Positions 1 through 64,000 of a stretch of DNA of 64,000 nucleotides are shown here, in pieces (within the stretch, counting starts at the first letter, position 1; each line of letters opens with the position of its first letter). Location: the NCBI GenBank assembly GCA_964477935.1, contig CAYZFX010000011.1, forward strand, positions 3,277-67,276. Direction: 5' to 3'. Origin of the DNA: an uncultured Syntrophorhabdus sp. (GTDB lineage Bacteria > Desulfobacterota > BSN033 > UBA1163). The notes beneath the pieces were generated by a model. That model saw nothing but the letters and a program-made list of their open reading frames with translations, made no database searches and was not told where the DNA came from. The translations under genes and the position numbers were made by a program.

Positions 1-373
1 GCTTATATAGAGCCCACATTACAGGAAAACGGCCAGGTGTATATGAAAAACAAGATTGTACCATATCGACGATACCTTGAGTCATTCCATCGTAAGCGTC
101 ACCCGGGCTGAGTAAACTTCCCACAGGGTAATATTTAATATCGAGTTTGTACTTCCCTCCTGTCGCTGCTTCTACCATTTTAAAATACCTTGGTAATTGT
201 TGTGCCGCAACGAAATGCGTGGCTGGAAAGATGAGGTTGACTCCCAGCGTCACTGTTTGTGGGCTTGCTTCTGATTTCGCCATCACGACCACTTTTCCAT
301 TCCTCTCTAGGCTGAGGGCCATCATACTCATCGTTAACAACACTATTGCCGAAATGATAAATAGCTTTTTCAT
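1..373 (-). CDS. dctP: TRAP transporter substrate-binding protein DctP (second copy), truncated by the window start; not in the ORF track
   Basis: Manual translation from ATG at 373 (SD AAGGAGG) is open to the window edge: MKKLFIISAIVLLTMSMMALSL...YYPVGSLLSPGDAYDGMTQGIVDMVQSCFSYTPGRFPV. It has a signal peptide, and the YPxGxL, YDG...G..D and YTPGRFP motifs are typical of DctP. Confidence 0.9.
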   Translation of the reverse strand, partial: MKKLFIISAIVLLTMSMMALSLERNGKVVVMAKSEASPQTVTLGVNLIFPATHFVAAQQLPRYFKMVEAATGGKYKLDIKYYPVGSLLSPGDAYDGMTQGIVDMVQSCFSYTPGRFPVMWALYK

Positions 374-502
374 CGTTCTCCCTCCTTAAGATCTAAAATG
401 AAGTGGTTATTTTGAAAAAAATTTTCTATCTCATCCATCACCTCCTTTTTACACAGAATCATGAAGAAGTATGTCCACTTGCCGTTAAGTATCCATTTAA
501 AG

Positions 503-2206
503 CTACTCACACCTGAAGCTTTCGGCTTTCTCTTTATCACCACCAACATACTTGGGAATTTTGGGCCAGGGGCAAAGAGGTCGTGTACGCTTTTTGTCCC
601 AGTTCTCAGGAAGCTCTTGATTCAAAGGATCAACTGAAGCAATGATTCTGTCAGGCGGTTGACCGGCTTCAACCCAGGTCATGAGGGCGCTAAGGGCATC
701 GAATTGATCGGTCGCAGGACCACCGCGGCAATGCCCCATCCCCGGAACAAGAAAAAGCCTCACAAAATCGGCCGCCTTTCCACCATAATTACCCGCCAAA
801 TTTTTATACCAATCGATGATGTCGTTGGTTGAAAATACCCCATCGCTCTGTCCGTGATAGATGATCATCTTCCCGCCTCTGGCCTTGAAACCTTCCAGTT
901 TCGGGTTTGAAACATCGGGTGGGGACATAAACTCCATCGGGGACTCTTTGAAGGTTTCGTTTTTTGCGAAGATCTTCGGAGCATCTTTGTCAAAGTCGAA
1001 CTTGGCTAAAAAATTCAATAAGGACACAGGATCTCCCGGAGTTTGGGTCGGCGGGACCGTAAAGATATACGAGAGTGAGCCTGCTCCCATCACCGCAATC
1101 ACCGGCATGCCACCCCAGGCCGGGATGCCGCTCTCAAGTTTCCAGAACCGCCAATTACCGGCCCCCATCCCCCCATCATAGGGCCAAGTGGAATAAAGCT
1201 GTTCGCCCCTCGAATTTTTCGGTCCACCCATAGAACAATCCAGTGCTCTCACCTGTTCTGCGCTCAGGCAATCTCTCTTTTTTTCACCCGGACATTTCAA
1301 ATCTGAAAGTTTAAAGATTTCCTGACACCGGCTCAAATCGGCAACCAGCCCGTCCTCAAGCCCATCCAGAGCATCACACTTCTCAATTACTTTTGAAGCT
1401 ACCAGCTGAAGATCCTCACGGGAGAATGATTTCCGGATGTCCGGGTTGGCGATCTGGAAACATTGAACATCCCAGGCATGTTGAACTGCGGCCTTGGGAA
1501 GTTGAAGACCTGGATTGCCAACCAGAATACCATCGTAATGTTCAGGGTATCGGGATGCGGCGACCAGGCCATGACGACCGCCATTGGAACAACCGAACAT
1601 ATAGGAAAATGAAGGCTCTCTCCCGTAAAAATCTTTGATGATTTTTTTGGCAACCGTCACCATGGTCCCAGTAGCGGCGTATCCATAGTCAGAACGGGCC
1701 TGCGGGTCAAGGCCAAAGGCATTGCCTTGGGCTAACCCAAAGCCGGCATTGGCCGGATCTCTTGCATCATGTCCTCCATCGGTACTCAATACAGCAAAAC
1801 CACGGGCCAGGGCTGTAATGTTATTCACAGCATTTAAATTTCTCGGGTCTCCCTCAGCCGGGACGATGATCCCCTCATTTCCCCCGTTCATCTGATGGAG
1901 AAACCGGCCGTTCCAGGCAAGGGGCAACCTCATTTCAAACCCGATGGCATAGGTCTTCCCATCGATCCCTACCCGTTCATTCACTTTGCCTCTGATCAGA
2001 TAATAAGCCGGATATCGAGCATCATTCGTAACTAGTTCTGCTTGGGTGATTCGGACGTTCTTTAAATTAAGGGTTTCCGTGGTGATCGGTGAATAGCGAA
2101 GTTTAGCCAGAGCGGAGGAGGGGTCGGCGAAAGCAGGAATTGAATGGAGTGTTAAGGAGAGCAAAGTAAAGAATAAGATCTTTCTAAGAATGGTCTTTTG
2201 GAACAT
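503..2206 (-). CDS. Secreted tannase/feruloyl-esterase family alpha/beta hydrolase (MHETase-like clade)
   Basis: N-terminal signal peptide; catalytic Ser in GCSNGG, Asp in HGQSD, His in GMGHC (the CS-D-HC disulfide motif of tannase/FAE); AFGLDPQAR, CDALDG and RTRPLCP segments resemble MHETase. Confidence 0.93.
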   Translation of the reverse strand: MFQKTILRKILFFTLLSLTLHSIPAFADPSSALAKLRYSPITTETLNLKNVRITQAELVTNDARYPAYYLIRGKVNERVGIDGKTYAIGFEMRLPLAWNGRFLHQMNGGNEGIIVPAEGDPRNLNAVNNITALARGFAVLSTDGGHDARDPANAGFGLAQGNAFGLDPQARSDYGYAATGTMVTVAKKIIKDFYGREPSFSYMFGCSNGGRHGLVAASRYPEHYDGILVGNPGLQLPKAAVQHAWDVQCFQIANPDIRKSFSREDLQLVASKVIEKCDALDGLEDGLVADLSRCQEIFKLSDLKCPGEKKRDCLSAEQVRALDCSMGGPKNSRGEQLYSTWPYDGGMGAGNWRFWKLESGIPAWGGMPVIAVMGAGSLSYIFTVPPTQTPGDPVSLLNFLAKFDFDKDAPKIFAKNETFKESPMEFMSPPDVSNPKLEGFKARGGKMIIYHGQSDGVFSTNDIIDWYKNLAGNYGGKAADFVRLFLVPGMGHCRGGPATDQFDALSALMTWVEAGQPPDRIIASVDPLNQELPENWDKKRTRPLCPWPKIPKYVGGDKEKAESFRCE

Positions 2207-2352
2207 AAATCTCTATCCTCCTTTCGGAACGTTTTTTCTCTTTTTAAGGAGTTTTTTAAAATGTTCATGTCCGGAGAAAAGAGAGGGGGAAAAGCAACTT
2301 GTTCGGGTTTGCTAAATGCCATTCGCTTTCTTTTTTAAAAAGAACGATACTT

Positions 2353-3654
2353 TTACTTAATCACTCCGGGTAAGAAGAGGGCGATCTGGGGAAAAGCCAC
2401 CAATAGGATGACGAAGGCCAAGATGGTCAGACAGAAGGGGAAGATCCCCTTGAAGATGGTCTCCATGGGCACATCCTTAGCCACTCCGGCAATGATATAA
2501 ACATTCATGCCGATGGGTGGGGTGATCATGGCCATCTCCACCAACAGGACGATCAGGATACCGAACCAGATGGGATCGAAGCCGAGGTTTTTGACCACGG
2601 GAAAGAAGATAGGCACGGTCAGGAGGACCATGGCCATGGTGTCGATGAAGCAGCCGAGGATGATGTAGAGCAGGATGATACAGCCCATCACCAGAACGGG
2701 ATGGATGCCGAGACCGACGATATAATTGGCCAGCTCCATGGGAATCGTGCTCACCGCGAAAAAAGGAATGAGGATGAAGGCCCCGAGGGCACAGAAAAAG
2801 ATCATGCCCGTCGTCTTCACCGCATCGGTCACACTATCCTTGATCCCCTGCCAGTTGATCTTCTTTCGGATGAGGGAAAGGACGAGAGCACCGAAGGCGG
2901 CCACCGCCCCGGCCTCGGTGGGGGTGAACCATCCGATGATCAGACCGCCGAGGACCAAAACGATCAGTACCAACATCTCTCCACATTCGGCGGCGGCACT
3001 CAATTTTTCCCTGAAGGTGGTGCTTTCTCCCCTCGGGGCGATCGATGGGTTGAAACGCACCCGACCGTAGACCATTCCCATGAACATGAGGCTGAGGATG
3101 ACTCCTGGAATGATCCCAGCCGTAAAGAGTTTGACGATCGAGGTTTCTGTCAGAATGCCGTAGATGATCAAAATCGTACTGGGGGGGATGAGGAAGCCCA
3201 GGGTTCCCCCTGCGGCAATACAACCGGTGGCCAGGCTGGTATCGTATTTATAACTTCTCATCGCTGGGATAGCAGAGGTGCCGATGGTTGCAGCGGTCGC
3301 AATGCTCGAGGCGCTCACCGCCGAGAAGATGCTACAGGCCCCCAAGGCCGCGATAGCCAGACCTCCGGGTAGTCGGCCGAAGATGCTATTTGCCAATCGG
3401 AAGAGGCTCTGTCCCAACCCTGCGCGGAAGAGGACCGTGCCCATGAGGAGGAAGAGGGGGAGCACCAGCCAGTCATAATTGGAGATGAGGCCGTAAGAGA
3501 CCGTTGCGAGGACATTGAAGGCCGCTTTGACCGTGGTGAGGTAGGCAAAACCCACGAAGCCCACCAGCATCATGGCTGCGCCGATAGGGACGCCCAAGAG
3601 CAAGAGCAGGAGAATGATGACGATGCCGAGGATACCGCAGAGAAACGGGCTCAT
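2353..3654 (-). CDS. dctM: TRAP transporter large permease
   Basis: 433-aa highly hydrophobic protein with LPLFLLMG, GGTLGFLIPPS, TPTEAGA and ITPPIGMN motifs. Confidence 0.96.
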   Translation of the reverse strand: MSPFLCGILGIVIILLLLLLGVPIGAAMMLVGFVGFAYLTTVKAAFNVLATVSYGLISNYDWLVLPLFLLMGTVLFRAGLGQSLFRLANSIFGRLPGGLAIAALGACSIFSAVSASSIATAATIGTSAIPAMRSYKYDTSLATGCIAAGGTLGFLIPPSTILIIYGILTETSIVKLFTAGIIPGVILSLMFMGMVYGRVRFNPSIAPRGESTTFREKLSAAAECGEMLVLIVLVLGGLIIGWFTPTEAGAVAAFGALVLSLIRKKINWQGIKDSVTDAVKTTGMIFFCALGAFILIPFFAVSTIPMELANYIVGLGIHPVLVMGCIILLYIILGCFIDTMAMVLLTVPIFFPVVKNLGFDPIWFGILIVLLVEMAMITPPIGMNVYIIAGVAKDVPMETIFKGIFPFCLTILAFVILLVAFPQIALFLPGVIK

Positions 3655-3661
3655 AATCTGT

Positions 3662-4153
3662 TTAGAGTCTCCTCCTATTCCATGTTTTTATCGTTCCGAC
3701 GAGATGTGAAATAAAATAACCCAGAAGGAGGGCACAACCGATGGCCAGGATCACCCGGAAAGGTGCCGCAGGGAGATGAAGGATGGGGGTTTTTGCCCCC
3801 CGTTTGATCATTGCATCGTAGGTATAGAGAAGCGCGCCCCATCCTAATAGGGCTACCGCCCCGATACTGATCAAAAGGGAGAGGACCGTAAAAAATGGCT
3901 GAATTCGGCCGGGCAATCGGTGGATTAATATCTCGATGATGATATGGGAGCGCTCCGCCTGGGTGTAGCTCAATGCGAAGGAGATCAAAAAGATTCCTGC
4001 CAGGCTGATGAGCTCGACGCCTCCATATAAGGGAGAACCGAAGAAGAGCCGGCCGATCACATGGACCACCGTGACGAGCATCATCGCGATGAGAGAGACG
4101 GAGGCGATGAAGAGGGGTATCTTTTTGAAGGTAAATCTGGGGGATGGTTCCAC
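3662..4153 (-). CDS. dctQ: TRAP transporter small permease
   Basis: 163 aa, four TM segments, HIIIEIL motif; lies between dctP and dctM. Confidence 0.92.
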   Translation of the reverse strand: MEPSPRFTFKKIPLFIASVSLIAMMLVTVVHVIGRLFFGSPLYGGVELISLAGIFLISFALSYTQAERSHIIIEILIHRLPGRIQPFFTVLSLLISIGAVALLGWGALLYTYDAMIKRGAKTPILHLPAAPFRVILAIGCALLLGYFISHLVGTIKTWNRRRL

Positions 4154-4184
4154 AGGTTGATCCTCGCTCGAAATCTCGATAAAA

Positions 4185-4235
4185 TCGGGTTCGCCTCGCT
4201 ATGAATTCAAATTCATCATAGTGAGACGAACCCGA
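4185..4235. terminator. Long stem-loop between dctP and dctQ (attenuator or mRNA-stabilising hairpin)
   Basis: Arms TCGGGTTCGCCTCGCTATGA (from 4185) and TCATAGTGAGACGAACCCGA (to 4235) are reverse complements with 2 mismatches; there is an inner ATGAAT-TCAA-ATTCAT stem. Confidence 0.7.
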
Positions 4236-4255
4236 CCAAGAGGAGGGGATTCGCC

Positions 4256-5260
4256 CTACTTTCGGATACTATTGATAAACTCCTGCACCTTGGTGGCAGG
4301 ATAACCCTTGGCGTCCAGGGCTAAAGCGTGTTTCCGGTTGCTCCCATCGACCTTTGCAAACCAGGCCGCCTCCTCAGCAGGAGCGAGTTTGATAAACTCC
4401 ACGCCCTGACCTTTGGCATAAGCCACGGCAGAGGCATCCGCCGCCTCAAAGGCCTTGATCGATTCGCTCCTTCCCCATTCGAGGCTGGCATCGATGATCT
4501 TCTGGAGATCCGGCGGAATCTTCTTCCAGCTGTCCCAGTTCATGACCATAAACCAGTTGCTGGAACAGTACATTCCGAATTCCGTGACATACTTGATGGG
4601 GATTTTGAAGGATTCGATGGCCTCTTTAAAGACCAGGCCCCCATGGACCGTTCCTTTCTGGATCCCGATGACCATGTCGGCACTGGTCATGCTGACCGGT
4701 GTTCCTCCCAATTCTCTAAGGGCATCGGAGGCTTCGGGGACAGGCGATCTCAGGGAGAGCCCCTTAAGGTCGGCCATCACCCGGACGGGTTTGGTGGTCG
4801 CAACCACGGCAGGCCCGGAGGCATGGGTCCATAAGACCTTTACGCTCTCCCATTCCTTTCGGAATTCAGGGAACCTTTTCCAAACTTCCATGGTGATCCG
4901 GGAGGCTGTGGTGGCATCCGGAAGTCCGGCCAGAAACATGGAGATCATCCCGGTCAACTCAGCGCCTGCCCGCGCATACCGGTAGCTGGCACCGATATCG
5001 GCGACTCCCTTTTCAATCCCCTCGTAGGTGACGAAGGGACCGATCAGGGTACCCCCCGGGAAGATCCGGAAGGTCAGTCTCCCCTTGCTCTCCTCCTCGA
5101 TCTTCTTAGCCCAGGCCGTGATCTGTTTGTCATACATCGATCCGGCGGGGGCCATGTGGCTGATCCGGAGTTCCATAGCTTTCACTGGTTTCTGGTAGAG
5201 GGTGGTGACTAAACCGATGATGAATAATACTGCCAAGAAAAACATTAAACTCTTTTTCAT
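4256..5260 (-). CDS. dctP: TRAP transporter substrate-binding protein
   Basis: Signal peptide, SHMAP, IFPGGTL, DLKGLSLR and LGGTPV motifs; SD AAGGAGG upstream. Confidence 0.95.
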   Translation of the reverse strand: MKKSLMFFLAVLFIIGLVTTLYQKPVKAMELRISHMAPAGSMYDKQITAWAKKIEEESKGRLTFRIFPGGTLIGPFVTYEGIEKGVADIGASYRYARAGAELTGMISMFLAGLPDATTASRITMEVWKRFPEFRKEWESVKVLWTHASGPAVVATTKPVRVMADLKGLSLRSPVPEASDALRELGGTPVSMTSADMVIGIQKGTVHGGLVFKEAIESFKIPIKYVTEFGMYCSSNWFMVMNWDSWKKIPPDLQKIIDASLEWGRSESIKAFEAADASAVAYAKGQGVEFIKLAPAEEAAWFAKVDGSNRKHALALDAKGYPATKVQEFINSIRK

Positions 5261-5417
5261 GCTTTACACCTCCTTAAAGATGAGTTGGTTAATGAATTTC
5301 CCCAGCCGATACCTGTTTGGATCTATCTTTTTCTCCAACCATCTTCTCTCACCATCACCCCCTTTAAGAAATCCTTGTTGCCCACCTATTCATTATTATA
5401 TACTCTTTCACAACCAA

Positions 5418-6959
5418 TCAAGATTCTTTCTCAATAGGGTTGACGGGCCACTCGCAGGATTTCTTTTCGAGAAATTGTTTTCTCAACTCCCTTTTTAATA
5501 TCTTCCCTGCCGGACTTTTAGGCATTTCCTGGACCAGGATGTATTCCTTAGGGACCTTGAAGGGAGAGAGCCTGGATTTAAGGAAAAGTTTTATTTCTTC
5601 TGTTGCAACCGTCTGCCCGGGTTTAGGGATGATAAAGGCGGTCACCCGCTCCCCCCATTCTTTATCGGGAAGTCCCACGACCGCGCACTCCTGGATTTCA
5701 GGTCGGGTGTAGAGCACCTCTTCCACCTCCCGGGGATAGACGTTCTCGCCTCCGGTGATGATCATGTCTTTAAGGCGATCTACGATATAAAGATATCCTT
5801 CCCCGTCGAAGAGGCCGATGTCCCCGGACCGAAGCCACCCACCTTCCCAAAAGGCGGCAAGATTCCCTTCGGGGTTGTTCAGGTATCCCTTCATCACGAT
5901 CGGTCCCCGGAAGCAGATCTCCCCTTCTTGGCCTTGCTCCAGGAGATGGCCTGAGGTGTCCCGGATCTGGACTTCGACTCCGTGGATGGGTTGTCCCACC
6001 GATCCGACCACATGCCTGTCGGGATAGTAGTGATTGTAGGTCACGGGCATGCCCTCGGTCATGCCATAAGATTCGCAGATTTTGATACCTGTCCGTTCTT
6101 TCCACTGTTTGACGATCTCTCGAGGCAGGGACGCTGCGGCAGAGAAACAGTATCGGAGTTTACCCAGCTTTTCACTCAGATCATTCACCCCAAGGAGCCG
6201 GACATAGACCGTGGGCACACCAAAGAATTTAGTAATCCGGCCAGCGGCCATCAGCTCCAGCGTTTTTCCCAAATCGAAGGAAGGGAGAATCTCCAGGCAT
6301 CCCGCGGAGAGGATCGTGGCGTTCATGATGTGGATCTGACCAAAGACGTGGTTGAAGGGCATAAAACATAAGGCCCGGTCGTTTTCAGTATTTCGCTCGA
6401 AGTGGGCGATGCTGAAACTGGAAAAATTGATCCCTTCATGGGTGAGCATGGCCCCTTTGGGGGTTCCGGTTGTCCCTCCCGTATAAAGGATGGCCGCTGT
6501 GTCGCTTCGCTCACGCTCGATGGCTTTAAAGTGAGGAGAGCCGGTTTCGATCAATCGAGGTAAAGAGATGTCCCCGTTAGGAGAGATTATCTTCTCCAAC
6601 CCGATTGAATCTTTTAATCGGAGAAGGTCATTCAATTTCTCATCGTATGTGTATAGGATCTTTGGCTTTGAATGTCCGACCAGGAGGGAAAGCTCATCGC
6701 CCCTCAGGAGACTCGAGTAGGTAATGGCCACCGCACCCGCTTTGAGGGCCCCGAAATAGAAGGCAATCCAATCCATTGAGTTCGGCGCCAGAAGGCCGAC
6801 GAAATCTCCCGGCTTTAGGCCCAGTTTAATCAGGGCTGTCGCAATCCTGTTCGATCTTTCGTTAAGCTGCTTGTAGGTTGTAACCTGGTCATTTTCACAA
6901 ACGGCGGGATGCTCGGGGAAGAAAAAGGCCGATTTTTCAAGATTAGAGGCAAGGTTCAT
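5418..6959 (-). CDS. Acyl/aryl-CoA ligase (AMP-binding, long-chain-fatty-acid-CoA ligase family)
   Basis: YTGGTTGTPKG, YGMTE, RSGDIG, DRLKDMIITGGENVYPREVE and PKSPAGKI motifs. Confidence 0.95.
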   Translation of the reverse strand: MNLASNLEKSAFFFPEHPAVCENDQVTTYKQLNERSNRIATALIKLGLKPGDFVGLLAPNSMDWIAFYFGALKAGAVAITYSSLLRGDELSLLVGHSKPKILYTYDEKLNDLLRLKDSIGLEKIISPNGDISLPRLIETGSPHFKAIERERSDTAAILYTGGTTGTPKGAMLTHEGINFSSFSIAHFERNTENDRALCFMPFNHVFGQIHIMNATILSAGCLEILPSFDLGKTLELMAAGRITKFFGVPTVYVRLLGVNDLSEKLGKLRYCFSAAASLPREIVKQWKERTGIKICESYGMTEGMPVTYNHYYPDRHVVGSVGQPIHGVEVQIRDTSGHLLEQGQEGEICFRGPIVMKGYLNNPEGNLAAFWEGGWLRSGDIGLFDGEGYLYIVDRLKDMIITGGENVYPREVEEVLYTRPEIQECAVVGLPDKEWGERVTAFIIPKPGQTVATEEIKLFLKSRLSPFKVPKEYILVQEMPKSPAGKILKRELRKQFLEKKSCEWPVNPIEKES

Positions 6960-7056
6960 TGATTTTATTCCCGGGTGGCGATGTTAAAAACATAACCATT
7001 TGATTTTAATAGTAAAATTTACAGATCCGCCTACCTTTTTCTTGTGGGTGGTCTAA

Positions 7057-7085
7057 TATTTATATGATTTTAAAATATTTGTCAA
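7057..7085 (-). promoter_or_regulatory. Candidate sigma70 promoter of the ligase-TRAP-esterase operon, in the divergent region shared with the regulator
   Basis: Minus-strand TTGACA (7085-7080) followed by AT-rich TATAAATA. A TGGTCTA FadR-type half site lies just downstream. Confidence 0.45.
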
Positions 7086-7129
7086 TATTCCTTTGCAAAA
7101 AAATCTTTTTTGTAGTAAGATTCCCAAAA

Positions 7130-7888
7130 ATGGTTGGTAAATTTAACCCGGTTAAACAGTTTAGGGTCTCCGAGGGAGTGATTAACCAGCTAAAACACTC
7201 CATCCTCCTTGGCCATTTTAAGGCGGGCGAAAGATTGCCCTCGGAGAGGGAACTTGCCGAAGAGTTCCGGGTCAGCCGGATGGCGATCCGGGAGGCCCTG
7301 AGAGCCCTTGAGCTCTCCGGATTCATAGAGACACGGCAGGGGATCAATGGCGGGGCCTTTGTAACGGATCTCACCTTTGAACATCTGGGCAATGCCTTCC
7401 TCGATCTCTTTTTAGCTGATAAGATCTCCATCCCCGAGATGTTACAGGTCAGACTCCTCATCGAGCCAGAGGTAGCCAGGCTTGCGACCTTGAACATTAA
7501 TCCCTCCTATACCCAGAGGTTGAAAGAAGCCCTTGAGCTTGAGGAACTCCCTCCGACCTCATTGATCCACGACGTCGAGATCAAACAGAACTTCCATTTT
7601 ATTCTGGCGGAGATGGCTGGCAATCGGTTCTTTGAAGCGATTGTCCGATCACTGTTAAAGTTGACCAAAAATCTGGTATTGGGAGTGGATGTGGGCCCTC
7701 GCTTTATCCATCCGGCAGGCATGCATCGAAAGGTGGCAGAGGCTGTTCTGTCCGGCAATCCGGGGGATGCTTATGAGGCGATGAGGAGGCATACCCTTGA
7801 GTTCGGAGAGAAACTGATCGAACTGGAAAAGGCCTACCGGCAAAAGAAAGCCCTTCTCTCTTATGAAGGGATGTTCCTCGATCGATAG
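7130..7888 (+). CDS. GntR/FadR-family transcriptional regulator
   Basis: wHTH RLPSERELAEEFRVSRMAIREAL plus FCD domain (FHFILAEMAGN, HRKVAEAV). Start moved to ATG 7130 (MVGKFNPVK). Divergent from the ligase operon. Confidence 0.93.
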   Translation: MVGKFNPVKQFRVSEGVINQLKHSILLGHFKAGERLPSERELAEEFRVSRMAIREALRALELSGFIETRQGINGGAFVTDLTFEHLGNAFLDLFLADKISIPEMLQVRLLIEPEVARLATLNINPSYTQRLKEALELEELPPTSLIHDVEIKQNFHFILAEMAGNRFFEAIVRSLLKLTKNLVLGVDVGPRFIHPAGMHRKVAEAVLSGNPGDAYEAMRRHTLEFGEKLIELEKAYRQKKALLSYEGMFLDR

Positions 7889-8412
7889 ACTTCTTTCCCC
7901 TTCTTCTTCAGAAAATAAAAAAATCCCCGGGTAAGTCCATAACCGAGTAAAGCCCCCGTGAGAATATCGGTGGGATAATGTAGACCTAAATAGATTCGGG
8001 TCCATCCGATGAGCCCGGCAAAGAGGTAGAAGGCAATCCGATATCGGGGAAACCAGCGGGCCAGGAGGGTGGCCATCATGAAACTCAAAGCAGCATGGAC
8101 ACTGGGGAAACTTGGGTCGAGGATCTCTCCAGGGCCCCCGGAGAGCTTTGAAGCCATCTCCGGGAGATGATGGAAGGGTCTCTCCCGTTGAACGAGAAAT
8201 TTAAGGCCATAGAGGAGGGCGGATTGAAGGACATAGAGAAGGAGGAGGTGGCGAAAGATCCTTCTCGATTTGCTCGGGACCAGTGTGAGCAGGAGAAAAA
8301 GGAGAACCGCCACATGACTTCCGAGATGGGTCAGCCAGGGGATCGTCTGATCGAGAAACGGTGTGCTCCACCATCCGTTTGCCCACCGCATGAATTGGAG
8401 TTCCCAACCCAT
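7861..8412 (-). CDS. PAP2-family membrane phosphatase (undecaprenyl-PP phosphatase-like)
   Basis: K..VQRERP, PSFPSVH and TRIYLGLHYPTD motifs; hydrophobic. Confidence 0.92.
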   Translation of the reverse strand: MGWELQFMRWANGWWSTPFLDQTIPWLTHLGSHVAVLLFLLLTLVPSKSRRIFRHLLLLYVLQSALLYGLKFLVQRERPFHHLPEMASKLSGGPGEILDPSFPSVHAALSFMMATLLARWFPRYRIAFYLFAGLIGWTRIYLGLHYPTDILTGALLGYGLTRGFFYFLKKKGKEVYRSRNIPS

Positions 8413-8447
8413 CTTCTCGTCTTCTCGTCCCTCTTTCGGGATCGTTT

Positions 8448-9107
8448 TTATAAGAGGGGAAGCAGAGGGATGATGTCCGCCAAATTCTCACTCCGAACGC
8501 AGACGCTGGCCACCCTTTCAAGGTCGGTGCAGGAGGGATTGAAGGCCACCGAGAAACCGACCATCTCGAGCATGTCGAGATCGCCATGGCTGTCTCCGAT
8601 GGCGATGGTTTCTTCGGGCCTCACCTCAAACTGTCTCAGGATTTTCTCAACCCATTCGGCTTTTTGGTCATAACGGACCCGGATCCTCACTTTCCCGTTT
8701 AAGATTCCATCCTCCCAGAGGAGGTCATTGGCGACGGAATAATCGAACCCGAATCTCTGATGGACCCAGTCGGCAAGGAGGGAGAGGCCGGAAGAGACCA
8801 TTGAAAGTTTCAGCCCCTTCCCCTTTAAATAGGAGATCAATTCCTCGGTACCCGCATGGAAAGGAACGGTTTGGATGATTTGCCTCATCTCCTCCACCCT
8901 CATCCCCTTCCAGACCTCGGCATCGCGTTCGCAGAATTCCTGATAGGTGATCTCCCCTGCCAGAAACTGCCTCTGATACTCCTCGGCCAGGCCATACCAT
9001 TTTCCTAACCGAACATGGATATATTCCCAGACGGACCGCTCCCTCGTCAGCGTCCCATCGAGATCGAAAACGACCAATTTGAATCGTTGATCTTTTTGAA
9101 AAGTCAT
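8448..9107 (-). CDS. HAD-IB phosphatase (phosphoserine phosphatase-like)
   Basis: FDLDGTL, VSSG, K and IGDSHGD HAD motifs I-IV. Confidence 0.88.
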   Translation of the reverse strand: MTFQKDQRFKLVVFDLDGTLTRERSVWEYIHVRLGKWYGLAEEYQRQFLAGEITYQEFCERDAEVWKGMRVEEMRQIIQTVPFHAGTEELISYLKGKGLKLSMVSSGLSLLADWVHQRFGFDYSVANDLLWEDGILNGKVRIRVRYDQKAEWVEKILRQFEVRPEETIAIGDSHGDLDMLEMVGFSVAFNPSCTDLERVASVCVRSENLADIIPLLPLL

Positions 9108-9528
9108 TTCCTTAAACAGACTAAAAATTTTTACAGGTTCGAACGATCTCCATGAAGAGCCGGAGGTTTTCCTTGATCCCTATATCCCCACGATGCTATT
9201 ATCGATGGGTCTCACCTCTCCTGCGAGTGCAAGGGGTGTCGCGGCAGGCCGATTAACTCCTTCTCTTTTTTCGAGTATCTTGGTCTCTTAGTTCTTCCCA
9301 CATTGATCGAATGGAAATCTTACCCGCCAACGCGATGCCCCCTGGGACTCTTCCGCAGAAGACGGGAGACCACCTCTCACCGGGTCAAAAGCCCCTTCCC
9401 CTCACCTGAGGGGATAAAAAGGATCGAATCCTTTTGGTGACTGGAATCGGACCCAGATGGAAGCGACATACGGCTATTTAATAAAATTCTGAAGGAAAAG
9501 GCAAGAGGGTGATCTTGATCCGGTATCC

Positions 9529-9557
9529 TTTACAATCTGGGGGGATTATGATAATTT
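9529..9557 (+). promoter_or_regulatory. sigma70-type promoter of the two-component genes
   Basis: TTTACA-N17-TAATTT with an extended TG. Confidence 0.5.
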
Positions 9558-9614
9558 TATGATCCACTTCTCTTATCAAGTCAAGGAGCCCTGTTTTCTA
9601 ACGGCATTTTTTAA

Positions 9615-10787
9615 ATGCATAGAGAAAAGAAGACCCCCTTGCGAATGCCGAAGGAATGGAACGCCATAGAGAAACGTCTCGCCAAGGCCGAAAAAGCCCT
9701 GCTCGAGAGTGAGAGGAGATTTCAGGCCCTGATGGAAAACTCTCCCATAGGGATTCTGATTGTTCAGGAGGGTCAAATCGTTTACGAAAACCCTGTGGAA
9801 AAGAAGCTTTCCGGACCTCTGGCTCAGTTCTTTAGACATGGAAAATTAGAAAACATCCATCCGGATGATTTCGAAAAAGTGGAAAGGGAATTTCGGAAAA
9901 TCATCTCTGGGGAGGTCAAATCCCTCGAAATGGACTTTAGGTTTCATCGTAAAGAGAATGATGATTCCCCTCAGAACATGGTGTGGGTCCAATGCTGGGC
10001 AAGCTTCATCGAGTATTTAGGGAAAGAGGCCTTATTGGTCAGCAAACTGGACATTACCCGGGCCAAGGAGATGGAACATCTCTTGAGGATCGAAGATAAG
10101 ATGGCCTCGCTGGGACGTGTGGCCTCAGGCATTGCCCATGAGATCCGAAGCCCGCTTTCGGGGATCAACATCTTTTTGAATAATCTGGAAAAGGTCCTCG
10201 AGGAGCCCCAGGGTCAGGAGAAGGTCAAAGAGATTATCAGACAGATCCGGTCTGCCTCAAACAAAATCGAAGCCGTGATCCGTCGGGTCATGGATTTTGC
10301 CAAGCCCACTGAACCCAGATTTGTTCTGACGAACCTCCATCAACCCATCCAGGAGGCGATCGATCTTTCTGCCGTGACCTTACGAAGGAGCGGAATCTCA
10401 TTGCATCGATCCTTTGCTAAATCGTTACCCCCTTGTCAGGCAGACCCCCATCTCATCGGACAGGTGATTTTAAATTTGATCAGTAATGCAGCGGAGGCGA
10501 TGAAAGGTATGGAAGGAGACAGACACATTGAAATTGCGACAAGGGCGCGGGATGACCGGATCATCATCGGGATTTCGGATTCGGGCCCGGGCGTCCCTTT
10601 TCATCTTCGGAAGAAGATTTTTGACCCTTTTTTCACAACGAAGAACGGGAGCACGGGGATAGGGCTCAGCATCTGTCAGCGAATCGTTACCGATCACGGA
10701 GGTGAATTGAGCGTGTTGACCAGTAGATGGGGCGGGGCGGAATTCAGGATCGAGATCCCAATTAACAGAGAGAAAAAACAGGCATGA
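9615..10787 (+). CDS. Cytoplasmic PAS-domain sensor histidine kinase
   Basis: PAS (IHPDD), H-box AHEIRSPL, N/G1/F/G2 boxes (NLISNA, DSGPG, FDPFFTTK, GTGIGL); no TM segment. Confidence 0.95.
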   Translation: MHREKKTPLRMPKEWNAIEKRLAKAEKALLESERRFQALMENSPIGILIVQEGQIVYENPVEKKLSGPLAQFFRHGKLENIHPDDFEKVEREFRKIISGEVKSLEMDFRFHRKENDDSPQNMVWVQCWASFIEYLGKEALLVSKLDITRAKEMEHLLRIEDKMASLGRVASGIAHEIRSPLSGINIFLNNLEKVLEEPQGQEKVKEIIRQIRSASNKIEAVIRRVMDFAKPTEPRFVLTNLHQPIQEAIDLSAVTLRRSGISLHRSFAKSLPPCQADPHLIGQVILNLISNAAEAMKGMEGDRHIEIATRARDDRIIIGISDSGPGVPFHLRKKIFDPFFTTKNGSTGIGLSICQRIVTDHGGELSVLTSRWGGAEFRIEIPINREKKQA

Positions 10788-12172
10788 TCACCTATTCCAT
10801 CTATGTTCTGGACGACGAAGAGACCATAAGGGAAGGGATTACCATGGCCTTGGAGAAGGAATACAGGGTGAAGACCTTCTCCACGGCCAAGGCCGCCCTT
10901 GAGGCCATTCCAAAGGATCCCCCGGACTTGATCATCCTGGATATCGGCCTTCCCGATATGAATGGCATCGAGGCTCTCCGCAAAATCAAAGCCCTTCTTC
11001 CTGAAGTTCTGATCATCGTCGTCACCGCTTATGAAGATATTGACACTGTTGTCTCTGCGATGAAGCTGGGAGCGAGCGATTATGTGGTCAAGCCGATTCA
11101 TATGGAAGGCCTGACGATCACCATTCACAACGCCATCGAGACCATTCGTCTGAGAAAAGAGGTTCAGATCCTTCAGGAGAAATATCTTAAGGAAAACCTC
11201 CCCTGTTTTATCGGTGAAAGCAATGTGATTCACGACGTGATGGAATTTGTAGGGATGGTGGCCAGGAGTCCCGATACACCGATCCTCATTCTCGGTGAGA
11301 CGGGGACGGGGAAGGAGTTGGTTGCCAGCGCCATCCACTACCACAGCCCCAATTTTATGGGGCCTTTCATCACGGTTAACTGCGCGGCCATTCCAAAGGA
11401 GCTCATAGAGAGCGAACTCTTCGGGTATGAAAGGGGGGCGTTTACAGGGGCAAGCGTATCTGGCAAAAAGGGTTTGATCGAAGAAGCAGCCAATGGGACG
11501 CTGTTTCTTGATGAGGTGGGGGATTTGAGCCTCGAATCACAGGCGAAACTCCTCCGTTTTCTCGAAGCTGGAGAATTTTATAGAGTAGGTGGGACGAAGA
11601 AAATACAGGTTCGGGTTCGGGTGATCTCCGCCACCAATAAGAATCCTGAGACCCTGATCGAGACAGGCCAGTTCAGGAAAGACCTCTACTATCGGCTGGG
11701 GGTGATCAAAATTCAGATTCCGTCGTTAAACGAGCGTCGAGAAGACATCATCCCCTTGGCCAAATTTTTCCTGGTACGATTTAATAAGAAATTTGGAAAG
11801 AAGTTTACGGGCTTCACCCCACAAGCAGAGAGGGCCTTGGTGGATTACCACTGGGTTGGGAATGTGCGGGAATTGAAAAATATGATCGAGAGGGCTGTTT
11901 TAACCAGCAAGGGTCCGGAGCTGACGAAGAAGGACCTCGGAATAGAGGAACGGAGCCTTGCCGATGTCTCAAGCCAGTTCGACCCGAAGCAGGTTATTTC
12001 TCCCCTCCCTCCGGAAGGCATTGACCTTCCTGCTCTCCTGGAATCCATAGAGAGGAGGTATATCCAGGAGGCCCTTCAAATGGCTCAAAGGAACGAAAGC
12101 AGAGCGGCAAGATTGCTCCACCTGAACCACCATACATTTCGTTATCGGAAGAGAAGATTACAGATCAAATAG
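10784..12172 (+). CDS. sigma54-dependent response regulator (NtrC family)
   Basis: Receiver domain (DDE, D, K), GETGTGKE, GAFTGA, LFLDEVG, WVGNVREL, C-terminal HTH; ATGA overlap with the kinase gene. Confidence 0.96.
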   Translation: MITYSIYVLDDEETIREGITMALEKEYRVKTFSTAKAALEAIPKDPPDLIILDIGLPDMNGIEALRKIKALLPEVLIIVVTAYEDIDTVVSAMKLGASDYVVKPIHMEGLTITIHNAIETIRLRKEVQILQEKYLKENLPCFIGESNVIHDVMEFVGMVARSPDTPILILGETGTGKELVASAIHYHSPNFMGPFITVNCAAIPKELIESELFGYERGAFTGASVSGKKGLIEEAANGTLFLDEVGDLSLESQAKLLRFLEAGEFYRVGGTKKIQVRVRVISATNKNPETLIETGQFRKDLYYRLGVIKIQIPSLNERREDIIPLAKFFLVRFNKKFGKKFTGFTPQAERALVDYHWVGNVRELKNMIERAVLTSKGPELTKKDLGIEERSLADVSSQFDPKQVISPLPPEGIDLPALLESIERRYIQEALQMAQRNESRAARLLHLNHHTFRYRKRRLQIK

Positions 12173-12269
12173 ATTCGTCCCTTCCGACGGCCACCGGTTT
12201 CCGAGGTTCTCCTCGTCCTCCATCCTTTTCTTGTCCTCCCGTTTTGGGTTTTCCCCAAACCTATCCCCT

Positions 12270-12304
12270 AATTTCTAAAGTTTGCGAAGCAAAATTTAGA
12301 AATT
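12270..12304. promoter_or_regulatory. 35-bp palindrome, candidate enhancer (UAS) of the sigma54 promoter
   Basis: AATTTCTAAAGTTTGC-GAA-GCAAAATTTAGAAATT: 16-bp arms with 1 mismatch, about 90-125 bp upstream of the -24 element. A related half site lies at about 12374-12387. Confidence 0.55.
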
Positions 12305-12394
12305 TTTCAAAATCCTTCGAATCCCAAAACCCCATATAAAAATCAAAAGAAGGTAACTTTTTGAATCCCTTCAAATTTTCTAAATTTCAACTTT

Positions 12395-12410
12395 TGGCAT
12401 CTCCTTTGAA
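12395..12410 (+). promoter_or_regulatory. sigma54 (-24/-12) promoter, variant -12
   Basis: TGGCAT-CTCCT-TTGAA: GG-N10-GA (canonical is GG-N10-GC), 55 bp before the GAF gene. Confidence 0.65.
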
Positions 12411-12464
12411 TAAAGAAGGGTTAACGGATGGGAATTTAGACAACGAAAGGAGGGGCGATCGAGG

Positions 12465-13031
12465 ATGACCGCTGAAAAACCGGGTGGGTTCAATTTTTAT
12501 GACATGGTGAAAACCACCCCTTCCTCCTTAGGGGTCCGTGAGGTTATCGGGACCTTAGTCCGCAAGGTGAATCAGTTGATGAATGGGAAGGGATGTTCCC
12601 TCCATCTATTCGATCCCGAACGGAAGAGATGGGAATTGGTGGCTTCCCATGGATTAGGCGGTGATGATTTTGGAAAAGACCCTGTAGAGGCCGATCAGAG
12701 GATCGTAGAGACCTTGGTAGGGAACACGGTATGGGTCTCGGAGGCCACAAAATTTCCAGGCGTTCAATACGAAAAGGAGGCTGTGGGAGAAGGGAGATAT
12801 GGCGTCCTATCGGTTCCCCTTTCTGTTGAGGGACAGGTGGTGGGTATGCTGCGCCTCTATACCCCTGAGCCTCGAACTTTTTTGAAGGGAGAGATCGATT
12901 TTGCCGAGGCAATGGCTGAGATGGGAGCGAACATCCTCGAAAATATTAGAAGGTACGAAAGCCTTCGGAGAGATTATGAGTATGTGGTGAATGACATCTT
13001 CACCTTCTATGGATTCCGGCGGGGCATTTAG
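12465..13031 (+). CDS. Stand-alone GAF domain protein
   Basis: KGCSLHL, ASHGL, LSVPLSVEGQVVGMLRLY...F...EIDF GAF pattern; SD AAAGGAGG. Confidence 0.88.
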   Translation: MTAEKPGGFNFYDMVKTTPSSLGVREVIGTLVRKVNQLMNGKGCSLHLFDPERKRWELVASHGLGGDDFGKDPVEADQRIVETLVGNTVWVSEATKFPGVQYEKEAVGEGRYGVLSVPLSVEGQVVGMLRLYTPEPRTFLKGEIDFAEAMAEMGANILENIRRYESLRRDYEYVVNDIFTFYGFRRGI

Positions 13032-13049
13032 GTTGACCCGCAGCATTCA

Positions 13050-13670
13050 ATGGATCTAAAAAACGGGGAAGAGGAAGAGAGGGTGATTTCTACGAAGAGC
13101 CTATCGGTTGAGGTAAGATTCCACGGCAGGGGCGGACAGGGGGTAGTTACTGCCGCAAAACTTCTTGCCGAGGCCGCCATGAAAGAAGGAAAGTATTTTC
13201 AGGCCCTGCCGGATTATGGAGGGGAGAGGATGGGGGCCCCTGTCCGGGCCTATACCCGGATTAGCTCAACCCCGATCACCCTCCATTGTCAGGTCACCGA
13301 GCCAGAGATTGTGGTGGTCATCGACCCGACTCTGATCGAATTTATTGATGTGACAGAGGGCCTCCATCCGGAAGAGGGGATCCTCGTCGTCAATGCCCCT
13401 CTTTCTCCGGATGAGATTCGAAAGAAGACTTCTTTTAAGAAGGGAAAGGTGGCTACGGTAAACGCCACCCATATCGCTCTCCAATATCTGGGGAGAAATA
13501 TTCCGAATACCCCCATGTTGGGAGCCTTGGTCAAAGCGACCCCCATCGTTCGGGAGAAGACTCTTATCGATACGATCCAATATAAGTTGGAAGCCACGAT
13601 GTCCTCGAAGGTGGCAGAGGCGAATCGGGAGGCCTTCGAACGGGCCTTTCATGAGTGCCAGATAGGGTGA
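13050..13670 (+). CDS. porC: 2-oxoacid:ferredoxin oxidoreductase gamma subunit
   Basis: EVRFHGRGGQG, ERMGAPV and PNTPMLGA motifs. Confidence 0.93.
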   Translation: MDLKNGEEEERVISTKSLSVEVRFHGRGGQGVVTAAKLLAEAAMKEGKYFQALPDYGGERMGAPVRAYTRISSTPITLHCQVTEPEIVVVIDPTLIEFIDVTEGLHPEEGILVVNAPLSPDEIRKKTSFKKGKVATVNATHIALQYLGRNIPNTPMLGALVKATPIVREKTLIDTIQYKLEATMSSKVAEANREAFERAFHECQIG

Positions 13671-13684
13671 TCAAAGGAGGAACC

Positions 13685-13987
13685 ATGTCCCAACCGCTCA
13701 AGGGTTGGAGAGAGTTGCCCATGAGGGGCTTGATCGTCGAGCCCGGCAATTCCGTTGATTACGAGACAGGGAGCTGGAGGGCCCTTCGGCCTATCATCGG
13801 TTTAGAAAAATGCTCCCATTGTATGTTATGTTGGCTCTTTTGCCCGGATGCGAGCATCCGGGTAGAAAACTCCAAAGTGGTAGGCATAGACCTGAAGTAT
13901 TGTAAAGGGTGCGGCATCTGTCGGGAGGTATGTCGTCGCCAGGCGATCACAATGGTTGAAGAGACGAAGGGAAAGGAGGAGGTATAG
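13685..13987 (+). CDS. porD: 2-oxoacid:ferredoxin oxidoreductase delta subunit (2x[4Fe-4S])
   Basis: TGSWR..RP, CSHCMLCWLFCP and CKGCGICREVC motifs. Start set at ATG 13685 after AAGGAGG. Confidence 0.92.
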   Translation: MSQPLKGWRELPMRGLIVEPGNSVDYETGSWRALRPIIGLEKCSHCMLCWLFCPDASIRVENSKVVGIDLKYCKGCGICREVCRRQAITMVEETKGKEEV

Positions 13988-15187
13988 ATGGATCTCCTTC
14001 CGGTCAAAGGTAAACTCATGGCTCTTGAGGGGGATAATGCGATCGCTGAGGCCATGCGCCAGATCAATCCGGATGTGGTTGCCGCTTATCCCATCACCCC
14101 TCAAACCGAAATCGTCATGACCTTTAGCGAATTCGTCAGTCAGGGTTTGGTCGATACAGAACTTATTCCTGTTGAGAGCGAACATGCGGCCTTGAGCGCC
14201 TGTATCGGAGCCGCTCTGGCCGGGGCACGGACACAGACGGCGACCTGCGGTCCAGGATTGGCTCTGTTGTGGGAGATGCTCTGGGTCGCCTCGGGATGGC
14301 GTCTGCCCATTGTGATGCATATCACCAATCGGGCGTTTAACACTCCTTTAAACATCCTTTGCAGTCACGACGATTCCATGGGTTCCCGGGATGCCTGCTG
14401 GATTCAGCTCTACGCAGAAACCCAACAAGAGGCCTACGACAATGTGCTCCAGGCCGTTAGAATCGCCGAGCATCCCGAAGTTCTTCTGCCGGTGATGTGT
14501 TGTCTGGACGGGTTTGTCCTCAGCCATACCCTTGCGCCTGTTGAGGTTCTGCCCGATGAGATGGTGAAGAAATGGGTTGGCGAGTATTCGCCACGCTATT
14601 CCGTTCTGGATGTGGATCATCCGGTCACCTATGGGGCCGCTGATTTTACCGATTACTATTTTGAGCATAAGCGTCCCCAGTGGGAGGCAATGGCAAAGGC
14701 ATCGGGCGTTATTATGGAAATCGGCGAAGAATATGGCAAACTCACGGGCCGTCCATACCGTTCCATCGATACCTACCGACTGGAGGATGCGGAGGTGGCG
14801 ATCGTCATCTTGGGGGCAACAGCCGGCGCCGTCCGGGTGGCCGTCGACCGACTCCGGGCGAAAGGGATCAGGGCAGGAATGCTCAGGATTCGCTGCTTTC
14901 GCCCATTTCCAGCCGAGGCGGTGGCCGAAGCCCTCCAGGGCCTAAAGGCGGTCGCGGTACTGGAGCGAACCGGATTTTTTGGTGCCCAGGGAAACCCGGT
15001 CTTCACCGAAGTGGCAACGGCCCTATATCTCAAAGGGATCCGGATCCCACTGACCAATTACATTTTTGGCCTCGGGGGGAGGGATACGGTTCCCGAACAA
15101 ATCTGCACCGTCTATGAGGATCTGATCGACATGGCCCGGTCAGGCAAGACCGAGCCCGTCTTCCGTTATCTTGGGTTGAGAGAATGA
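13988..15187 (+). CDS. porA: 2-oxoacid:ferredoxin oxidoreductase alpha subunit
   Basis: YPITPQT, ESEHAA, NRA, DGFVLSH and GLGGRD motifs. Confidence 0.94.
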   Translation: MDLLPVKGKLMALEGDNAIAEAMRQINPDVVAAYPITPQTEIVMTFSEFVSQGLVDTELIPVESEHAALSACIGAALAGARTQTATCGPGLALLWEMLWVASGWRLPIVMHITNRAFNTPLNILCSHDDSMGSRDACWIQLYAETQQEAYDNVLQAVRIAEHPEVLLPVMCCLDGFVLSHTLAPVEVLPDEMVKKWVGEYSPRYSVLDVDHPVTYGAADFTDYYFEHKRPQWEAMAKASGVIMEIGEEYGKLTGRPYRSIDTYRLEDAEVAIVILGATAGAVRVAVDRLRAKGIRAGMLRIRCFRPFPAEAVAEALQGLKAVAVLERTGFFGAQGNPVFTEVATALYLKGIRIPLTNYIFGLGGRDTVPEQICTVYEDLIDMARSGKTEPVFRYLGLRE

Positions 15188-15203
15188 GAGAGGAAGGGGA
15201 ACC

Positions 15204-16274
15204 ATGGCTATCGAGGCAAAGGCAACCAAAATAAAGCTCAGAGAACTCTGTCATCAGGAAGAAAGATTGGCCCCCGGCCATCGAATGTGCTCTGGCTGCG
15301 CCGAAGCGGTCATCGTCCGTCAGGTCTTGCATGCGATCAACGATCCCGTGGTCGTGGCGACGCCGACCGGTTGTCTCGAAATCACCACGGGAATCTTTCC
15401 CTACACGGCCTGGCGAGTCCCCTGGATCCACAGCGCTTTTGAAAATGCCGCTTCGATCATCTCCGGTGTCGAAGCCGCCTATCGTTCTTTAAGGAGACGG
15501 GGCAAGATCGGTGACAGGACAATCAAATTTGTGGTCTTTGCCGGCGATGGCGCCACGTATGATATCGGATTCCAATGGTTGAGCGGCGCCCTGGAAAGGG
15601 GCCATCAATTTCTATATGTCTATATGAACACAGGAACCCAACGGAGCGGCGCCACCCCTAAAGGGGCCTGGAGCACAACCACTCCCGTGGGTAAGGCCGT
15701 CGCCGGGAAGTTGCAACACCGGAAGGATATGACCGCGATTGTTGCCGCTCATAATATTTCCTTTGTGGCTCAAGCCGCACCCCACGCCTGGCAAGACTTC
15801 ATGACGAAGGTGAAAAAGGCCATCTCCTCGGAAGGCCCTTCCTTCATTAATGTCATCAGCCCATGCCCCCGCGGCTGGCGCTATGATCCAAAGGACCTCA
15901 CCCTCCTGTCAAAGCTTGCCGTAGAAACCTGTGTCTGGCCCCTTTATGAAGTCGACCATGGGTCTTGGAAATTAAATTATAAACCGAAGGTAAAAAAACC
16001 GATCACGGAATGGTTCGCCGCTCAGGGAAGGTTCGCCCATTTGCTCTTGCCGGAATATAAGGAGCTGTCTGAGATGCTCCAACACCAGGTGGATCTGGAA
16101 TGGTCCAGGTTGGAGCTACGGTGTCGAGAAAGTTCCATCTCTCTCCCTCACCTCCAGATTCCATCTTCCACTGCTCTCGCCCAGAGGGCAAGTTTTAAGC
16201 CTCTCCCTGACTCCAGGGAAGATCTCGAGGAGAGAGAAGGGGTCCTTCCCTCCGGTATGGGCCTCCAAGGATGA
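15204..16274 (+). CDS. porB: 2-oxoacid:ferredoxin oxidoreductase beta subunit, possibly defective (TPP-motif deletion and C-terminal read-through)
   Basis: CSGC, TGC, GDG and SPCPRGW are present, but the sequence reads FLYV|YMNTG where the family has (C/M)YDNEAYMNTG. About 45 extra low-complexity residues follow ...RLELRC. Confidence 0.9.
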   Translation: MAIEAKATKIKLRELCHQEERLAPGHRMCSGCAEAVIVRQVLHAINDPVVVATPTGCLEITTGIFPYTAWRVPWIHSAFENAASIISGVEAAYRSLRRRGKIGDRTIKFVVFAGDGATYDIGFQWLSGALERGHQFLYVYMNTGTQRSGATPKGAWSTTTPVGKAVAGKLQHRKDMTAIVAAHNISFVAQAAPHAWQDFMTKVKKAISSEGPSFINVISPCPRGWRYDPKDLTLLSKLAVETCVWPLYEVDHGSWKLNYKPKVKKPITEWFAAQGRFAHLLLPEYKELSEMLQHQVDLEWSRLELRCRESSISLPHLQIPSSTALAQRASFKPLPDSREDLEEREGVLPSGMGLQG

Positions 16275-16706
16275 TCACCGAGGGTTCCCCTTTTTCAATT
16301 CGTCCCAGGGATAGTCGATCAGCTCGAGGAGCACCCCGTTCACCGTTTTAGGATGGATGAAGGCATATTTGCAGTCCCGGAAGGTTCTTGTTCCGCCGAC
16401 GAAATGGTAACCCTTGGCCTTCAGGTCCTCGATGGCCTTTTCCGTATTGTCGACATTGAGGCTGAGCACCATCATCCCTTCGCCCTTCTTTTCGATATAC
16501 TTCGCCACTTCCCCATCCGGTGTGGTCGATTCCATCAGTTCAAATCCTACCTCGCCCACCCAGTAGCGGGCCACCCGGATCTTCTCCGTCTCATCGACAT
16601 AGGAGTCATCCGGAGCGGACTTCCCGAGGATGGGCTCCCAGATCTTTCGGGCTGCCTCGAGGTCCCTGACGGCAATACAGATATGGTCGATCTTATTGAC
16701 TTTCAT
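16275..16706 (-). CDS. VOC (glyoxalase/methylmalonyl-CoA epimerase-like) protein
   Basis: IDHICIAV, ELME, GEG, FIHPK..NGVLLELI. Start set at ATG 16706. Confidence 0.88.
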   Translation of the reverse strand: MKVNKIDHICIAVRDLEAARKIWEPILGKSAPDDSYVDETEKIRVARYWVGEVGFELMESTTPDGEVAKYIEKKGEGMMVLSLNVDNTEKAIEDLKAKGYHFVGGTRTFRDCKYAFIHPKTVNGVLLELIDYPWDELKKGNPR

Positions 16707-16763
16707 GGAGGGTCTCATCCTTTCGTCTCGAAGATTTGATCCCCTTGGACCTTTCCTCTTTCA

Positions 16764-18026
16764 TCAAAAGCTGACTTTATATTTTCGGCTCAGATGGGCG
16801 AGCGATTCATCGATCGCATCGGCCACAAAGTCGAGATCCTGATCGGTGTGGCGATAGCAGATATACCCGTGATGATGGGGGGCAAAGAAGATGCCCCGCC
16901 GGATGAGCTGGGTGTAGATCTCCTCCCGCCTTGCCCGGTGGGTCTCCGCCTTGTCCCGCTTGAAGGTGATGAAGAACATCGGCGCGACCCCGCTCAATTC
17001 GGCCCCGACCTCGTACTTGTCGACAATAGCCTGTAATTTTTTCAGAAACCGCCCACCTCGCTCCCAGATCTGGGCGAGGACATTGTCCCGTTCGAGGATT
17101 TCGATCGTCTTGAGGGCGGCGATGAAGCCATCGCTGTTGGGAAAGAAGGTGGAGGAGATAAAGAGTTTCTGGGCTGCTGCCATCATCACCTCCGCCTTTC
17201 CGGTGACGACACTGATCGCATAGCCGTTGGCCATCCCTTTTCCGAGGACAGCCAGATCCGGGGTCACCCCATAGAGTTGCTGAGCCCCTCCGAGACGAAG
17301 CCTGAAACCCGTCCGGATCTCGTCGAAGATGAGGACCGCCCCATACTTCGTGGCCAGCGCCCTCACCCCTTCGAGGAAGCCGGGCTTCGGCTCCTCCATC
17401 TTCTGGTGGAGGGGATGGCCGAAGGGAGTCAGGATGATGGCCGCGGTCTGGTCACCGTGCTCTCTCATCAGGTCTTCGAGCTGATCGAGATCGTTATATC
17501 GGAACTCAAAGACGTCCTCATAAAACTTCGGAGGGATGCCGCCCTTCATTTCCACGCACCAGTCGTGCCACCCATGATAACCGCAGCGCATCACCTTGAT
17601 CCGATTGGTGTGGGCCCGGGCGATGCGGATGCTGGCAGTGGTGGCATCGGAGCCGGTCTTTAAAAAGATGGACATCTCGGAGCAGGGGACGATCTCGCTC
17701 AATTTCTTCGCAAGCTCGTTCTGATACGGCTGGGTGAGGGTAAAACAGAAGCCCTTCTCCCGGATCTGCCGGATGACCGCCTCGTCCACCTCTTCCTCGC
17801 GATAGCCCAGAATGATCGGTCCGTAACCGCAGAGGAAATCAATGTACTCGTTCCCGTCCACATCGATCAGACGACACCCCTTGCCGTACTCGAGGAAGAT
17901 GGGATATTCGCCTTCGATGAAGTCGCTCGGTTTCCGGGCTCCGAGGACACCGCCAGGGACGAATTTTTTGGCTTCCTCAAAGAGTTCCAGGCTTCGACGG
18001 ATATTCAACTTTTCAGCGGATTTCAT
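16764..18026 (-). CDS. Class III PLP aminotransferase (GSA-aminomutase-like fold, not HemL)
   Basis: DVDGNEYID, KTGSDAT, YHGW, FDEIRTGFR and PLP lysine in LGKGMANG. Start set at ATG 18026 after AAGGAG. Confidence 0.92.
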   Translation of the reverse strand: MKSAEKLNIRRSLELFEEAKKFVPGGVLGARKPSDFIEGEYPIFLEYGKGCRLIDVDGNEYIDFLCGYGPIILGYREEEVDEAVIRQIREKGFCFTLTQPYQNELAKKLSEIVPCSEMSIFLKTGSDATTASIRIARAHTNRIKVMRCGYHGWHDWCVEMKGGIPPKFYEDVFEFRYNDLDQLEDLMREHGDQTAAIILTPFGHPLHQKMEEPKPGFLEGVRALATKYGAVLIFDEIRTGFRLRLGGAQQLYGVTPDLAVLGKGMANGYAISVVTGKAEVMMAAAQKLFISSTFFPNSDGFIAALKTIEILERDNVLAQIWERGGRFLKKLQAIVDKYEVGAELSGVAPMFFITFKRDKAETHRARREEIYTQLIRRGIFFAPHHHGYICYRHTDQDLDFVADAIDESLAHLSRKYKVSF

Positions 18027-18074
18027 AAGGGATCTCCTTGGCATGGATGGCCTTTTTAAGGCCACCTACGCTCT

Positions 18075-19217
18075 CTAAAGGGAGAGGATCGAATGAACCT
18101 TTTCTGTCTGATGGATTTTGGCACCCCTCTGGATCAAGGCCCTAAGAAATTTTTTCGGATCGATGCAACCTTCTGGAGCGACCACTCCTTTGACCGTGAC
18201 ATCCCCAGCGTTCATCATCAGGGCTGCGATTGAGGCGGGAAGTCCTGTCCCCGGAGCCATCCTCCCGGCGATATCGGCGGTGAAGGTCACCTCTTTCCCT
18301 TCTCTCTCTCCCTTGACGATCACCTTCAGGCCCGAGGATTGAGGGCCCCGATCTCGATTGTTGGGGATGGAGTTCCAGAGCTGTAGGGTGAGATCGTAGG
18401 GAGCTACCTTCACCCCTTTGACCTCGATGGGCTCCTTGCTCAGAAAGCCGGTATCCCTCTGCTCCTTGATGAGCTCATCGACCCATGCCGGGATCAGGGC
18501 ACCCTTGATCACCACGTTCTTTACTCCTTTGATGTAACGGGGGATGGTCAGGGGTTGGGGATGGCCGACGTAGCGAACCTTGCAGACGCCGAGGGGGTCG
18601 AGGAACTCGGCCATCTCCTCTCCCGTACCTCCTTCTACATAGACCAGCCTGCCGTCCAGATACTGGGGAATCCTCCCGAGGGTCATGTGGAGGCTGTGAT
18701 CCCAGGCCGCGCCCGAGAGCTCGGCGATGCTCACGACCCAGAAGAGGGCAATGTCATCCACACGGTCGAGCTGATCGGCGAAATATTTAACGATGACGTT
18801 GTTTGTTCCCGGGTCGGAGCCCATCCCCGTAAGGACGGTGATCCCGGCGGCCCGGGCCGCCTGATCGATTTCGGAAGAGAAGAGGATTTCGGTCGCCTCG
18901 TAGTCATCGCAGATATCGATGTAGTTGACCCTCGCCTCCACAGCCGCACGAGCCACGGCGACCGCCGTCTTATAGAAAGGGCCTGCGCAGTTGATGACCA
19001 CATCGACCCCTTGGATGGCCTCGACCATGCCCTGAGGGTCATTCACATCGAGCCTTTTGAGCTCGACCTTCTCACTGGACCGGAGCTTCTCTTGGACCCG
19101 GGCAGGGTCGACATTGATGTCCCCTAAGATCACCTTCTTCAACCGATCCTGCTTGATGAGGTCCCGGGCGACTCCCTGACCCATTCCGCCCGTTCCTCCG
19201 ACGATCAATGCCTGCAT
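18075..19217 (-). CDS. Saccharopine dehydrogenase-family NAD(P)-dependent oxidoreductase (lysine 6-dehydrogenase/CANSDH-like fold)
   Basis: GGTGGMG Rossmann motif, VINCAGPF, YIDICDD, GMGSDPG and HPQPLTIP. Confidence 0.9.
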   Translation of the reverse strand: MQALIVGGTGGMGQGVARDLIKQDRLKKVILGDINVDPARVQEKLRSSEKVELKRLDVNDPQGMVEAIQGVDVVINCAGPFYKTAVAVARAAVEARVNYIDICDDYEATEILFSSEIDQAARAAGITVLTGMGSDPGTNNVIVKYFADQLDRVDDIALFWVVSIAELSGAAWDHSLHMTLGRIPQYLDGRLVYVEGGTGEEMAEFLDPLGVCKVRYVGHPQPLTIPRYIKGVKNVVIKGALIPAWVDELIKEQRDTGFLSKEPIEVKGVKVAPYDLTLQLWNSIPNNRDRGPQSSGLKVIVKGEREGKEVTFTADIAGRMAPGTGLPASIAALMMNAGDVTVKGVVAPEGCIDPKKFLRALIQRGAKIHQTEKVHSILSL

Positions 19218-19265
19218 GCTTGATCTCCTCCTCGCTTTAGGTAGGGGTAAAGGATCTTTCTGTAT

Positions 19266-21554
19266 TCATTTGGTTCCATTCCCCTTCTTTTTCTCTTCGA
19301 TGGCTTTCAGAATCTTATCCGGCGTGATGGGAAACTCATGGAAGAAATAACCGACTGCATTCGAGATGGCCCCGCAGTATGCCTGAGCCGCGCTCATCGC
19401 CACGGACATCCCTGCCTCTTTGGCGCCGTAAGGCCCGTTGGGATCGATCGTCTCGACGATGATATCATTGATCTTCGGCATATCGATGGCGAGGGGGACC
19501 AGATAGCCGAGCTGGGTTGGGTTCAAGACCCTTCCTTCATGCCACTGGAGGAATTCCGTAAGCATTCCGCCCTGTCCTCCCATAGCCACCCCGCCTTCGA
19601 ACTGCCCCTCGATGACCTTCGGATTGAGGGCGTAGCCGACATCCTGGGAGGCGGTCACCTCCAGGACCTCCACCTGGCCCGTTTCGGGATCGACCTTGAC
19701 CTCGCAGATAACCGTGCCGAAGGAGAAGGTCTCCGAAAGCTGACCATAAGGGTTCTTGACCCACTCCCGCTTCCAATCCACTTTGGGCCAGTAAGAACCG
19801 GATCCGCTGATCGACTCATTCCGAGAGAGGGCCATCCGCACCGCCTTGTCAATACTGATTGACTGGTCAGGATTTTTGGTGACGAAGATCTTCCGGTTTC
19901 TTACGCTCAGTTCCTCCTCGGAGACGCCGAGCTCTTCGGCGACGATCCTGTAGAGTTTCTTCTTCACGTCCAGAGCGGCGAGGCGAACGGCATTTCCTCC
20001 GATGAACGTCTCGCACATTGAATAGGATCCCGGGTCGCTCGGGGTAACCTCTGTATCGGCGTTGATGAGCTGGATGTCATCCGGCGTAAGGCCCAGTTCT
20101 TCGGCCACGATCTGAACCACCATATGATCATTGCCCTGGCCGTTGTCCACGATTCCGGTGATCACGGTGGCCCCGCCGTCCTCGTTCAGTTTGATGAAGG
20201 CTTGGGAGCCTCCCCGGATGCCCATGGGAAAACCGGTCTGGACAGAGTTACACCCGATGCCGATGCCATGGTAAGGGGGTAATTTCCCGAACTTCTCGGA
20301 CCAACGGGCCTTCTCTGCCGAACGGAGGATCGTTTCCGTAAGACCACAGCTGGCTACATAGGAGCGGGTCGGCGTCATGTCCCCGGTCTGCCGGGCATTC
20401 CTCAGACGCATGGTCACGGGATCGATGCCCAGTTCTTCGCCGAGCCTATCGAGCTGGAGATCGACCCCGCAGGCGAAGGCCCTTCCATGGGTTCGGAACA
20501 TTCCTCGGATCGGTTTATTCGTGAGCACCCGGTAGCCATTGTAGCGGACGTTCTCCATACGGTAGGCCTGCTCCATGCAGAGAAAGGGGACCGACGTCGC
20601 GATGGGTCCGGTTGAACTGTAAGCCCCACCGTCCATGTAGCAGGTGATGTCCCGGGCGATCACTCTCCCTTCCCGGTCCACACCGGTCTTGATCCGGGTG
20701 ATCATCGAGTGGGCCTGTCGCGTGCAGACCGTATTCTCCTCGCGTGTATAGACAATCTTGACAGGTCTCTGGGATTTCTTCGCCAGCAAGGCGCAGATCA
20801 CGTCGGCGGGAGAGATTTCGGAGCGGCCTCCAAAGGCCCCTCCGATCGTAATCTTGCGGACCCTCACCTTATTGAGAGGCATTTTGAGGACGTTGGAAAG
20901 GGGTTTGGCCTTCAGATGGGGTCCTGCATTGGGCATCCAGATCTCGAGGTTTCCCGCATGGTCGAACTGGGCCACGACCGCATAGGGTTCTCCCTGGAAA
21001 TAGGAGTCCTCAGGGGCCGTGAAGGTATCCTCTCGGACAAGATAGGAGCTGGCAAAGCCTTTTTCGACATCGCCCACATTGATGTGGACGTGAATGTTGA
21101 TGTTGTTGGGGTAGATCTCGTGGAGCTGGGGCGCACCGGGCGCAAGGGCCTCCTCGATCGTGAAGACTGCGGGGAGCACCTCGTAGGTGACCTCGATGAG
21201 CGAGAGCGCCTCGAGGGCCGTATCTTCATCGATGGCCGCTACCGCAGCCACCTCTTCACCGACATAGCGGACCTTATCCGTCGGAAGGAACTGTTGATCC
21301 TGTGTATATTTAAACACCCCCCACTTCTCTCCGGTCGTGTCCTTGGCGGTGACGACCGCTTTGACCCCGGGGAGCTTTTCTGCCCTCGAGGTGTCGATCG
21401 ATATGATCCGTGCATGGGCGTGGGGGGACCTCAGGATCTTTCCCACCAGCATCCTCGGAAGGGAGAGGTCGGCCGTAAAGCGGGCCTCCCCTGTCGCCTT
21501 CGAGATGGTATCGATCCGCTTCATATCCTTGCCGATGTAAGAAAATTTTTCCAT
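19266..21554 (-). CDS. Xanthine-oxidase-family molybdopterin-binding subunit, HcrA-like, with a non-canonical active site
   Basis: ILRSPHAHARI, DKVRY.G..VAAVAA, GGAFGGRSE, DNGQG, ALNP..IEGQ and DPNGPYGAKE. Start set at ATG 21554 after GGAGG. Confidence 0.93.
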   Translation of the reverse strand: MEKFSYIGKDMKRIDTISKATGEARFTADLSLPRMLVGKILRSPHAHARIISIDTSRAEKLPGVKAVVTAKDTTGEKWGVFKYTQDQQFLPTDKVRYVGEEVAAVAAIDEDTALEALSLIEVTYEVLPAVFTIEEALAPGAPQLHEIYPNNINIHVHINVGDVEKGFASSYLVREDTFTAPEDSYFQGEPYAVVAQFDHAGNLEIWMPNAGPHLKAKPLSNVLKMPLNKVRVRKITIGGAFGGRSEISPADVICALLAKKSQRPVKIVYTREENTVCTRQAHSMITRIKTGVDREGRVIARDITCYMDGGAYSSTGPIATSVPFLCMEQAYRMENVRYNGYRVLTNKPIRGMFRTHGRAFACGVDLQLDRLGEELGIDPVTMRLRNARQTGDMTPTRSYVASCGLTETILRSAEKARWSEKFGKLPPYHGIGIGCNSVQTGFPMGIRGGSQAFIKLNEDGGATVITGIVDNGQGNDHMVVQIVAEELGLTPDDIQLINADTEVTPSDPGSYSMCETFIGGNAVRLAALDVKKKLYRIVAEELGVSEEELSVRNRKIFVTKNPDQSISIDKAVRMALSRNESISGSGSYWPKVDWKREWVKNPYGQLSETFSFGTVICEVKVDPETGQVEVLEVTASQDVGYALNPKVIEGQFEGGVAMGGQGGMLTEFLQWHEGRVLNPTQLGYLVPLAIDMPKINDIIVETIDPNGPYGAKEAGMSVAMSAAQAYCGAISNAVGYFFHEFPITPDKILKAIEEKKKGNGTK

Positions 21555-21652
21555 AACCTGCCTCCCCATGCCGAGCGGTTTCAGCCTACCCGATGGGCAC
21601 TAAACTTTTTCTCCCGTCCGCCTCTCTCTCCCTACACCTTTCGTGATGGATC

Positions 21653-22135
21653 TTACGAGACCGTCTCTCCGGCGAGAGACCGGATGGCCTCTACAATTTT
21701 GGCATAGCCGGTACATCGGCAGATGTTTCCGGAGATGGCCTGTCGGATCTCACGTTCGGTCGGGTTTGGGTTCTCTCTCAGAAGGGCGTAGGCGGTGAGG
21801 ATCATGCCGGGACTGCAAAAGCCGCACTGGATGGCATGGTGTTGGATGAAAGCCTCCTGAACAGGGTGGAGGCGATCTCCTTTCCTGAGCCCTTCGATCG
21901 TCGTAATCTCCATTTCCTGGACCGTGGCCGCGAGGGTGAGGCAGGACCTCACGGGGATTCCGTCAATGAGGACGGTACAGGACCCGCAGACTCCTTCCCC
22001 GCAACCCTCCTTCGTCCCTGTGAGATGGAGATCGTTTCGAAGGACGTCGAGGAGCGTCCGGTTGGGAGAGACGAGGAGGTCAAAGACTTCTCGATTGACC
22101 TTCAGGCGAATGGCTCTCTTCTTCATCTCCACCAT
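21653..22135 (-). CDS. 2x[2Fe-2S] subunit of the XO-family molybdoenzyme (HcrC/CoxS-like)
   Basis: GTKEGCGEGVCGSC, QCGFCSPG and NICRCTGY motifs. Confidence 0.96.
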   Translation of the reverse strand: MVEMKKRAIRLKVNREVFDLLVSPNRTLLDVLRNDLHLTGTKEGCGEGVCGSCTVLIDGIPVRSCLTLAATVQEMEITTIEGLRKGDRLHPVQEAFIQHHAIQCGFCSPGMILTAYALLRENPNPTEREIRQAISGNICRCTGYAKIVEAIRSLAGETVS

Positions 22136-22136
22136 G

Positions 22137-23111
22137 TCACGGTCTCCCTTCCATCCTTTCCATGGCCGCTTTCACGGCCCGTTTGGCCAGCACCCCTGCC
22201 ATCTTTCTCCTGTAGGGGCCCGGCATCTGGAGATTATCGATCGCTTCCGCGAGTTCGGAGGCCTTCTGGCCCAGGCTCTCCAGATCGATCTCTCCGGAGA
22301 GGTCATCGATGGGTCTTGGCCCCGCTCCAAAGGCCCCGAGGACGACCCGGCATCGTTCGATCCCTTCCTCCTCCAGGGTTGACACAAAGGCCGCTGCTGA
22401 GGCGATGGGGTAGTCGATGCTTCCCCGAAGGCGGAGTTTCTGGTAGGACGAACCGGACCTGCCTTCTGGATGGGGGAGGATGATCTTCGTGAGCAATTCA
22501 TCAGGTTCGAGGTTGAATGGGGTGATGCCATTGCCAGTAAAAAGGTCCTGCACGGGAATCGTTCGGTTCGAATCCTTCTTTTCGAGAAGACATCGGGCCT
22601 TGAAGGCGAAGAGGACGGGGGCCAAATCGCCCTGATAGACACTGAAACAACGTCTGCTTCCTTTGACTGCGAGGCAGGCATCTCCACCTCTTTTGTGGCA
22701 CCGTTCGAGCCCATCGAGAACCAATCGGGATTGGTTGTAATAGAGGCATCGGGTATTCTGGAGCAGGTTCCCGCCTATGGTCGCCATGTTGAGGATTGTG
22801 GGAGAAGCCACCTGATGGGCCGCTTCGGTGAGGGCTTGAAATTTCCGGGCGAGGAGAGGCGATCGGGCGATCGCTCTCAATCTGGTGTTGGCCCCGATGA
22901 TCGTCTCGCGCTCCCTCACTTCAATGCCTTCCAGCTCCTTAATCTTTCCAAGGCAGACCACGACTTCAGGCTCCATGAGCCCCAACCTCATCCGGTTCAA
23001 AAGGTCTGTTCCCCCTGCCATCACCTTGGCGGTCTCTTTCCGAGCGTGGAGAAGGGCGAGGATCTCTTCGAGGGTCTTGGGCTCAAGGAGTTGAAACGGT
23101 GGAAGTCTCAT
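22137..23111 (-). CDS. FAD-binding subunit with HcrB-type [4Fe-4S] insertion
   Basis: AGGTDL, ATIGGNL, and the RCLYYNQS...CHKRGGDAC...RC..YQGDLAP four-Cys insert. Start set at ATG 23111 (SD AGGAG) because a promoter overlaps the upstream ATG. Confidence 0.93.
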   Translation of the reverse strand: MRLPPFQLLEPKTLEEILALLHARKETAKVMAGGTDLLNRMRLGLMEPEVVVCLGKIKELEGIEVRERETIIGANTRLRAIARSPLLARKFQALTEAAHQVASPTILNMATIGGNLLQNTRCLYYNQSRLVLDGLERCHKRGGDACLAVKGSRRCFSVYQGDLAPVLFAFKARCLLEKKDSNRTIPVQDLFTGNGITPFNLEPDELLTKIILPHPEGRSGSSYQKLRLRGSIDYPIASAAAFVSTLEEEGIERCRVVLGAFGAGPRPIDDLSGEIDLESLGQKASELAEAIDNLQMPGPYRRKMAGVLAKRAVKAAMERMEGRP

Positions 23112-23144
23112 CGGTGTCTCCTGGGCGTGGGGCGGTTTCCTCAT

Positions 23145-23173
23145 TTTATAGGGGTATCCGTTAGCTTTGTCAA
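23145..23173 (-). promoter_or_regulatory. sigma70 promoter P1 of the molybdoenzyme operon
   Basis: TTGACA (23173-23168)-N17-TATAAA (23150-23145). Confidence 0.7.
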
Positions 23174-23265
23174 GGAAACCCCTTGAGGGTTTAGAGAGAG
23201 AAGGGATGAATGGGTTTCTCCTCCGGTTCTATTCGAAAGACCGAATCGATCCGACCCTCTTTTAA

Positions 23266-23300
23266 TGTATACTGTATACAAAATAACCCCTCTTTGTCAA
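23266..23300 (-). promoter_or_regulatory. Upstream promoter P2 overlapped by the perfect palindromic operator TGTATAC-T-GTATACA
   Basis: TTGACA at 23300-23295; the palindrome at 23266-23280 covers the -10 region (TACAGT at N18). Confidence 0.65.
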
Positions 23301-23422
23301 GGAAGAGGATGACCCTTATACGCCTCCCCTTGCGAGGGATATAAAAAACCGCTCGATTCAGGCCTGGACCTCGGTGGAAGAGACACGACGTTGGCTTTCA
23401 GAGAGAAAAATTGGAAAGGACC

Positions 23423-24916
23423 TTAGACTTCAATGATGTTGAACTGTTCCTGATGAAAACCGGGTTTGGCCCTGATGACGATCTTCTTCTTCAATCTCTT
23501 CTCGAGCTCCTCCACTCCGGCCCGTTCTTCCTCGTAAAGGAGATCCACCACATCGGGATTTGCCTCGACCACGATGCTGTGTCCCCCCAGCTCGGAGGCC
23601 GTCCTCTCGATTTCACGGAAGATTTCGTAACAGACCGTCACCTTCGATTTGACATAGCCCGATCCCTCGCAATAGGGGCAAGCCTCTCCGAGCACCCTCA
23701 GGATGCTTTCGCGCGTCCGTTTGCGGGTCATCTCCACCAGCCCCAGTTCCGATATCTTGAAGATGGTGGTTTTCTGGCGGTCCTTCTTGATCGCCTCCTC
23801 AAGGGCTTGATACACCTTCTCCTTATCGCCCTCCCGCTCCATATCGATGAAGTCGATGATGATGATCCCTCCGATGTTACGAATCCTCAATTGATAGGCG
23901 ATCTCCTTGGCGGCCTCAAGGTTCGTCTTCAGGATGGTGTCGGCGAGGTTCCTCTTGCCGACGTAACGGCCTGTATTGACGTCGATGGAGACCATGGCTT
24001 CCGTTTGGTCGATGACGATGTAACCTCCAGACTTCAGCCAGACCTTCCTTTCGAGGATCTTATCGATCTCCACCTCGATGCCGTAGGCATCGAAGATCGG
24101 TTTCTCCTCTCCGTAGAGAAGGACCTCACATCTCTGTTTGGGCATATAGGTGTTGAGGAAGGAGAGGATGTTCTCGTATTCCTCTCTGGAGTCGATGACG
24201 ATCCGGCTGATCTGGGGTGAGAGGAGGTCCCGAATCATCCTCAGGATCAGGGTCAGGTCGCTGTGAATGAGGGTAGGGGCGGAGCTCACCTCCTTCTTCT
24301 TCTGGATGTTGTTCCACACCTTGAGGAGAAATTCGATATCGTTTCGAATCTCCTCTGGCTCGGCACCTTCACTGGCGGTGCGAACGATGATCCCGCCGGA
24401 GGCGGGTTTGATCGATTGAGCAATCTCTCGCAATCGTCTCCGTTCCTTTTCATCCCGGATTCTTCTCGACACACCGATGTGATCGACGGTCGGCATATAG
24501 ACGAGATACCGTCCGGGCAGCGTGATGTGGGAAGTAATTCGGGTCCCTTTGGTCCCGATGGGCTCTTTGGAGACCTGGACCAGGATCTCCTGACCCTCAA
24601 AGAGGAGGTCCTGAATCTGGGTCGAGGGAGGGTTGAGGGAATTGGCCATTTCGATTCCCAGAAAGGCCAGCTCATCATACTCATCCATACCGCTGTAGAC
24701 GTCGGAGACATAGAGGAAAGCAGCTCTTTCGAGACCGATGTCGACAAAGGCGGCCTGCATCCCCGGCAGGACTTTGACGACCTTCCCCTTATAAATATTT
24801 CCGATAATCCCCCGATCCCGGTTCCGTTCGATGTGGAGTTCGGCAAGGACCCGATCTTCAAGAAGGGCCACCCTGGTCTCCTGAGGCGTCACATTAATGA
24901 TGAGTTCATTGGCCAT
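23423..24916 (-). CDS. rng: Ribonuclease G (Rne/Rng family)
   Basis: GNIYKGKV..VLPGMQAAFVDIG, LVQVSKEPIGTKG, IDVNTG and GGIIIIDFIDM motifs. Confidence 0.96.
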   Translation of the reverse strand: MANELIINVTPQETRVALLEDRVLAELHIERNRDRGIIGNIYKGKVVKVLPGMQAAFVDIGLERAAFLYVSDVYSGMDEYDELAFLGIEMANSLNPPSTQIQDLLFEGQEILVQVSKEPIGTKGTRITSHITLPGRYLVYMPTVDHIGVSRRIRDEKERRRLREIAQSIKPASGGIIVRTASEGAEPEEIRNDIEFLLKVWNNIQKKKEVSSAPTLIHSDLTLILRMIRDLLSPQISRIVIDSREEYENILSFLNTYMPKQRCEVLLYGEEKPIFDAYGIEVEIDKILERKVWLKSGGYIVIDQTEAMVSIDVNTGRYVGKRNLADTILKTNLEAAKEIAYQLRIRNIGGIIIIDFIDMEREGDKEKVYQALEEAIKKDRQKTTIFKISELGLVEMTRKRTRESILRVLGEACPYCEGSGYVKSKVTVCYEIFREIERTASELGGHSIVVEANPDVVDLLYEEERAGVEELEKRLKKKIVIRAKPGFHQEQFNIIEV

Positions 24917-24979
24917 TGAGGAACTCCCTGAATCGGCCTCCCATTGTCCGGTTTCGGTCCAGAAAGAGGACGGTTCCTT

Positions 24980-27457
24980 TCATTCCAGTTTCACGATCCG
25001 GCATCGGGCGAGGTCTTCTCCCTTCAACCCCAGCAGGGCCTCGAGGGCCTCCATGGGCTTGACCGTCTTTCCTCCCAGGCTCATGAGCACAAGTTCGATC
25101 ACTGTGGCCTTCTCCGGGTCCTCCCCTGAGGCAGGCTCCATCACCTCGACCCTCTCGATCAAGGGGAGCAGGTCGATCTTCCTTCTCTTCTCCTTTCTTT
25201 CCTGGAGAATGAAGAGCTCCCGGTTCTTCAGGCTCCGGTTCAATGTCGATCGGGCCTCTTCGGCCGTAAGGAGACGATCGAGCGTAATCTGATAGACGGA
25301 TCGATAATCCTGGGAGGGAGAGGAGATCGGGAAGAGGATCTCCTTGGCCTCGGTGATTTCGATCCCTGGGGGTAGGTGCTGATTGAGTTTTGCCATCAAC
25401 TCCCCTGCCCCGATCCTTCCCTCCAGCTCGATGTCCACCCACTCTCTCAAGCTCTCCACGCCCACCGGTAGGGCCCTCTCGAAGATGATCCTTGGCATCG
25501 GATGGAACCCATCGGAGTGGCGAAGAGGGAGGTCAGCCCGTTTGGCAGCCCGGTAAAAAAGGGTCGCCAGTTCCAGATGGCTGACAAATCGAATCTCTCC
25601 CTTTTTTACAAAGGCCAGCCGGAATTTTGTCCTGAGTCTCTTCCTTCGAACTTCCCTCCATCCTTCCTTCCGAGGGGATTGGAGTTGAAGAGGAGGGGCT
25701 TCCCTCAACATGATCTCCTTCCCGTCGCAAAGGCCACAGCGGTGGCAATCGCTTCCCGGACAGGAAGCGCTGACCTCTTCCTTCAAGGCCTTCTGATACT
25801 CCTCCCAGAGGAATTCGGTCCGGATCCCCGTATCGATGAAGGACCAAGGAAGGGGTTCCTCCCGCTCCTTCTTTCGGGTATAGGCGGCCATGTCGAGCCC
25901 CGCCTTCTCAAAGGCTTTTTCCCAGAGATCATAATGGAACTGATCGCTCCAGCCATCGAACCGACACCCAAGCCGGTGGGCTGCGACCAGCACGCTGGAA
26001 AGGTTTCGGTCACCCAAAGCGAAGACCCCTTCGAGGAGGCTGAGCCGTGGGTCTTGCCATTTGAGACGGAGATGTTTCTTCTTCAGGTTCTCCTTTAAAT
26101 AGCGGAGTTTCTCTTTAATCTCCGGAAGGGGAAGGGGCGATTCCCACTGAAAAGGCGTATGGGGTTTGGGCACGAAGGTGGAGACGCTGACGCTGATCTG
26201 GGGGTGGCTTTTCATTCGTTCGCCCTGGGCAGAGATCCTCAGGGATAGATCGAGGATGGCGCGCACATCCTCTTCCCTCTCCGTGGGGAGGCCGATCATA
26301 AAGTAGAGTTTGAGATTTTTCCAGCCCAGGGAGAAGAGGTCCCGGACGCCCTGAAAGAGGAGGTCTTCCTCTAACTCTTTATTGATCACCTTCCGGAGCC
26401 GCTCAGTGGCCGCCTCAGGAGCGATGGTGAAGCCTGTCTTACGAACCCGCTTGATTTCACCGGCGAGACGGCCGACCAGGCTTTCGATTCTCAGGGAAGG
26501 GAGTGACACCGCCACCCGTTTCGACTCGAACCGGTCCATCAGACTCGTAAGGAGTGGGGCGATGGAGGAGTAATCTCCTGCGCTGAGCGATAGGAGGGAG
26601 ATCTCCTCATAGCCTGTCTGTTTCAACCCGGCCTCAAGGATCTTTCGAATCTCGTTCGGATCCCTTTCCCGGTAAGGTCGATAGATAAATCCTGCCTCAC
26701 AGAAGCGGCATCCCCGTTTGCACCCCCGGGCGATCTCCATGCTGAAGCGGTCATGAACCACTCGCATGTAGGGGACGACGGGACAGGTGGGGAAGGGGGC
26801 GAGGTTGAGATCGGCAACGATCCGTTTCTGAACCTTTTGTCCCCTGAAGAGGCTTGGCACATAAACGCCCTTCACCTTCGAGAGGGCCCCCAGGAGGTCA
26901 TCCTTTTTCCCCCGGACCTCTTTCCACGAGAGGACGAGATCGCAGATCTCGAGACTGACCTCTTCCCCGTCACCGATCACCACGGCATCGAGGAAGTCGG
27001 CCACAGGTTCCGGATTGAAGGCGTTGGGCCCTCCGGCAATGACGAGGGGAAACCGTTCGTCCCGATCCTTCGCATAAAGGGGTATGCCCGAAAGGTCGAG
27101 CATGTTGAGGAGATTGGTGAAGCAGAGTTCGTATTGGAGGGAGAAACCGAGGATATCGAATTGAGAAAGGGGGGTGGAGGACTCCAGAGAGGTTAAAGGG
27201 ATCTCCTTCTCTCTCAGAATCTGCTCCATATCGCCCCAGGGAGCAAAGACCCTTTCGCAGGCGATCTCTCTTCTTGCGTTTAAGAGGTGATAGAGAATCT
27301 GAAGGCCAAGGTGGGACATACCCACTTCATAGACATCGGGAAAGGCGAGGCAGAACGTCAATTTCACTTCGGAAGGATCTTTTTCGATGGCATTGATCTC
27401 CCGGCCGAGATATCTGACCGGCTTTGAGACGAGAGGGAGGTAGGTTTTCACAGACAT
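24980..27457 (-). CDS. TIGR03960 B12-binding radical SAM protein fused to TIGR03936 (DUF2344) domain
   Basis: FPDVYEVGMSHLG, RGCKRGCRFC, FVPKPHTPFQW and C-terminal RFVSHL...GFHPMPR. Start set at ATG 27457. Confidence 0.93.
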   Translation of the reverse strand: MSVKTYLPLVSKPVRYLGREINAIEKDPSEVKLTFCLAFPDVYEVGMSHLGLQILYHLLNARREIACERVFAPWGDMEQILREKEIPLTSLESSTPLSQFDILGFSLQYELCFTNLLNMLDLSGIPLYAKDRDERFPLVIAGGPNAFNPEPVADFLDAVVIGDGEEVSLEICDLVLSWKEVRGKKDDLLGALSKVKGVYVPSLFRGQKVQKRIVADLNLAPFPTCPVVPYMRVVHDRFSMEIARGCKRGCRFCEAGFIYRPYRERDPNEIRKILEAGLKQTGYEEISLLSLSAGDYSSIAPLLTSLMDRFESKRVAVSLPSLRIESLVGRLAGEIKRVRKTGFTIAPEAATERLRKVINKELEEDLLFQGVRDLFSLGWKNLKLYFMIGLPTEREEDVRAILDLSLRISAQGERMKSHPQISVSVSTFVPKPHTPFQWESPLPLPEIKEKLRYLKENLKKKHLRLKWQDPRLSLLEGVFALGDRNLSSVLVAAHRLGCRFDGWSDQFHYDLWEKAFEKAGLDMAAYTRKKEREEPLPWSFIDTGIRTEFLWEEYQKALKEEVSASCPGSDCHRCGLCDGKEIMLREAPPLQLQSPRKEGWREVRRKRLRTKFRLAFVKKGEIRFVSHLELATLFYRAAKRADLPLRHSDGFHPMPRIIFERALPVGVESLREWVDIELEGRIGAGELMAKLNQHLPPGIEITEAKEILFPISSPSQDYRSVYQITLDRLLTAEEARSTLNRSLKNRELFILQERKEKRRKIDLLPLIERVEVMEPASGEDPEKATVIELVLMSLGGKTVKPMEALEALLGLKGEDLARCRIVKLE

Positions 27458-27520
27458 CCATCCTAAATCGAAGGGTGAGGCGGGAGAAGCCTCCACGTTT
27501 AACTTTGGCGATTTATTTTT

Positions 27521-27549
27521 AAGATACGATAAATTGAGGACCCTGTCAA
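27521..27549 (-). promoter_or_regulatory. sigma70 promoter of the radical SAM-rng operon
   Basis: TTGACA-N17-TATCTT. Confidence 0.6.
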
Positions 27550-27595
27550 TTTAACGAAACCGGTCATGATCAGGAGTCGATGAAACCGTATCCCC

Positions 27596-28303
27596 TCATC
27601 GGAAAGAATCCTTTCTTGAGATTCTCTCCCTCAGCTTCGGCTCCGTATAATAGGCCGTGACCATCTCGTTACTGTGATCGGTGTCGGTCTGAATGCCGAT
27701 GGCGATGACCGGGAGGGGATCGGTATGGAAGGCGGTTTTAAAATCTTTTTGGATGTCCCGTTGATAATAGAGCCACTGTCCTGTTTTGGTTTCGCCGGAT
27801 TCCACGACAAAGACCTTACAATGCCTCTCTCCCGGGTGGTCGAAGAGATACCCTTTCGGCTGATGGGTGGCCCAGATGTATTCGATCCTTAAGCCAGAGG
27901 GTTCGCCCAATCGCAGCCTTCTGAAAGCTCTCTCTTTACCGAAGACGACGATTACGCGAGCCGCTGCATCGAAACGGTCTTTCCTCGTCTCGATCGAGGA
28001 GCGAACGACATTCGAGACCTTCCAACCCCAGGCAAGGAGGGGCAGACCTCTTTCCTTCTCTTGAGTCTCCCTATAGAGGGAGGAACGACCGCCCACGCTC
28101 TCCGCCTTGATGATCCCCTTGCCTGCGGAGGCATATCGGGTGGGTGGGACGGGAAAATACTTCACCTCCCACCAGCCCTTGACCGGAGACTCAGACTCTC
28201 TGGCCGGTTCCTCCGGTGTCCCAAAAAAGGGGATCTGGGTGACGAAGAGAAAGAACAAGAATGGGATCGACAGGAATCTCACCATGAGTACTTTATACCA
28301 CAA
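27596..28303 (-). CDS. DUF3047-like exported protein
   Basis: Signal-like N-terminus; L.WGWKV, D.AARVIV.F, YIW, VESG, GQW...RDI..DF..AF and IQTDTDHS patterns. Confidence 0.8.
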   Translation of the reverse strand: MWYKVLMVRFLSIPFLFFLFVTQIPFFGTPEEPARESESPVKGWWEVKYFPVPPTRYASAGKGIIKAESVGGRSSLYRETQEKERGLPLLAWGWKVSNVVRSSIETRKDRFDAAARVIVVFGKERAFRRLRLGEPSGLRIEYIWATHQPKGYLFDHPGERHCKVFVVESGETKTGQWLYYQRDIQKDFKTAFHTDPLPVIAIGIQTDTDHSNEMVTAYYTEPKLRERISRKDSFR

Positions 28304-28325
28304 AGGCCGGCCATTGAGAAATCCT

Positions 28326-28354
28326 TTGACAGGTCTTCTTCGGTTATCTATAAT
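28326..28354 (+). promoter_or_regulatory. Perfect-consensus sigma70 promoter
   Basis: TTGACA-N17-TATAAT exactly (28326-28331 and 28349-28354). Confidence 0.8.
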
Positions 28355-28374
28355 TTTTATTCCTTCCTTCGAAG

Positions 28375-29073
28375 ATGGCGACCCGGGAGGTTCTCGCGGA
28401 ACGAATGAGAGAGGGTTTTAAGAAGGTCTCCTTAGGCTTCTGCTGTCTCCTTTGCCTGTTGGCCCCTTATTGGAAAGCTGAAAAGGGTTTTTCCGAGGCG
28501 ATCAACTTTAAGAGTCTCGAAGCTGACCTGTTGAGGGAACTCAATTCGGTTCGCTCCGCTCCCCAAACCTATGCTTCCCATCTCAGGGAGATGAAGCCTT
28601 TTTATCACGGGCGGGAGCTGAGGCGGCCAGGAGAGAGGGTCATCCTGACCCAGGAAGGGATTTCGGCCCTGACCGAGGCGATCCGTTTTTTAGAGCGTCT
28701 CTCCCCTGTGCCGACGTTGAGGTTATCCAAGGGTCTCTCCTTAGGGGCAAGGGATCATGTCGAGGCTCAGGCAAAGACCGGGGCGGTCGGTCACGGGAGT
28801 TCTGAAGGAGAGAGACCTCACGAAAGGGTCTCTCTTTATGGAAGCTGGGAGAGGAAGGTCGGGGAGAATATCGTTTATGGGTGCCGAGGAGGACGCGAGG
28901 CCATCTTGACCCTCCTCGTCGATGATGGCGTCCCCAGCCGGAACCACCGGAAGATAATCGTGGATCGGGATTTTCGTGCGGTGGGGATCGCCTGCGGGCC
29001 TCATCCGGTTTATGAGACGCTCTGCGTGTTAATCTTTGCCGGAGAATATCGGGAAAAGAGGGAGGGGCCCTGA
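28375..29073 (+). CDS. CAP (SCP/Tpx-1/Ag5/PR-1) domain exported protein
   Basis: LN.VR..P, ARDH, GENI.YG, LLVDDGVPSRNHR.II and GIACGPH motifs. Confidence 0.88.
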   Translation: MATREVLAERMREGFKKVSLGFCCLLCLLAPYWKAEKGFSEAINFKSLEADLLRELNSVRSAPQTYASHLREMKPFYHGRELRRPGERVILTQEGISALTEAIRFLERLSPVPTLRLSKGLSLGARDHVEAQAKTGAVGHGSSEGERPHERVSLYGSWERKVGENIVYGCRGGREAILTLLVDDGVPSRNHRKIIVDRDFRAVGIACGPHPVYETLCVLIFAGEYREKREGP

Positions 29074-29133
29074 AGAGATCCCTCTGCGTTGAAAAGGGAG
29101 GGGCGAAAGGGTTAATATCACACCATTCAACCT

Positions 29134-29817
29134 ATGAATCCGTTGGACATGACAGGGATCGAGGCCGTCCTCTTTGATTTTGAGGGGACGCTGGTAGATC
29201 ATCAGTGGAATCGGAAGGAGGCGGTCGAAGAGGTATTGAAAGGATTGTTCGGCCTCGGCCTTCCGGTGGAGAGGCTTCGGGGAAAGAAGTATTCCCTTCT
29301 CAAGCCCGAAGCCATGGCCGTCGCCAAGGAGATGGGCCGAAATCCCGATGAGGCGGCGGATGTGGTTGAGACGGTCTACGAGCGGTTCGACGAGGAGGCC
29401 TTGCTTCGATGGAACCTCAGACCGAAGGCCAGAGAGTTTCTCTCGCTTCTTAAATCTCTTAAGATCCGAACCGGACTGGTCACCAATTTAGGATCAAAAA
29501 CATTGAGAAGGGCAATTCAGAGGCTCGGCCTCGATTCCCTTTTCGATACGTTCGTGACCCGGAACGATGTTCGCTTTCCCAAACCGAACGGCGAAGGGAT
29601 TTGCCTTGCCCTTGAACGGATCGGAGTGGAAAGGGAGAGGGCCTTTTATATCGGAGACAGCGTCGACGATCTTCAGGCCGCTAAAGAGGCCGGGGTGCGG
29701 GTAGCGATTATCACAGGGGGGGAGAGTTCGCCTTCGGAGATTCTCTCCCAACGTCCTGATATGTTAATCGAGGACTATGGAGAGTTGATCGCCCGTTTCG
29801 GGAAGGAGAAGATTTGA
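29134..29817 (+). CDS. HAD-IA hydrolase (phosphoglycolate phosphatase-like) with DFEGT motif I
   Basis: FDFEGTLVD, VTN, KP and IGDSVDD motifs. Confidence 0.85.
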   Translation: MNPLDMTGIEAVLFDFEGTLVDHQWNRKEAVEEVLKGLFGLGLPVERLRGKKYSLLKPEAMAVAKEMGRNPDEAADVVETVYERFDEEALLRWNLRPKAREFLSLLKSLKIRTGLVTNLGSKTLRRAIQRLGLDSLFDTFVTRNDVRFPKPNGEGICLALERIGVERERAFYIGDSVDDLQAAKEAGVRVAIITGGESSPSEILSQRPDMLIEDYGELIARFGKEKI

Positions 29818-30695
29818 AGGCCCTTTGCATTCTCCTCGCATTTCTTTTAGGAGGGACCGGGATTGCGCCTCCCGGCCTTGCTGAGGACCTTCAACGTTTA
29901 CCTCCCCATTATCGGGATCTCGTGGACCGGCTGATCAAAGACGGTCTCGAGAAGGACTTTTTAATCCCTCTCTTCCTCGATCCCCGTGCCGAACCCATTC
30001 CGAACCGGTTGACCATCTCCCTGATGACCCGGGAGGTCCCAGAGCTCTACACCAGATTTCTGAGCTTCGAATCGATCCTTCTCGCCAAGGGTTTTCTCCT
30101 GGAACATCGCCGCACCTTGAACGAGATGGAGAGGACCTTTGGCGTGGAAAAGGAGATCGCCGTTGCCATCCTCCTCGTCGAGTCGCGCTTCGGCGAGAAT
30201 ATCGGGAGACACAGGGTCATCCCCACCCTGGCCTCTCTGGCCCTGTTGGATTCTCCGGAGAATCTCGCCCGAAACTTTTCGGACATCTGGTTGGAGAACC
30301 CAGAGGTCCCCTATAGCTGGATCGAATTCCTGGCCAGCCGAAGGGCCAGATGGGCCTATCAGGAGCTGAAGAAGTTCCTTGAGATCGTCCGTTCCGAAGC
30401 GATCGACCCCCTGGAGATCTATGGGTCCATCGCCGGAGCCCTGGGCATGCCTCAGTTCATTCCCTCCAGTTATCTCGCCTATGCGGTCAAGAGGAATAGT
30501 TTTAAGGAGTGGTTATATGATGTGGATTCAGCCATCTTCAGCATCGGCAACTTTTTGAAGTCTCATGGATGGAGAATGGGGCTGTCCACCGCCCAGCAGA
30601 AGAAACTCCTCTGGCACTATAATCGCAGCGAACCCTACGGAGAGACGATCGTCGAAATCGCCCGCAGGCTTATGAAATCCACGAAGGAGCGTTGA
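29814..30695 (+). CDS. mltB: Lytic murein transglycosylase B-like
   Basis: Signal peptide; ILLVESRFG catalytic Glu, GSIAGALGMPQFIPSSY, SIGNFL..HGW and YNRS..Y motifs. Confidence 0.88.
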   Translation: MKALCILLAFLLGGTGIAPPGLAEDLQRLPPHYRDLVDRLIKDGLEKDFLIPLFLDPRAEPIPNRLTISLMTREVPELYTRFLSFESILLAKGFLLEHRRTLNEMERTFGVEKEIAVAILLVESRFGENIGRHRVIPTLASLALLDSPENLARNFSDIWLENPEVPYSWIEFLASRRARWAYQELKKFLEIVRSEAIDPLEIYGSIAGALGMPQFIPSSYLAYAVKRNSFKEWLYDVDSAIFSIGNFLKSHGWRMGLSTAQQKKLLWHYNRSEPYGETIVEIARRLMKSTKER

Positions 30696-30706
30696 ACGAG
30701 AGGATC

Positions 30707-31921
30707 ATGAAAAGATCTCTTCTCATCATCGCCACCCTCGATACCAAAGGCAGGGAGGCGGCCTTTGTGAGGGATTGTGTCCGAGAGAAAGGGACCGATA
30801 CCCTCCTGATGGATGTCGGGACGCTTGGTCCTCCCCTCGTCTCTCCGGATATCCCTTCCGAGGAGGTCGTCCGGGCAGCGGGCTACAACCTGCAGGAAGT
30901 GAGGGAAAAGAACGATCGCTCTTTGGCGATCCGGGCGGTCCAGGAAGGAGGAGCCATCATCGCAAGACGTCTCTATGGGGAGGGGAGATTGGACGGTCTC
31001 TTCGGTTTGGGGGGAGGGACCGGCACCGCGATCGTCACCCACATCATGCGGGCCCTACCCTTTGGCCTTCCAAAACTGGTCCTCTCCACCGTCGTCTCAC
31101 GGGATGTTCGGGAATATGTTGGGACGAAGGATATCGTGATGTTCCATTCGGTGGCGGACATTCTCGGGATGAATGAATTCTTACGGCTCATCCTCGGTCA
31201 GGCTGCCTGGGCCATCCAGGGAATGATGGAGAGGGGAAGTGTCGTACCGAGGGGGAAGCCGATGGTGGCGGTGACCGCCTACGGGATCAACTCCCTTTGT
31301 GCCCTCCATGCGGAACCCCTGCTCAAGGAAAGAGGTTACGAGATGATCGCCTTCCATGCCAATGGCTGTGGCGGCATGGCCATGGAGGAACTCATCGGTC
31401 AAGGCCTGATCGAGGGCGTCCTCGATTTTACCACCCACGAGATTGCCGACGAGATGTTCGGAGGATACTGCCGGGGGATCGGACCGAGCCGGCTCGAGAC
31501 CGCGGGCCTGATGGGAATCCCCCAGGTTGTCGTCCCGGGCGGGCTGGACAACGCGGTTTTCAGCCCTTTTTATCCGATGCCTGATCGATTGAGAGGCAGA
31601 AAGACCCACCCCCACGATATCCGGTTCTGTGTCCGGTTGGGTCCCGAGGAGATGGTGGAGTTTGCCAGGATCATCGGAGAGAAATTGAAGAAGGCCATAG
31701 GGCCTACCGCGGTCTTGGTCCCAAGGAAGGGCTGGTCCGAAGCCGACAAGCCCGGGAGTGACCTCTTCGATCCGGAGACCGATCAGATCTTTGTCGAAGA
31801 GCTCCGAAAGATCGTCGGTTCGCGAATCCCCATCGAGGAGGTAGAGGCCCATATCAGCGACCCAGCCTTTGCGAAAAGAGCTGTGGATCTCCTGGACGGG
31901 ATGATCCGTTCAAAAAAATAA
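30707..31921 (+). CDS. Tm-1-like ATP-binding domain protein (UPF0261)
   Basis: TLDTKG.E, GGGTGT, LPFGLPK..LSTV, FHANG.GG.AME and PG.LD motifs. Confidence 0.9.
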   Translation: MKRSLLIIATLDTKGREAAFVRDCVREKGTDTLLMDVGTLGPPLVSPDIPSEEVVRAAGYNLQEVREKNDRSLAIRAVQEGGAIIARRLYGEGRLDGLFGLGGGTGTAIVTHIMRALPFGLPKLVLSTVVSRDVREYVGTKDIVMFHSVADILGMNEFLRLILGQAAWAIQGMMERGSVVPRGKPMVAVTAYGINSLCALHAEPLLKERGYEMIAFHANGCGGMAMEELIGQGLIEGVLDFTTHEIADEMFGGYCRGIGPSRLETAGLMGIPQVVVPGGLDNAVFSPFYPMPDRLRGRKTHPHDIRFCVRLGPEEMVEFARIIGEKLKKAIGPTAVLVPRKGWSEADKPGSDLFDPETDQIFVEELRKIVGSRIPIEEVEAHISDPAFAKRAVDLLDGMIRSKK

Positions 31922-31970
31922 GATGAGAAATCCTTTCCTGACGGAGAAAAAGGAGACGAGCCATTAAATG

Positions 31971-32000
31971 GAAAAGCCCCTCTTTGAAAGGGGGCTTTTC
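31971..32000. terminator. Bidirectional intrinsic terminator
   Basis: GAAAAGCCCC-TCTTTGAAAG-GGGGCTTTTC hairpin between the convergent UPF0261 gene and the small peptide gene. Confidence 0.8.
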
Positions 32001-32133
32001 GTCTTGATTTCTGTGACCTTCGAAGACGTTCGTGTCTTCCTGAGGCAGGTTTTCAAACCCTTTCGTTCCGTTCTCTATCGTCGATAGGGCTTGAGGGGCT
32101 TCCTTCCTTCCTGAGAGGCAGCCCGTCACGATC

Positions 32134-32196
32134 TTAACAGGAGGCCTTACATTTGCACGTGGTGGCCAATCTCTTGGGGACCTTCTTGATCGTCAT
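32134..32196 (-). CDS. 20-aa basic Cys-rich peptide MTIKKVPKRLATTCKCKASC; not in the ORF track
   Basis: ATG 32196 to TAA 32134, preceded by AAAGGAGGTGA 5 nt upstream; has a dedicated promoter and a downstream terminator. Confidence 0.75.
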   Translation of the reverse strand: MTIKKVPKRLATTCKCKASC

Positions 32197-32223
32197 TGTC
32201 CTCACCTCCTTTCGCTAAACTTA

Positions 32224-32253
32224 AGGGTAGCACAACTGCCTGGCTAAAGGCAA
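32224..32253 (-). promoter_or_regulatory. sigma70 promoter of the small peptide gene
   Basis: TTGCCT-N18-TACCCT with extended TG. Confidence 0.55.
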
Positions 32254-32548
32254 CCTCGTCTCGATCTTGGTCATAAGGATCCTTCGCCCTTTCAGGCCGT
32301 TGGGTAACCTTTCAGTCAAAGGAACAAAAAGGGTTGGGAGGTTCCTCCGGAAAAACCTTGAGGCGAAACCTTGATTCATTTAACGACCGAGGCTTGCCTC
32401 AAAAGAATACCAATTCAAAAAAGGCAGGAAGACCCATTAGGGTCACTTCAATTGCCCGCCATTCAAGGTTTTGGAGGGGGAATCTTCCAACCCTATTGAA
32501 CCCATGTGCCTCCGTAACTGAGGGGTTACGCCGTTGGTCCGGTTTTTC

Positions 32549-32577
32549 TTGACATCTCCCCTTCGATTTGTTAATTT
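32549..32577 (+). promoter_or_regulatory. sigma70 promoter of the DHS-like gene
   Basis: TTGACA-N17-TAATTT with extended TG. Confidence 0.65.
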
Positions 32578-32612
32578 CCGCAACAATCCCATCCTACTAA
32601 AGGTGTCGGCCG

Positions 32613-33662
32613 ATGAGAGCGAGAGGGAAGACGAAATTTCTAAGGCATCCGGTTCATCCCATTGATGTGACGAAGACCCGGAACCTCTACGATCTGGTCC
32701 GGGCCTTTCAGCACACCTCGTTTCAGAGCCGAAATCTCTACAAATGTTTTGAGGTCTTTCGGAAGATGCTGGCCGACCCTTCCTGCGTCATCTTTTTGGG
32801 ATTGTCAGGAGCCATGATCCCGGGGGGGATGCGGAAGGTGATCCGGGATATGATCGAACTGAGGTTGATCGATGTCCTGGTTTCCACAGGGGCCAATATC
32901 TTCCACGATCTCTTTGAGAGTTTCGGCTATCGCCATTATGTCGGCACTCCGGAGGGTGATGATGACGCCCTTCGAAAACACCGGATCGTTCGGGTCTATG
33001 ATGCCCTGATGGATGACCATGAGATCAACCGGGTCATCCAGCTCCTCTCGGAAGTGCCCCGGGAGTTGGGGGAGGAGGTTGTCTCGTCCCGGAGATACCT
33101 CGAGGTCTTGGGAAATCAGCTCCAAGACAGGGGGTCCATTTTGAGGACCGCTGCCCGATGCGGGGTACCGGTCTTCGTTCCTGCCCTCAGTGACAGCTCG
33201 ATCGGCATCGGATTAACCTTCCTCCACGCCCGGAAGGAGAATCCTTCGGACGGATTGATCATCGACCAGATCCGGGATAGCTTCGAGATTGCCCAGCTGA
33301 AGAAGAAGGCCAAGACCACCGGCGCTATCTACATCGGCGGAGGGGTCCCGAAGAATTATATCCAACAACTGGGCCCTGTGAGCGAACTCCTGTTTAAGCA
33401 GGAGAGTGGTCACCGTTACGCCTTCCAGGTGACCACAGACGATCCCAAATGGGGAGGTCTTTCGGGATGTACCTTCGAGGAGGCCAAGTCCTGGGGGAAG
33501 ATCGAAAAGGAGTCGGCCTATGCCGCTGTCTATTTGGATGCCACGATCGCCCTCCCCCTCCTGGTGGGTGCTATCCTTCAGGAAGGCAGAGTTTACAAAG
33601 AGAGGAAGCGTAGAAAGTTCATCTGGGAAGGGGACCGCCTTCAATCCATCGCCTTCGTTTAA
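32613..33662 (+). CDS. Deoxyhypusine synthase-family protein (bacterial; probable polyamine/homospermidine synthase-type)
   Basis: FQSRNL, LVSTGAN..HD, PALSDSSIG, GGGVPKN, GGLSG...EEAKSWGK (catalytic Lys) and DATIALP motifs. Confidence 0.92.
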   Translation: MRARGKTKFLRHPVHPIDVTKTRNLYDLVRAFQHTSFQSRNLYKCFEVFRKMLADPSCVIFLGLSGAMIPGGMRKVIRDMIELRLIDVLVSTGANIFHDLFESFGYRHYVGTPEGDDDALRKHRIVRVYDALMDDHEINRVIQLLSEVPRELGEEVVSSRRYLEVLGNQLQDRGSILRTAARCGVPVFVPALSDSSIGIGLTFLHARKENPSDGLIIDQIRDSFEIAQLKKKAKTTGAIYIGGGVPKNYIQQLGPVSELLFKQESGHRYAFQVTTDDPKWGGLSGCTFEEAKSWGKIEKESAYAAVYLDATIALPLLVGAILQEGRVYKERKRRKFIWEGDRLQSIAFV

Positions 33663-33829
33663 AACGTCCTTTCCCTCTCCCCACCTTCTCTGGCGGCCAC
33701 CTTCTTGAGCCTTTCCAACCCCCCTTTACGACTTCAGGGTCTCTTTTGGGTGAAGAGGCTTGAAATTGGAGGAACAAGGGTTATATTATGGTATGTAAAC
33801 CCCTTGAAAAGAGAAGGAGTTTAATCTCG

Positions 33830-35611
33830 ATGAAGGACATTGAATCGAAGATTCCAGATCAGAAAGAGCTGGAAAGAGAGCTGAATGAATATTTAGGAAA
33901 GAAATACGGGGACCGGATCAGGCTCGTCGTGCCCATGCTCTTCCCCAAACCCCAGACCGAAGAGGTTTCAAAGGAGGAGAAAGAGGCGGGCGAGAAGAAA
34001 AGGAAGATCCATTTCGACATGAAACCCGAGGAGCTGGAGGCCTTTCTCAACGATTACATTATCCGGCAGGAGGAGGCCAAGGAGATCCTCGCCACCAAGA
34101 TCTGCACCCACTTCAACCGGATCAAGTTCACAGAGATGACGAAAGGGAAGACCCGCTATGAAGGGGTCGGTCACATCAAGAACAATATCCTGATGATCGG
34201 TCCCACCGGGGTCGGAAAGACCTATCTGATCAAGCTGATCGCCAAGAAGCTGGGCGTCCCCTTTGTCAAGGGCGATGCGACGAAGTTCAGCGAGACCGGT
34301 TACGTGGGGGGCGATGTGGAGGACCTTGTCCGGGACCTCGTCTATGAGGCCAACGGAGATATTGAGCTGGCCCAGTACGGGATCATTTACATCGACGAGA
34401 TCGACAAGATCGCCTCGTCCAACAATTTGATCGGCCCGGACGTCTCGAGGACGGGCGTTCAACGAGCCCTTCTGAAGCCGATGGAGGAGACGGAGGTCGA
34501 CCTGAAGGTCCCCCATGATCCGATCTCCCAGCTCGAGGCGATCGAACAGTACCGGAAGACGGGGAAGAGGGAGAAGCGGACGATCAATACCAAACATATC
34601 CTCTTCATCATGAGCGGGGCGTTCAACGGTCTGGAGGAGATCATCAAAAAGAGGCTCAACCGGGAGGGGATCGGTTTCGGTGCTGAGATTCGTTCGAAGG
34701 ACGAACGGGCGGAATATCTCAAGCAGGTGAAGGCCGAAGACCTCATCGCCTTCGGGTTCGAATCGGAATTCATTGGGAGGCTCCCGGTCCTTGCGGTCTT
34801 CGAGAAGCTCGAGGTGGAAGACCTCTTCGCCATCCTCAAGAATCCCAACAATCCGATCATCTTAGGGAAGAAGAAGGATTTCAAGTCCTACGGGATCGAT
34901 ATCCAGTTCGAAGAGGATGCCCTCTACGAGCTGGCGGTCAAGGCCTTCGAAGAGAAGACCGGGGCGCGGGGATTGGTCAGCGCGGTGGAGAAGGTCCTCC
35001 TCAAGTTTGAGAAGCGACTCCCCTCCACTGCCATTCGCCAATTCGTCGTCACCCGGGAGGTGGTGCTCCATCCGGAGCAGGAGTTGGAGCGATTGCTCCA
35101 AGACCCGATGAATCCTGAGCGGGTCGCCCGATTTGAGAAGCTCTTTGAACGGGAGAAGATGGAGTTGAAGGAATCGATCCGGAAACGAGAAGGGGAGTTC
35201 CGGAGGCGATACGGGGTCGCTTTTCCGGAGAGGCGGATCGACCTGATCGCGCACCGGATGCTCACCAAGGGATTCGATGTGAACACGGTCATTGAAGAGG
35301 TGGTGGAGGTCCAACGACAGATCGAGGATTTTGAGAGGCTCTTCGAACAGCGGAATGGCATCCGCCTGAGATTTGAAAATGAGGCGATCGATCGGATTAC
35401 GGAGATGGCGCTCGAAGAGAATCAAAGAGGCGAGATGGTCTGCTTCCGTCTCTTGAAGGATTACGAGCATGGCATCAAGCTGATTCGGGATCGGCTCGGC
35501 CGGAAGGAGCTTCTGATCACCCGCGAAGCGATCGACAACCCCGAGGAATATCTCAACCGGGTGATCCAGGAGATTTACAGCCGGCGAATCGAATCCGAAT
35601 TTGAGGGATGA
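33830..35611 (+). CDS. ClpX/HslU-like AAA+ ATPase lacking the N-terminal Zn finger, with a C-terminal extension
   Basis: [43 protein letters not shown] loop and TGARGL. Start set at ATG 33830 after AAGGAG. Confidence 0.88.
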
Positions 35612-35616
35612 GGACC

Positions 35617-36537
35617 ATGGCCACGAGAGACTATTATGAGATCTTGGGGGTCAGCAAGAACGCGACCGATGAAGAGATCAAGCGGGCCTACCGAAAACTG
35701 GCGATGAAGTATCATCCCGATCGTAATCCAAACAAGAAGGAGGCGGAGGAACGCTTCAAGGAGATCAACGAGGCCTATGCTGTTTTAAGTGATAAGGAGA
35801 AACGCAAACAGTACGATACCTTTGGCGCGGAGGGGTTCCGTCAGCGATTCACCCAGGAGGACATCTTCCGGGGCTTCGACATCGACGAGATCCTCTCGGG
35901 CCTCTTCGGCGGCCGGATGAGGACGGAGTTCAGGTTTGGGTCTGGACGAAGGGGGTTCGATTTCGGAGACCTCTTTGGAGGGGCTTATGGTTTTCAGGAT
36001 ATGGGCCAGACAGCCCAGAAGGGCGAGGACATCGTGTACGAGTTGCCCCTGACGATCGAAGAGGTCGCCACCGGGGTGGAGAAGAGGATCTCCTATCGAA
36101 AAAACGGGAAGGTCGAAGAGGTGTCCGTGAAGGTCCCCAAAGGCATCCCTGCCGGAAAGAAACTCCGCCTCGCAGGAAAAGGGATGGAAGGAAAGCGGGG
36201 CGGTCCTCCAGGCGATCTCTACCTTCAGATCTCCCTCCTGGACCATCCCCTCTACACCCGTGAGGGGGACGATCTCATTGTGGAGAAAGAGATCCGCTTT
36301 TCGGAGGCCGTACTGGGAGGATCGATCGAGGTTCCTACCCTCGAAGGAACGAAGAGAATCAAAATTCCCCCCGGGATCCAGAGCCACACGAAGTTGCGTT
36401 TAAAAGGGCTCGGCCTCCCCCATTTTCAGAAGGAGGGGAGGGGAGACGAGTATGTGAAGGTCATCGTGAAGGTTCCAAAGAAGGTGTCGGAGCGAGCCAA
36501 GACCCTGATCCAGGAGCTTGCCAGAGAGGGCATCTAA
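35617..36537 (+). CDS. Class B J-domain protein (DnaJ/CbpA-like, no zinc finger)
   Basis: [25 protein letters not shown] region and DnaJ_C domain (G..LRL.GKG, GDLY). Confidence 0.93.
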
Positions 36538-36579
36538 GCCCGCCATGAATTCCCACCTCAGTCCTGCTACTGCGACGCG

Positions 36580-36606
36580 TTGACTTTTTACCTGCCCTGT
36601 TATAAA
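36580..36606 (+). promoter_or_regulatory. Promoter of the Lon-like gene, followed by a roughly 145-nt structured leader
   Basis: TTGACT...TG-T-TATAAA (short 15-nt spacer, extended -10). Confidence 0.5.
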
Positions 36607-36752
36607 AAGATTCTGATTTTCGAAAGCCTGAGATTTTTAGAGGCCGTGAAACCCGCCCCCGGGGAGTGAGGATCTCCACCTTCGGGGGGGAGGTCCGGCC
36701 CTCCGGGCCATGACCTTTAAGAAAAGGATTCCTTTCAGAGGAGGAAAGGCTT

Positions 36753-39239
36753 ATGGCAAATCGACCCTACGTAGAGGTGCCCGTGGAGAAGTTGCGCTGG
36801 CGATGCGATCCCAACCTCTTTCCTTTCGAGACCACTGACGGCATCGAACCCTGTCACGAGATCATCGGCCAGGAAAGGGCTCTCGAGGCCATCCGGCTGG
36901 GACTGGGGATCGACAGCATCGGATACAATATCTTCATCACCGGCTTGGCCGGGACGGGCCGTTTCACGACGATCAAAGCGGTCTTGGAAGAGATGAAGGT
37001 GAAGGGGAAGATCCCCAACGACATCTGTTACGTGAACAACTTCAAGAACCCCGATATGCCCCACATGCTCAGCCTGCCCGCAGGTCAGGGAAACAACTTC
37101 AAGAGGGAGATGGAGACGCTCATCGAGACGCTCAAAAAGAAGATCCCCCTCATCTTTGAGAACGAAAACTATCTCAACAAGAAGAAGGAGCTGGTCGAGG
37201 GGTTTCGAAATCGACAGGCCGAGATGTTTCGGGAATTTGAGAAGAGGGTCAACCGGGAAGGATTCACCCTCGTCCAGATCCAGGTAGGTCCTTATTCTCG
37301 TCCGGGCATCTTCCCTGTGGTGGAAGGCAATCCGGTCAATATCGAGCAGCTGGAGGCGATGGCCGAGGAGGATAAGTTTTCGAAAGAGGAGCTCGAGCGG
37401 CTCAAGGCGAAACAGGCCGAGCTGATCAATTCCCTGGAGGAGATCTTCAAAGAGACTCGAAAGTCGGAGAAGTCCATCCGGGATGAATTGGCCGCGCTGG
37501 ATCAGGAGGTGATCGCCCCAGTGGTCAGGGACTCCATTGCAGACATCAAAGAGAAGTTTAATGACGAGAAGGTCCATCAATATCTCGATGAGGTTCAGGA
37601 GGATATCATCGCCAATTTCCAACGCTTCCGAGAGAAGGAGGAGGCGCCTCCCACGCCCCTACCCGGGATGGTGCTACCTCCACTGGTGGACACCTTTACC
37701 GAATATCAGGTCAATGTCCTGGTGGACAACTCCGGGACCAAAGGGGTGCCCATCATCGTGGAGATGACGCCCAACTACCGCAACCTCTTCGGGACCATTG
37801 AGAGGGTGGTGGATCGCACCGGTGTCTGGAGGACGGACTTCACCCATATCAAGGCTGGGTCCTTTCTGAGGGCCAACGGAGGGTACCTGATCTTCAATGC
37901 GCTGGACGCGCTGGTGGAACCCGGGGTCTGGCCCGCCTTGAAGCGGACCCTCAAGAACCAGGTGATGGAAGTCCAGACCTATGATCCCTTCTACTTTTTT
38001 TCGACGACCGCGCTCAAGCCCGAACCGATCGAGTGCAATACCAAGGTGATCATGATCGGCGATGTTTATCTCTATCACCTCCTCTACAATCTGGACGATG
38101 ATTTCAAGAAGATCTTCAAGATCAAGGCCGACTTCGACACCCTCACCCACAGGGACCAGGAGAAGGTCCTTCAGTATGCCTCGTTCATCCGGAAGATCTG
38201 CGACGAGGAGAAGTTGAGGCCCTTCGATCGAACGGGGATCGCTGCCGTGGTCGAGTACGGGGTGAGGATTGCCGGAAGGCAGAAGAAGCTCTCCACCCGA
38301 TTTCACCTCATTGCTGACCTCCTGAGGGAGGCCAATTACTGGGCCGAGAAGGAGGGCTCTCCGGTGGTCAAGGAGGCCCATGTGGACAAGGCCATCGAGA
38401 AGAAGATCTACCGCCTCAACCTGATCGAGGAGAAGATCCAGGAGATGATCGAGGAGGGGCTGATCCTTCTCGATTCCGACGGCATGGTCGTGGGGCAGGT
38501 CAACGGCCTCTCCATCTATAATTTAGGGGATTATGCCTTCGGGAAGCCCTCCCGGATCACGGTCAAAACCTCCCTTGGGAAAGCCGGTATCATCAACATC
38601 GAGAGGGAGGTCGAGTTGAGCGGCCCCATCCACAACAAAGGGGTCTACATCCTCGCGGGATATCTCAGGGATCGCTACGCCCAGGACAAGCCCATCACGA
38701 TGAGCGCCAGCATCTGCTTTGAACAGTCCTATAGCGGCGTGGAAGGGGATAGCGCTTCCTCCACGGAACTCTACGCCCTTCTCTCCAGCCTCTCCGGCCT
38801 GCCGCTGAGGCAGGACATCGCAGTGACGGGCTCGGTCAACCAGAAGGGAGAGATTCAGCCCATCGGCGGTGTGAACGAGAAGATCGAGGGGTTCTTCGAT
38901 GTCTGCAAGGCGAAGGGGCTGACGGGCAGGCAGGGGGTGTTGATCCCCCACCTGAACGTCGATGACCTCATGCTCAGGAAGGATGTGGTGGAGGCTGTCC
39001 GGGAAGGAAAGTTCCACATCTACCCAGTGAGGACGATCGACGAAGGGATCGAGATCCTCACCGGTGTGGAGGCGGGGGAACGGTTGGAAAACGGGAAATT
39101 CAAAGAGGGAACAGTCAACGATCTCGTGGACAAGAAACTTGCGGAGCTGGGGAGAAGGATCAAAGAGTACGAAGGAGGGGGAGGAGAAGAGGCCCCGGAG
39201 AAGAAGAAAAAGAAGGGAAGGACCTCCTGCAGGGGTTAA
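36753..39239 (+). CDS. Lon-family (S16) protease, LonC/LonB-like with degenerate Walker A
   Basis: GQERA, YNIF..GLAGTGRFT, ANGGYLI, GQVNGL, EGDSAS catalytic Ser and GGVNEKIEGF catalytic Lys. Confidence 0.93.
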   Translation: MANRPYVEVPVEKLRWRCDPNLFPFETTDGIEPCHEIIGQERALEAIRLGLGIDSIGYNIFITGLAGTGRFTTIKAVLEEMKVKGKIPNDICYVNNFKNPDMPHMLSLPAGQGNNFKREMETLIETLKKKIPLIFENENYLNKKKELVEGFRNRQAEMFREFEKRVNREGFTLVQIQVGPYSRPGIFPVVEGNPVNIEQLEAMAEEDKFSKEELERLKAKQAELINSLEEIFKETRKSEKSIRDELAALDQEVIAPVVRDSIADIKEKFNDEKVHQYLDEVQEDIIANFQRFREKEEAPPTPLPGMVLPPLVDTFTEYQVNVLVDNSGTKGVPIIVEMTPNYRNLFGTIERVVDRTGVWRTDFTHIKAGSFLRANGGYLIFNALDALVEPGVWPALKRTLKNQVMEVQTYDPFYFFSTTALKPEPIECNTKVIMIGDVYLYHLLYNLDDDFKKIFKIKADFDTLTHRDQEKVLQYASFIRKICDEEKLRPFDRTGIAAVVEYGVRIAGRQKKLSTRFHLIADLLREANYWAEKEGSPVVKEAHVDKAIEKKIYRLNLIEEKIQEMIEEGLILLDSDGMVVGQVNGLSIYNLGDYAFGKPSRITVKTSLGKAGIINIEREVELSGPIHNKGVYILAGYLRDRYAQDKPITMSASICFEQSYSGVEGDSASSTELYALLSSLSGLPLRQDIAVTGSVNQKGEIQPIGGVNEKIEGFFDVCKAKGLTGRQGVLIPHLNVDDLMLRKDVVEAVREGKFHIYPVRTIDEGIEILTGVEAGERLENGKFKEGTVNDLVDKKLAELGRRIKEYEGGGGEEAPEKKKKKGRTSCRG

Positions 39240-39260
39240 GACCCAACTGTTAGGGACGAA

Positions 39261-40043
39261 ATGGATCGAATCGCTCTCAACGAGAAGCTGGAGATCGGGA
39301 AGGAAGTGTTGGTTGAAGGGCCTCCGCTGGAGGCCCTTCACTTTCAGAAGGTTCGGGTGGGGAGCCTCATCACCCTGACCGATGTCGAGGGGAGGGATTT
39401 TCGAGGCCGGGTGCTTCGATGTTCAGGCGAACAGGCCGCGGTCCTCCTCTTCGAGGTCTATCCCACGCCCACAGAGTCTCCCCTCGAGATCGTCCTCCTC
39501 CAGGCCCTGCCGGACAAGGAACGGATGGAATGGATCATCCAGAAGGCCACCGAACTGGGGGTGGCCGCTATTGTGCCTTTTAAATCCCAGAAATCGATTT
39601 CTCTCGAAGAGCGAGAGGCTAAACAGAGAAAGGCCCATCGCTGGCCGGAGATCGCCCTGAAGGCCGTTGAGCAGTCGCGGAGGGCGAAGGTGCCGAAGAT
39701 CGAGGCGTATCGCTCCTTCGAGGAGGCCCTGGGCTACAGCCGTGGAGCAGGGCTCAAGATTCTCCTGTGGGAGAAGGGAGGAAGGCCGTTGAAAGAGCTC
39801 TTCAAAGGCGGGGAGGAATCACCTCTTCGTCCTGAGCGGGCCTACCTCATGGTCGGGCCGGAAGGAGGATTCACGGAAGGGGAAGTGGAACGGGCCAGGC
39901 AGCACGGGTTCCTTCCGGTAAAACTGGGCCAGCGTATTCTCAGAACAGAAACGGCCTCCCTGACGCTGATCGGGATCCTCCAGTATGAATGGGGCGATCT
40001 GGGCCTCGGGGGTGACCCAAAGGCTGAGGGACCTTTCATTTGA
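39261..40043 (+). CDS. rsmE: 16S rRNA m3U1498 methyltransferase
   Basis: QKATELGV, EQSRR, VGPEGGF and LGQRILRTETA motifs. Confidence 0.95.
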   Translation: MDRIALNEKLEIGKEVLVEGPPLEALHFQKVRVGSLITLTDVEGRDFRGRVLRCSGEQAAVLLFEVYPTPTESPLEIVLLQALPDKERMEWIIQKATELGVAAIVPFKSQKSISLEEREAKQRKAHRWPEIALKAVEQSRRAKVPKIEAYRSFEEALGYSRGAGLKILLWEKGGRPLKELFKGGEESPLRPERAYLMVGPEGGFTEGEVERARQHGFLPVKLGQRILRTETASLTLIGILQYEWGDLGLGGDPKAEGPFI

Positions 40044-40115
40044 ACCCATGATCGGCATCCTACCATAAAAAAGGCTATAATTAGAAAAATTGCCTTGTTT
40101 CGAGAGGAAGAACCC

Positions 40116-41765
40116 ATGAAGGATTTACCCCCCAACCTGGCCGATTACGAGGAGACCTACCGGACATTCAAGTGGGAGATACCCGAATATTACAACTTCG
40201 GGTTTGACGGGATCGACCGGTGGGCGGAAGACCGGACCAAGCTGGCCCTGATCTCGGTTGATGACACCGGGTTGAATGCGGTGAAACATACCTTCTATGA
40301 TCTGATGAGGCTCTCCAATCAGTTCGCCAACGTCCTCCTCCGGATCGGGATCAAAAAGGGAGACCGGGTCCTCCTGATGCTTCCGAGGATCCCGGAATGG
40401 TATGTGGCCATGATGGGGATGATCAAATTGGGCGTGATCCCGATGCCCACCTCTGTCCTGGTGACGCCAGCCGATGTGAAGTTCAGGGTGAACCAGGCGG
40501 AGGCCGTCCTCGCCATCACCACGCTGGAGCATGTGACCAAGGTAGCGGAGGTTCAGCGCGAGTGTCCATCCCTTCAGTCCTTCATCGTCGTGGGAGGCCG
40601 ATGTCATGGGTGGATCGGATATGAGGAGGCGATGCATTCGGCCTCTCCGAAGCTCGACCAGAAGGACGTTGGCAGGACCCGGAGCACCGATCCCCTGCTC
40701 ATCTTCTTCACGTCGGGGACGGAATCCTATCCCAAGATGGTCCTACATACCCACGCCTATCCTCTCGCCCATATCGTGACGGCGAAGTATGTGGACGATC
40801 TCAGACCGACCGACCTCCACATGGCCGTGGCGGATACCGGCTGGGCCAAGACGGCCTTCGGAAAACTCTTCGGCCAGTGGATCTGCGGTGCGACCGTGCT
40901 TCAAAGAAATCCGATCGGAGGATTCAACCCGAAGATCTCTCTGAGTGTGATCGAGCGGTTCGGGGTCACCACCTTCTGCGCCTCACCAGGGGTTTACCGG
41001 ATGCTCATCCAGGAGGACCTCAGAAGTTACGACCTCCAGAACCTCCGGATGAGCCTCTCCGCAGGGGAGCCGTTGACCCCTGAGATCGTGAAGGCGTGGA
41101 AGGAGGGGACAGGGCTGGACATCTACGAATTTTACGGACAGTCGGAGACCGTGGCCCTTCTGGCCAACTTCCGATGCAAGCCGATCCGCTACGGATCCAT
41201 CGGTCTTCCAACCCCTGGTCATACGATGGCCGTCGTCGATGAGGAGGGAAGGGAGCTGCCTCCGCTTACAGAAGGTTATGTCGCCCTGAAGGTGAAACCC
41301 GAGAGGCCACCGGGATTGATGAGAGAGTACTGGAGAAATCCAGAGGCCATGCGTAAGGCCTTTCGAGGCGACTGGTATTTCACCGGTGATAAGGCCTACC
41401 GGGACGAAGAGGGGTATTTCTGGTTCGTCGGAAGGGAGAAGGAGCTGATTAAAACGGCAACCCAGACCATTGCCCCCCTCGAAATAGAGAAGATCATCCT
41501 CGAACATCCCTCTGTAATGGAGGCAGCAGTCGTCGGGATACCCGACGAGAAGGAGAAGGAGGTGATCACGGCCTTCGTCGTTCTCAAGGCCTCGACGAAG
41601 CCTTCGGAAAAAGTATCGCGGGAGATTCTCGACTACCTCGGCGAGAGATTAGATCCTCAAAAATGCCCCCGGAGGATAAGATTTTTGAGGGAGTTGCCCA
41701 AGACGACCACAGGAAAGATCCGGAGGGCAGAGCTGAAGAGCAGGGAGATCGGAGGAGGTATCTGA
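40116..41765 (+). CDS. Medium-chain acyl-CoA synthetase (ACSM/AcsA-like)
   Basis: YNFGFD, FTSGT...PKMVLH, DTGWAK, YGQSE, TGD and LPKTTTGKIRR. Start set at ATG 40116. Confidence 0.9.
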   Translation: MKDLPPNLADYEETYRTFKWEIPEYYNFGFDGIDRWAEDRTKLALISVDDTGLNAVKHTFYDLMRLSNQFANVLLRIGIKKGDRVLLMLPRIPEWYVAMMGMIKLGVIPMPTSVLVTPADVKFRVNQAEAVLAITTLEHVTKVAEVQRECPSLQSFIVVGGRCHGWIGYEEAMHSASPKLDQKDVGRTRSTDPLLIFFTSGTESYPKMVLHTHAYPLAHIVTAKYVDDLRPTDLHMAVADTGWAKTAFGKLFGQWICGATVLQRNPIGGFNPKISLSVIERFGVTTFCASPGVYRMLIQEDLRSYDLQNLRMSLSAGEPLTPEIVKAWKEGTGLDIYEFYGQSETVALLANFRCKPIRYGSIGLPTPGHTMAVVDEEGRELPPLTEGYVALKVKPERPPGLMREYWRNPEAMRKAFRGDWYFTGDKAYRDEEGYFWFVGREKELIKTATQTIAPLEIEKIILEHPSVMEAAVVGIPDEKEKEVITAFVVLKASTKPSEKVSREILDYLGERLDPQKCPRRIRFLRELPKTTTGKIRRAELKSREIGGGI

Positions 41766-41812
41766 AGGGGTTCATCCTTCAAAGAATCTATGTTTAACAG
41801 GAGGGAATCGAC

Positions 41813-43135
41813 ATGAAGGAGATCGAGAAGGGATTGAGCCGAAGGGATTTTCTCAAAAAGACGGCCATGGGTACGGCGGTCCTCGGTTTGGGAGGGCTGG
41901 CAGGGAAGAGGATTTATGCCCAGGCGAGGGCCCCCATCAAGATCGGGGTGGCCATCTCCCTGACCGGGGCCTGGGCGCGCGAGGGAGAGCTGGAGATGGG
42001 CGGCTATAAACTCTGGGGCAAGGTGATCAACGAAAGGGGATGCACATTCGGTGAGGTGGAGAAGCTGGGCTGTCCAGGACCAGGACTTCTCGGCAGGCAG
42101 GTCGAATTCGTCGTCTATGACGACAAGAGCGATCCGAGCGAGGCCATCAAATTGATTCGGAGACTGGTCGTCTCCGACAAGGTCGATCTGATCCTCGGGC
42201 CTTACGGAAGCGCGGTCTCCAATGCCATCGCACCCCTGGCCGAGGATTATAAGATCCCCATCATCACGCCCCTGGCCAATGCACCGGTCATTTGGGAGGG
42301 TAAAAGGCGGGAGTGGTTCGTGGGCGTCCTTCCCCCTGCCTGGAGGAATCTCTTCGGTTGCCTCCAGATCGGCAAGGAGAAGGGAGCGAAGACCGTGGCC
42401 TTCATCTATTCCGATACCGCCTTCCCTATCGGTGCCACCCGTCCCCTTGTGGCACGGGCAAAGGAGATGGGAATGCAGGTGGTGCTCGACGAGGCCTATC
42501 CCAAAGAGACCGCGGACTGGGAACCGATCATGTCGAAGGCGTGGTCCCAGAGGCCCGATCTGATCCTGGGAGGCGGATATCTACCGGATTCAATCGGGCT
42601 GGTCAAGGCGGCCAAGGCGGTCAATGCCACACCGAAACTCTTCGGATTTCTCGTGGGCCCCGCCATTGCCGACTTTGCGAAATCGCTCAAGGGAGATGCC
42701 CAGTACATAACCGGCGAGACCTTCTGGGAACCCTTTGTCAAGACGCCGGGGAACATTGAATTCTATCAGGCCTATTTGAAGGAGTATAAGAGCGAACCCT
42801 CCTATCACGCCGCTGCTGGATTTGCAGCGGGCCAGATCCTGGAACGGGCGGTCAAGGAGGTCGGCAACATCGAAGACAAGAAGGCCCTGAGGGACAAGCT
42901 CTATTCGATCAAGACGACGACCATCTTTGGCGAATATGAGGTTAACCCCCTTGGCCATCCCGATTCAGGCTGGCAGATCGGGAAGACGACCAACCTCATT
43001 CAGTGGCAGAAGGCCGATCCCAGAAAACTCCTCCCCCATCAGGTGGCCATCGAGGGGATGGCGAAGCAGATCGTCTTTCCAGCCGGGGCCAGGACCGCTG
43101 AGGTCATCTACCCCTTCCCGGGATGGGGGAAGTAG
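41813..43135 (+). CDS. ABC transporter substrate-binding protein (Liv/HAAT type) with Tat signal
   Basis: SRRDFLK twin-arginine signal; IKIG..ISLTG, YDDKSDP, ILGPYGS and YHAAAGFAA motifs. Confidence 0.92.
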   Translation: MKEIEKGLSRRDFLKKTAMGTAVLGLGGLAGKRIYAQARAPIKIGVAISLTGAWAREGELEMGGYKLWGKVINERGCTFGEVEKLGCPGPGLLGRQVEFVVYDDKSDPSEAIKLIRRLVVSDKVDLILGPYGSAVSNAIAPLAEDYKIPIITPLANAPVIWEGKRREWFVGVLPPAWRNLFGCLQIGKEKGAKTVAFIYSDTAFPIGATRPLVARAKEMGMQVVLDEAYPKETADWEPIMSKAWSQRPDLILGGGYLPDSIGLVKAAKAVNATPKLFGFLVGPAIADFAKSLKGDAQYITGETFWEPFVKTPGNIEFYQAYLKEYKSEPSYHAAAGFAAGQILERAVKEVGNIEDKKALRDKLYSIKTTTIFGEYEVNPLGHPDSGWQIGKTTNLIQWQKADPRKLLPHQVAIEGMAKQIVFPAGARTAEVIYPFPGWGK

Positions 43136-43147
43136 AACCTTGTCGCC

Positions 43148-43999
43148 ATGATGAACCTGCTCGAGATTCTCCTTCGGGGGGTGATGTTGGGATCCCTCTA
43201 TGCCCTGGTCGGGATGGGGCTTACGCTCGTCTGGGGCGTGGTCGGGATCGTGAACATCGCCCATGGCGAATTCGTCATGCTTGGGGCCTATCTTGCCTTC
43301 TGGTCATTCAGCCTGCTTCACCTGAACCCCCTGCTTTCGGTGATCCTGGCCATCCCGATCTTCTTCTTCGGAGGCTCGGTGATCCATAGGCGAATCACCG
43401 AGCGATTGACCCGGGCGCCTGAGCTTTCGGCATTGATTCTGACCTTCGGCATGTCCATCTTCATCTGGAACCTGGCCCAGTTCTTCTGGACCAACACCTA
43501 TCGATCGGTGCCCTATCTGACGGGCAATTTCTCTCTTTTCGGAATGGTCCTGGCCAAGAGTAAGGCGGTCTCCTTCCTTCTCTCCGTGATCCTGACAGGC
43601 GCTCTCTTCGCCTTTCTGAGATATTCGAAGATGGGAAAGGGCATCCGGGCTACCTCCCAGAATCCGGAGGTGGCCCTGGTCTGCGGGATCGATACAACGA
43701 AGATGAGGGCTTTCACCTTCGGGATGGGGATCGCCCTGGCAGGGGCTGCTGGAGCCATCGTCAGCCTCCAGTGGGTGATCTTTCCGCAGATGGGAACGAG
43801 TTATGTCTCCAAGGCCTTTGCCATCGTGGTGCTTGGGGGCCTGGGACATATCCAGGGCGCCCTGGCCGGCGGACTGATCATCGGGATCTTGGAGAGCCTG
43901 GTGACCCAGTATTGGAGCGCCAAGATGGCCCAGATCATCCCCTCGGTCACCATCCTCCTCATTCTCCTGTTCAGGCCCACGGGACTGTTTAAGAGGTGA
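43148..43999 (+). CDS. livH: HAAT-family ABC permease (LivH-like)
   Basis: G..LGSLYAL.G.GLTL.WG..GIVNIAHGE, GKGIRA and AFAIVVLGGLG motifs. Confidence 0.92.
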   Translation: MMNLLEILLRGVMLGSLYALVGMGLTLVWGVVGIVNIAHGEFVMLGAYLAFWSFSLLHLNPLLSVILAIPIFFFGGSVIHRRITERLTRAPELSALILTFGMSIFIWNLAQFFWTNTYRSVPYLTGNFSLFGMVLAKSKAVSFLLSVILTGALFAFLRYSKMGKGIRATSQNPEVALVCGIDTTKMRAFTFGMGIALAGAAGAIVSLQWVIFPQMGTSYVSKAFAIVVLGGLGHIQGALAGGLIIGILESLVTQYWSAKMAQIIPSVTILLILLFRPTGLFKR

Positions 44000-44015
44000 G
44001 GTCGCGACCGTAGGT

Positions 44016-44963
44016 ATGATACATTTTTTACAGAGGCATCGACTCTTCATGGGGATCGGCCTCGTTCTGGCCTTTCTCGTGTCCATCCCCTTCTTTGCCA
44101 CGGACTACTGGATGACCCTTCTGGTGGTCATCCTCATCTTCTCGGTCTATGCCTCTGGGTGGAACCTCTTTTCAGGTTTAACCGGGTACACCAATCTGGG
44201 GCTTGCCTGGTTCATCGGGGTGAGCGGTTATGTGAGCAGCCTCCTCATCGCCGATTATAAATTCTTCTGGCTTCTCGCCTGGCCCATAGGCGCCCTCTTC
44301 GTCAGCCTCGTCTCCATCGGCGTGGGTTACATCCTTTTGAGGATCAAAGGGGTCTATTTCGCCATCTCGATGGTGGCATTGACCGAGGGGACCCGGGAGC
44401 TCTTCGGGACGGAGTATCTCGAACCCATCACCCATGGAGGAAAGGGCGTCCCCTTTGTTGCGGGCGCAAGCCTCTCAGCGCTCTACTGGTCCGCGCTTTT
44501 GCTGGCCTTCGGCACGATCCTGATCTGTTATCGGGTGACCTCTTCCAAATTCGGGCTTCGGCTGATGGCCATCCGGGAGGATGAGCAGGCCGCCGAGACG
44601 CTGGGGATTCATACGACTCGGGAGAAGATCGTCGCCTTCTCTCTCAGTGCCTTTTTGACCGGGCTGGCCGGGGCGATCCATTTCACCTATCAGAACTACA
44701 TTGATCCCTCCTTCGGGTTCACCATTCACCTCACGCTCACCCCCATCGTGATGACCCTCTTCGGAGGGGTCGGGACCGTCTTCGGTCCGGTGATCGGAGC
44801 GACGCTCTTTACCTTCATCCATGAGGTCCTTTGGGCGGAGCTGACCCTGCTCTACATGGCGATCTTTGGACTGATCCTCATGGTTTTGATCCTCTTCTTT
44901 CCGCAAGGCCTTCTGGGATGGATGAAGGAGAGGGGGGTGCTCCCGAGGAGCAGGAAGATATAG
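44016..44963 (+). CDS. livM: HAAT-family ABC permease (LivM-like)
   Basis: GWNLFSG.TGY, LRIKGVYFAI, AIREDE.AA.TLG and GGVGT.FGP motifs. Confidence 0.92.
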   Translation: MIHFLQRHRLFMGIGLVLAFLVSIPFFATDYWMTLLVVILIFSVYASGWNLFSGLTGYTNLGLAWFIGVSGYVSSLLIADYKFFWLLAWPIGALFVSLVSIGVGYILLRIKGVYFAISMVALTEGTRELFGTEYLEPITHGGKGVPFVAGASLSALYWSALLLAFGTILICYRVTSSKFGLRLMAIREDEQAAETLGIHTTREKIVAFSLSAFLTGLAGAIHFTYQNYIDPSFGFTIHLTLTPIVMTLFGGVGTVFGPVIGATLFTFIHEVLWAELTLLYMAIFGLILMVLILFFPQGLLGWMKERGVLPRSRKI

Positions 44964-45009
44964 AGAGAGACGCCAACCACCTGTGGCCACACATTCGGGA
45001 CCCAAACGG

Positions 45010-45720
45010 ATGCAACACGAACCCCTTTTGAGAATCGACAGGGTGGTGAAGAAGTTCGGGGAGGTGATCGCCCTCGACCATTGCTCCTTCGAGATCGAAC
45101 AGGGGTCGATCACCGGTTTGATCGGCCCAAACGGCGCTGGCAAGACGACCCTCTTCAACCTGATCACGGGGGTGATCCAGCCGGACTCCGGCCATATCTT
45201 TTTCAAAGGGGAGGAGATCACCGGGAGAAAACCCTATGAGATTGCGAGAAGGGGAATCGGCCGGACCTATCAGATTGTTCGGATCTTTCCGAAGATGACC
45301 CTTCTCGAGAACCTCTTCGTCGTGGGAAAGGGGACGAAGCGGGCTGTGACGGAGAAGGCCTTGGCCCTCCTTGAGCTGGTCCGGCTCTCCGAGAAGAAGG
45401 ACGACTATGCCTCCGATCTCTCCTTCGGCCAGCAGAAACTCCTCTCCTTGGCTCAGGTTCTGATGCTCGATGCGGAGCTCATTCTCCTGGATGAACCCGC
45501 TGCCGGGATCAACCCCTCCCTCCAGAACGAACTGTTGGCCTTGATCCATCGACTCAACCGGGAGGGGAAGACCTTCATCATCGTGGAGCATGATATGAAT
45601 GTCATCATGAACCATTGTCAGAGGGTGATCGCCCTAAACTACGGACAGAAGATCGCGGAAGGGAGCTGTCAACTCCTTCAACAGGACGAAAGGTTGTTAG
45701 AACATTACTTCGGGAGATGA
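45010..45720 (+). CDS. livG: HAAT-family ABC ATPase (LivG-like)
   Basis: GPNGAGKTT, LSFGQ, LLDEPAAG and VEHDM motifs. Confidence 0.93.
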   Translation: MQHEPLLRIDRVVKKFGEVIALDHCSFEIEQGSITGLIGPNGAGKTTLFNLITGVIQPDSGHIFFKGEEITGRKPYEIARRGIGRTYQIVRIFPKMTLLENLFVVGKGTKRAVTEKALALLELVRLSEKKDDYASDLSFGQQKLLSLAQVLMLDAELILLDEPAAGINPSLQNELLALIHRLNREGKTFIIVEHDMNVIMNHCQRVIALNYGQKIAEGSCQLLQQDERLLEHYFGR

Positions 45721-46445
45721 TCGAGAGAGAGAAAGATCCCATTTTACGCATCGAGGCGCTCGTGGCGGGATATGGAAAGATGGAGGTCCTCCACGGGGTC
45801 TCGCTTTCGGTAGGGAGCGGAGAGATCGTCGGCCTGATCGGGCCAAACGGCGCAGGCAAATCGACCGTGCTCAAAACGGCCGCCGGTCTCTTACAGGCGA
45901 GGTCGGGGAGGGTTCTCTTCAAGGGGGAAGAGGTGACCCATCTTCCTCCCTATCAGATCGTCGAGAAGGGAATGGCCTTCAACCCTCAGGGCCGGGTCGT
46001 CTTTCCCTATATGACCGTCCAGGAGCATCTCGAGATGGGTGCCTGGACCATCAGAAATAAAGAGACGAGAGAAAGGGCCTTCGAACAGGTCTATCACCTC
46101 TTCCCCTGGTTGAAAGAGATGAGGAGGAGGAAGGCCGCCCAGATGAGCGGAGGAGAACAGCAGATGCTCTCCCTGGCAAGGGCCATGGTGATCCAGCCCG
46201 TCCTGCTTCTGCTCGATGAGCCCTCCCTGGGGCTTTCGCCCAAATGGGTCAAGACCGTCTTTGAAAAGATCGTCGAGATTAAAGACTCCGGGGTCCCCTG
46301 CCTCATCGTGGAGCAGAAGGCTGCCATGATCCTGGAATATTCGGATTATGCCTATGTCCTCGAGATGGGAAAGAACCGATTTGAGGGAAAGGGGAGGGAC
46401 CTCCTCGAAAACCCCGAGGTGCGGCGCCTCTATTTAGGGGGGTAG
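45717..46445 (+). CDS. livF: HAAT-family ABC ATPase (LivF-like)
   Basis: GPNGAGKST, MSGGEQQML, DEPSLGL, VEQ and YLGG; ATGA overlap with livG fixes the start at 45717. Confidence 0.94.
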   Translation: MIEREKDPILRIEALVAGYGKMEVLHGVSLSVGSGEIVGLIGPNGAGKSTVLKTAAGLLQARSGRVLFKGEEVTHLPPYQIVEKGMAFNPQGRVVFPYMTVQEHLEMGAWTIRNKETRERAFEQVYHLFPWLKEMRRRKAAQMSGGEQQMLSLARAMVIQPVLLLLDEPSLGLSPKWVKTVFEKIVEIKDSGVPCLIVEQKAAMILEYSDYAYVLEMGKNRFEGKGRDLLENPEVRRLYLGG

Positions 46446-46635
46446 GAGGCCTCGGTCACGTTTAAAGGGCGGTTGAAGTTGATCTCCCACCCCTTCTTCA
46501 CGTTTTCTGAATGATCCCAGGCGTTGGAGGTATAGGGAAGGACCTCCCGCCGAAGGAGGATTTTCAATAACTGGGTATTTTCCAAAAATATCAAAAACCG
46601 ACAGGGGGCAATTGGAGAGGAAGGGCAAGGGTCAG

Positions 46636-48282
46636 TTACTTCTTACCTGTCCACTTCTCTCTTAACTGGTGGAGGGGAAATTGGTGGGTGTAAGGGACGA
46701 AGGCCAGGCTGACCTCACCCTGTTTCAGGATTTTTTCGAGAATCTCCTCGATCTCCTTCTTCGGGGCCAGTTCGAGACCCACGGCCTCATTACTCTTCCA
46801 GTCGAGGATCCAGATCTTCATCATGACCCGATGGGGGTCGCCGATGTTCTCAATGGCCTTTCGGGCCACTTCGGCCATCAGATCGATCGATTCGTTTAAT
46901 TCGATCTTCCTTCCCTTCATCGCCTGACGATGGTAGGCCATAACGGCATAGTAATCGAACCCTCTCTTTAAAGCCTCGGACAGCGTCTGGGAAAACCAGG
47001 CAACCCCGTTGGAGTCGTTCAGGATCGTTTCGAAAGAGAGGTTGAGCGCCACCTCCAACTTCGGATTGGACTCCCTTGCGGCTGAAACGAGGCGTTGCGC
47101 CACCTCCATGAGATAGACATTCTTCCACTTTGCCCACGTCCAGAACTGGTCGGTATATTCTTTCACATAATATTTCCCCGTTTCGGACTTAAAGGGTTCG
47201 ACGTAAAAGATATCTGGGTGGGGGGAGAATCCAAACTCTTTTAAGAAGGCCCGATTCGCCTCCGGACTGAAATCCTCGTTATGACGGAGGATGAGGTCGT
47301 CCTGAAGGAGGAGACCATCGATGGGATATCGAGCCAAGTCGCGGAAGAGCCCCTCAAGGCGCTTCAGCACATCGGGATGAAAGAGGTTGGATCCCCTTCC
47401 GATCTCCATCTTCTTCGTCTCAAAATTGTAGATCCGCGACCGATAGGAAGGGTTGGAATTTGTGCCGTAGGTCGCATAACGGGTGGTCATCCAAGCAAAG
47501 ATCCCGAGCCCCTGACGCCGTGCGATCTCGGCAATCTTTCCTAAAATATCGTCAACGACTGGCGCATGTTCCGTTTTGAAGAAGACGCCCTCCTCATGCC
47601 TGGGTTTCACAAACTTATACATCCGGTCGCCTCGATTCTGAAAGACCCGGACGATGAGGGTGTCCACGCCCGCCTCCTTCAATTCTTTCAACCTCTTCTC
47701 CACCTCCGCCCAGCTCTTTGCCTCGAGATAGGACATCTGAACGCAGATCCGCCTCTTGGCCCTGATGGCTGGAACTTTCTCCTGTTCCTGGATTGGAGGC
47801 TTGACGATCTCTTCCTTCTTCGTCTCCCCGGTGAATTTGAGGCTCTCTGTCCCCCCGGTTTCCTCGGCCTTTTTCGATTCTGGGAAAACGGCCTTGATTT
47901 CGACCACGGTCCCTATCGCTTCCTGCTTCGGTTTGAGGTTTTCCTTTGCAAGCCCCAGGCCTTGTCTCGACTCCTCTCTCCTGTCCCCTCCCGGGTAGGT
48001 GTCGAGGTAATACTCAAATTTCTGGACGGCCTCCTCATACCGTCCCATCTTTAAAAAACATTGTCCCATCATGTAGTGGGAGTAGGAGACGAGCTTGCTC
48101 TTGGGAAAGGACTGAATCAGTTTTGAAAATCCCTCGAGGGCCTCCTGATACCTCCCTTTGTAAAAAAACTCCATGGAAACATCATAGATCTCTCCTGGCC
48201 CCGGGGATTTTTCCTGCGCCCGGGATAGAACGGAGCCGAATGAGATCGCCAAGATCAAACAGAAAAGGAAGCTCTTCTTCAT
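46636..48282 (-). CDS. Exported TPR protein fused to a PgaB C-terminal-like (GH153/GHL13) TIM-barrel domain
   Basis: Signal peptide; TPRs (Y.EAL..F..LI..FP.S; Y.MGQC); Pro/Lys/Glu linker; then IFAWM, IDGLLLQDD...EDFS, QF..WAKWK, AWFSQ and DYYAVMA, colinear with E. coli PgaB-CTD as recalled. Confidence 0.8.
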   Translation of the reverse strand: MKKSFLFCLILAISFGSVLSRAQEKSPGPGEIYDVSMEFFYKGRYQEALEGFSKLIQSFPKSKLVSYSHYMMGQCFLKMGRYEEAVQKFEYYLDTYPGGDRREESRQGLGLAKENLKPKQEAIGTVVEIKAVFPESKKAEETGGTESLKFTGETKKEEIVKPPIQEQEKVPAIRAKRRICVQMSYLEAKSWAEVEKRLKELKEAGVDTLIVRVFQNRGDRMYKFVKPRHEEGVFFKTEHAPVVDDILGKIAEIARRQGLGIFAWMTTRYATYGTNSNPSYRSRIYNFETKKMEIGRGSNLFHPDVLKRLEGLFRDLARYPIDGLLLQDDLILRHNEDFSPEANRAFLKEFGFSPHPDIFYVEPFKSETGKYYVKEYTDQFWTWAKWKNVYLMEVAQRLVSAARESNPKLEVALNLSFETILNDSNGVAWFSQTLSEALKRGFDYYAVMAYHRQAMKGRKIELNESIDLMAEVARKAIENIGDPHRVMMKIWILDWKSNEAVGLELAPKKEIEEILEKILKQGEVSLAFVPYTHQFPLHQLREKWTGKK

Positions 48283-48290
48283 AAGACCCC

Positions 48291-49661
48291 CTATGTAAAA
48301 AGTCTCTCCACCGCCTCGCCGACGGTTTTGACACTGATCAATTCGATCGCCTTGGGTCTTTCCCTGATCATTTCCTGATTCTGCAGGGGCAGGAGGATCC
48401 TCTTAAAGCCCATTCGTAAGACCTCCTTCACCCTCAACTCGGGCTGGCTCACTCCCCTCACTTCACCGCCCAGCCCCACCTCTCCGAAAACAGCCATTTC
48501 CGGATCGATCACCCTGTCCCTGAAGCTGGAGCAGATTGCAGCGATCACGCCCAGATCCACACCGGGCTCCTCCACCCTCATCCCACCCGCGACATTGAGA
48601 AAGATGTCATGAGCGAAGAGATGGATTCCCAGCCGCTTTTCCATCACCGCCACCAGAAGCGATACCCGGTTGGCATCGACGCCTTGGGCCGTCCTACGGG
48701 GGACGCCGAAGTTGGTGGGAACGACCAGGGCCTGAAGTTCGATGAGGATCGGCCTGGAGCCTTCCATGCTGGGCAGGACGACCGAACCCGAAGTGGGATA
48801 AGTTCTGCCGGAAAGAAAGAATTCGGAAGGGCTCATCACCTCCCCCAGTCCGGAATCTTTCATCTCGAACACGCCGATTTCGTTGGTGGAACCGAAACGG
48901 TTCTTCACCGCCCTCAGGATCCTGAAGGCGTGGTTGGCCTCTCCTTCGATGTAGAGGACGGTATCGACCATATGTTCGAGGACTTTGGGACCGGCGATAG
49001 AACCCTCCTTGGTCACATGGCCGACGAGGAGGATGGGGATCGACCGACGTTTGGCCAGATAAAGGAGGCGACCGGTGGTCTCTTTCAGCTGGCTGATCGA
49101 ACCAGGCGTGGAGGGAAGCTCGGAGGAGTAGATGGTTTGAATCGAATCGACCACAACGGTAAAGGGTCTCAGAGTTTCGATGACCTGAAGGATCTTCTCG
49201 AGGGAGGTTTCAGACATCAGGAGGAGGTCGTTGGATGAGATGCCCAACCGGTCCGCCCTCATCTTCGACTGCTGAAGCGATTCCTCCCCAGAGATATAGA
49301 GGACCTTTTTTCCTTTTAAGGCGAGGCTGTTCATCACCTGAAGCAGGAGGGTCGACTTTCCAATACCAGGATCCCCCCCGACCAGGACGACCGATCCGTA
49401 AACGAGGCCACCTCCCAGGACCCGATCGAATTCACCGATGCCGATTGGACATCTTCCTTTCTCTTCGGCAATGATCTCGGTGACTGGCGTGGGTTGAGCC
49501 TGGGCTTCGAAACTCAGGTCTTCTCGCAGATGGGCCTTTTCCTCTACGATCTGTTCCTCAACGAGGGTATTCCATCCCTGACACCCCGGGCACTTTCCCA
49601 ACCATTTGGGGGCCTGATATCCGCAGGATTGGCAGACGAACTGGATCTTTCCTTTGGCCAT
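48291..49661 (-). CDS. radA: DNA repair protein RadA/Sms
   Basis: CxxC-x10-CxxC zinc finger, GDPGIGKST, KNRFG and Lon-like C-terminus. Confidence 0.97.
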   Translation of the reverse strand: MAKGKIQFVCQSCGYQAPKWLGKCPGCQGWNTLVEEQIVEEKAHLREDLSFEAQAQPTPVTEIIAEEKGRCPIGIGEFDRVLGGGLVYGSVVLVGGDPGIGKSTLLLQVMNSLALKGKKVLYISGEESLQQSKMRADRLGISSNDLLLMSETSLEKILQVIETLRPFTVVVDSIQTIYSSELPSTPGSISQLKETTGRLLYLAKRRSIPILLVGHVTKEGSIAGPKVLEHMVDTVLYIEGEANHAFRILRAVKNRFGSTNEIGVFEMKDSGLGEVMSPSEFFLSGRTYPTSGSVVLPSMEGSRPILIELQALVVPTNFGVPRRTAQGVDANRVSLLVAVMEKRLGIHLFAHDIFLNVAGGMRVEEPGVDLGVIAAICSSFRDRVIDPEMAVFGEVGLGGEVRGVSQPELRVKEVLRMGFKRILLPLQNQEMIRERPKAIELISVKTVGEAVERLFT

Positions 49662-49739
49662 GGGAACGAGATCTCTCCCTCTCGATCTTCCTCAATCTGA
49701 GGGAGACACGGGGGAATCGCCCTCAGAAGGAATGGGTGG

Positions 49740-49769
49740 ATTTTAACAAAAACCCCCTTCAGAGGTCAA
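49740..49769 (-). promoter_or_regulatory. sigma70 promoter of radA
   Basis: TTGACC-N18-TAAAAT with extended TG. Confidence 0.55.
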
Positions 49770-49856
49770 AACATCTTTTTTTGGGAAGATGAGCAAGAAA
49801 AGATGGTGGCGTCCAGTTCATTTTACAGAGGAAGGGATCGGGAGAGGGGGAAGAGA

Positions 49857-50843
49857 TCAGAAGCGGAAAAGGGCGGCTCCCCAGGTCAATCCCGCCCCAA
49901 AAGAGTTGGCCAGGACGAGATCGCCCTTTTTGATCCTTCCGTCCCGCACGGCTTCGTCCAGGGCCATGGGGATCGAAGCGGCAGAGGTGTTCCCATACTT
50001 ATGGACGGTGACGATAACCTTCTCGGAAGGGATTCCAAGTCTTTCAGCCACCACATCCATGATCCGGATGTTGGCCTGGTGGGGGATGAACCAGTCAATG
50101 TCGTCACTCGTGAACCCGTGCTGGTTCATGATCTTCTGGGCGGAGCTGACCAGCGTCCGCACCGCATGTTTGAAGACTTCGTTGCCGTTCATCCGGACAT
50201 ATTGGAGCCTCTTGTCCAGCATTTCATAAGAGGGCGGGATGCGGGATCCGCCGCCTGGGACGTGAATGAGATGCCAGAGGTCCCCATCGGATTCGATGTC
50301 CGTCGATAAGATCTCCCCGGCGTCATTCCCGTTGGCATGGGTGAGGACAACCGCGCCCGCTCCATCGCCGAAAAGGACGCAGGTGCTCCGGTCCTGAAAA
50401 TCGAGTCGGTTCGAAACGATCTCCCCCCCTACCACCAGCGCGGTTTGATAGGTGCCATCCTGGAGAAACTTCTGGGCCACTGCCAACCCATAGATGAAGC
50501 CCGGGCAGGCGGCATTCACATCGAAGGCCACCGCCTTTTTAGCTCCCAATCGGTGCTGGACGAGACAGCCTGTCGAGGGGCTGAGCATATCCGCGGTGGA
50601 GGTCCCGATGACGATCAGATCTAACGCATCCGCGGGGACGTCGGCCATCTGAAGGGCGGAGGCCGAGGCGAGGGTCGCTAAATCCGACATCGCCTGGCCC
50701 TTCTCGATCATCCTGCGCTCTTTGATCCCTGTCCGGGTGGTGATCCAATCGTCGCTGGTATCAAGGATCGTTTCAAAATAGGCATTCGGGACAACCCGTT
50801 CAGGTGCAAAGGATCCTGTCCCTTTAATAGCCACTTTCTTCAA
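49857..50843 (-). CDS. fabH: 3-oxoacyl-ACP synthase III
   Basis: DTSDDWITTRTGI, AACPGF (Cys), LFGDGAGA, PHQAN (His), GNTSAASIP (Asn) and FGAGLTWG. Confidence 0.96.
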   Translation of the reverse strand: MKKVAIKGTGSFAPERVVPNAYFETILDTSDDWITTRTGIKERRMIEKGQAMSDLATLASASALQMADVPADALDLIVIGTSTADMLSPSTGCLVQHRLGAKKAVAFDVNAACPGFIYGLAVAQKFLQDGTYQTALVVGGEIVSNRLDFQDRSTCVLFGDGAGAVVLTHANGNDAGEILSTDIESDGDLWHLIHVPGGGSRIPPSYEMLDKRLQYVRMNGNEVFKHAVRTLVSSAQKIMNQHGFTSDDIDWFIPHQANIRIMDVVAERLGIPSEKVIVTVHKYGNTSAASIPMALDEAVRDGRIKKGDLVLANSFGAGLTWGAALFRF

Positions 50844-50891
50844 ACCTGTCCCCCTGAACGTCTTTCTCCCTTCAAAAATGAATACTCTCTT

Positions 50892-52253
50892 TTATATCCC
50901 ATTCTTCTCAATTTTTCCAGAATCGATTGAAATTTCTTTGATCAGCAGGTGGGGGGCTTTTTCAAGTTTTTGGGCAAGTTCGCCTGAATCGTCATGGGCG
51001 GTCACTACCCTTTCTGAGGAACGCCTCTCTCCGTAGGAGATCCCTCGTCGTTCATAAGCGTCGAAGATGTCTTTCACGGTGAGGGATTCAATATTCCGGC
51101 CAGGTTGATAGGTGGCTGGCTCTTTTATCCCACCTGTGACCTCGACCACCAGACCGGCCTCCATCCATTCCTCGAGGAGTTGTTGGACCAGACGAAGGGG
51201 AATCCTCAACTGGCCGGAGATCTCCGTTGCCGTCGGAGCGCTCTCCCCCTGGGAAAATCGCTGGACCAGAAGATGAAAGACCCGGAAGGCCAGAAGCCTT
51301 CTGAAGGCGAAGCTCAGCCGGGAGTAGTTCGGGTGAAAGCCGTAGGTCTCGATGTGTCCACGGGCGAAGGAGATCTCTGCCCCGAAGAGGACGATCATCC
51401 AGCTCATCTGAAGCATCGCCAAAAAGAGGGGGAGGGCCGCAAAACTGCCGTAGATGGCGCCGTAACTGGCTGCCCCGATCTGGAATTTGATATAGGCCCA
51501 CTGGACGATTTGAGCGATCGTCCCGGCCACGATTCCTCCGAGGATGGCTGACTTGAGGGGGATCCGGGTGTTGGGCATCACCAGATAGACCAGGGTCAAC
51601 AGTGCCCAGATGGAGACATAGGGAAGGAGATTGAGCAGAAAGAGGATCGCCTGGCTGAAAATGCCCAGGAGGGCAATTTTGCTCATGATGACCTTGATCT
51701 GACTGGCGATAAGGACCGTGGCGCTGCCTGAGATGATGAGCAAGACGGGGGCGAAGACCATGATGGAAATATAATCGCTAAATTTTCTTACAAGGCCCCT
51801 GGCCCGCTTCACCCCCCAGATCTCATTGAGGGACTCTTCAATCTTCCCTAAGATGGAGACCACGGTCCAGAAGAGCAGGACCACGCCCACCCCCGCAATC
51901 ACCCCGCCCTTGGCCTGTTCGAGAAGCCTGTGAGAAAAGGTGAGAATCTGGTGGGTGAGTTCGGGTTGGAGATTTGCCTGCTGGGAGATCTGAAGAATCT
52001 GTTTTTCGATCAGTTTCTCAAGACCGAACCCCTTGGAGATGGCAAAGGCCACCGCCACGATCGGAACGATATTGAGGAGTGTATAGTAGGTTAAAACTGC
52101 CGCTGTCTTTTGGCAGCGGTGCCTTAAAAATCCTTGAGCGGCTAAGAGGATCACCCTCAGAAATTTAATCCAAAGACCCTCAAGGTGAGGCGTCTCTCTT
52201 AATCGGATCTCCCAGATGCCGGTGTTAAAAAAGTGAACGATGGAGGATATCAT
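50892..52253 (-). CDS. YihY/BrkB (virulence factor BrkB family) membrane protein with C-terminal HTH
   Basis: AAVLTYYTLL.IVP, IE.SLN.IW, Y..MPNT, YGAIYGSFAALP.FL and W.IVLFGAE motifs. Confidence 0.9.
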   Translation of the reverse strand: MISSIVHFFNTGIWEIRLRETPHLEGLWIKFLRVILLAAQGFLRHRCQKTAAVLTYYTLLNIVPIVAVAFAISKGFGLEKLIEKQILQISQQANLQPELTHQILTFSHRLLEQAKGGVIAGVGVVLLFWTVVSILGKIEESLNEIWGVKRARGLVRKFSDYISIMVFAPVLLIISGSATVLIASQIKVIMSKIALLGIFSQAILFLLNLLPYVSIWALLTLVYLVMPNTRIPLKSAILGGIVAGTIAQIVQWAYIKFQIGAASYGAIYGSFAALPLFLAMLQMSWMIVLFGAEISFARGHIETYGFHPNYSRLSFAFRRLLAFRVFHLLVQRFSQGESAPTATEISGQLRIPLRLVQQLLEEWMEAGLVVEVTGGIKEPATYQPGRNIESLTVKDIFDAYERRGISYGERRSSERVVTAHDDSGELAQKLEKAPHLLIKEISIDSGKIEKNGI

Positions 52254-52286
52254 GTCCTTACTTCGCCTGGGATTTTACCTTCCGGC

Positions 52287-52745
52287 TTAGGTCCCTCCCC
52301 TCAGATCAGTCGTGCAGTGGGGGCACCGGATAGCTTTGATGGGGATGGTAGAGAAGCAGTAACTACACTCTTTAGTGGTGGGAGCCGGAGACGGAGCCTG
52401 CTCCAGACGCCTCAAGCGATTGACGGTCCGGACCAGGAGGAAGACCGAAAAAGCCACGATGACAAAGCTGATGATGGTGTTGACGAAGACTCCCACATTG
52501 ATCGTCACCGCCCCTGCCGCTTTGGCCGCGGCTAACGAAGCGTAAGGTCCCGCCACCTTGCCCTCCTTGAGGACAAGAAAGAGGTTGGAAAAATCGACAC
52601 TGCCGAGAAGCAGACCGATCGGTGGCATGATCATATCCTGCACCAGTGAGTTGACGATGGTTCCAAAGGCGGCCCCCATGATGATCCCCACTGCCATGTC
52701 CAACACATTTCCCCTCATCGCAAATTCTTTGAAGTCTTTCAGCAT
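52287..52745 (-). CDS. mscL: Large-conductance mechanosensitive channel
   Basis: [31 protein letters not shown]; C-terminal CxxC...CxxC tail. Confidence 0.96.
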
Positions 52746-52774
52746 GATCCCTTCCTCCTTTGTCGCATATGGAT

Positions 52775-55700
52775 CTATTTTAACTTCAACTCCACCCGAC
52801 TCTCTTTCAGCTTCTCTTTTTTTTCCGGTGCGAGCGATTTGGGCTCGACGATGAAGATCCTCTCGGCCTCCACCGGACCCGCCTTGACGATGGCCTCTTT
52901 GACCGCCATCGCCCTCTGGGAGGCAAGGGTTCTCAAATCCCCGTCACGGATCTCTAAATGGGTCAGGATCAACTTTTCCATCTCAGGGACGGGAAGGTCT
53001 TTGGGCAGGCCCAAGACGTTCTTGGGTTTGGGAAACATCTCCTCTTTATAGGCCAACTTCAGATATCTCTCGTATTCCTGTTTTTCGATCTTCACCTCAT
53101 CCACCGGGATCGGCGGCTGTCCCCTCTTGACCATCTCCTTCAGTTTCTGGGCCTTCAATTTTCTCTGGAAGAAAAGCTGTTTCAATCCCTCTCGATCCTT
53201 CTCCATGTCCACGTATCCCACGATATCGAGCTTGAGGCCAGGTCGGTCATTCAGGGCTTTTGCCATGGCATTGACCTTTTTGGCATTGGGCTCCGTGAGG
53301 GTCGCGCTTCCATAATCGAATTCGAGGAGACTGAGTTCTTCCCCCCCTCCGACAAGGGCGCCCAGAAGGGCAAAAGGGGAGGTCGCTGCTTTGGCAATCA
53401 GGTTGACGAGGATCTGCAGAATGATTCTCCAGAGGCTGAATTTGGGATCATCGAGGCTTCCCGAAACCGGGATGTCCAGTTTAATCTCCCCCTTCCGGTC
53501 TTTCAGGAGAGCCACCGCGAGCTTCACAGGTAACTTGGTTGCCTGAGGGCTTTCCACCCTTTCCCCGAAATTGAACTGATCGATGAAAATCTCGTTCTTC
53601 GCCTCGAGCTTCCTCTTGTCGATCAGATAACTCAAGTCGAAGGAGAGCTTTCCCTTCTCCACCGTATAGCCCACATATTTTCCTGAGTAGGGCGTCAGCG
53701 GACTGAGCTCCATATCCTTGAATCGCGCCTTGATATCCACATAGAGATCCTCCTTCAGGGGATTGATCTTACCCGTGATCTCGAGGGGAGCGAAACCGTC
53801 CAGCTTGGTGCGGAGTTCCAGATCGGCTCGAGAGGTCTCTTCAGAAGAAAGCCCGGAGATTCTGCCACCGATCTCGGCCAGTTTCGCAGAGTATTCCGGC
53901 TGAACAGAACGATCCAGAAAGACCACCTCCCCTCCCTGTAGGGTGACGGTTCCGATCCGGATCGTTTTGGAGGGCCCAACCGGCTTCTTCTCGGGCAAAG
54001 GAGCAGGGGGGGCTTCTTTCTTGGAGGAGGGCTCTTTATCGACTTCCTCCGTTCCGAAGACCTGTTGAAGGTTGAGAATCCCTTCCGGCTGGACGACGAC
54101 ACGGGCGTAGAAATTACTCAATGCGATTCCACCGATGTCCAGGGAGAAGGGATCCGAACTGAAGCGGAGGTTTTCCAGAGCGAGGGATTCCAGTCTCAGA
54201 AAGTCTTCTGCCTTCTTCTGGTCAAGGGAAGCCAAACGGGTCAAGGAGGCCTTCCCGGAGTAGACCGTTTTGAACTCCTTCCTGTCTGACATCCCAAGGG
54301 TGACGTTGCCGACCGTGTGAAGGGCACCATCGGTCACCATGACCTTTATTTTATCTCTAAAATAAGGCTGAAATGGCTGGATCTCGATCTCTCTAAATTC
54401 CACGTTAAGGTCCGCTGAAAGGGGGTTCATCCCGATGGCCCCACCCAAAGAGACCATTCCTTTTTGATTCAGGCGCAGGGCCAGCGCGACATGGCCTTTC
54501 TGGTTTTGATCCGTTGAAAGGTTCTCCACCTTCAGTCGAAATTCATCGATCATCAGGCTCACAGGCTCTGTGAGCGTCTGGTCTTCGCCCGTGATCCTAT
54601 AGCCATCCACGGATAGCCTTCCCACCTTGACCAGCCAGGGTTTTTCCGAAACCCCTGTTTTTCCCTCGGCGGGTTTTGCCTCCGGTTTGCTCTCCTTCTC
54701 GTCCTCCTTGTTCGGTTCCGGTAGGAGCGTCATCAGGTTGATCTTCCCATCTTTCTGGCGGCGGATCAGGAAAGCTCCTTTCTGAGTTGCAAACTCACCC
54801 ACTAAGATCTCCTTCTGATTGAGATCGACCGAGGCATTTTTGACCGTCAGCGAAGGGATATCCACGAGGACTTCCTCCTCCCCCTTCTTTTTCAACTTCA
54901 GATTCCTCAAAGCGGCGGCCAATCCTGAAAGCCTCGTAAAAGCATCCTTATCCGTTTTTCTGTATTGATAGTGGGTCGAGACATCGAACTCGCCCTCAGC
55001 AATCTTTAAGAGGACCTGATCCTGATAGTAGGGCGCATACTGGTTTAAGACGATCCGTTTGATTTCTAAGGAGCCTTCTATTCGAAGGGGATCGATCCCG
55101 ATCATAGCTTGAGTCGAAAGGGTCGTCCCCTTGTCGAGGAGGAGGGAGAGGGACAATGTCCCTGAGACATTCTTCGCCGTGGAAAGATTTTCCCCTTGGA
55201 TCGTGATCCTCTCAGCCGTCAGGGCCGTAGGCTCTGAAGGGGTTTGATCTTTCATCGTGATGGCATATTGATCCACGAAGAGAGAATTCAGGGCGAGGAT
55301 CCAGGGCTTCTCCCCTCCCTTTCCTTTCTCCTTTTCCGGTTGAGTCTTTTCAGGTGGAACCGGGGCCAGAAGCTTCATCACGTCGAATTCCCCATTCTTG
55401 AGCCGGTTAAAGGTCAACCTCCCCTTTTCCGTTGTGACCGCGCCCAGGGTGACTCTTTTCTGATCCATATCCACCTGGGCGTTCTTCACGGAGAGGATGG
55501 GGAGCTTCAAGAAATCTTCCTCCTCTCCCTCACGTTTGAGCCTCAGGGAGGTCAGCAGGAGGGATAGGGAAGATAAAGAGATCTCTGGACCCTTCTCCCC
55601 TTGGGCGTATCGATACCGGGTGCCGAAGTCCAGACGGCCTTCCTCAAGGTTGAAGAGGATTCGTTCCTGATAGTAAGGGGAATATTTCGGCAGGGGAATG

Positions 55701-57055
55701 GATTTGATCTCCAACCTCCCTTCCGCCCAGAGGGGTTCAAGGGTGAGTTCTCCCTCCAGCGTGATCGTCTCCTTGACTTCCGAGGTGACCGAGAGCGAAT
55801 AGTTCGTCTTTTTCTCTTTTCCATTGCTGAAGGGGGCGATCTTCAATTCGACGGGGGTGAGGACTGTTTTAAAGGGTTTACGGGTGGAGAGATCGGTGAA
55901 GGAGACCTTTCCTCCAACCAGCACCACTTCGTCAATATCGAGAGAGAGAAGGGATGGGCCCGCCTTTTTCTCGGCTGAAGGAGCTGGGGGGACCTCTTTC
56001 TTCTCGGGGAGGAAGACATCGGTGTTGAAGGATCCCTCTGGTCCTCGTGTGACATCGAGTTCCGGCGAGTAGATCTCGACCTTCGAGAGATGAAAGGCCA
56101 TCCGGAGGGGTTCGGTGGGCGCGAATCCGATGTCGAGCCGGGAAAGCCTGAAGAGGGGATTTTTCTTCTGGTCCTCCAGGACGACTTTTTTCAAAGAAAG
56201 ATTGCCCGTGACGGTGAGGGAGGGTTGTTTATCCCGGTGTTGAACAAATGATAATTTGGTCTGGACATCGAGCCACGCAGAGACGATGTTGAAATTCAAT
56301 TTCACGGGAAGGTAGGCCAGATAATAAGGAATATCCAGATCGTTGATGTGGATGTCGAAAGTGGTTTCAAGGGTATCGCGAAAGGGTTTCGTATTTCCTC
56401 GGAGCTGATAGGGGGTCTCGTTGACCTTGGCAGAGAAGGCAGGCTGGACGAAAATATCGATGTAAGCGGGGATATTGGAGAGGAAGGGAATTCCGATGGT
56501 TAATTCCCTGACCGTATGCCTCGTCTTTTTGGGGCCGTCCCAGAAGTCGATGCTTCCCTCGATGATGCGAATGTTGTTGAGGGAGAACCTTAGGGGCTTC
56601 GGTTTCTCCGGCGGTACCTTCGGGGGTTGGGATACCTTTTTTTCAAGCAAGTCGGAGAAATTATAGGTCTCGTCTTCGTTCCTTACGATCCGGACATAGG
56701 GTCTGCTCAAACGGATCTCTTTCAGGATGAGCGCCAGCCGCGGAAGGGATAGACTTTGGAAGTTGACATAAAGTTCGTCAAAGGAGAGAAACGTCTCGGA
56801 ACTTTGGCGATCCTTCATCTGGAAGCCTTTGATCGTTAACGAGAGGGAGTAGGGGTTCAATTTGAGCTGAGAGATCGTCACCTCGCGATGGAGATTCTCC
56901 GATAACTTCTGAACCAAGACCGATTTCAAGATGGGAGGGATAGCGAAAAAACCCCCGAAAGTGAAGAGGGCAAAGAAAAGAAGGATTCCGATGAGGATCT
57001 TCTTGAGGCGGGGCCTTATTTTATTTCGATAAATCCCGATGATCCTCCCCAACAT
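52775..57055 (-). CDS. Multi-DUF748 (AsmA-like) protein with C-terminal OmpA-like region
   Basis: N-terminal TM (GFFAIP), NFSDL, at least four internal repeats (ENLS...PL...PY..PY), [32 protein letters not shown] and LA..RA..VK. Start set at ATG 57055 after GGAGG. Confidence 0.88.
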
Positions 57056-57079
57056 ACGACCACCCTCCAAGGTTCCATC

Positions 57080-58654
57080 TTACTGCTTTTTCTGGAAGAG
57101 TCTTTTTTCGATCTCCCGGGTGAACTCCGGAACCATCTGTTTGGCTAATTTCTCCGTATCGAGGGTGACCTCCGGTTTATTGGTCGTTCCTTTAATTTTA
57201 AGGGGAATCGCGGTCCATCCCTTCTCATCCGATAGGAACTTCCATTTCCCCAGGCCCTTCGAGAAGCCCTTGCTGAGTTCGGGTGAGAGTTTAAGCTCGG
57301 AAGGGATGTCCAGTTTCTGATCGAAACCCAAATATCCTTTGGGAACGAGGTGGAAAAGGTCTGAACGGATCCACCCGTCGATAAATACCTTCTCCTCCTT
57401 GAGGTCGAACCGGAAGGACCCTTCCTCCACCACCGGTTCCTTCAGGGCCTGAAGGCCGGTGAGGGAGGAAATGGCATTAAAAATCTTTGAATCTTTGATC
57501 ACCCCTTTACCCAGTTTCAAATCTAACTCTCCTTTCAGGGTCTCTTTCGGCTTGGCACTCGCCAGTTGAAGCTTTCCCCTTAAATGCCCATCGGTTTTGT
57601 AAACCTCTCCTCCGGAAAACTCCAATCCGAGAGGTTCCATTTTTAAATTTCCATCGAGATATCTGAAATTCACGCTTATATTTTTAATGAGATAGCCCTG
57701 ATACTTGGCCGAATCGACCTTTACCTGGCCGGAGACTTTCCCCTTGAAATCCGTCCCGCCGGCAGGCGGCCGGCTCTCCTTTTCTTTTAGGCGGCCCGGT
57801 TTTTGGGGAACCGTTTTAACCGGAGTTTCCTTGTCCCCGGTGAGGCCCATCCATTTCTCGAGATCCATTTCTTTCGCATAGAGGTTGGCAGTCACCTCTG
57901 GGGTCTTGAGGTAGTCTTTAACCGTTGCAGTGAGCTCCAGACGGTCTTTTCCCAGTGATGTCTTTAGATGAGCATGAATGGACTGCTCCTTTAGGTTGAT
58001 CTTTCCTGTGGTGATGATCTCTGCCCCCTTGAGGGCCGTTTTGATCTCCCTTATCGAAATCTCGCCGGATGTCAGGTGAGGGGATCCGTCCTTTCCGACC
58101 CCCCCTGTAAACTTCATATCCAAGGCGGCGAAAACCTCCGGCATCTCTTTTCCCTCATCCACAAATTTGAATTGCAAGTCTTTCACAAAGATTCGATCCG
58201 TTACGACCGCGACAGGGAGTCCCTGGCTTTTGGGCTCCAATGGCTCTGAAGGTTTCTGCGAAGCCCTTTCGAGGAGACTGCTGAAATTATACTTTCCCTG
58301 CCGGTCTTTCAGGACGGTCAGGGAGGGAGAGATGATTTCGATCTTGGTGATGATGAACTGTTTCTGGAGGAGTGGCAAAAGGCGATAGGAGAGGACAAAC
58401 TCCTTCAATTTCAGAAAATCCCTCTGGCCGTCCATCTCCTTGATGCTTAACCCTCTGGCCACCACCCCCCTAAAAAGGGAGACATTGATCTCTTCTAAGT
58501 TGACCTTTCTCCCGGTTAAAGCTTCCGCTTGCGGAAGGATCATGGCCTTCAATCTTTCGCTGGAGAGATAGCTCCTCACCAAGAGATTGAGACCCACGAA
58601 AAGGAGGACAATAATCCCGAGGACCACCCATCCTACTTTCATCCATTTCTTCAC
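57080..58654 (-). CDS. AsmA family protein
   Basis: N-terminal TM anchor, TGRKV, PLLQKQ..I..I.I..P.L, YNFSSL; C-terminal IPLKIKGT..KP.V.LD. Confidence 0.85.
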   Translation of the reverse strand: MKKWMKVGWVVLGIIVLLFVGLNLLVRSYLSSERLKAMILPQAEALTGRKVNLEEINVSLFRGVVARGLSIKEMDGQRDFLKLKEFVLSYRLLPLLQKQFIITKIEIISPSLTVLKDRQGKYNFSSLLERASQKPSEPLEPKSQGLPVAVVTDRIFVKDLQFKFVDEGKEMPEVFAALDMKFTGGVGKDGSPHLTSGEISIREIKTALKGAEIITTGKINLKEQSIHAHLKTSLGKDRLELTATVKDYLKTPEVTANLYAKEMDLEKWMGLTGDKETPVKTVPQKPGRLKEKESRPPAGGTDFKGKVSGQVKVDSAKYQGYLIKNISVNFRYLDGNLKMEPLGLEFSGGEVYKTDGHLRGKLQLASAKPKETLKGELDLKLGKGVIKDSKIFNAISSLTGLQALKEPVVEEGSFRFDLKEEKVFIDGWIRSDLFHLVPKGYLGFDQKLDIPSELKLSPELSKGFSKGLGKWKFLSDEKGWTAIPLKIKGTTNKPEVTLDTEKLAKQMVPEFTREIEKRLFQKKQ

Positions 58655-58667
58655 GGTCTTCCCTCTT

Positions 58668-59381
58668 TTATTTTCCGAAGACTTCTTTCAGAAGGTCGGT
58701 AGTTCGGGCTGCGGGGTTGGTGCGAATCTTCTTCTCCTCCTCGCCCAGGACGTGGAAGAGGCCGTCGAGGGCTTTGGTCACGACATATTGATCGATGTCA
58801 AACGACTCTTTCTTGACAAAGGGAAGGTTCTCATACCGTCCCCAAAGTTCCTTATATTGCCGCGTGACCCCCACTTCGTTCATCGCCCGATCCACAATCG
58901 GTTTAAAGACTCCCGCCAGCCTATCCCAGGTCTTCCTTTTGAAATAGTCGGTCGCGGCTGTCTCATGGCCTGAAAAGATTTTCCTCACATCTTCGAAGGT
59001 CATCTCCACGATCGCATCCCAGAAGATCTGTTTGGCGAAGGGAGCAGCCCTCTCGGCGGCGCGGTTCATGCTCAAGATCAACTCATCGACCTGAGGGCCA
59101 TAGCCCACCGCTCTCAGCCCTTTTTCAAAGGTCCGGAGTTTCTCAGGCATCAAAATTTTAATGGCCGGATTAAGGAAGTAACCATCGGTTTTTCCGGTGA
59201 GGTGGACCGTGTTTTCTGTTCCCACCTTCAGGGCCTCTTTCAACCCCTCGCCGATCCTAACGTCGCTCAACTCCCTCTGTCCCCCCAGTCCGATCCCTTT
59301 GAGGAGACGATCGAGCTGGGCATAGGCGGGTGGAGAGAATAGCAAGATGACCAACAGGAATGACGTAATTTGAGGAATCAT
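58668..59381 (-). CDS. DUF4197 domain exported protein
   Basis: [50 protein letters not shown] and LLKEVFG motifs. Confidence 0.92.
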
Positions 59382-59500
59382 CCATGGCCCCCCTTCGACA
59401 TGGACTTCTTCCTTTCACCTATATTACTCCTCTCAGGTTGAAGTTTCAATAAAAATTTATCTCATCGCCAAAATCCGGACCCTGTGGTATAAAGGACTCC

Positions 59501-60163
59501 GTGGGACCTGAAAGTAGGAAACTCCTGACCGAAGGGGCTAACCTCTTTGGGATCGATCTGACCGAAAAAGCCGTCAAAGCCTTCGATCTCTATCTTAACG
59601 AGCTTTTCAAGTGGAACCGGAAGATGAACCTCACGGCCATCCGCTCTGAAAGGGAGGTCGTCCTGAAGCACTTTCTCGATTCTTTAGCTCTCGTTCCCTA
59701 TCTCTCAGGGATCTCTTCCCTCCTCGACATCGGTTCAGGGGCAGGCTTTCCAGGGATTCCCCTCAAGATGGTCAATCCCTCCCTCGAGGTTGTGCTCCTT
59801 GACTCGGGCCTGAAGAAGGTTCACTTCCAGTGCCATATCATCCGCACCCTTAGACTTCAGGGGATCCAGGCGATCCACGGACGCGTCCAGGACAAGGGGA
59901 TTCTCGAAAAGTTGGCTGGCCGCTTCGATGCGGGCATCGCCCGTGCCTTCTCCAACCTGAAGACCCTCCTCATGTTCGGGGCCCCCTATTTGAGATCAGG
60001 CGGGCTTCTCATTGCGATGAAGGGCGTCTCGTTTCAAAAAGAGCTGGAGGACCTGGCTCCCACCGCGATCTCCCCCTGTCGGCTCATCAAAAAGGTCGAT
60101 TACGACCTTCCTTTCAGCTCCTACAGACGATCGCTCCTTCTCTTTGAAAAGGAGGGAAGTTAG
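59501..60163 (+). CDS. rsmG: 16S rRNA m7G527 methyltransferase
   Basis: WNRKMNLTAI, KHFLDSL, LDIGSGAGFPGIPL, RAFS and AMKG motifs. Confidence 0.96.
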   Translation: MGPESRKLLTEGANLFGIDLTEKAVKAFDLYLNELFKWNRKMNLTAIRSEREVVLKHFLDSLALVPYLSGISSLLDIGSGAGFPGIPLKMVNPSLEVVLLDSGLKKVHFQCHIIRTLRLQGIQAIHGRVQDKGILEKLAGRFDAGIARAFSNLKTLLMFGAPYLRSGGLLIAMKGVSFQKELEDLAPTAISPCRLIKKVDYDLPFSSYRRSLLLFEKEGS

Positions 60164-60205
60164 GCTTTTCCTCCTTCCTCATTTTGTGCTATAAAAGACG
60201 TTAAG

Positions 60206-61024
60206 ATGGCCAGGGTGATCTGTATTGCCAATCAGAAAGGGGGCGTAGGAAAGACGACCACGGCCGTCAATCTCTCCGCCTCCATTGCCGTAGCTGAGAA
60301 GAAGGTTTTACTGATCGACATTGACCCCCAGGGAAACTCCACCAGCGGGGTCGGCCTAGGCCAAGCCCAGACGAACGGGACAATCTATCAGGCCCTTCTC
60401 AGAGGTTCGGGGCTTAGGGAGATCATTCAGAAGACCGCCCTTTCCTTTCTCGATCTGGTCACCTCCAATACCGATCTCATCGGTGCGGAGATCGAACTCA
60501 TCGGAGAGAAGGATCGGGAGAGGAGGCTTTCCCGTCTCATTCAGGAGGTCGAGGCCGACTATGATTATATCTTCATCGATTGTCCCCCTTCGCTAGGCCT
60601 TCTCACGATCAATTCCCTGACTGCAGCCCATTCTGTCCTCATCCCGTTGCAGTGCGAATACTATGCCCTCGAGGGCCTTGGGCAGCTGCTCAAGACGATC
60701 CGGCTCATCAAACAGTCTCTCAATCCGAGGCTGGAGATCGAAGGGATCCTCCTGACGATGTTCGACATCCGCAACAACCTCTCCCGCCAGGTGGCCGAGG
60801 AGGTGCGGAGACATTTTAAAGAGAAGGTCTTCCAAACCATCATCCCGAGAAATGTGAGGCTGAGCGAGGCCCCCAGCCACGGGAAGCCCGTCCTCCTCTA
60901 TGACATTCATTCGAAGGGAGCGGAGAGTTATCTCAATCTGGCCTGGGAGATGCTGGCCAACGGAAAGAAAGATGGCGACGAAACGGATGGCGTTGGGAAA
61001 GGGTCTGGGAGCGCTCATCCCTGA
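60206..61024 (+). CDS. parA: Chromosome partitioning ATPase ParA/Soj
   Basis: NQKGGVGKTTT, D.DPQGN, IDCPPSLG, QCEYYALEG and IPRNVRLSEAPSHG motifs. Confidence 0.96.
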   Translation: MARVICIANQKGGVGKTTTAVNLSASIAVAEKKVLLIDIDPQGNSTSGVGLGQAQTNGTIYQALLRGSGLREIIQKTALSFLDLVTSNTDLIGAEIELIGEKDRERRLSRLIQEVEADYDYIFIDCPPSLGLLTINSLTAAHSVLIPLQCEYYALEGLGQLLKTIRLIKQSLNPRLEIEGILLTMFDIRNNLSRQVAEEVRRHFKEKVFQTIIPRNVRLSEAPSHGKPVLLYDIHSKGAESYLNLAWEMLANGKKDGDETDGVGKGSGSAHP

Positions 61025-61832
61025 GCCCGAAGAAACGGCCGGGCAGAGGTTCCTCTTCTGCGGGATCGATGAGATCCGGCCCAATCGGTCTCAACCCCGA
61101 AGGCATTTTGATGAAGCCAAACTCCTCGAGCTCGCCGGGACGATCAAGGAGAAGGGGATCCTCGATCCCCTCATGGTGAGGAAGGTGGAGGACGGCTACG
61201 AATTGATTGCCGGTGAGAGGCGGTGGAGGGCTGCCCAAAAGGCCGGACTGAAAGAGGTCCCTGTCATCGTCCGAGAAGCGGACGATCGCGAGGTCCTCGA
61301 GATCTCCCTCATCGAAAACCTCCAGAGGGAAGATCTCAATCCCATCGAAGAGGCCGAGGGCTTCCGGGAGCTGATCGAGAAATTTCATTTAAGCCATGAG
61401 GAGGTGAGCCAGCGGGTTGGAAGGGACCGGACCACCGTGACCAATGCGATTCGCCTTCTCAAACTTCCCCCAGACATTCAGACGCACCTCGTCGAGAATC
61501 GGATTTCAGCAGGCCATGCGAGGGCCATCCTCAGCCTCGACCGCAAAGAGAGTCAAAGGGAGCTCTGCCGCCTGATCATCGAAAAGGGTCTCTCTGTGAG
61601 AGAGGCGGAGATTTGGGCGAGGCGCTTATCGGGTAAATCAAAGAAGAGAACCGGGTCCGAAACGAAGAGAGAAGAGTACCTCGCCCAGCTTCAGACCCTC
61701 CAGGATTCCCTGAGGCGTCATCTCGGGACGAAAGTGACGATTCAGGCGAGGGGGAAGAGAGGAAAGATTTCCATCGACTACTACTCCCTCGATGACCTGG
61801 AACGGATCGTCGAAGCGATCCTCGGAAGATAG
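60972..61832 (+). CDS. parB: Chromosome partitioning protein ParB/Spo0J
   Basis: LGKGLGALI, QPR..F, AGERRWRAA (CTP box), IENLQREDLNPIEEA and GHARA. Start at ATG 60972. Confidence 0.96.
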   Translation: MATKRMALGKGLGALIPEPEETAGQRFLFCGIDEIRPNRSQPRRHFDEAKLLELAGTIKEKGILDPLMVRKVEDGYELIAGERRWRAAQKAGLKEVPVIVREADDREVLEISLIENLQREDLNPIEEAEGFRELIEKFHLSHEEVSQRVGRDRTTVTNAIRLLKLPPDIQTHLVENRISAGHARAILSLDRKESQRELCRLIIEKGLSVREAEIWARRLSGKSKKRTGSETKREEYLAQLQTLQDSLRRHLGTKVTIQARGKRGKISIDYYSLDDLERIVEAILGR

Positions 61833-61853
61833 GGGGAGAGAAAGGGATTCACC

Positions 61854-62291
61854 ATGTCTGGAAGATCAATCTTTTCAAAAGGGGATCCAAAATCACTGGG
61901 AGGCCATGAGGAGATCAGCGCCTTTCTCGGGAGAGAGGCTTTCTTCGAAGGCAAGATGACCTTCCGGGGCATCTTTCGCCTCGACGGGAGATTCGAGGGT
62001 GAGATCTTCGACAGCGGAACCCTGATCGTGGGCGAAACCGCCACGGTCCGGGGCAAGATAGGGGTCCACACCATCGTCATCAATGGCATCGTGGAGGGAG
62101 AAGTCCGTGCAGCGGAGCGGATTGAGATTCACCCCACCGGGAAATTCTCCGGCACCCTATTCACCCCCAAACTCATCATCCAAGAAGGAGGGATCCTGAA
62201 CGGCCAATGCGAGATGGGAGGAAAACCCACCCGTGAAGAGGATCTTCACGCCCATCCTCCTCAGGTACCTTCCCCTTGGTCAGTATCCTAA
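61854..62291 (+). CDS. Bactofilin (polymer-forming cytoskeletal protein)
   Basis: FEGKMTF.G..RLDG.FEGEI...GTLIVGE.A.V.G.I....IVING.VEG.V.A.E.IEI...G beta-helix pattern. Confidence 0.92.
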   Translation: MSGRSIFSKGDPKSLGGHEEISAFLGREAFFEGKMTFRGIFRLDGRFEGEIFDSGTLIVGETATVRGKIGVHTIVINGIVEGEVRAAERIEIHPTGKFSGTLFTPKLIIQEGGILNGQCEMGGKPTREEDLHAHPPQVPSPWSVS

Positions 62292-62359
62292 ATGCGAAGA
62301 TTCGAAAAGTTCTCTGACCCAACTCCTCAAAAGCTCATCGAAAGGAGGGGGTTCAGACT

Positions 62360-63349
62360 TTAATCGGAGGAGAGGGCTTTCTTCAGTTCCTCGGTCAGGG
62401 CCGGAACGATCTGGAAGAGGTCTCCTACGATCCCGTAGTCCGCATAGTTGAAGATGAGGGCATTGGGATCGGTGTCCACCGCGACGACGGTCTTACAGGT
62501 GGTGATGCCGAGGACATGATGGATGGCTCCCGAGATGCCGAACGCCATATAGAGTTTGGCGGAGATGTTCTTTCCGCTCTTTCCGATCTGATCTTTGATG
62601 TCCCTCCATCCCTCGTCCACGGTGGCCCGCGTCGTTCCGACGGAGGCATTGAGGACATCTGCGAGCTCCTCGATGATCCTGAAGTTTTCAGGCCCCTTGA
62701 TCCCCCGGCCTGCGGCGACGACGATATCGGCCTCGGAAATGTCCACTTTTGTGCCGGGGGCCTTTTCAAAGCCCGTCACCTTCTTCTTCAAGGAGGCAGG
62801 GTCGATGGAGGGTTTAACGGAGATGATGCGGGCAGACTTTCCAGGGCTCGGGTGAATGGGAAAAGTGTTCTTCCTGACGGTGGCCATTTGGGGCCTCGCC
62901 TCGGAGAAACCCACCTCCGCAAAGGCCTTTCCGCCAAAGAGGGGACGCCTGGCGATGAGCCGGCCATCTTCTTCGAGGTGGAGCCCCGTGCAATCGGGCA
63001 CGTAACCGGTCTGGAGATGCATGGCCAGTCTCGGGAAGAGGTCCTTTCCCGTCGAGGTGGCCCCTCCCAAAAGAACAGAAGGTTGGTGTTCTCTGACCAG
63101 AGAGGCGATCGAGGCCAAATAGGCATCGGAGGTATAGGGCGTGAGGGAGGGATCCTCCAGAACGTAAATCCTATCGGCATAGGGGCGGAGCACCTTGACG
63201 GCTTCCTCCAGGCCCTTTCCTAAGAGGAGACCGGCAACCTCTTGGCCCGTCTTCTTGGAGAAATCGATCCCCGCAGTGAGCAGCTCCAGAGCGATCTTCT
63301 TCACCTTTCCATCCTGATGTTCGGCAAGAATCCAGATCTCGTTGGCCAT
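62360..63349 (-). CDS. etfA: Electron transfer flavoprotein alpha subunit
   Basis: DISEADIVVAAGRG, R.TVD.GW, QIG.SG, LY.AFGISGAI.H and I..DP.A.IF..ADYG.VGD motifs. Confidence 0.95.
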   Translation of the reverse strand: MANEIWILAEHQDGKVKKIALELLTAGIDFSKKTGQEVAGLLLGKGLEEAVKVLRPYADRIYVLEDPSLTPYTSDAYLASIASLVREHQPSVLLGGATSTGKDLFPRLAMHLQTGYVPDCTGLHLEEDGRLIARRPLFGGKAFAEVGFSEARPQMATVRKNTFPIHPSPGKSARIISVKPSIDPASLKKKVTGFEKAPGTKVDISEADIVVAAGRGIKGPENFRIIEELADVLNASVGTTRATVDEGWRDIKDQIGKSGKNISAKLYMAFGISGAIHHVLGITTCKTVVAVDTDPNALIFNYADYGIVGDLFQIVPALTEELKKALSSD

Positions 63350-63438
63350 GGCACTTCCTTTCCAATGGGTTCAGCAGGGTAATTCGATTCGGTTTTTTCC
63401 AGCCCAGAACTCGGAACTCTCAACCCAATGGGGACGTC

Positions 63439-64000
63439 TCAAATCACCTTTGCCTCTTCTCTCAGCCGTTTCACCAGGATTTTCACGTTCTCCGGGAAAT
63501 CCTCCTGGATCATCCGCACCGGCGGCCTCTTCGGCGGAGGAAGATATCTTTCAATCTTGATAAAAGGATGCATCTCGGAGGGGTTCAAGCCCAGGGAAGG
63601 GAGGTCCACCTTCTTGATCTGTGCCTTCATCGCCTTCATCACATTCATCACCTGAGGGATTCGTGGTGTAAAGAGTCCTTTCTGGCAGGTGATGAGTGCG
63701 GGAAGGGGACAGAGGAGGTGTTCCCTGCCGTTCTCCACCTCTCGCGCGACCTTCGCCTCTCTCTTTTGAGGATCGACCTCGAGGCCCACGACGGAATGGA
63801 CATGGGGAATGCCGAGGCATTCGGCCACTGCAGGGCCGACAATCCCTGCGTCGTCGTCCATGGCCTGTTTTCCGGTCAGGATGAGGTCGTAGGCCTTGTC
63901 CTTCAGATAGGCGGCGAGGACCCTGGCGACCGTGAAAGGGTCTGCCCCTTCGAGAGCGGGATCGGCGATCTGGATAGCCTCGTCAGCGCCCATGGAGATG
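63439..64000 (-). CDS. etfB: Electron transfer flavoprotein beta subunit, 5' part outside the window
   Basis: The frame stays open past 63993 (..ISMGADEA); DLILTGKQA.DDD and LPALIT motifs. Confidence 0.93.
   Translation of the reverse strand, partial: ISMGADEAIQIADPALEGADPFTVARVLAAYLKDKAYDLILTGKQAMDDDAGIVGPAVAECLGIPHVHSVVGLEVDPQKREAKVAREVENGREHLLCPLPALITCQKGLFTPRIPQVMNVMKAMKAQIKKVDLPSLGLNPSEMHPFIKIERYLPPPKRPPVRMIQEDFPENVKILVKRLREEAKVI

Follow-up and report, generated by a model that had tools for sequence, protein, structure and literature searches.

A putative phenolic-acid uptake and activation island with a tannase-family esterase in an anaerobe-type deltaproteobacterium

Our analysis of a 64,000-nucleotide stretch of DNA (the window) suggests, with a confidence slightly above even, that it carries a phenolic-acid uptake and activation island of an anaerobe-type deltaproteobacterium, equipped with an ester-cleaving front end. 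On the minus strand, a gene series runs from an acyl-CoA ligase through dctP1-dctQ1-dctM1 and a tannase-family esterase to dctP2, while a GntR/FCD regulator is oriented divergently; ORF calls and profile matches recovered, in this order, every gene that the initial annotation had described. The nearest genomes are MAGs of Deltaproteobacteria, and the window also encodes a 2-oxoacid:ferredoxin oxidoreductase and an ETF subunit. Overall, the locus looks like ordinary scavenging of plant-phenolic esters and not like a plastic-degrading MHETase system.

Gene layout and regulation

2..373, minus strand: dctP2 fragment, first 124 codons of another TRAP binding protein, truncated by the window start
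503..2206, minus strand: esterase of the tannase/feruloyl-esterase family, 567 aa (PF07519)
2353..3654, minus strand: dctM1, TRAP large permease, 433 aa (PF06808, E 4e-96; TIGR00786)
3662..4153, minus strand: dctQ1, TRAP small permease, 163 aa (PF04290, E 8e-22)
4185..4235, minus strand: RNA hairpin, then GAUUUUAU, from folding of the dctP1-dctQ1 spacer
4256..5260, minus strand: dctP1, TRAP binding protein assigned to the TarP-like aromatic-acid subfamily, 334 aa (PF03480)
5418..6959, minus strand: ANL-superfamily acyl-CoA ligase, 513 aa, which opens the series (PF00501 and PF13193)
7057..7085, minus strand: TTGACA...TATAAAT, promoter-like block preceding the ligase, kept in five related loci
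7130..7888 (ORF listed from 7064), plus strand: GntR and FCD regulator, FadR subfamily (PF00392 and PF07729)
19266..23144, minus strand: 4-hydroxybenzoyl-CoA reductase (4-HBCR)-like Mo enzyme of three subunits (beta 22137-23144, gamma 21653-22135, alpha 19266-21569); context, outside the island

The genes from the ligase to dctP2 are predicted to be co-transcribed. The dctM1 start lies 7 nt downstream of the dctQ1 stop codon, and DctM1 exceeded the TIGR00786 cutoff (334.8 bits against 268). Two features of the layout count against our preferred reading, namely the spacers of 146 and 129 nt that flank the esterase and the strong hairpin 3' of dctP1. The 102-nt dctP1-dctQ1 spacer folded at -43.5 kcal/mol (z -4.7), a stability equaled in 0 of 200 shuffles, and its hairpin is a candidate intercistronic stabilizer or partial terminator.

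The regulator possesses an N-terminal GntR HTH domain (PF00392, E 7e-19) and a C-terminal FCD domain (PF07729, E 4e-17). Equivalence to the E. coli-type FadR fatty-acid regulator was rejected, as TIGR02812 gave 31 bits where its cutoff requires 249. Since the promoter-like block (7085..7058, minus strand) falls within the regulator ORF as listed, translation of the regulator probably starts at Met23, at position 7130.

The esterase and its pocket signature

The esterase matched PF07519 over its full length (397.5 bits, E 1e-118, cutoff 29.8; profile positions 11-489 of 490) and is thus a member of the tannase/feruloyl esterase family (ESTHER Block X tannase). Its N-terminus (MFQKTILRKILFFTLLSLTLHSIPAFA, followed by DPSS), judged straight from the sequence, displays the features of a Sec-type signal peptide, and the enzyme is likely to be periplasmic. 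In the alignment with MHETase, C206-S207, D455, and H492-C493 correspond to C224-S225, D492, and H528-C529; the triad S207/D455/H492 is therefore intact and flanked by C206 and C493, which presumably form a disulfide. These observations bear out the signal peptide and CS-D-HC triad reported in the initial annotation. The same alignment spans the large lid domain without big gaps and places D278, D281, and D285 at the lid Ca2+ site (MHETase D304, D307, and D311).

MHETase also provided the best solved-structure matches (E 1e-107 to 1e-109, 43.5% identity), and the enzyme had earlier been described as an MHETase/tannase-family esterase, with (tere)phthalate esters among its possible substrates. 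Ideonella sakaiensis MHETase (PDB 6QGA, 6QZ3) indeed shares with it PF07519, the fold class, the large lid, the Ser-Asp-His triad with the flanking Cys-Cys disulfide, the Ca2+ lid site, a secretion signal, and the pocket residues W397, F495, S419, and F424. The structure matches and these four pocket residues would favor an MHETase-like or phthalate-monoester hydrolase in a locus that handles terephthalate or phthalate esters anaerobically. However, V369, M373, G374, and S377 occupy MHETase positions 411, 415, 416, and 419, such that R411, F415, and S416 are replaced by V, M, and G, and S131 is likewise replaced by G (G108 here). In MHETase, R411 binds and enforces the 4-carboxylate of the terephthalate moiety, and R411A/Q substitutions nearly abolish MHET turnover (PMC6461665), while MHET-active homologs share 73-81% identity with MHETase (PMC7568301). 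As these specificity residues are all missing, terephthalate esters are unlikely substrates, and assignment as MHETase sensu stricto (EC 3.1.1.102) was rejected. Apart from the pocket, the esterase differs from MHETase in having no partner for the C51-C92 disulfide (Y69 stands at position 92), in belonging to a separate and far larger clade, and in adjoining TRAP systems and a CoA ligase, whereas the MHETase context is that of aerobic terephthalate. Moreover, neither the window nor the related loci yielded a UbiD/UbiX-type decarboxylase gene or tph genes. We regard the phthalate-ester reading as highly improbable, and the locus offers no plastic-monomer (MHET) enzyme.

The distal pocket signature V-M-G-S agrees with the (L/I/V)-M-G-S common to the whole clade at at least 49% identity, which takes in Rhodobacteraceae and Burkholderiales and in which MHETase position 411 is L, I, or V throughout. 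The clade had been described as known mainly from aerobic Proteobacteria and fungi, a view that proved too narrow: the more than 6000 homologs are widespread in Burkholderiales and Rhodobacteraceae and include MAGs of Deltaproteobacteria, Desulfobacteraceae, and Chloroflexota. No measured activity was found for the window esterase or for any enzyme of the (L/I/V)-M-G-S clade, and the locus could supply candidates for characterizing this very large bacterial clade of the MHETase family.

Transport, activation, and the distant reductase-like operon

Contig FMSI01052862.1 (L091) is 100% identical to window positions 1-1897 over 1897 nt and extends beyond the window edge, where the complete DctP2 (364 aa) is followed by DctQ2 (166 aa), DctM2 (433 aa), and a DUF169-like gene. 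Both TRAP systems are thus complete in P, Q, and M, system 1 in the window and system 2 on this identical contig, which refutes the earlier proposal that a single QM pair serves two binding proteins. DctP1 and DctP2 are 24% identical to each other. Structural comparison of the DctP1 AF2 model (pLDDT 94) revealed that its top 27 Foldseek PDB matches all fall in one cluster of TRAP binding proteins, which holds the TarP structures and a marine binding protein for 'aromatic acid ligands'; where the entry title specifies a ligand, the neighbor is either TarP with coumarate, cinnamate, ferulate, caffeate, or 4-hydroxyphenylacetate or the marine aromatic-acid binder. Full-length DctP2 likewise matched TarP_Sse best in the PDB (7nr2, E 6.6e-37), and both proteins carry the K(I/L)R-motif Arg (LSLRSP in DctP1, LKIRST in DctP2). 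By their closest sequence and fold neighbors, we assign both DctPs to the aromatic-acid (TarP-like) subfamily and predict that they bind aromatic carboxylates. Given the identity of only ~24-30% to TarP, which counts against our preferred reading, they are not TarP orthologs, and aromatic acids are their putative ligands.

The TarPQM/TarP systems of R. palustris, Sagittula stellata, and Chromohalobacter salexigens (PDB 7NQG, 7NR2, 7NSW) mediate TRAP uptake of lignin-derived hydroxycinnamates, and that of R. palustris serves anaerobic, CoA-dependent coumarate degradation (PMC3610893). The present locus shares with them the tripartite P, Q, and M architecture but differs in carrying two divergent systems side by side and in having no adjoining couA-type hydratase/lyase.

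The ligase carries AMP-binding and AMP-binding_C domains, as an ANL-superfamily acyl-CoA ligase. Its best NCBIfam model, PRK06187, scored 435.7 bits, under the cutoff of 476, and its PDB matches ranged from MatB (3e-87 to 1e-83) and feruloyl-CoA synthetase (8wev, 2e-79) to 4-coumarate ligases (~1e-67) and benzoate ligases (~1e-57). The benzoate/4-hydroxybenzoate-CoA ligase family was rejected, with TIGR02262 (cutoff 375 bits) absent from the best 25 models, all of which scored at least 253 bits. The ligase falls in a catch-all group of fatty-acyl, malonyl, and feruloyl-CoA synthetases and in no defined family of aromatic-acid ligases, which counts against our preferred reading.

The 4-HBCR-like operon lies 12 kb from the island. 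Its alpha subunit matched Thauera aromatica 4-hydroxybenzoyl-CoA reductase (PDB 1RM6) over the full length (1rm6_A, E 3e-138), and the three-subunit Mo/FAD/Fe-S composition is present. In contrast to that enzyme, the scores remained under the equivalog cutoffs for the best models of alpha (TIGR03194, 642.6 against 994.6) and beta (TIGR03195, 217.5 against 404.6) and for the third-best model of gamma (TIGR03193, 175.5 against 257.8), and the operon is a distant, separate transcription unit.

Related loci, proposed route, and alternatives

The synteny in related MAGs raised in the initial annotation was found in part. The GntR regulator, ligase, and DctPQM are accompanied by the esterase at three related MAG loci (L001/L003, L004, and L086/L006), where the ligase-TRAP1-esterase set is retained in rearranged order, yet the closest ligase-TRAP1 locus, L094 (DctP1 92%, ligase 91%), is without the esterase, and the enzyme was accordingly rejected as a fixed operon part. 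Closer esterase homologs (68-76% identity) stand alone. Together, these two observations indicate that the functional link is optional. A second ligase is present at three of the MAG loci (L004, L094, and, at the locus end, L086); in L004 and L094 it is followed by a complete Mo enzyme of the xanthine-dehydrogenase family. In the xanthine-dehydrogenase-family enzyme beside the island, the FAD subunit forms a fusion with a GltD-like NAD(P)H module.

In many unrelated Proteobacteria, homologs of the esterase adjoin a TRAP system or an acyl-CoA ligase. In aerobes, they lie within 10 kb of binding proteins 39-56% identical to coumarate/cinnamate-binding TarP_Sse (loci L038, L011, L013, L029, L031, and L040). 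The clusters of Rhodobacteraceae and Burkholderiaceae (for example Donghicola L040, Roseobacter L038, and L011/L013) share with the window the esterase clade, pocket signature, adjoining TRAP system, and predicted hydrolyze-import-activate layout, and an acyl-CoA ligase also adjoins in L029 and L040. The order in L040, for instance, is SDR, enoyl-CoA hydratase, DctPQM, AMP-ligase, Amidohydro_2, esterase, and acyl-CoA dehydrogenase. Their ligase is of another type than that of the present locus (604 aa, 24% identical), many of their esterases are without the active-site disulfide, and their enoyl-CoA hydratase, SDR, and acyl-CoA dehydrogenase genes have no counterpart here.

Our preferred reading proposes that the Sec-exported serine esterase would cut soluble aromatic esters in the periplasm, most likely hydroxycinnamoyl esters (feruloyl, p-coumaroyl, or caffeoyl). 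The two different TarP-like binding proteins would then capture the freed aromatic carboxylate(s) for import by the DctQM pair of each, and the ligase would turn the imported acid into its CoA thioester. This thioester may enter an anaerobic aromatic route, for which the 4-HBCR-like enzyme 12 kb away and, in relatives, the island-adjoining xanthine-dehydrogenase-family enzymes are candidates, while the divergent regulator probably governs the ligase promoter. The logic of the hydrolyze-import-activate path first proposed for this locus fits the esterase, the aromatic-type DctPs, the MAG synteny, and, in the window, the 4-HBCR-like operon and the 2-oxoacid:ferredoxin oxidoreductase; its (tere)phthalate substrates are not supported.

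The same logic could apply to a different acid. If the esterase acted on parabens, tannins, depsides, or lignin p-hydroxybenzoate esters and so released a hydroxybenzoate (4-hydroxybenzoate, protocatechuate, or gallate), the aroyl-CoA formed by the ligase could be dehydroxylated directly by the 4-HBCR-like enzyme. This alternative, which we consider unlikely, draws on the 4-HBCR-like operon within the window, on the ligase and xanthine-dehydrogenase-family enzyme that directly follow the island in L004 and L094, on the marine binder, described as aromatic-acid specific, among the DctP1-model neighbors, and on the tannase family including gallate-ester hydrolases (PF07519 family description). 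Furthermore, a scan of ~40 window ORFs turned up neither an enoyl-CoA hydratase/lyase nor beta-oxidation genes that could shorten a side chain, which favors hydroxybenzoates and counts against our preferred reading. The ligase argues in the opposite direction, as TIGR02262 does not figure among its leading NCBIfam matches and benzoate ligase structures score below feruloyl-CoA synthetase, and so do the aerobic esterases with the same pocket, which adjoin TarP orthologs and enoyl-CoA hydratase/acyl-CoA dehydrogenase genes.

Less probable still is that no pathway is shared, with ligase-TRAP1 serving on its own for a free acid that may or may not be aromatic, and the esterase and TRAP2 inserted independently for unrelated substrates. 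The esterase-free ligase-TRAP1 set of L094 and the esterases standing alone in L087 and L089 would be expected here, as would L092, where TRAP2 and DUF169 occur on a contig with no esterase match (only 569 nt are present upstream of dctP2). A conserved promoter was looked for upstream of the esterase and none was seen, and among solved structures malonyl-CoA synthetase comes closest to the ligase, both of which also favor this alternative. Nevertheless, the esterase adjoins ligase-TRAP1 in three lineages despite the changed gene order, its homologs recur beside TRAP systems and acyl-CoA ligases in unrelated Proteobacteria, and the aromatic-acid type to which both DctPs belong matches the acids that the esterase family releases.

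The release of plant phenolics from esters is usually ascribed to aerobes or to fermenters that use other esterase families. If our preferred assignment is true, strict anaerobes that inhabit anoxic waters or sediments would free and consume ester-bound plant phenolics (feruloyl/coumaroyl esters, chlorogenate-type esters, and lignin acylations) via a secreted tannase-family enzyme, with the products going directly to the benzoyl-CoA route. A broader generalization, which is conceivable but doubtful, is that periplasmic tannase-family enzymes serve in one lineage of anaerobic deltaproteobacteria as interchangeable front ends on a conserved ligase-TRAP island whose aromatic acyl-CoAs go to Mo aryl-CoA reductases. 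Were this so, it would represent the first case of an anaerobic pathway for phenolic esters from plants or lignin in which a tannase-family enzyme performs the opening step, and the GltD-fused enzyme would represent a new aryl-CoA (de)hydroxylating kind. The island-adjoining enzyme of the relatives differs from the 4-HBCR-like enzyme of the window, to which it is 31-33% identical.

Layout of the locus and its continuation beyond the window edge

Scans of the six-frame ORF list with Pfam and NCBIfam confirmed the co-oriented ligase-dctP-dctQ-dctM-esterase-dctP2 series and the divergent FadR-type (GntR/FCD) regulator described in the initial annotation. The locus is best read as one that scavenges phenolic-acid esters and activates the acids. 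In the periplasm, an esterase of the tannase family, probably of the hydroxycinnamoyl-esterase type, would cleave phenolic-acid esters; two importers resembling TarP, a TRAP binding protein for hydroxycinnamates, would take up the freed acids; an acyl-CoA ligase under the GntR/FCD regulator would activate the imported acid; and an anaerobic aromatic-degrading background would take over downstream. The hydrolyse-import-activate path proposed earlier thus survives as a coherent locus for phenolic-acid esters, but without its MHETase/phthalate component and without a shared permease. Judged by sequence, every part of the locus falls in a known family.

Features of the locus (ORF list with Pfam/NCBIfam unless stated)
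6959..5418, minus: AMP-binding acyl-CoA ligase (ligase1), 513 aa
5260..4256, minus: DctP1
4153..3662, minus: DctQ1
3654..2353, minus: DctM1
2206..503, minus: tannase/feruloyl-esterase-family protein, 567 aa (PF07519, E 1e-118)
373..2, minus: second DctP-like protein (DctP2), first 124 codons, cut at the window edge
7064..7888 as listed, plus: GntR + FCD regulator, divergent

Strong Shine-Dalgarno sequences lie 5' of dctP1, the esterase gene and dctP2, the dctM1 start is 7 nt from the dctQ1 stop, and the spacer between the esterase gene and dctP2 measures 129 nt. Co-transcription of the predicted operon is plausible. Upstream of ligase1, a block of ~40 nt with perfect TTGACA and TATAAAT elements (window 7085..7058, minus strand) is kept in five loci. 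Since this block overlaps the first 22 codons of the regulator ORF as listed, position 7130 is the probable start of the regulator. Upstream of the esterase gene, where a conserved promoter or operator was also sought, conservation was limited to the ribosome-binding site, and a scan for consensus promoters and terminators gave results at or below shuffle expectation and was uninformative. Folding of the dctP1-dctQ1 spacer predicted a strong hairpin (-43.5 kcal/mol, z -4.7) with a short U-run after it. Stem-loops are common after binding-protein genes, and this one may attenuate downstream expression.

Scanning metagenome contigs with the DctP2 fragment identified FMSI01052862.1 (locus L091), which matches window positions 1897..1 at 100% identity over its first 1897 nt. 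Read from this contig, full-length DctP2 comprises 364 aa and is followed by DctQ2 (166 aa), DctM2 (433 aa) and the beginning of a DUF169-like gene; the same dctP2-Q2-M2-DUF169 order is found in a second locus, L092. Given the presence of dctQ2 and dctM2 after dctP2 and the low identity between the two systems (24% for DctP1 and DctP2, 49% for DctM1 and DctM2), the locus holds two complete, divergent TRAP systems. The earlier proposal that two binding proteins share one QM pair is therefore refuted.

Active site, pocket and clade of the esterase

Both the signal peptide and the intact CS-D-HC triad claimed for the esterase were found. Its N-terminus reads as a Sec signal peptide (…IPAFA/DPSS), and in an alignment with the Ideonella sakaiensis MHETase, C206-S207, D455 and H492-C493 occupy the catalytic Cys-Ser, Asp and His-Cys positions and D278, D281 and D285 the lid Ca2+ site. 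Among solved structures, those of MHETase come closest (E 1e-107 to 1e-109, 43.5% identity), with fungal FaeB-type enzymes far more distant (about 1e-30). In MHETase, F415 acts as the gate for induced fit, S416 and S419 keep R411 positioned (PMC6461665), and S131 matters for Km (PMC7568301). The window esterase keeps MHETase residues W397, S419, F424 and F495 and carries V369, M373, G374 and G108 at MHETase positions 411, 415, 416 and 131, respectively. As these defining features are missing, its identification as an MHETase was rejected, and the phthalate-ester reading of the initial annotation was not borne out. Moreover, the distal pocket is hydrophobic and roomier, which disfavours a para-carboxylate substrate. 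A reported thermostable MHETase (PMC13292399) was set aside as a member of a different esterase family.

A protein search returned >6000 esterase homologues, of which many share 55-85% identity with the window esterase; the protein collection contained no exact copy of it. The nearest homologues in GTDB species genomes come from Deltaproteobacteria MAGs (81% and 68%), together with those of Chloroflexota, Magnetospirillaceae and Desulfobacteraceae; many Burkholderiales also carry one, with Ideonella alba and I. aquatica at ~60%, and those of Rhodobacteraceae stand at ~48%. A neighbour-joining tree with MHETase, combined with pocket signatures, yielded three groups, with the window esterase in a clade separate from MHETase.

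Esterase groups in the neighbour-joining tree
Group 1: [L/I/V]-M-G-S clade, which holds the window esterase
Group 2: Paraburkholderia/Variovorax clade, with a deletion at position 411
Group 3: MHETase itself, R-F-S-S

By these sequence comparisons, the clade of the window esterase is large and taxonomically broad; no characterised member was found in the literature, nor any paper that describes anaerobic degradation of aromatics with an esterase of the tannase family. The PET-degrading Piscinibacter/Ideonella sakaiensis 201-F6 was seen to encode a second tannase-family paralogue (L059, about 10001-11728), which shares 44-49% identity with the window esterase. Both active-site cysteines are absent from this paralogue, where GSSNGG and GHS replace GCS and HC, and the pair is also absent from many Rhodobacteraceae homologues.

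Binding proteins, ligase and the favoured substrate class

The sequences of DctP1 and DctP2 match one small set of solved structures. For an AlphaFold model of DctP1 (40-sequence alignment, pLDDT 94.4), the top 27 Foldseek PDB matches all fell within the TRAP binding-protein cluster to which TarP belongs. According to the PDB entry titles, from which the ligand information was taken, this cluster includes TarP_Sse, TarP_Csal and TarP_Rhp with coumarate, cinnamate, ferulate, caffeate or 4-hydroxyphenylacetate, a marine metagenome binding protein "specific for aromatic acid ligands", as well as Dde_0634, Desal_3247, Rfer_2570 and one Bordetella protein. Full-length DctP2 likewise has TarP_Sse as its best PDB match (E 6.6e-37). 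At 24-30% identity, these matches indicate TarP subfamily membership rather than orthology. Both sequences contain the K(I/L)R-motif Arg, which binds carboxylates in TRAP binding proteins (PMC11668362).

Ligase1 belongs to the ANL superfamily, where its best NCBIfam model is the catch-all PRK06187, with a score below cutoff; the benzoate-CoA ligase family was not among its top NCBIfam matches. Its closest solved relative is the malonyl-CoA synthetase MatB (3e-87 to 1e-83), followed by the feruloyl-CoA synthetase 8wev (2e-79). FadD13 and oxalate ligases rank third, ahead of 4-coumarate ligases (about 1e-67), and benzoate and 4-chlorobenzoate ligases rank last (about 1e-57).

Across 80 genome loci carrying esterase homologues, DctM was encoded within 10 kb of the esterase in 13 and an acyl-CoA ligase in about 25. 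Esterase-adjacent binding proteins were 56% (L038), 50% (L011, L013) or 39-40% (L029, L031, L040) identical to TarP_Sse from Sagittula stellata, whose crystal structures, by their PDB entry titles, contain coumarate and cinnamate. The gene order in Donghicola (L040), namely SDR, enoyl-CoA hydratase, DctPQM, AMP-ligase, Amidohydro_2, esterase and acyl-CoA dehydrogenase, is a CoA-dependent side-chain-degradation layout. Mainly through this association with TarP-like and CoA side-chain genes, hydroxycinnamoyl esters are the substrate class favoured for the clade. Many aerobic Proteobacteria share the hydrolyse-import-activate layout, which is uncharacterised there. The Amidohydro_2 gene adjoining the Donghicola esterase has a counterpart in the island of a relative, L086.

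Conservation in relatives and the wider window

The GntR-ligase1-DctP1Q1M1 unit recurs in several metagenome and MAG loci at 87-92% protein identity.

Genes following GntR-ligase1 in related loci
L004: TRAP1, tannase paralogue, esterase orthologue (87%), second ligase, Fer2 subunit, MoCo subunit, FAD subunit carrying a fused GltD-like NAD(P)H module
L001/L003: starts as L004; post-esterase genes only as short fragments, including an 89-aa DctM2 remnant
L086/L006: esterase, DctPQM, TctBA, Amidohydro_2, TctC, second ligase; HAD-PAP2-GntR flank as in the window
L094: TRAP1, second ligase, IclR, xanthine-dehydrogenase-family enzyme; without esterase and TRAP2

In related MAGs, synteny held for the ligase-TRAP1 unit, but the esterase and TRAP2 are missing from the closest syntenic locus, L094 (DctP1 92%, ligase 91%). 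These gene orders suggest a conserved ligase-TRAP island into which the esterase(s) and TRAP2 were inserted as accessory genes. Esterase homologues at a greater distance (76%, 68%) occur by themselves.

Adjoining the second ligase in L004 (13544-18701) and L094 (15494-20719) is a xanthine-dehydrogenase-family enzyme whose FAD subunit (785-798 aa) contains an inserted GltD-like Fer4_20/Pyr_redox_2 NAD(P)H module. The alpha subunit of this enzyme is 31-33% identical to the HcrA-like protein of the window and scores about equally against 4-hydroxybenzoyl-CoA reductase (4-HBCR) and XdhA models. To our knowledge, all xanthine-dehydrogenase-family enzymes acting on CoA thioesters take (hetero)aromatic acyl-CoAs (4-HBCR, furoyl-CoA dehydrogenase), and the GltD-fused enzyme may represent an undescribed type of aryl-CoA (de)hydroxylase. 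Together with the uncharacterised [L/I/V]-M-G-S esterase clade, it is the most interesting loose end of this analysis.

Downstream of the esterase orthologue in L001 (11960-16256) and L002 (3373-7669), all that is left of the second TRAP, second ligase and Mo-enzyme genes is an 89-aa DctM2 C-terminus and short pieces of AMP-binding_C, Fer2_2, MoCoBD_1 and CO_deh_flav_C, and the island appears to be decaying in this lineage. In L086 (15253-19531), a Lake-Tanganyika-type relative, it continues with a TctBAC tripartite tricarboxylate transporter and Amidohydro_2. L095 (8261-14842) encodes a ligase1 homologue (62%) and DctPQM (DctP 69%), with DUF169 before them and an aromatic-amino-acid-lyase-family gene after them. 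A tyrosine/phenylalanine ammonia-lyase link to coumarate through this gene was rejected on its Ser-His motif (LMSHAAGVG), which we take to be typical of histidine ammonia-lyases.

Further features of the window
23144..19266, minus: 4-HBCR-like operon, beta (335 aa), gamma (160 aa) and alpha (767 aa) subunits (PDB and NCBIfam)
13050-16274, plus: 2-oxoacid:ferredoxin oxidoreductase, three genes (gamma, alpha, beta)

The alpha subunit of the 4-HBCR-like operon matches the Thauera enzyme over its full length (1rm6_A, E 3e-138); the best models are TIGR03194 (alpha) and TIGR03195 (beta), with all three subunits below the NCBIfam equivalog cutoffs. The window also encodes an ETF subunit and radical-SAM proteins. 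This gene content, taken with the deltaproteobacterial nearest relatives, makes the earlier premise of an anaerobic host reasonable. Among the window ORFs scanned, no enoyl-CoA hydratase/lyase, beta-oxidation or UbiD-type decarboxylase genes were found, and the steps from an imported C6-C3 acid to 4-hydroxybenzoyl-CoA have no genes seen in the window.

Saccharopine-dehydrogenase-like and class-III aminotransferase genes flank the 4-HBCR-like operon. At 9615-16274 (plus), what by sequence appearance are a sensor histidine kinase and a sigma-54-type response regulator are followed by a GAF protein and the 2-oxoacid:ferredoxin oxidoreductase. At 40095-45720 (plus), a second AMP-forming ligase (556 aa; best models acetate-CoA ligase, MbcS-like) precedes a Peripla_BP_6 binding protein and apparent ABC permease and ATPase genes; in L004, the island is followed by a comparable TetR and Peripla_BP_6 set. 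The minus strand at 52775-58654 encodes two neighbouring AsmA/DUF748 proteins of very large size (1431 and 524 aa), which are unrelated to the esterase-TRAP locus.

Follow-up and report, generated by a model that had tools for sequence, protein, structure and literature searches.

What could an operon do that combines an Hcr-like molybdoenzyme, an SDH-like reductase, a class III aminotransferase and a VOC protein? These genes are located at 16275–23111 on the minus strand of the window, which here means the entire 64,000-nucleotide stretch analysed, from an uncultured Syntrophorhabdus sp. The first-pass annotation described six co-oriented, tightly spaced genes under one promoter region, and the description holds. 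All six ORFs are confirmed, with the Pfam domains reported there (Table 1). The intergenic gaps are, in order, overlap/0, 83, 48, 9 and 45 nt. No terminator-like site was found within the operon on the minus strand, and a sigma-70-like promoter is predicted upstream. The six genes are one real operon, widely conserved in anaerobic Desulfobacterota. Rather than a lysine pathway, it probably represents an uncharacterised part, concerned with nitrogen, of the anaerobic pathway for the plant hormone indoleacetate.

Table 1. Genes and predicted regulatory sites of the six-gene operon (positions in the window).
Feature	Position	Strand	Domains or basis
FAD subunit (beta) of the Hcr-like molybdoenzyme, [4Fe-4S]	22137-23111 (listed ORF 22137-23144)	-	FAD_binding_5, CO_deh_flav_C
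[2Fe-2S] subunit (gamma) of the Hcr-like enzyme	21653-22135	-	Fer2, Fer2_2
Mo/molybdopterin subunit (alpha) of the Hcr-like enzyme	19266-21569	-	Ald_Xan_dh_C, MoCoBD_1, MoCoBD_2
SDH-like NAD(P)-dependent C-N oxidoreductase	18075-19217	-	Sacchrp_dh_NADP, Sacchrp_dh_C
Class III aminotransferase, HemL-like, Kat family	16764-18065 (probable start 18026)	-	Aminotran_3
Single-domain VOC protein, methylmalonyl-CoA epimerase-like	16275-16718	-	Glyoxalase, Glyoxalase_4
Sigma-70-like promoter TTGACA-18-TACAGT	23271..23300	-	Consensus scan, 10/12 matches; predicted
Second promoter-like site TTGACA-17-TATAAA	23145-23173	-	Read from sequence; predicted
Operator-like tandem hexamer GTATAC-T-GTATAC	23267..23279	.	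Overlaps the -10 box of the upstream promoter

For the FAD gene, the ATG at 23111 is the most likely start, as the end coordinate of the first-pass annotation implies. Read from the sequence, AGGAGA at 23122–23117 precedes this ATG. For the aminotransferase, the probable start is the ATG at 18026 (residue 14 of the listed ORF), where its homologues begin.

Judged from its sequence, the three-subunit enzyme has the architecture of Hcr, yet it forms a clade apart and is no orthologue of HcrA. The subunits fall below all NCBIfam Hcr cut-offs. In Hcr, the extra [4Fe-4S] loop lets ferredoxin electrons pass towards Mo. The alignment of the FAD subunit (FAD_binding_5, E = 1.9e-40 in Pfam) with Thauera HcrB (1rm6_B) spans this insertion, and all four Cys are conserved, in agreement with the [4Fe-4S] cluster originally assigned to this subunit. 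The four-Cys loop is retained in every subfamily of the clade. The [2Fe-2S] subunit matches Fer2_2 (E = 2e-36) and Fer2 in Pfam, and both Cys motifs are readable in its translation. The top NCBIfam matches are HcrB for the FAD subunit (217 bits against a cut-off of 405) and HcrA for the Mo subunit (643 bits against 995; XdhA reaches only 471 bits), and the [2Fe-2S] subunit scores 175 bits with the HcrC model (cut-off 258). The top PDB chain for the Mo subunit is 1rm6_A (465 bits). Identity to Thauera HcrA ranges from 34 to 38% in the clade. The Mo-subunit clade is monophyletic, and every member is at least 52% identical to the window protein.

The SDH-like protein matches the Pfam families Sacchrp_dh_NADP (59 bits) and Sacchrp_dh_C (42 bits), and it scores 32 bits with the NCBIfam carboxynorspermidine synthase model, the cut-off of which is 800. 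The top structural matches of its AlphaFold model (pLDDT 96.9) are carboxyspermidine dehydrogenase (TM 0.80–0.83), lysine dehydrogenase 3abi (0.74) and saccharopine reductase; identity to any solved enzyme is at most 21%. Its modelled fold is that of enzymes in which C-N bonds are oxidised or reduced by way of imines. Orthologues are seen in 351 species genomes with 70–84% identity across orders, and no other protein of the cluster is as conserved.

The aminotransferase is of class III, as first annotated, but appears to belong to the HemL-like family of Kat, an acyl-CoA beta-transaminase, instead of being a generic omega/beta-amine enzyme. Its PLP lysine aligns with that of GSAM, and GSA-aminomutase models remain below their cut-offs (275 versus 486). 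Its identity is 54% to the aminotransferase of a Kdd-Kal-Kce lysine-fermentation cluster and 57% to a Zhaonella aminotransferase near KamA/AtoDA. Kat is the 3-aminobutyryl-CoA:2-oxoglutarate aminotransferase of 'Candidatus Cloacamonas acidaminovorans' (EC 2.6.1.111; Perret et al. 2011, PMC3149608). The sulfate reducer NaphS2 contains an orphan Kat homologue, 60% identical, in a genome without lysine-fermentation genes (PMC3149608). The VOC protein matches Glyoxalase_4 and Glyoxalase in Pfam, scores 86.8 bits with TIGR03081 (cut-off 115) and resembles methylmalonyl-CoA epimerase. In 81 of 173 loci, a VOC gene adjoins the SDH-aminotransferase pair, the Hcr-like genes, or both. The VOC genes fall into two subtypes, which occur together in one locus.

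The claim that the set is co-conserved is borne out by linkage that exceeds chance. The aminotransferase gene lies directly downstream of the SDH-like gene in 72 of the 74 related genome loci with room, and the two co-evolve. Among the 80 SDH-anchored genome loci, 52 contain Hcr-like genes; of the 38 with at least 8 kb on both sides, 26 do so and 12 contain the pair without any Hcr-like gene. Conversely, both SDH and aminotransferase genes occur in 28 of the 41 Mo-anchored metagenome loci that have room. Where Mo identity is at least 77%, all loci with room carry the pair, with the exception of L113 (Mo 83%), which consists of FAD-FeS-Mo-VOC only. The Hcr-like genes stay near the pair across at least four differing gene orders and orientations. 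The hosts belong to Syntrophales, Syntrophorhabdaceae, Desulfatiglandaceae and Desulfomonilaceae, which are mostly anaerobic aromatics degraders.

In a survey of about 170 (173) related loci, the neighbouring genes that recur correspond to the gene set of the anaerobic indoleacetate (iaa) operon. Family III CoA-transferase and acyl-CoA dehydrogenase genes are each seen in 33 loci. GGG replaces the catalytic YEG in 29 of 37 acyl-CoA dehydrogenases (IaaF-type), GGG being the hallmark of IaaF (PMC8360864). The other neighbours are EtfAB, a GntR/FCD regulator, the large and small subunits of a B12 acyl-CoA mutase and MeaB (each exceeding its NCBIfam cut-off), a PaaK-like ligase, TrpB2, IorAB and, rarely, a caprolactamase/IaaCE-like HyuAB lactamase. 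Near the window operon, no IaaF, IaaL or mutase genes were found, only EtfA/EtfB at the far right end of the window. Its closest relatives (89–91% Mo identity) are likewise without other iaa genes nearby.

A putative operator connects the two gene groups. GTATAC-T-GTATAC occurs once in the 64-kb window, against 0.01 expected, and GTATAC-N-GTATAC is found at 63 sites in 52 of the 173 related loci, against ~0.3 expected. These sites precede the Hcr-like FAD gene, SDH or VOC-SDH where these are separate, the divergent CoA-transferase and the mutase small subunit, and they are also seen at TRAP transporter genes. The motif is common to the units of the window operon and the IaaF/IaaL/IaaGH-like genes. 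A published description of this gene combination was not found in the literature. The proposal of an undescribed pathway nevertheless stands only in part, as close homologues belong to a pathway that is already characterised in part: they are embedded in predicted iaa operons (PMC8360864) with the operator in common.

Our preferred reading, adopted tentatively, places the operon in an iaa-type regulon of strictly anaerobic Desulfobacterota for the catabolism of indoleacetate or tryptophan-derived compounds to 2-aminobenzoyl-CoA, with all enzymes acting on CoA thioesters. The Hcr-like enzyme is a candidate reductive deaminase, which would use reduced ferredoxin to take the ring amino group off 2-aminobenzoyl-CoA or a close amino-aroyl-CoA. 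The products would be benzoyl-CoA and ammonia, by a Birch-like mechanism analogous to the dehydroxylation of 4-hydroxybenzoyl-CoA. The VOC protein might epimerise a 2-substituted malonyl-CoA, e.g., (2-aminobenzyl)malonyl-CoA, and supply the enantiospecific IaaF-type dehydrogenase; a methylmalonyl-CoA epimerase epimerises benzylmalonyl-CoA (PMC8360864). The SDH-like/aminotransferase pair may convert a beta-amino acyl-CoA to its beta-oxo counterpart, with a C-N redox step linked to NAD(P); one candidate substrate would be an intermediate of the lower benzoyl-CoA pathway in amino-analogue form.

Of the hypotheses first raised, the evidence points to the catabolism of amino- or N-heteroaromatic compounds in which a ring substituent is removed reductively. 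Compared with phenol or benzoate as substrate, aniline or 4-aminobenzoate gives Desulfatiglans anilini at least ~100-fold higher levels of Hcr-like proteins (Xie et al. 2020, PMC7500099). Their clusters are co-induced with phenylacetate-CoA ligase and TRAP binding proteins, and reductive deamination of an aminobenzoyl-CoA was proposed (PMC7500099). Several facts speak against our preferred reading. The window operon has no IaaF, IaaL or mutase genes near it, and in many iaa-type loci the Hcr-like enzyme is the sole Mo enzyme within 8–10 kb. The SDH-like/aminotransferase pair is without a role in the known iaa pathway, because the published pathway contains no sp3 beta-amino acyl-CoA intermediate. 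The pair is also seen without any Hcr-like gene (12 of 38 fully flanked loci) and in unrelated contexts such as lysine fermentation and an ACP/ketosynthase cluster.

It is possible, if somewhat doubtful, that the Hcr-like enzyme instead carries out the hydroxylation in the pathway and corresponds, in strict anaerobes, to the Aromatoleum iaa Mo-dehydrogenase. It would act at C2 of indoleacetyl-CoA (or of a similar heteroaryl-acyl-CoA) and pass electrons outward via FAD and the extra [4Fe-4S] cluster to ferredoxin, and the SDH-like protein, the aminotransferase and the VOC protein would act later. The one Mo enzyme of the Aromatoleum iaa cluster is assigned to indole-ring hydroxylation. By analogy of cluster composition, hydroxylation is favoured by the many iaa-type loci, among them compact ones such as L014, L047, L131/132 and L146-L156, in which the Hcr-like enzyme is the sole Mo enzyme within 8–10 kb of IaaL/IaaF/mutase-like genes. 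TrpB2 and IorAB, encoded directly downstream in several lineages, could yield indoleacetyl-CoA from indole or tryptophan. Kinship with Hcr would suit a CoA-thioester substrate, and the published pathway now begins at indoleacetyl-CoA (PMC8360864). However, the four-Cys loop is so far known from reductive Hcr alone. In ~9 loci, an additional loop-less XDH-type trio adjoins the PaaK-like ligase; it is the more conventional candidate and could be a separate hydroxylase of the pathway. The IaaCE-like ATP-dependent lactamase required after hydroxylation is seen in just 3–4 loci, and the lack of other iaa genes near the window operon and its closest relatives also counts against hydroxylation.

The SDH-like/aminotransferase pair, with or without VOC, is unlikely to be an independent module for beta-amino acid CoA esters (e.g., of the 3-aminobutyryl-CoA type), only co-regulated or co-located with the Hcr-like genes and sharing no intermediate with them. 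The 12 fully flanked loci with the pair alone are consistent with such a module. So are distant relatives: VOC-SDH-aminotransferase genes beside housekeeping genes (L086), a pair in a true Kdd-Kal-Kce lysine-fermentation cluster (L084) and a pair in an acyl-AMP ligase/ACP/ketosynthase cluster (L087). Nevertheless, the identical operator stands ahead of SDH or VOC-SDH when these are apart from the Hcr-like genes. The proximity that persists through the rearrangements, and the near-constant presence of the pair at high Mo identity, also argue against independence.

It is quite improbable that the three-subunit enzyme is the hosts' 4-hydroxybenzoyl-CoA reductase for phenol, 4-hydroxybenzoate or tyrosine catabolism. 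The top family and structure matches to HcrABC, the four-Cys loop and the aromatics-degrading hosts would fit, but the scores far under all three equivalog cut-offs and the separate clade do not. Around it, amine-handling and iaa-type genes are conserved instead of genes for phenol or hydroxybenzoate, and the D. anilini Hcr-like proteins are not induced on phenol (PMC7500099).

Lysine/pipecolate or cyclic-amine catabolism, in which the SDH-like protein would produce an amino-semialdehyde, oxidation of the aldehyde would fall to the Mo enzyme, the aminotransferase would yield a 2-oxoacid and the 2-oxoacid:ferredoxin oxidoreductase convergent with the operon would form the CoA ester, agrees with the SDH-like fold, that oxidoreductase and the one distant pair in a lysine-fermentation cluster, but is very improbable, as the Mo enzyme, with its reductive-type loop, falls in the Hcr branch that acts on CoA thioesters and not among the aldehyde oxidoreductases, the aminotransferase is of the Kat (acyl-CoA) type and not a 2-aminoadipate or lysine aminotransferase, and the conserved neighbours are arylsuccinyl/benzylmalonyl-CoA-type enzymes. 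The adjacent oxidoreductase had been suggested to take the keto-acid product, but the adjacency is not conserved: across the 80 SDH-anchored genome loci, homologues occur in a single one, L027, at a distance of ~6 kb from the SDH gene, and IorAB is found instead in other loci.

Among known systems, HcrABC of Thauera aromatica (PDB 1RM6/1SB3) shares the three subunits (Mo, FAD, 2Fe-2S) in identical domain order, and the ~40-residue insertion of the FAD subunit, in which four Cys bind the extra [4Fe-4S] cluster. It is also the best sequence match of the window alpha and beta subunits. It differs in that the window alpha subunit is only ~37% identical, the three subunits are far below the equivalog cut-offs, and the separate clade is linked to the SDH-like gene, the Kat-like aminotransferase, VOC and iaa-type genes. 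The D. anilini Hcr-like clusters, whose proteins may or may not belong to the clade, are similar by description, with a 332-residue beta subunit (PMC7500099); SDH-like and aminotransferase genes are not mentioned there, and the cluster stops at a scaffold edge.

Carboxy(nor)spermidine dehydrogenase, L-lysine dehydrogenase and saccharopine reductase (PF03435/PF16653) share the two-domain fold and the NAD(P) Rossmann motif with the SDH-like protein, whereas the window gene is without polyamine or lysine-biosynthesis partners. Kat and the window aminotransferase are both HemL-like class III enzymes, the latter placed via its 54–57% match to aminotransferases in lysine-fermentation clusters. The window gene has no lysine-fermentation genes nearby; it is paired with the SDH-like gene and linked to Hcr-like and iaa-type genes.

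The iaa operon of Aromatoleum aromaticum and A. evansii encodes the ligase IaaB, the lactamase IaaCE, the CoA-transferase IaaL, the mutase IaaGH, the benzylmalonyl-CoA dehydrogenase IaaF and a Mo-dehydrogenase. SDH-like, Kat-like aminotransferase and VOC proteins were not found described as iaa components, the lactamase is mostly missing from the related loci, and the window has the six-gene module only. The regulators in Aromatoleum are IaaQ and IaaR; here the regulator is of the GntR/FCD type, with the putative GTATAC-N-GTATAC operator. By gene inventory, however, the related loci share with Aromatoleum the GGG dehydrogenase, the family III CoA-transferase, the split B12 mutase with MeaB, the PaaK-like ligase, an XO-family Mo enzyme and, rarely, IaaCE-like HyuAB. 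They also have a dedicated ETF, as do the predicted iaa operons of strict anaerobes (Schuhle et al., PMC8360864).

Six open reading frames on the minus strand form one operon in the window, and Pfam searches and translations agree with the first-pass annotation on this. In operon order, they encode the FAD, [2Fe-2S] and Mo subunits of an Hcr-like enzyme, a saccharopine-dehydrogenase-like (SDH-like) protein, a class III aminotransferase and a VOC protein. The gaps between them are 0, 83, 48, 9 and 45 nt, and a scan of the minus strand found no terminator-like site within the operon. Two promoter-like sites precede the FAD gene; reading of the sequence upstream of the operon showed no sigma-54 promoter motif. 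The -10 box of the second site abuts the first ATG of the FAD gene, so the more likely start of this gene is the ATG at 23111, which follows AGGAGA and is the end coordinate of the first-pass annotation. The aminotransferase probably starts at 18026, because its homologues begin there.

Positions of the operon, its promoter elements and other features of the window
Feature	Position	Strand	Remarks
Tannase/TRAP/CoA-ligase/GntR group	503-7888		
Kinase-to-oxidoreductase group	9615-16274	plus	
2-oxoacid:ferredoxin oxidoreductase	13050-16274	plus	Four subunits (gamma, delta, alpha, beta); convergent on VOC gene, zero spacer
VOC	16275-16718	minus	Resembles methylmalonyl-CoA epimerase
Class III aminotransferase	16764-18065	minus	Pfam Aminotran_3
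SDH-like	18075-19217	minus	PF03435 + PF16653
Mo subunit	19266-21569	minus	Mo-pterin alpha subunit
[2Fe-2S] subunit	21653-22135	minus	2x[2Fe-2S] gamma subunit
FAD subunit	22137-23144	minus	FAD beta subunit
Second promoter-like site	23173-23145	minus	TTGACA-17-TATAAA; by reading the sequence
Operator GTATAC-T-GTATAC	23267-23279		Overlaps -10 box of operon promoter
Sigma-70-like promoter	23300-23271	minus	TTGACA-18-TACAGT; in RNase G-FAD spacer
RNase G and radical-SAM fusion	23423-27496	minus	
Deoxyhypusine synthase-like gene	32613-33662		
EtfA and truncated EtfB	62360-63993	minus	

Immediately upstream on the same strand, 278 nt from the operon, is RNase G, together with a fused radical-SAM protein of 838 residues (TIGR03960 plus TIGR03936). 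Both are apparently housekeeping genes, and neither is conserved next to the operon. On the opposite strand, genes for a histidine kinase, a sigma-54 response regulator and a GAF protein precede the 2-oxoacid:ferredoxin oxidoreductase. A kinase/sigma-54 regulator pair likewise follows the aminotransferase in L125, one of the related loci of other genomes or metagenomes. The group at 503-7888 combines a tannase/feruloyl-esterase family protein with a DctPQM TRAP transporter, an acyl-CoA ligase and a GntR/FCD regulator, and looks like an uptake and activation set for an aromatic ester. The GTATAC operator is absent from this group. A tannase gene is also seen near the SDH-aminotransferase pair in L081. 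A lone deoxyhypusine synthase-like gene (homospermidine/deoxyhypusine synthase family) lies amid ClpB-like AAA, DnaJ and LonC-like chaperone/protease genes. The four-subunit oxidoreductase, the tannase/TRAP/CoA-ligase/GntR genes and the remaining window genes were rejected as operon partners, since the neighbourhood is not conserved. The suggestion that the adjacent oxidoreductase takes the keto-acid product is unsupported for the same reason.

Pfam domains of the first three genes correspond to the three-subunit HcrABC arrangement, and the best family and structure matches of the Mo enzyme are also HcrABC. For the alpha subunit, TIGR03194 gives 643 bits versus 471 for XdhA, and the score against 1rm6_A is 465 bits. 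Across the extra-[4Fe-4S] insertion, the beta subunit can be aligned to 1rm6_B, with four of four Cys retained. The scores of all three subunits are far below the NCBIfam equivalog cut-offs: 643/995 bits for TIGR03194, 217/405 for TIGR03195 and 175/258 for TIGR03193. Based on a neighbour-joining tree of 55 alpha subunits from a single alignment, the window protein belongs to a monophyletic clade, whose members are all at least 52% identical to it. Thauera HcrA, transcribed from a printed alignment, falls outside this clade; it is 37% identical to the window alpha subunit and 34-38% across the tree comparison. Judging from these sequences, the window alpha subunit is not orthologous to the characterised HcrA of Thauera. 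Apart from extra XDH-type copies, the alpha subunits adjoining the SDH-like/aminotransferase pair are all in the window clade, and a four-Cys loop is present in all FAD subunits of the clade. By identity to the window, the Hcr-like genes fall into classes of 52%, 65-71% and 77-91%; their origin as several independently recruited paralogues was rejected, as the tree shows one clade.

The extra copies belong to a second, ordinary XDH-type FAD-FeS-Mo trio (L017, L037, L100, L116, L118, L166, L168, L169, L070 and L036). It immediately adjoins the Hcr-like trio, except in L036, where it lies at the far end, and is often accompanied by a PaaK-like CoA ligase. This trio lacks the four-Cys loop, shows 33-37% identity to the window Mo subunit, and is a candidate for a separate hydroxylase. 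Four loci (L140, L141, L151 and L153) encode a MoxR-like AAA ATPase plus a CoxE-like VWA protein after the Hcr-like genes; MoeA-like and YqeB-like proteins, identified by eye, take this place in L066 and L070. All these are probably maturation factors of the Mo centre.

The SDH-like protein scores above the cut-offs of both PF03435 (59.2 vs 25.1) and PF16653 (41.7 vs 31). Its model (pLDDT 96.9) is closest in Foldseek to carboxyspermidine dehydrogenase, with TM of 0.80-0.83. Other structural matches are L-lysine dehydrogenase and saccharopine reductase, with BioU and native amine dehydrogenases lower in the list. The identity is at most 21% to every structural match, and the sequence matches to PDB chains have E-values no better than 1e-7 to 1e-8. 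The carboxynorspermidine synthase model of NCBIfam gives 32 bits against a cut-off of 800, and the protein falls in none of the characterised specificity groups tested (CANSDH, LysDH and saccharopine reductase). As modelled, it has the two-domain fold of enzymes that oxidise or reduce C-N bonds through imines. A role as a beta-ketoacyl-thioester reductase was considered, given weak KR/SDR Pfam hits and contexts with ACP/ketosynthase and with Hbd/thiolase; it was dropped as the leading idea because the structural neighbours are all C-N oxidoreductases. Little could be learned from the gene contexts of more distant relatives in Bacillota, a Candidatus lineage and Freyarchaeota.

The aminotransferase has a HemL-like class III fold. 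Its best PDB matches are GSA aminomutases, and the PLP lysine of the LGKG motif is aligned. It scores under the HemL equivalog cut-offs, 275 vs 486 for PRK06209 and 255 vs 527 for TIGR00713. It is 57% identical to a Zhaonella protein encoded near KamA and AtoDA, and 54% identical to the aminotransferase of L084, where the neighbours Kdd, Kal and Kce are each above the NCBIfam cut-off. L084 and L085, both from Dethiobacteria, show the lysine-fermentation order Kdd, SDH-like, Kal, Kce and Kat-like aminotransferase; an ammonia lyase and a transaminase for 3-aminobutyryl-CoA are both present, and KamA/KamDE are not nearby. Kat is a HemL-like 3-aminobutyryl-CoA:2-oxoglutarate aminotransferase (EC 2.6.1.111; Perret et al., PMC3149608). 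As reported in the same paper, the sulfate reducer NaphS2, which is without lysine-fermentation genes, has an orphan Kat homologue, 60% identical. By homology, the window aminotransferase belongs to the Kat family; with its genomic context and the NaphS2 homologue also considered, it is probably a beta-transaminase acting on acyl-CoA. Neither the window nor the Desulfobacterota loci contain kamA, kamDE, kdd or kce, and the lysine/pipecolate catabolism proposed in the first-pass annotation is not supported.

The VOC protein scores 86.8 bits against TIGR03081, whose cut-off is 114.95 bits. By sequence it is a VOC-fold relative of methylmalonyl-CoA epimerase, not an equivalog. Two VOC subtypes are seen in the related loci. 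One, 42-50% identical to the window VOC, is encoded between the Mo and SDH genes, and the other, of the window type (70-84%), after the aminotransferase. L128 contains both subtypes within one operon.

Relatives of the SDH-like protein were found in 351 species when one genome per species was scanned, and the 80 loci retrieved are all from Desulfobacterota, including Syntrophales, Syntrophorhabdaceae, Desulfomonilaceae, Desulfatiglandaceae and Desulfobacteraceae. The aminotransferase is immediately 3' of SDH in 72 of the 74 loci with room for it. Hcr-like genes are present in 52 of the 80 SDH loci (26 of the 38 with at least 8 kb on either side), in at least four different orders or orientations, and VOC in 33 of the 80. 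The reverse search, anchored on the Mo subunit, yielded 80 metagenome loci; SDH and aminotransferase are found in 28 of the 41 with room. Where the Mo identity is at least 77% and there is room, both are always present, except in L113 (83%), which has FAD-FeS-Mo-VOC only. The remaining Mo-anchored loci are mostly FAD-FeS-Mo-VOC by itself. SDH and aminotransferase are conserved at 70-89%, versus 33-65% for the FAD subunit. The locus counts in both directions bear out the gene linkage that the first-pass annotation had put up for checking.

The SDH-like/aminotransferase pair co-evolves beyond these loci too. L086 has a VOC-SDH-aminotransferase unit (SDH 59% and aminotransferase 76% identical to those of the window), and in the Dethiobacteria cluster of L084 the SDH identity is 43%. 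In L087 (SDH 55%, aminotransferase 68%), the pair is flanked by an acyl-AMP ligase and an unknown protein of 358 residues, with ACP, ketosynthase and phosphopantetheinyl transferase close by; here the pair seems to serve biosynthesis, acting on a beta-keto thioester.

The operator in the operon promoter is a single copy in the 64 kb window. In total, 63 sites are seen in 52 of 173 loci, where about 0.3 would be expected. Thirty are located 5' of the Hcr-like FAD gene, 16 of them in the divergent spacer shared with a CoA-transferase gene. Nine are 5' of SDH or VOC-SDH separate from Hcr-like genes, including the distant L086, and the rest are at the mutase small subunit and TRAP genes. The operator is thus shared with genes of the type known from anaerobic indoleacetate catabolism (iaa). 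This distribution is sequence evidence for a single regulon, which is probably controlled by the GntR/FCD regulator of the cluster, as we infer.

The ORFs of about 170 loci were clustered, those of the related loci coming from a simple custom caller. A family III CoA-transferase (by Pfam and NCBIfam) and an acyl-CoA dehydrogenase are each found in 33 loci, followed by EtfB and EtfA (25 and 22), the GntR/FCD regulator (20), a TrpB-like enzyme (19, above the NCBIfam cut-off), a TRAP transporter (13-16), IorA and IorB (12 and 9), a B12-binding mutase small subunit (12, above cut-off), the PaaK-like CoA ligase (9) and caprolactamase/IaaCE-like HyuAB (3-4). The mutase large subunit scores 582 bits on MM_CoA_mutase, and MeaB is above cut-off. 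In 29 of 37 acyl-CoA dehydrogenases, GGG replaces the catalytic YEG, which is the published hallmark of IaaF (PMC8360864). Two layouts are typical. In one, PaaK, mutase large and small subunits, GntR, acyl-CoA dehydrogenase and CoA-transferase are divergent from FAD-FeS-Mo-SDH-aminotransferase-VOC-DctPQM. In the other, GntR is followed by CoA-transferase-dehydrogenase-EtfB-EtfA-FAD-FeS-Mo-SDH-aminotransferase-VOC. The related loci therefore contain the GGG dehydrogenase and, in cluster, the CoA-transferase, split B12 mutase, PaaK-type ligase and own ETF that mark an iaa locus.

No IaaF-type GGG dehydrogenase is found within the window. Its sole genes of iaa-cluster type are EtfA and an EtfB truncated by the right end of the window. 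This EtfB shares 68% identity with the cluster EtfB associated with IaaF-type dehydrogenases, so iaa-type genes may lie just past the right end, about 40 kb from the operon.

It can be proposed that the module would act on CoA thioesters of amino-aromatic catabolism, of which 2-aminobenzoyl-CoA is the known end product. In the preferred reading, the Hcr-like enzyme would depend on ferredoxin and reductively deaminate 2-aminobenzoyl-CoA, or a closely similar compound, to benzoyl-CoA. The main rival reading makes the enzyme the indoleacetyl-CoA hydroxylase itself, since many of the compact iaa-type loci have no other Mo enzyme in view. The four-Cys loop is, to our knowledge, known from the reductive enzyme only, and this favours the deaminase. 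So do the separate loop-less XDH-type enzyme by the PaaK-like ligase in about nine loci, a possible hydroxylase, and the consideration that a deaminase module could occur by itself, as it does in the window, or join iaa genes. Further preference comes from the Hcr-like proteins of D. anilini, likened here by description, whose abundance on aniline/4-aminobenzoate exceeds that on phenol/benzoate by a factor of at least about 100 (PMC7500099). Deamination of aminobenzoyl-CoA by Hcr-like proteins has already been suggested for D. anilini; its supplementary proteome table has no saccharopine-dehydrogenase entry and a single GSA-aminomutase, which is constitutive (PMC7500099).

IaaF is enantiospecific, and the other enantiomer is supplied via methylmalonyl-CoA epimerase (PMC8360864); VOC could plausibly be the epimerase for (2-aminobenzyl)malonyl-CoA. 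Published iaa intermediates include no sp3 beta-amino acyl-CoA, which leaves the SDH-like/aminotransferase pair without explanation. The substrate of the pair may be an amino analogue of an intermediate whose ring has been reduced or opened, or the SDH-like enzyme may regenerate the amino acceptor of the aminotransferase. We consider it possible, if on the unlikely side, that the Hcr-like clade is the long-sought aminobenzoyl-CoA reductive deaminase, of the XO family, that with the pair and VOC it makes up an undescribed ATP-saving N-removal branch on indole, tryptophan, indoleacetate or aminobenzoate catabolism in strict anaerobes, and that the pair subjects an intermediate derived from the ring to a new beta-aminoacyl-CoA reaction.

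We know of no enzyme assigned to the reductive deamination of 2- and 4-aminobenzoyl-CoA. Measurements of this activity in anaerobes go back to the early 1990s (cited in PMC7500099). The operon defines a distinct, widespread Hcr-like clade as a concrete candidate for this orphan activity. The predicted iaa regulon of strict anaerobes gains three unassigned enzymes and a candidate operator, and the orphan Kat-like aminotransferase of NaphS2 (2011) gains a genomic context. Bog, lake, groundwater and sediment are among the sources of the matching metagenome-assembled genomes. These habitats and the carrier lineages indicate that the pathway bears on the anoxic mineralisation of N-containing aromatics such as tryptophan, indole, auxin and anilines.

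All the enzyme families are already known, as are the iaa prediction for the clusters of close homologues and the deaminase idea for D. anilini. Full-text literature searches found no relevant description of the six-gene combination. The first-pass annotation had not recognised it as a described pathway, and this stands in part: clusters of close homologues were already predicted as iaa operons, while three features appear undescribed in the searchable literature, namely the Hcr-like clade as a distinct group, the tight linkage of this clade to VOC and the co-evolving SDH-like/Kat-like pair, and the common operator. Predicted iaa operons with their own ETF have been reported in D. anilini, other sulfate reducers, NaphS2 and Ferroglobus (PMC8360864). 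In Aromatoleum, the iaa enzymes are the ligase IaaB, the phenylsuccinyl-CoA transferase IaaL, the mutase IaaGH and the decarboxylating benzylmalonyl-CoA dehydrogenase IaaF (PMC8360864), and IaaCE is a lactamase (PMC8453981). Compared by families and by this published description, the related loci carry the gene inventory of the Aromatoleum anaerobic indoleacetate pathway.

Follow-up and report, generated by a model that had tools for sequence, protein, structure and literature searches.

[quoted passage not shown] The extra [4Fe-4S] cluster on this insert of approximately 40 residues is one criterion for 4-HBCR and implies an inverted, ferredoxin-driven electron flow. Throughout the family, the catalytic Glu is regarded as essential, whether an enzyme works oxidatively or reductively. 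Reductive deamination of aminobenzoyl-CoA has been on record as an activity since the early 1990s but, to our knowledge, has never been tied to a protein, nor do we know of a sequence-defined family for it.

[quoted passage not shown] The urolithin C dehydroxylase UcdCFO of Enterocloster resembles the enzyme described below in being XO-family, MCD-dependent, composed of three subunits and reductive on an aromatic substituent, and differs from its clade in that UcdO keeps Glu741, takes off a hydroxyl, belongs to another substrate class and is a non-CoA-ester enzyme (PMC11760930).

We analysed a molybdenum-enzyme locus within a 64,000-nucleotide stretch of DNA, hereafter the window. Three genes spanning 23144-19266 on the minus strand encode a 4-HBCR-type XO-family enzyme, with a Mo-pterin subunit, a subunit for two [2Fe-2S] clusters and an FAD subunit with an extra [4Fe-4S] cluster. 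Our favoured reading, advanced tentatively as a serious possibility short of a likelihood, is a ferredoxin-driven reductase of an amino-substituted aryl-CoA, for example 2-aminobenzoyl-CoA.

Architecture of the trimer relative to HcrABC

19266..21554 (-): Mo-binding (alpha) subunit, HcrA-like, without the catalytic Glu and oxo-binding Gln (762 aa; Pfam, PDB, AF2)
21653..22135 (-): small subunit with two [2Fe-2S] clusters, HcrC-like (Pfam Fer2 and Fer2_2; PDB XO-family FeS subunits)
22137..23144 (-): FAD subunit with an HcrB-type four-Cys insert for [4Fe-4S] (best PDB match 1rm6_B, four insert Cys aligned)

Judged from its sequence, the alpha subunit is a full-length XO-family Mo subunit whose nearest solved relative is HcrA of 4-HBCR (1RM6). 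It has the domain architecture of the xanthine oxidase/aldehyde oxidase family, an a/b-hammerhead and two molybdopterin-binding domains (Ald_Xan_dh_C PF01315, MoCoBD_1 PF02738 and MoCoBD_2 PF20256, all far above gathering cut-offs), and its top PDB sequence match is 1rm6_A (E = 3e-138). An earlier note on this DNA had described the subunit, outside a few motifs, as intact and colinear with HcrA; this is borne out by the HMMER alignment of residues 12-761 with HcrA 11-766 and by identity at 135 of 152 family-conserved columns, defined as those at least 80% conserved among 105 canonical representatives. The Gly-rich cofactor motifs GGAFGG, GxxGQG and GPYGAK are kept. An AlphaFold (AF2) model built on a 133-sequence alignment reached a pLDDT of 84.7 (a 26-sequence alignment had given an unusable 49.7) and, in the comparison with the 4-HBCR structure that the note had suggested, superposed on 1RM6_A with a TM of 0.92 and 36% identity. 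Foldseek returned TM values of 0.79-0.92 against all family structures, and the Moco-contacting loop 508-514 was modelled with low confidence. An alternative upstream ATG at 21569 would give an ORF of 767 aa (19266..21569, minus strand); most homologues match the 762-aa length, which starts at 21554 (MEKFSY...).

The partner subunits are complete, as had also been claimed: all eight Cys for two [2Fe-2S] clusters are present in the small-subunit sequence, and the FAD subunit carries the four aligned Cys of the 4-HBCR-type insert. This insert motif was found in 68 of the 78 FAD subunits encoded beside members of the clade described below, compared with none of the 14 FAD subunits of a canonical paralogue. 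Because the HcrB-type [4Fe-4S] insert is kept, electrons should run towards Mo. An AGGAG lies ahead of the ATG at 23111, probably the true start of the FAD subunit, and the ATG at 23144 directly adjoins a -10-like TATAAA. Unlike HcrABC, all three subunits score well under the curated 4-HBCR equivalog cut-offs (alpha, beta and gamma), with 642.6 bits against 994.55 for the alpha model TIGR03194, 217.5 against 404.55 for TIGR03195 and 175.5 against 257.8 for TIGR03193.

Replaced residues at the Mo site and their conservation

19407..19409 (-): ATG codon of Met716 (Met721 in 767-aa numbering), catalytic-Glu position, HcrA Glu726 (HMMER alignment)
20013..20018 (-): codons of Met513-Cys514 in the GSYSMC loop, family consensus Ser-Arg (alignment and column conservation)
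20490..20492 (-): codon of Thr355 in FRTHG, family consensus Gly after Arg (alignment and column conservation)
20925..20927 (-): GCA codon of Ala210, oxo-binding Gln position, HcrA Gln214 (HMMER alignment)

The earlier note had read the catalytic Glu as Met, the Gln as Ala, GSYSSR as GSYSMC and RGHG as RTHG, and all four differences from HcrA recur in the HMMER alignment to 1rm6_A, where GAKEASEG (Glu726) of HcrA aligns with GAKEAGMS of the query, TTQVP (Gln214) with NAGPH, GSYSSR with GSYSMC and MRGHG with FRTHG. We take Glu726 to occupy the position of bovine XDH Glu1261, the catalytic Glu, Gln214 that of bovine Gln767, which hydrogen-bonds the apical Mo=O, and Thr355, by motif alignment, that of Cys388 of CO dehydrogenase. 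[quoted passage not shown] Further invariant positions altered relative to HcrA are F275T, R281A, Y344L, T477H, N728G and R737F. Across the clade described below, approximately nine family-invariant residues besides the Glu and Gln are swapped non-conservatively, mostly for smaller or less polar ones. The deviating family-invariant columns take in all four known Mo-proximal segments (Gln, RG loop, SSR loop and Glu), including known Mo second-sphere positions, in agreement with the remodelled Mo site proposed in the note.

The alignment was also inspected for a displaced Glu, for which the KE Glu had been named as a candidate. This residue of the GAKE motif matches HcrA Glu723 and not Glu726, and GAKE..EG is frequent in canonical relatives too. 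As HcrA and the canonical Hcr-type sequences carry the GAKE Glu in addition to Glu726, it represents no clade-specific relocation of the catalytic Glu, and we rejected it as a clade-specific compensation.

The replacements are shared by a monophyletic clade, with Glu to Met in one sub-clade, Glu to Leu in the other and Gln to Ala or Gly throughout, found so far only in MAGs of uncultured anaerobes, mainly Desulfobacterota. Met occupied the Glu column in all 120 nearest homologues, and the Gln column held Ala in 118 and Gly in two. In a comparison of 86 locus-derived sequences, the Glu column was Met in sub-clade A (68/68) and Leu in sub-clade B (16/16), whilst the Gln column was Ala (n = 66) or Gly (n = 4) in 70 sub-clade A sequences and Ala in 16/16 sub-clade B sequences. 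With a gene-wide dN/dS of 0.03-0.05 over the whole 762-aa subunit, the E-to-M and Q-to-A pair marks a conserved clade under purifying selection, a point on which the earlier note had called for a check. By these comparisons, the Mo site is remodelled in a conserved and strongly constrained clade; because the replaced positions are invariant or nearly so within it, selection on the Mo site is indicated rather than relaxation, and we infer that the site may support new chemistry. JGI labels many clade members as 4-HBCR alpha.

Elsewhere at the site, the shift away from Ser-Arg in the GSYSMC loop is clade-wide, with variable residues (M/Q; C/V/A/I), its Cys giving way to Val, Ala or Ile in much of the clade. 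The Thr position of RTHG varies as T/V/M/I/C/A, and the preceding Arg is Gly in sub-clade B. On the aligned sequences, what the clade has in common is that polar or charged residues have been lost from the Mo site. Since Met is Leu in sub-clade B and Cys varies, an essential thioether or thiolate ligand throughout the clade is unlikely; Cys514 and Met716 were rejected as new clade-wide Mo ligands, and the Cys/Met participation suggested in the note was abandoned. Glu was present at the catalytic column in 130 of 151 aligned sequences (150 family representatives and the query), and approximately 13% of the 150 representatives, in unrelated lineages, have no acidic residue there, which counts against the favoured reading. 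The sister representative P0123 has Ser/Ile at the two positions, an FAD subunit of normal length and a short flanking context that was uninformative.

Identical replacement residues were found in >200 independent assemblies, and the Ala codon is synonymously variable across genomes (GCA/GCC/GCT/GCG). With the ORF intact and dN/dS low, the probability of a pseudogene, a sequencing or assembly error or a genome-private change is vanishingly small, and the monophyly of the clade, together with its complete partner subunits, sustains the earlier view that this is not simple decay. A catalytically silent Mo site, in a complex that serves only as a ferredoxin/FAD/FeS electron-transfer module or scaffold for neighbouring enzymes or that binds no Mo, would fit the absence of both residues deemed essential for catalysis in the family and the low model confidence of loop 508-514. 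We consider it very improbable, given that the conserved columns retained in the query (135/152) include GGAFGG, GxxGQG and GPYGAK, and that the replaced positions are near-invariant at such low dN/dS.

Genomic context and a shared candidate operator

16275..16718 (-): final operon gene, for a glyoxalase-fold protein resembling methylmalonyl-CoA epimerase (Pfam Glyoxalase_4)
16764..18065 (-): class-III (GSA-aminomutase-like) aminotransferase, same operon (Pfam Aminotran_3)
18075..19217 (-): saccharopine-dehydrogenase-like (SDH-like) NAD(P) oxidoreductase, 380 aa, same operon (Pfam Sacchrp_dh_NADP and Sacchrp_dh_C)
23267..23279 (.): palindrome GTATAC-N-GTATAC, candidate operator upstream of the operon (motif scan)

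The SDH-like protein has weak PDB relatives and is 70-89% identical to its counterparts in related loci; a homologue search with it returned only orthologues of at least 80% identity with generic names and no functional clue. The aminotransferase, always paired with the SDH-like gene (the pair is termed SDH-AT3), has glutamate-1-semialdehyde aminomutases as its best NCBIfam and PDB matches, those to NCBIfam under curated cut-offs. The epimerase-like protein scores 86.8 bits against TIGR03081 (cut-off 114.95) and was found in 23 of 41 well-flanked loci. A Por-type 2-oxoacid:ferredoxin oxidoreductase is encoded near the Mo operon. Also present in the window are genes for an esterase of the tannase/feruloyl-esterase family and for a CoA ligase, a TRAP transporter and a GntR/FCD regulator, these last three being all that the window shares with the anaerobic indoleacetate (iaa) catabolic clusters of related genomes. 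No CoAT, ACAD, mutase, PaaK or Hyu homologue was detected by tblastn within the 64-kb window, which counts against the favoured reading.

In contrast to HcrABC, members of the query's clade often sit among iaa genes, an aminotransferase and an SDH-like gene. Of 41 well-flanked non-redundant loci, 22 had at least two iaa-type genes, 25 had SDH-AT3 adjacent and 36 had either; the iaa-type neighbourhood looked for comprised an IaaF-type (GGG-motif) acyl-CoA dehydrogenase (ACAD), a family-III CoA-transferase, a B12 mutase, a PaaK-type ligase, hydantoinase-like genes, a GntR regulator and ETF. The remaining 19 loci had fewer than two iaa-type markers nearby, which again speaks against the favoured reading. 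As NCBIfam has no Iaa-specific models, we based the iaa assignment on gene content and the GGG motif of IaaF. Among the acyl-CoA dehydrogenases of the family that recurs in related loci, 20 of 23 have GGG instead of YEG, a change diagnostic of the benzylmalonyl-CoA dehydrogenase IaaF (PMC8360864), and a dedicated ETF is present there as in the iaa operons of strict anaerobes (PMC8360864). SDH-AT3 accompanies both sub-clades despite their differing gene order.

Clade members are adjoined in the same clusters by a canonical XO-family trimer, 35-38% identical to the query, which keeps TQ, RGYGN, ASR and GAKGIGEPG and has an FAD subunit without the [4Fe-4S] insert. Because this adjacent paralogue retains the TQ and GAKGIGEPG motifs, the loss of Glu and Gln is specific to the Glu-less enzyme and not to the organisms. 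The paralogue is probably the indoleacetate/indoleacetyl-CoA hydroxylase of the iaa pathway.

The palindrome at 23267-23279 overlaps the -10 element in a promoter-like sequence, TTGACA-16-TATACA, and is the sole site in the window at one mismatch or fewer (0.01 expected). In 1.43 Mb of related loci we found 49 such sites; 28 of them precede the orthologous FAD gene, and the remainder include sites before mutase, TRAP and SDH-AT3 operons. It is a candidate GntR-type operator common to the Mo operon and, in related genomes, to iaa catabolic operons, the TRAP transporter and SDH-AT3. A nearby gene for a sigma-54 response regulator prompted a search for a sigma-54 promoter; none was found upstream of the operon, with window matches at chance level. 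This genomic context (iaa cluster, shared operator and aminotransferase pair), absent from the earlier note, points to the type of chemistry.

The context also bears on a dearomatising route in which the Mo enzyme would reduce the aminoaryl-CoA ring with nitrogen retained, the SDH-like enzyme would reduce an enamine or imine, the epimerase-like protein would fix the configuration of the thioester's alpha carbon and the class-III aminotransferase would convert beta-amino to beta-keto for hydrolytic ring opening, so that nitrogen exits by transamination and not as ammonia. Such a route would employ all genes of the conserved operon, would suit the single operator common to them and the adjacency of SDH-AT3 in 25/41 loci with both sub-clades, and could draw on the nearby 2-oxoacid:ferredoxin oxidoreductase for a 2-oxoacid amino acceptor. 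It is further supported by the C=N reduction that the saccharopine-dehydrogenase family carries out and by the existence of class-III aminotransferases with beta-aminoacyl-CoA substrates. However, benzoyl-CoA ring reduction requires a potential far below that of ferredoxin alone, 4-HBCR is non-dearomatising, and SDH-AT3 is missing near 16 of the 41 well-flanked loci and also occurs without the Mo trimer. We therefore consider this route unlikely.

Alternatively, the enzyme could be a 4-HBCR-like reductive dehydroxylase of another phenolic CoA ester, with water or another residue delivering the proton. HcrA is its nearest sequence and structural relative, the [4Fe-4S] insert is kept, the JGI annotation agrees, and the tannase/feruloyl-esterase gene, TRAP transporter and CoA ligase in the window could indicate phenolic acids. 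However, all three subunits fall far under the 4-HBCR equivalog cut-offs, both oxygen-handling residues are gone jointly with approximately nine other invariant residues, and the neighbours are iaa and aminotransferase genes rather than phenol or 4-hydroxybenzoate genes. Characterised O-removing relatives, moreover, retain the Glu, as seen for 4-HBCR in the alignment and for UcdO as Glu741 (PMC11760930), and we hold dehydroxylation to be improbable.

Proposed reaction and its precedents

For the favoured aminoaryl-CoA reductase, electrons would pass from reduced ferredoxin, which could come from the neighbouring 2-oxoacid:ferredoxin oxidoreductase, through [4Fe-4S], FAD and the two [2Fe-2S] clusters to Mo, as in 4-HBCR. 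The best candidate substrate would be 2-aminobenzoyl-CoA, with which the iaa pathway ends; the alternative would be an aminobenzoate taken up from outside and converted to its CoA ester. A ring nitrogen substituent, instead of a hydroxyl, would be removed or readied for removal in a pocket reshaped by apolar side chains at the Glu and Gln positions. With no Mo-OH/Mo=O oxygen to deprotonate, transfer or protonate off, the acid-base Glu and oxo-anchoring Gln would become dispensable; this tie between their loss and a nitrogen leaving group comes from chemical reasoning. If the reaction were plain reductive deamination to benzoyl-CoA, the tightly linked aminotransferase and SDH-like enzyme would have nothing evident to act on, and SDH-AT3 is also found in places without the Mo trimer; both points count against the favoured reading. 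It is possible, but doubtful, that this is the first XO-family enzyme for C-N rather than C-O chemistry, a Mo-dependent, ferredoxin-driven aryl-amine reductase that strips or mobilises the amino group of 2-aminobenzoyl-CoA, possibly through a Mo-N intermediate.

A large constrained clade in which the Glu and oxo-binding Gln have become apolar, with the scaffold and low-potential chain kept, would represent a distinct catalytic solution in a well-studied family, and its members are good candidates for the long-sought oxygen-independent aryl-CoA amino-removing enzyme. The genomic wiring (iaa cluster, shared operator, CoA ligase and TRAP transporter) narrows the question to amino-group removal from aminobenzoyl-CoA in obligate anaerobes without ATP-dependent benzoyl-CoA reductase. 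If true, the anaerobic auxin/anthranilate pathway would be closed in strict anaerobes and the deamination described three decades ago would gain its enzyme. MAGs of this kind are common in anoxic sediments, digesters and groundwater, and the clade bears on what becomes of auxin, anthranilate and aromatic amines in these settings. Routine annotation is also corrected, as many members are now labelled '4-hydroxybenzoyl-CoA reductase alpha'.

Compared by published description, the Hcr-like enzyme of D. anilini is likewise an XO-family, Hcr-type enzyme of a strictly anaerobic member of the Desulfobacterota with proposed aminobenzoyl-CoA deamination, whereas its context consists of aniline carboxylation genes (para-amino) and that of the clade of iaa genes (ortho-amino). 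No D. anilini protein occurred among the 240 nearest homologues or 80 GTDB loci, and a homologue search from a Desulfatiglandales clade member, aimed at the aniline-induced proteins, returned MAG sequences only. Because of this absence among the nearest homologues, the D. anilini precedent may concern another Hcr-like lineage. A parallel for the lost Glu is found in IaaF, in which the catalytic Glu of YEG is replaced by the small apolar GGG as proton abstraction is no longer needed (PMC8360864). IaaF differs in its acyl-CoA dehydrogenase fold and unrelated chemistry, and its orthologues adjoin clade members.

Molybdenum subunit and remodelling of its pocket

Starting from the codon at 21554 (MEKFSY...), the intact molybdenum (Mo) subunit gene encodes 762 amino acids, the commonest length among homologues and the numbering used here. 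Three XO-family Mo-subunit domains were recognised by Pfam, and the best solved relative by sequence was HcrA (1rm6_A; E = 3e-138), the alpha subunit of 4-hydroxybenzoyl-CoA reductase (4-HBCR), to which the protein aligned colinearly from end to end, as the earlier note had described. The four motif changes read in that note were all recovered in this alignment, and the partner subunits proved complete, as it had claimed.

Mo subunit, substituted motifs and partner subunits

19266..21569 (-): intact ORF of 767 aa, Mo subunit (ORF call)
19409-19407 (-): catalytic Glu codon; GAKEASEG in HcrA (Glu726), GAKEAGMS here (Met716) (alignment)
20927-20925 (-): Gln codon; TTQVP in HcrA (Gln214), NAGPH here (Ala210) (alignment)
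20018-20013 (-): Met-Cys codons; GSYSSR in HcrA, GSYSMC here (alignment)
20492-20490 (-): Thr codon; MRGHG in HcrA, FRTHG here (alignment)
21653-22135 (-): small subunit with all eight Cys for two [2Fe-2S] clusters, directly upstream of the Mo gene
22137-23144 (-): FAD subunit, best relative HcrB, upstream of the Mo gene

Alignments to 7dqx and CoxL (8uem) likewise placed Glu and Gln in the two substituted columns. The GAKE Glu of the query aligned with HcrA Glu723; since HcrA and many canonical relatives carry this residue besides the catalytic Glu, it was rejected as a clade-specific stand-in. The FAD subunit keeps the four Cys of the HcrB insert that binds an extra [4Fe-4S] cluster. Its listed ATG (23144) abuts a promoter-like site (TTGACA-17-TATAAA), while an ATG at 23111 has AGGAG seven bases upstream and gives 324 aa, the orthologue length, so that 23111 is probably the true start.

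Among 152 columns conserved in at least 80% of 105 canonical representatives, the query was identical at 135, among them those of the Gly-rich cofactor motifs. Its 17 deviations affected all four segments that are known to surround the Mo centre (Q210A, G355T, S513M/R514C and E716M) and further comprised F275T, R281A, Y344L, T477H, N728G and R737F, the remainder being conservative. At several of these positions the direction of change was kept throughout the clade and the residue was not: Cys514 is Val, Ala or Ile in other members, the Thr355 position is occupied by T, V, M, I, C or A, and in the more distant of two sub-clades (B) Arg354 becomes Gly and Met716 becomes Leu. This pattern speaks against Cys or Met having become a new ligand across the whole clade, a participation that the earlier note had entertained, and argues for a Mo pocket that has lost polar, oxygen-handling groups. 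The broader proposal of a remodelled Mo site on a retained scaffold was upheld. Taken together, the comparisons show an Hcr-type architecture with the low-potential entry cluster and an intact cofactor scaffold, in which the Mo pocket is specifically remodelled.

An AlphaFold2 model built from 133 sequences (pLDDT 84.7, pTM 0.86) found its best structural match in 1rm6_A (TM 0.92, rmsd 2.8 A, 36% identity), the 4-HBCR structure on which superposition had been suggested. In this otherwise confident model, the only low-confidence stretches were 443-446, 508-514 and 683-690, one of which holds the GSYSMC loop; this loop contacts the cofactor in homologues, and the low confidence there may reflect cofactor-free modelling.

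Conservation and distribution of the Glu-less clade

Met occupied the Glu position in all 120 nearest database proteins (76-100% identity), and the Gln position was Ala in 118 and Gly in two, so the substitutions are neither private to this genome nor sequencing errors. Compared pairwise with eleven orthologues, the window gene gave dN/dS values of 0.03-0.05, and the Ala codon varied synonymously across genomes (GCA, GCC, GCT, GCG). The paired change therefore marks a conserved clade under purifying selection, in agreement with the earlier view that this is not simple decay.

With each GTDB species represented by one genome, the scan yielded 80 loci, all from MAGs and mainly from Syntrophales, Syntrophorhabdales, Desulfarculaceae, Desulfobacteraceae and Desulfatiglandales, with a few from Chloroflexota. 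Sub-clade A (64-96% identity) has the gene order FAD-FeS-Mo and Met for Glu; sub-clade B (52-60% identity) has Leu for Glu and mostly the order Mo-FAD-FeS, the Gln position being Ala or Gly in both. In a neighbour-joining tree that included approximately 140 family representatives, the two sub-clades and the representative P0121 formed one clade, with P0122, which also carries Ala and Met, as its sister, a topology that fits one ancestral change. Fusions of the [2Fe-2S] and Mo subunits (875-938 aa) were observed in four clade members (P0471, P0475, P0481 and P0505), 70-71% identical to the Desulfatiglandales member at locus L052.

Within a survey of 150 XO-family representatives, each at most 54% identical, both residues were present in 105 and Glu in 129, whilst the pairing of Ala with a hydrophobic residue was confined to the nearest relatives of the query. 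Approximately 13% of these representatives, from lineages unrelated to the clade, had no acidic residue in the Glu column (such as P0143, P0214, P0162, P0198, P0123, P0153, P0140 and P0142), one example reading GAKELGMG with Gln retained. Uncharacterised members have lost the Glu on several occasions. With such Glu-less lineages in view, its description as near-invariant holds for characterised enzymes and for about 86% of sequence space. The searchable literature contained no description of an XO-family clade marked by the absence of both residues, nor of a link of such a clade to genes of anaerobic indoleacetate catabolism (iaa), and we know of neither.

Gene neighbourhood and a shared candidate operator

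Genes and sites around the Mo operon in the window

18075-19217 (-): saccharopine-dehydrogenase-like oxidoreductase, downstream of the subunit genes on the same strand
16764-18065 (-): class-III, GSA-aminomutase-like aminotransferase, following the oxidoreductase gene
16275-16718 (-): methylmalonyl-CoA-epimerase-like protein, following the aminotransferase gene
13050-16274 (+): four-subunit Por-type 2-oxoacid:ferredoxin oxidoreductase, converging on the operon
9615-16274 (+): block of sensor kinase, sigma-54 response regulator, GAF protein and the Por-type enzyme, separating the operon from the GntR/ligase/TRAP genes
7064-7888: GntR/FCD regulator
5418-6959: CoA ligase
2353-5260: TRAP transporter
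503-2206 (-): tannase/feruloyl-esterase-family protein, adjoining the TRAP transporter and CoA ligase
23267-23279: perfect palindrome GTATAC-T-GTATAC upstream of the FAD gene, overlapping the -10 of a promoter-like site (TTGACA-16-TATACA)

The oxidoreductase, aminotransferase and epimerase-like proteins all scored below every curated equivalog cut-off. The first two form a pair (SDH-AT3) that is unusually conserved (at least 80% identity among the 120 nearest homologues), lies in related loci across orders at 70-89% identity to the window's genes, and accompanies both sub-clades despite their differing gene order. Two loci that lack the Mo trimer carry it as well, again behind the same palindrome (L089 10001-12434; L090 10001-12410); one such pair adjoins a MeaB-ACAD-mutase set, and another has a glycyl-radical enzyme and a tannase-family gene nearby. 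That tannase-family gene (L089, 3657-5357), like the one beside the transporter and ligase in the window, hints that the imported acid is perhaps freed from an ester.

Clustering of all ORFs from 86 loci returned as recurrent neighbours a family-III CoA-transferase, one or two acyl-CoA dehydrogenases, EtfAB, a GntR/FCD regulator, a split B12-dependent acyl-CoA mutase, a PaaK-type CoA ligase, hydantoinase/caprolactamase-like HyuAB, TRAP DctPQM and a second XO-family trimer, a gene set that we take to be the anaerobic iaa pathway of Aromatoleum/Azoarcus. That pathway runs from a CoA ligase and a Mo hydroxylase through ring opening of the hydantoinase type to the phenylsuccinyl-CoA transferase (IaaL), the mutase (IaaGH) and IaaF, a decarboxylating dehydrogenase for which GGG replacing YEG is diagnostic, and strict anaerobes carry a dedicated ETF with these genes (PMC8360864). 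GGG was present in 20 of 23 dehydrogenases of the recurrent family; Syntrophorhabdales-type clusters had two tandem paralogues, both with GGG (L001 4760-7079, L031 4672-6991, L037, L039). The second trimer is canonical (TQ, RGYGN, ASR and GAKGIGEPG in its Mo subunit; no [4Fe-4S] insert in its FAD subunit) and probably serves this pathway as its indoleacetate(-CoA) hydroxylase. It is preceded by HyuAB and the PaaK-type ligase, and in many loci lies directly upstream of the Glu-less trimer (L019 6031-8382, L044 6084-8432, L065, L050, L057 and others). Across 41 non-redundant loci with at least 6 kb on either side, 22 had at least two iaa-type markers, 25 had SDH-AT3 and 36 had one or the other; within the 64-kb window, no iaa genes were found.

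The palindrome is the sole such site in the window (0.01 expected). Allowing at most one mismatch, it occurred 49 times, almost always between genes, in 1.43 Mb of fetched sequence, where approximately three or fewer were expected by chance. Twenty-eight sites lay upstream of the orthologous FAD gene (18 of them in a divergent CoA-transferase/FAD intergenic region), eight beside the B12-mutase operon, six before dctQ and one before a sub-clade B Mo gene. The form fits GntR/FadR-type operators, GntR/FCD genes are located in clusters carrying it, and it is probably the operator of that regulator. The Glu-less trimer, SDH-AT3, iaa genes and transporter would then constitute one putative regulon type, to which the shared palindrome ties the window's stand-alone operon.

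The 9615-16274 block, which may supply reduced ferredoxin, is missing from the corresponding place in a 96%-identical relative (L005); a weak -24/-12-like site before its GAF gene (TGGCAT-N5-TTTGA, 12395-12410) is of a kind found at chance frequency in the window. The grouping of rsmG (gidB), parA and parB at 59501-61832 (+) suggests that the window lies close to the chromosomal origin region.

Possible reaction of the clade enzyme

The clade enzyme is co-located and, as judged by the shared candidate operator, co-regulated with a pathway ending in 2-aminobenzoyl-CoA. Denitrifiers dispose of this compound by ATP-dependent benzoyl-CoA reductase, which strict anaerobes, to our knowledge, lack. 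In the XO family, Glu serves to activate or protonate the oxygen bound to Mo, and the apical oxo is kept in place by Gln (PMC10420851). The Glu persists in the known members that work reductively to remove oxygen, as seen for HcrA in our alignment and reported for UcdO (Glu741; PMC11760930). We propose that ferredoxin electrons would enter at the [4Fe-4S] cluster, reach Mo by way of FAD and the two [2Fe-2S] clusters, and reduce an aryl-CoA bearing an amino substituent in conjugation with the thioester, in the manner of 4-HBCR chemistry. The group that leaves or is readied for removal would be nitrogen instead of oxygen, which would render the oxygen-handling residues superfluous. The observation itself is solid; the function assigned to it is tentative, and we consider it slightly likelier to fall than to stand.

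A proteomic precedent comes from D. anilini, whose Hcr-like proteins, which may or may not belong to this clade, are seen exclusively on aniline or 4-aminobenzoate; a role as 4-aminobenzoyl-CoA reductase was proposed for them (PMC7500099). The main weakness is that plain deamination to benzoyl-CoA leaves the aminotransferase and the saccharopine-dehydrogenase-like enzyme unexplained. The chief rival is therefore a route in which the Mo enzyme reduces the ring, leaving nitrogen to be removed by the other three enzymes through imine reduction, epimerisation and transamination; this would employ all operon genes, but is energetically harder than deamination. The clade enzyme shares its architecture, and probably its electron flow, with 4-HBCR, but falls below the curated cut-offs and lacks the catalytic Glu and Gln, so it should not carry the 4-HBCR annotation that many database entries give it.
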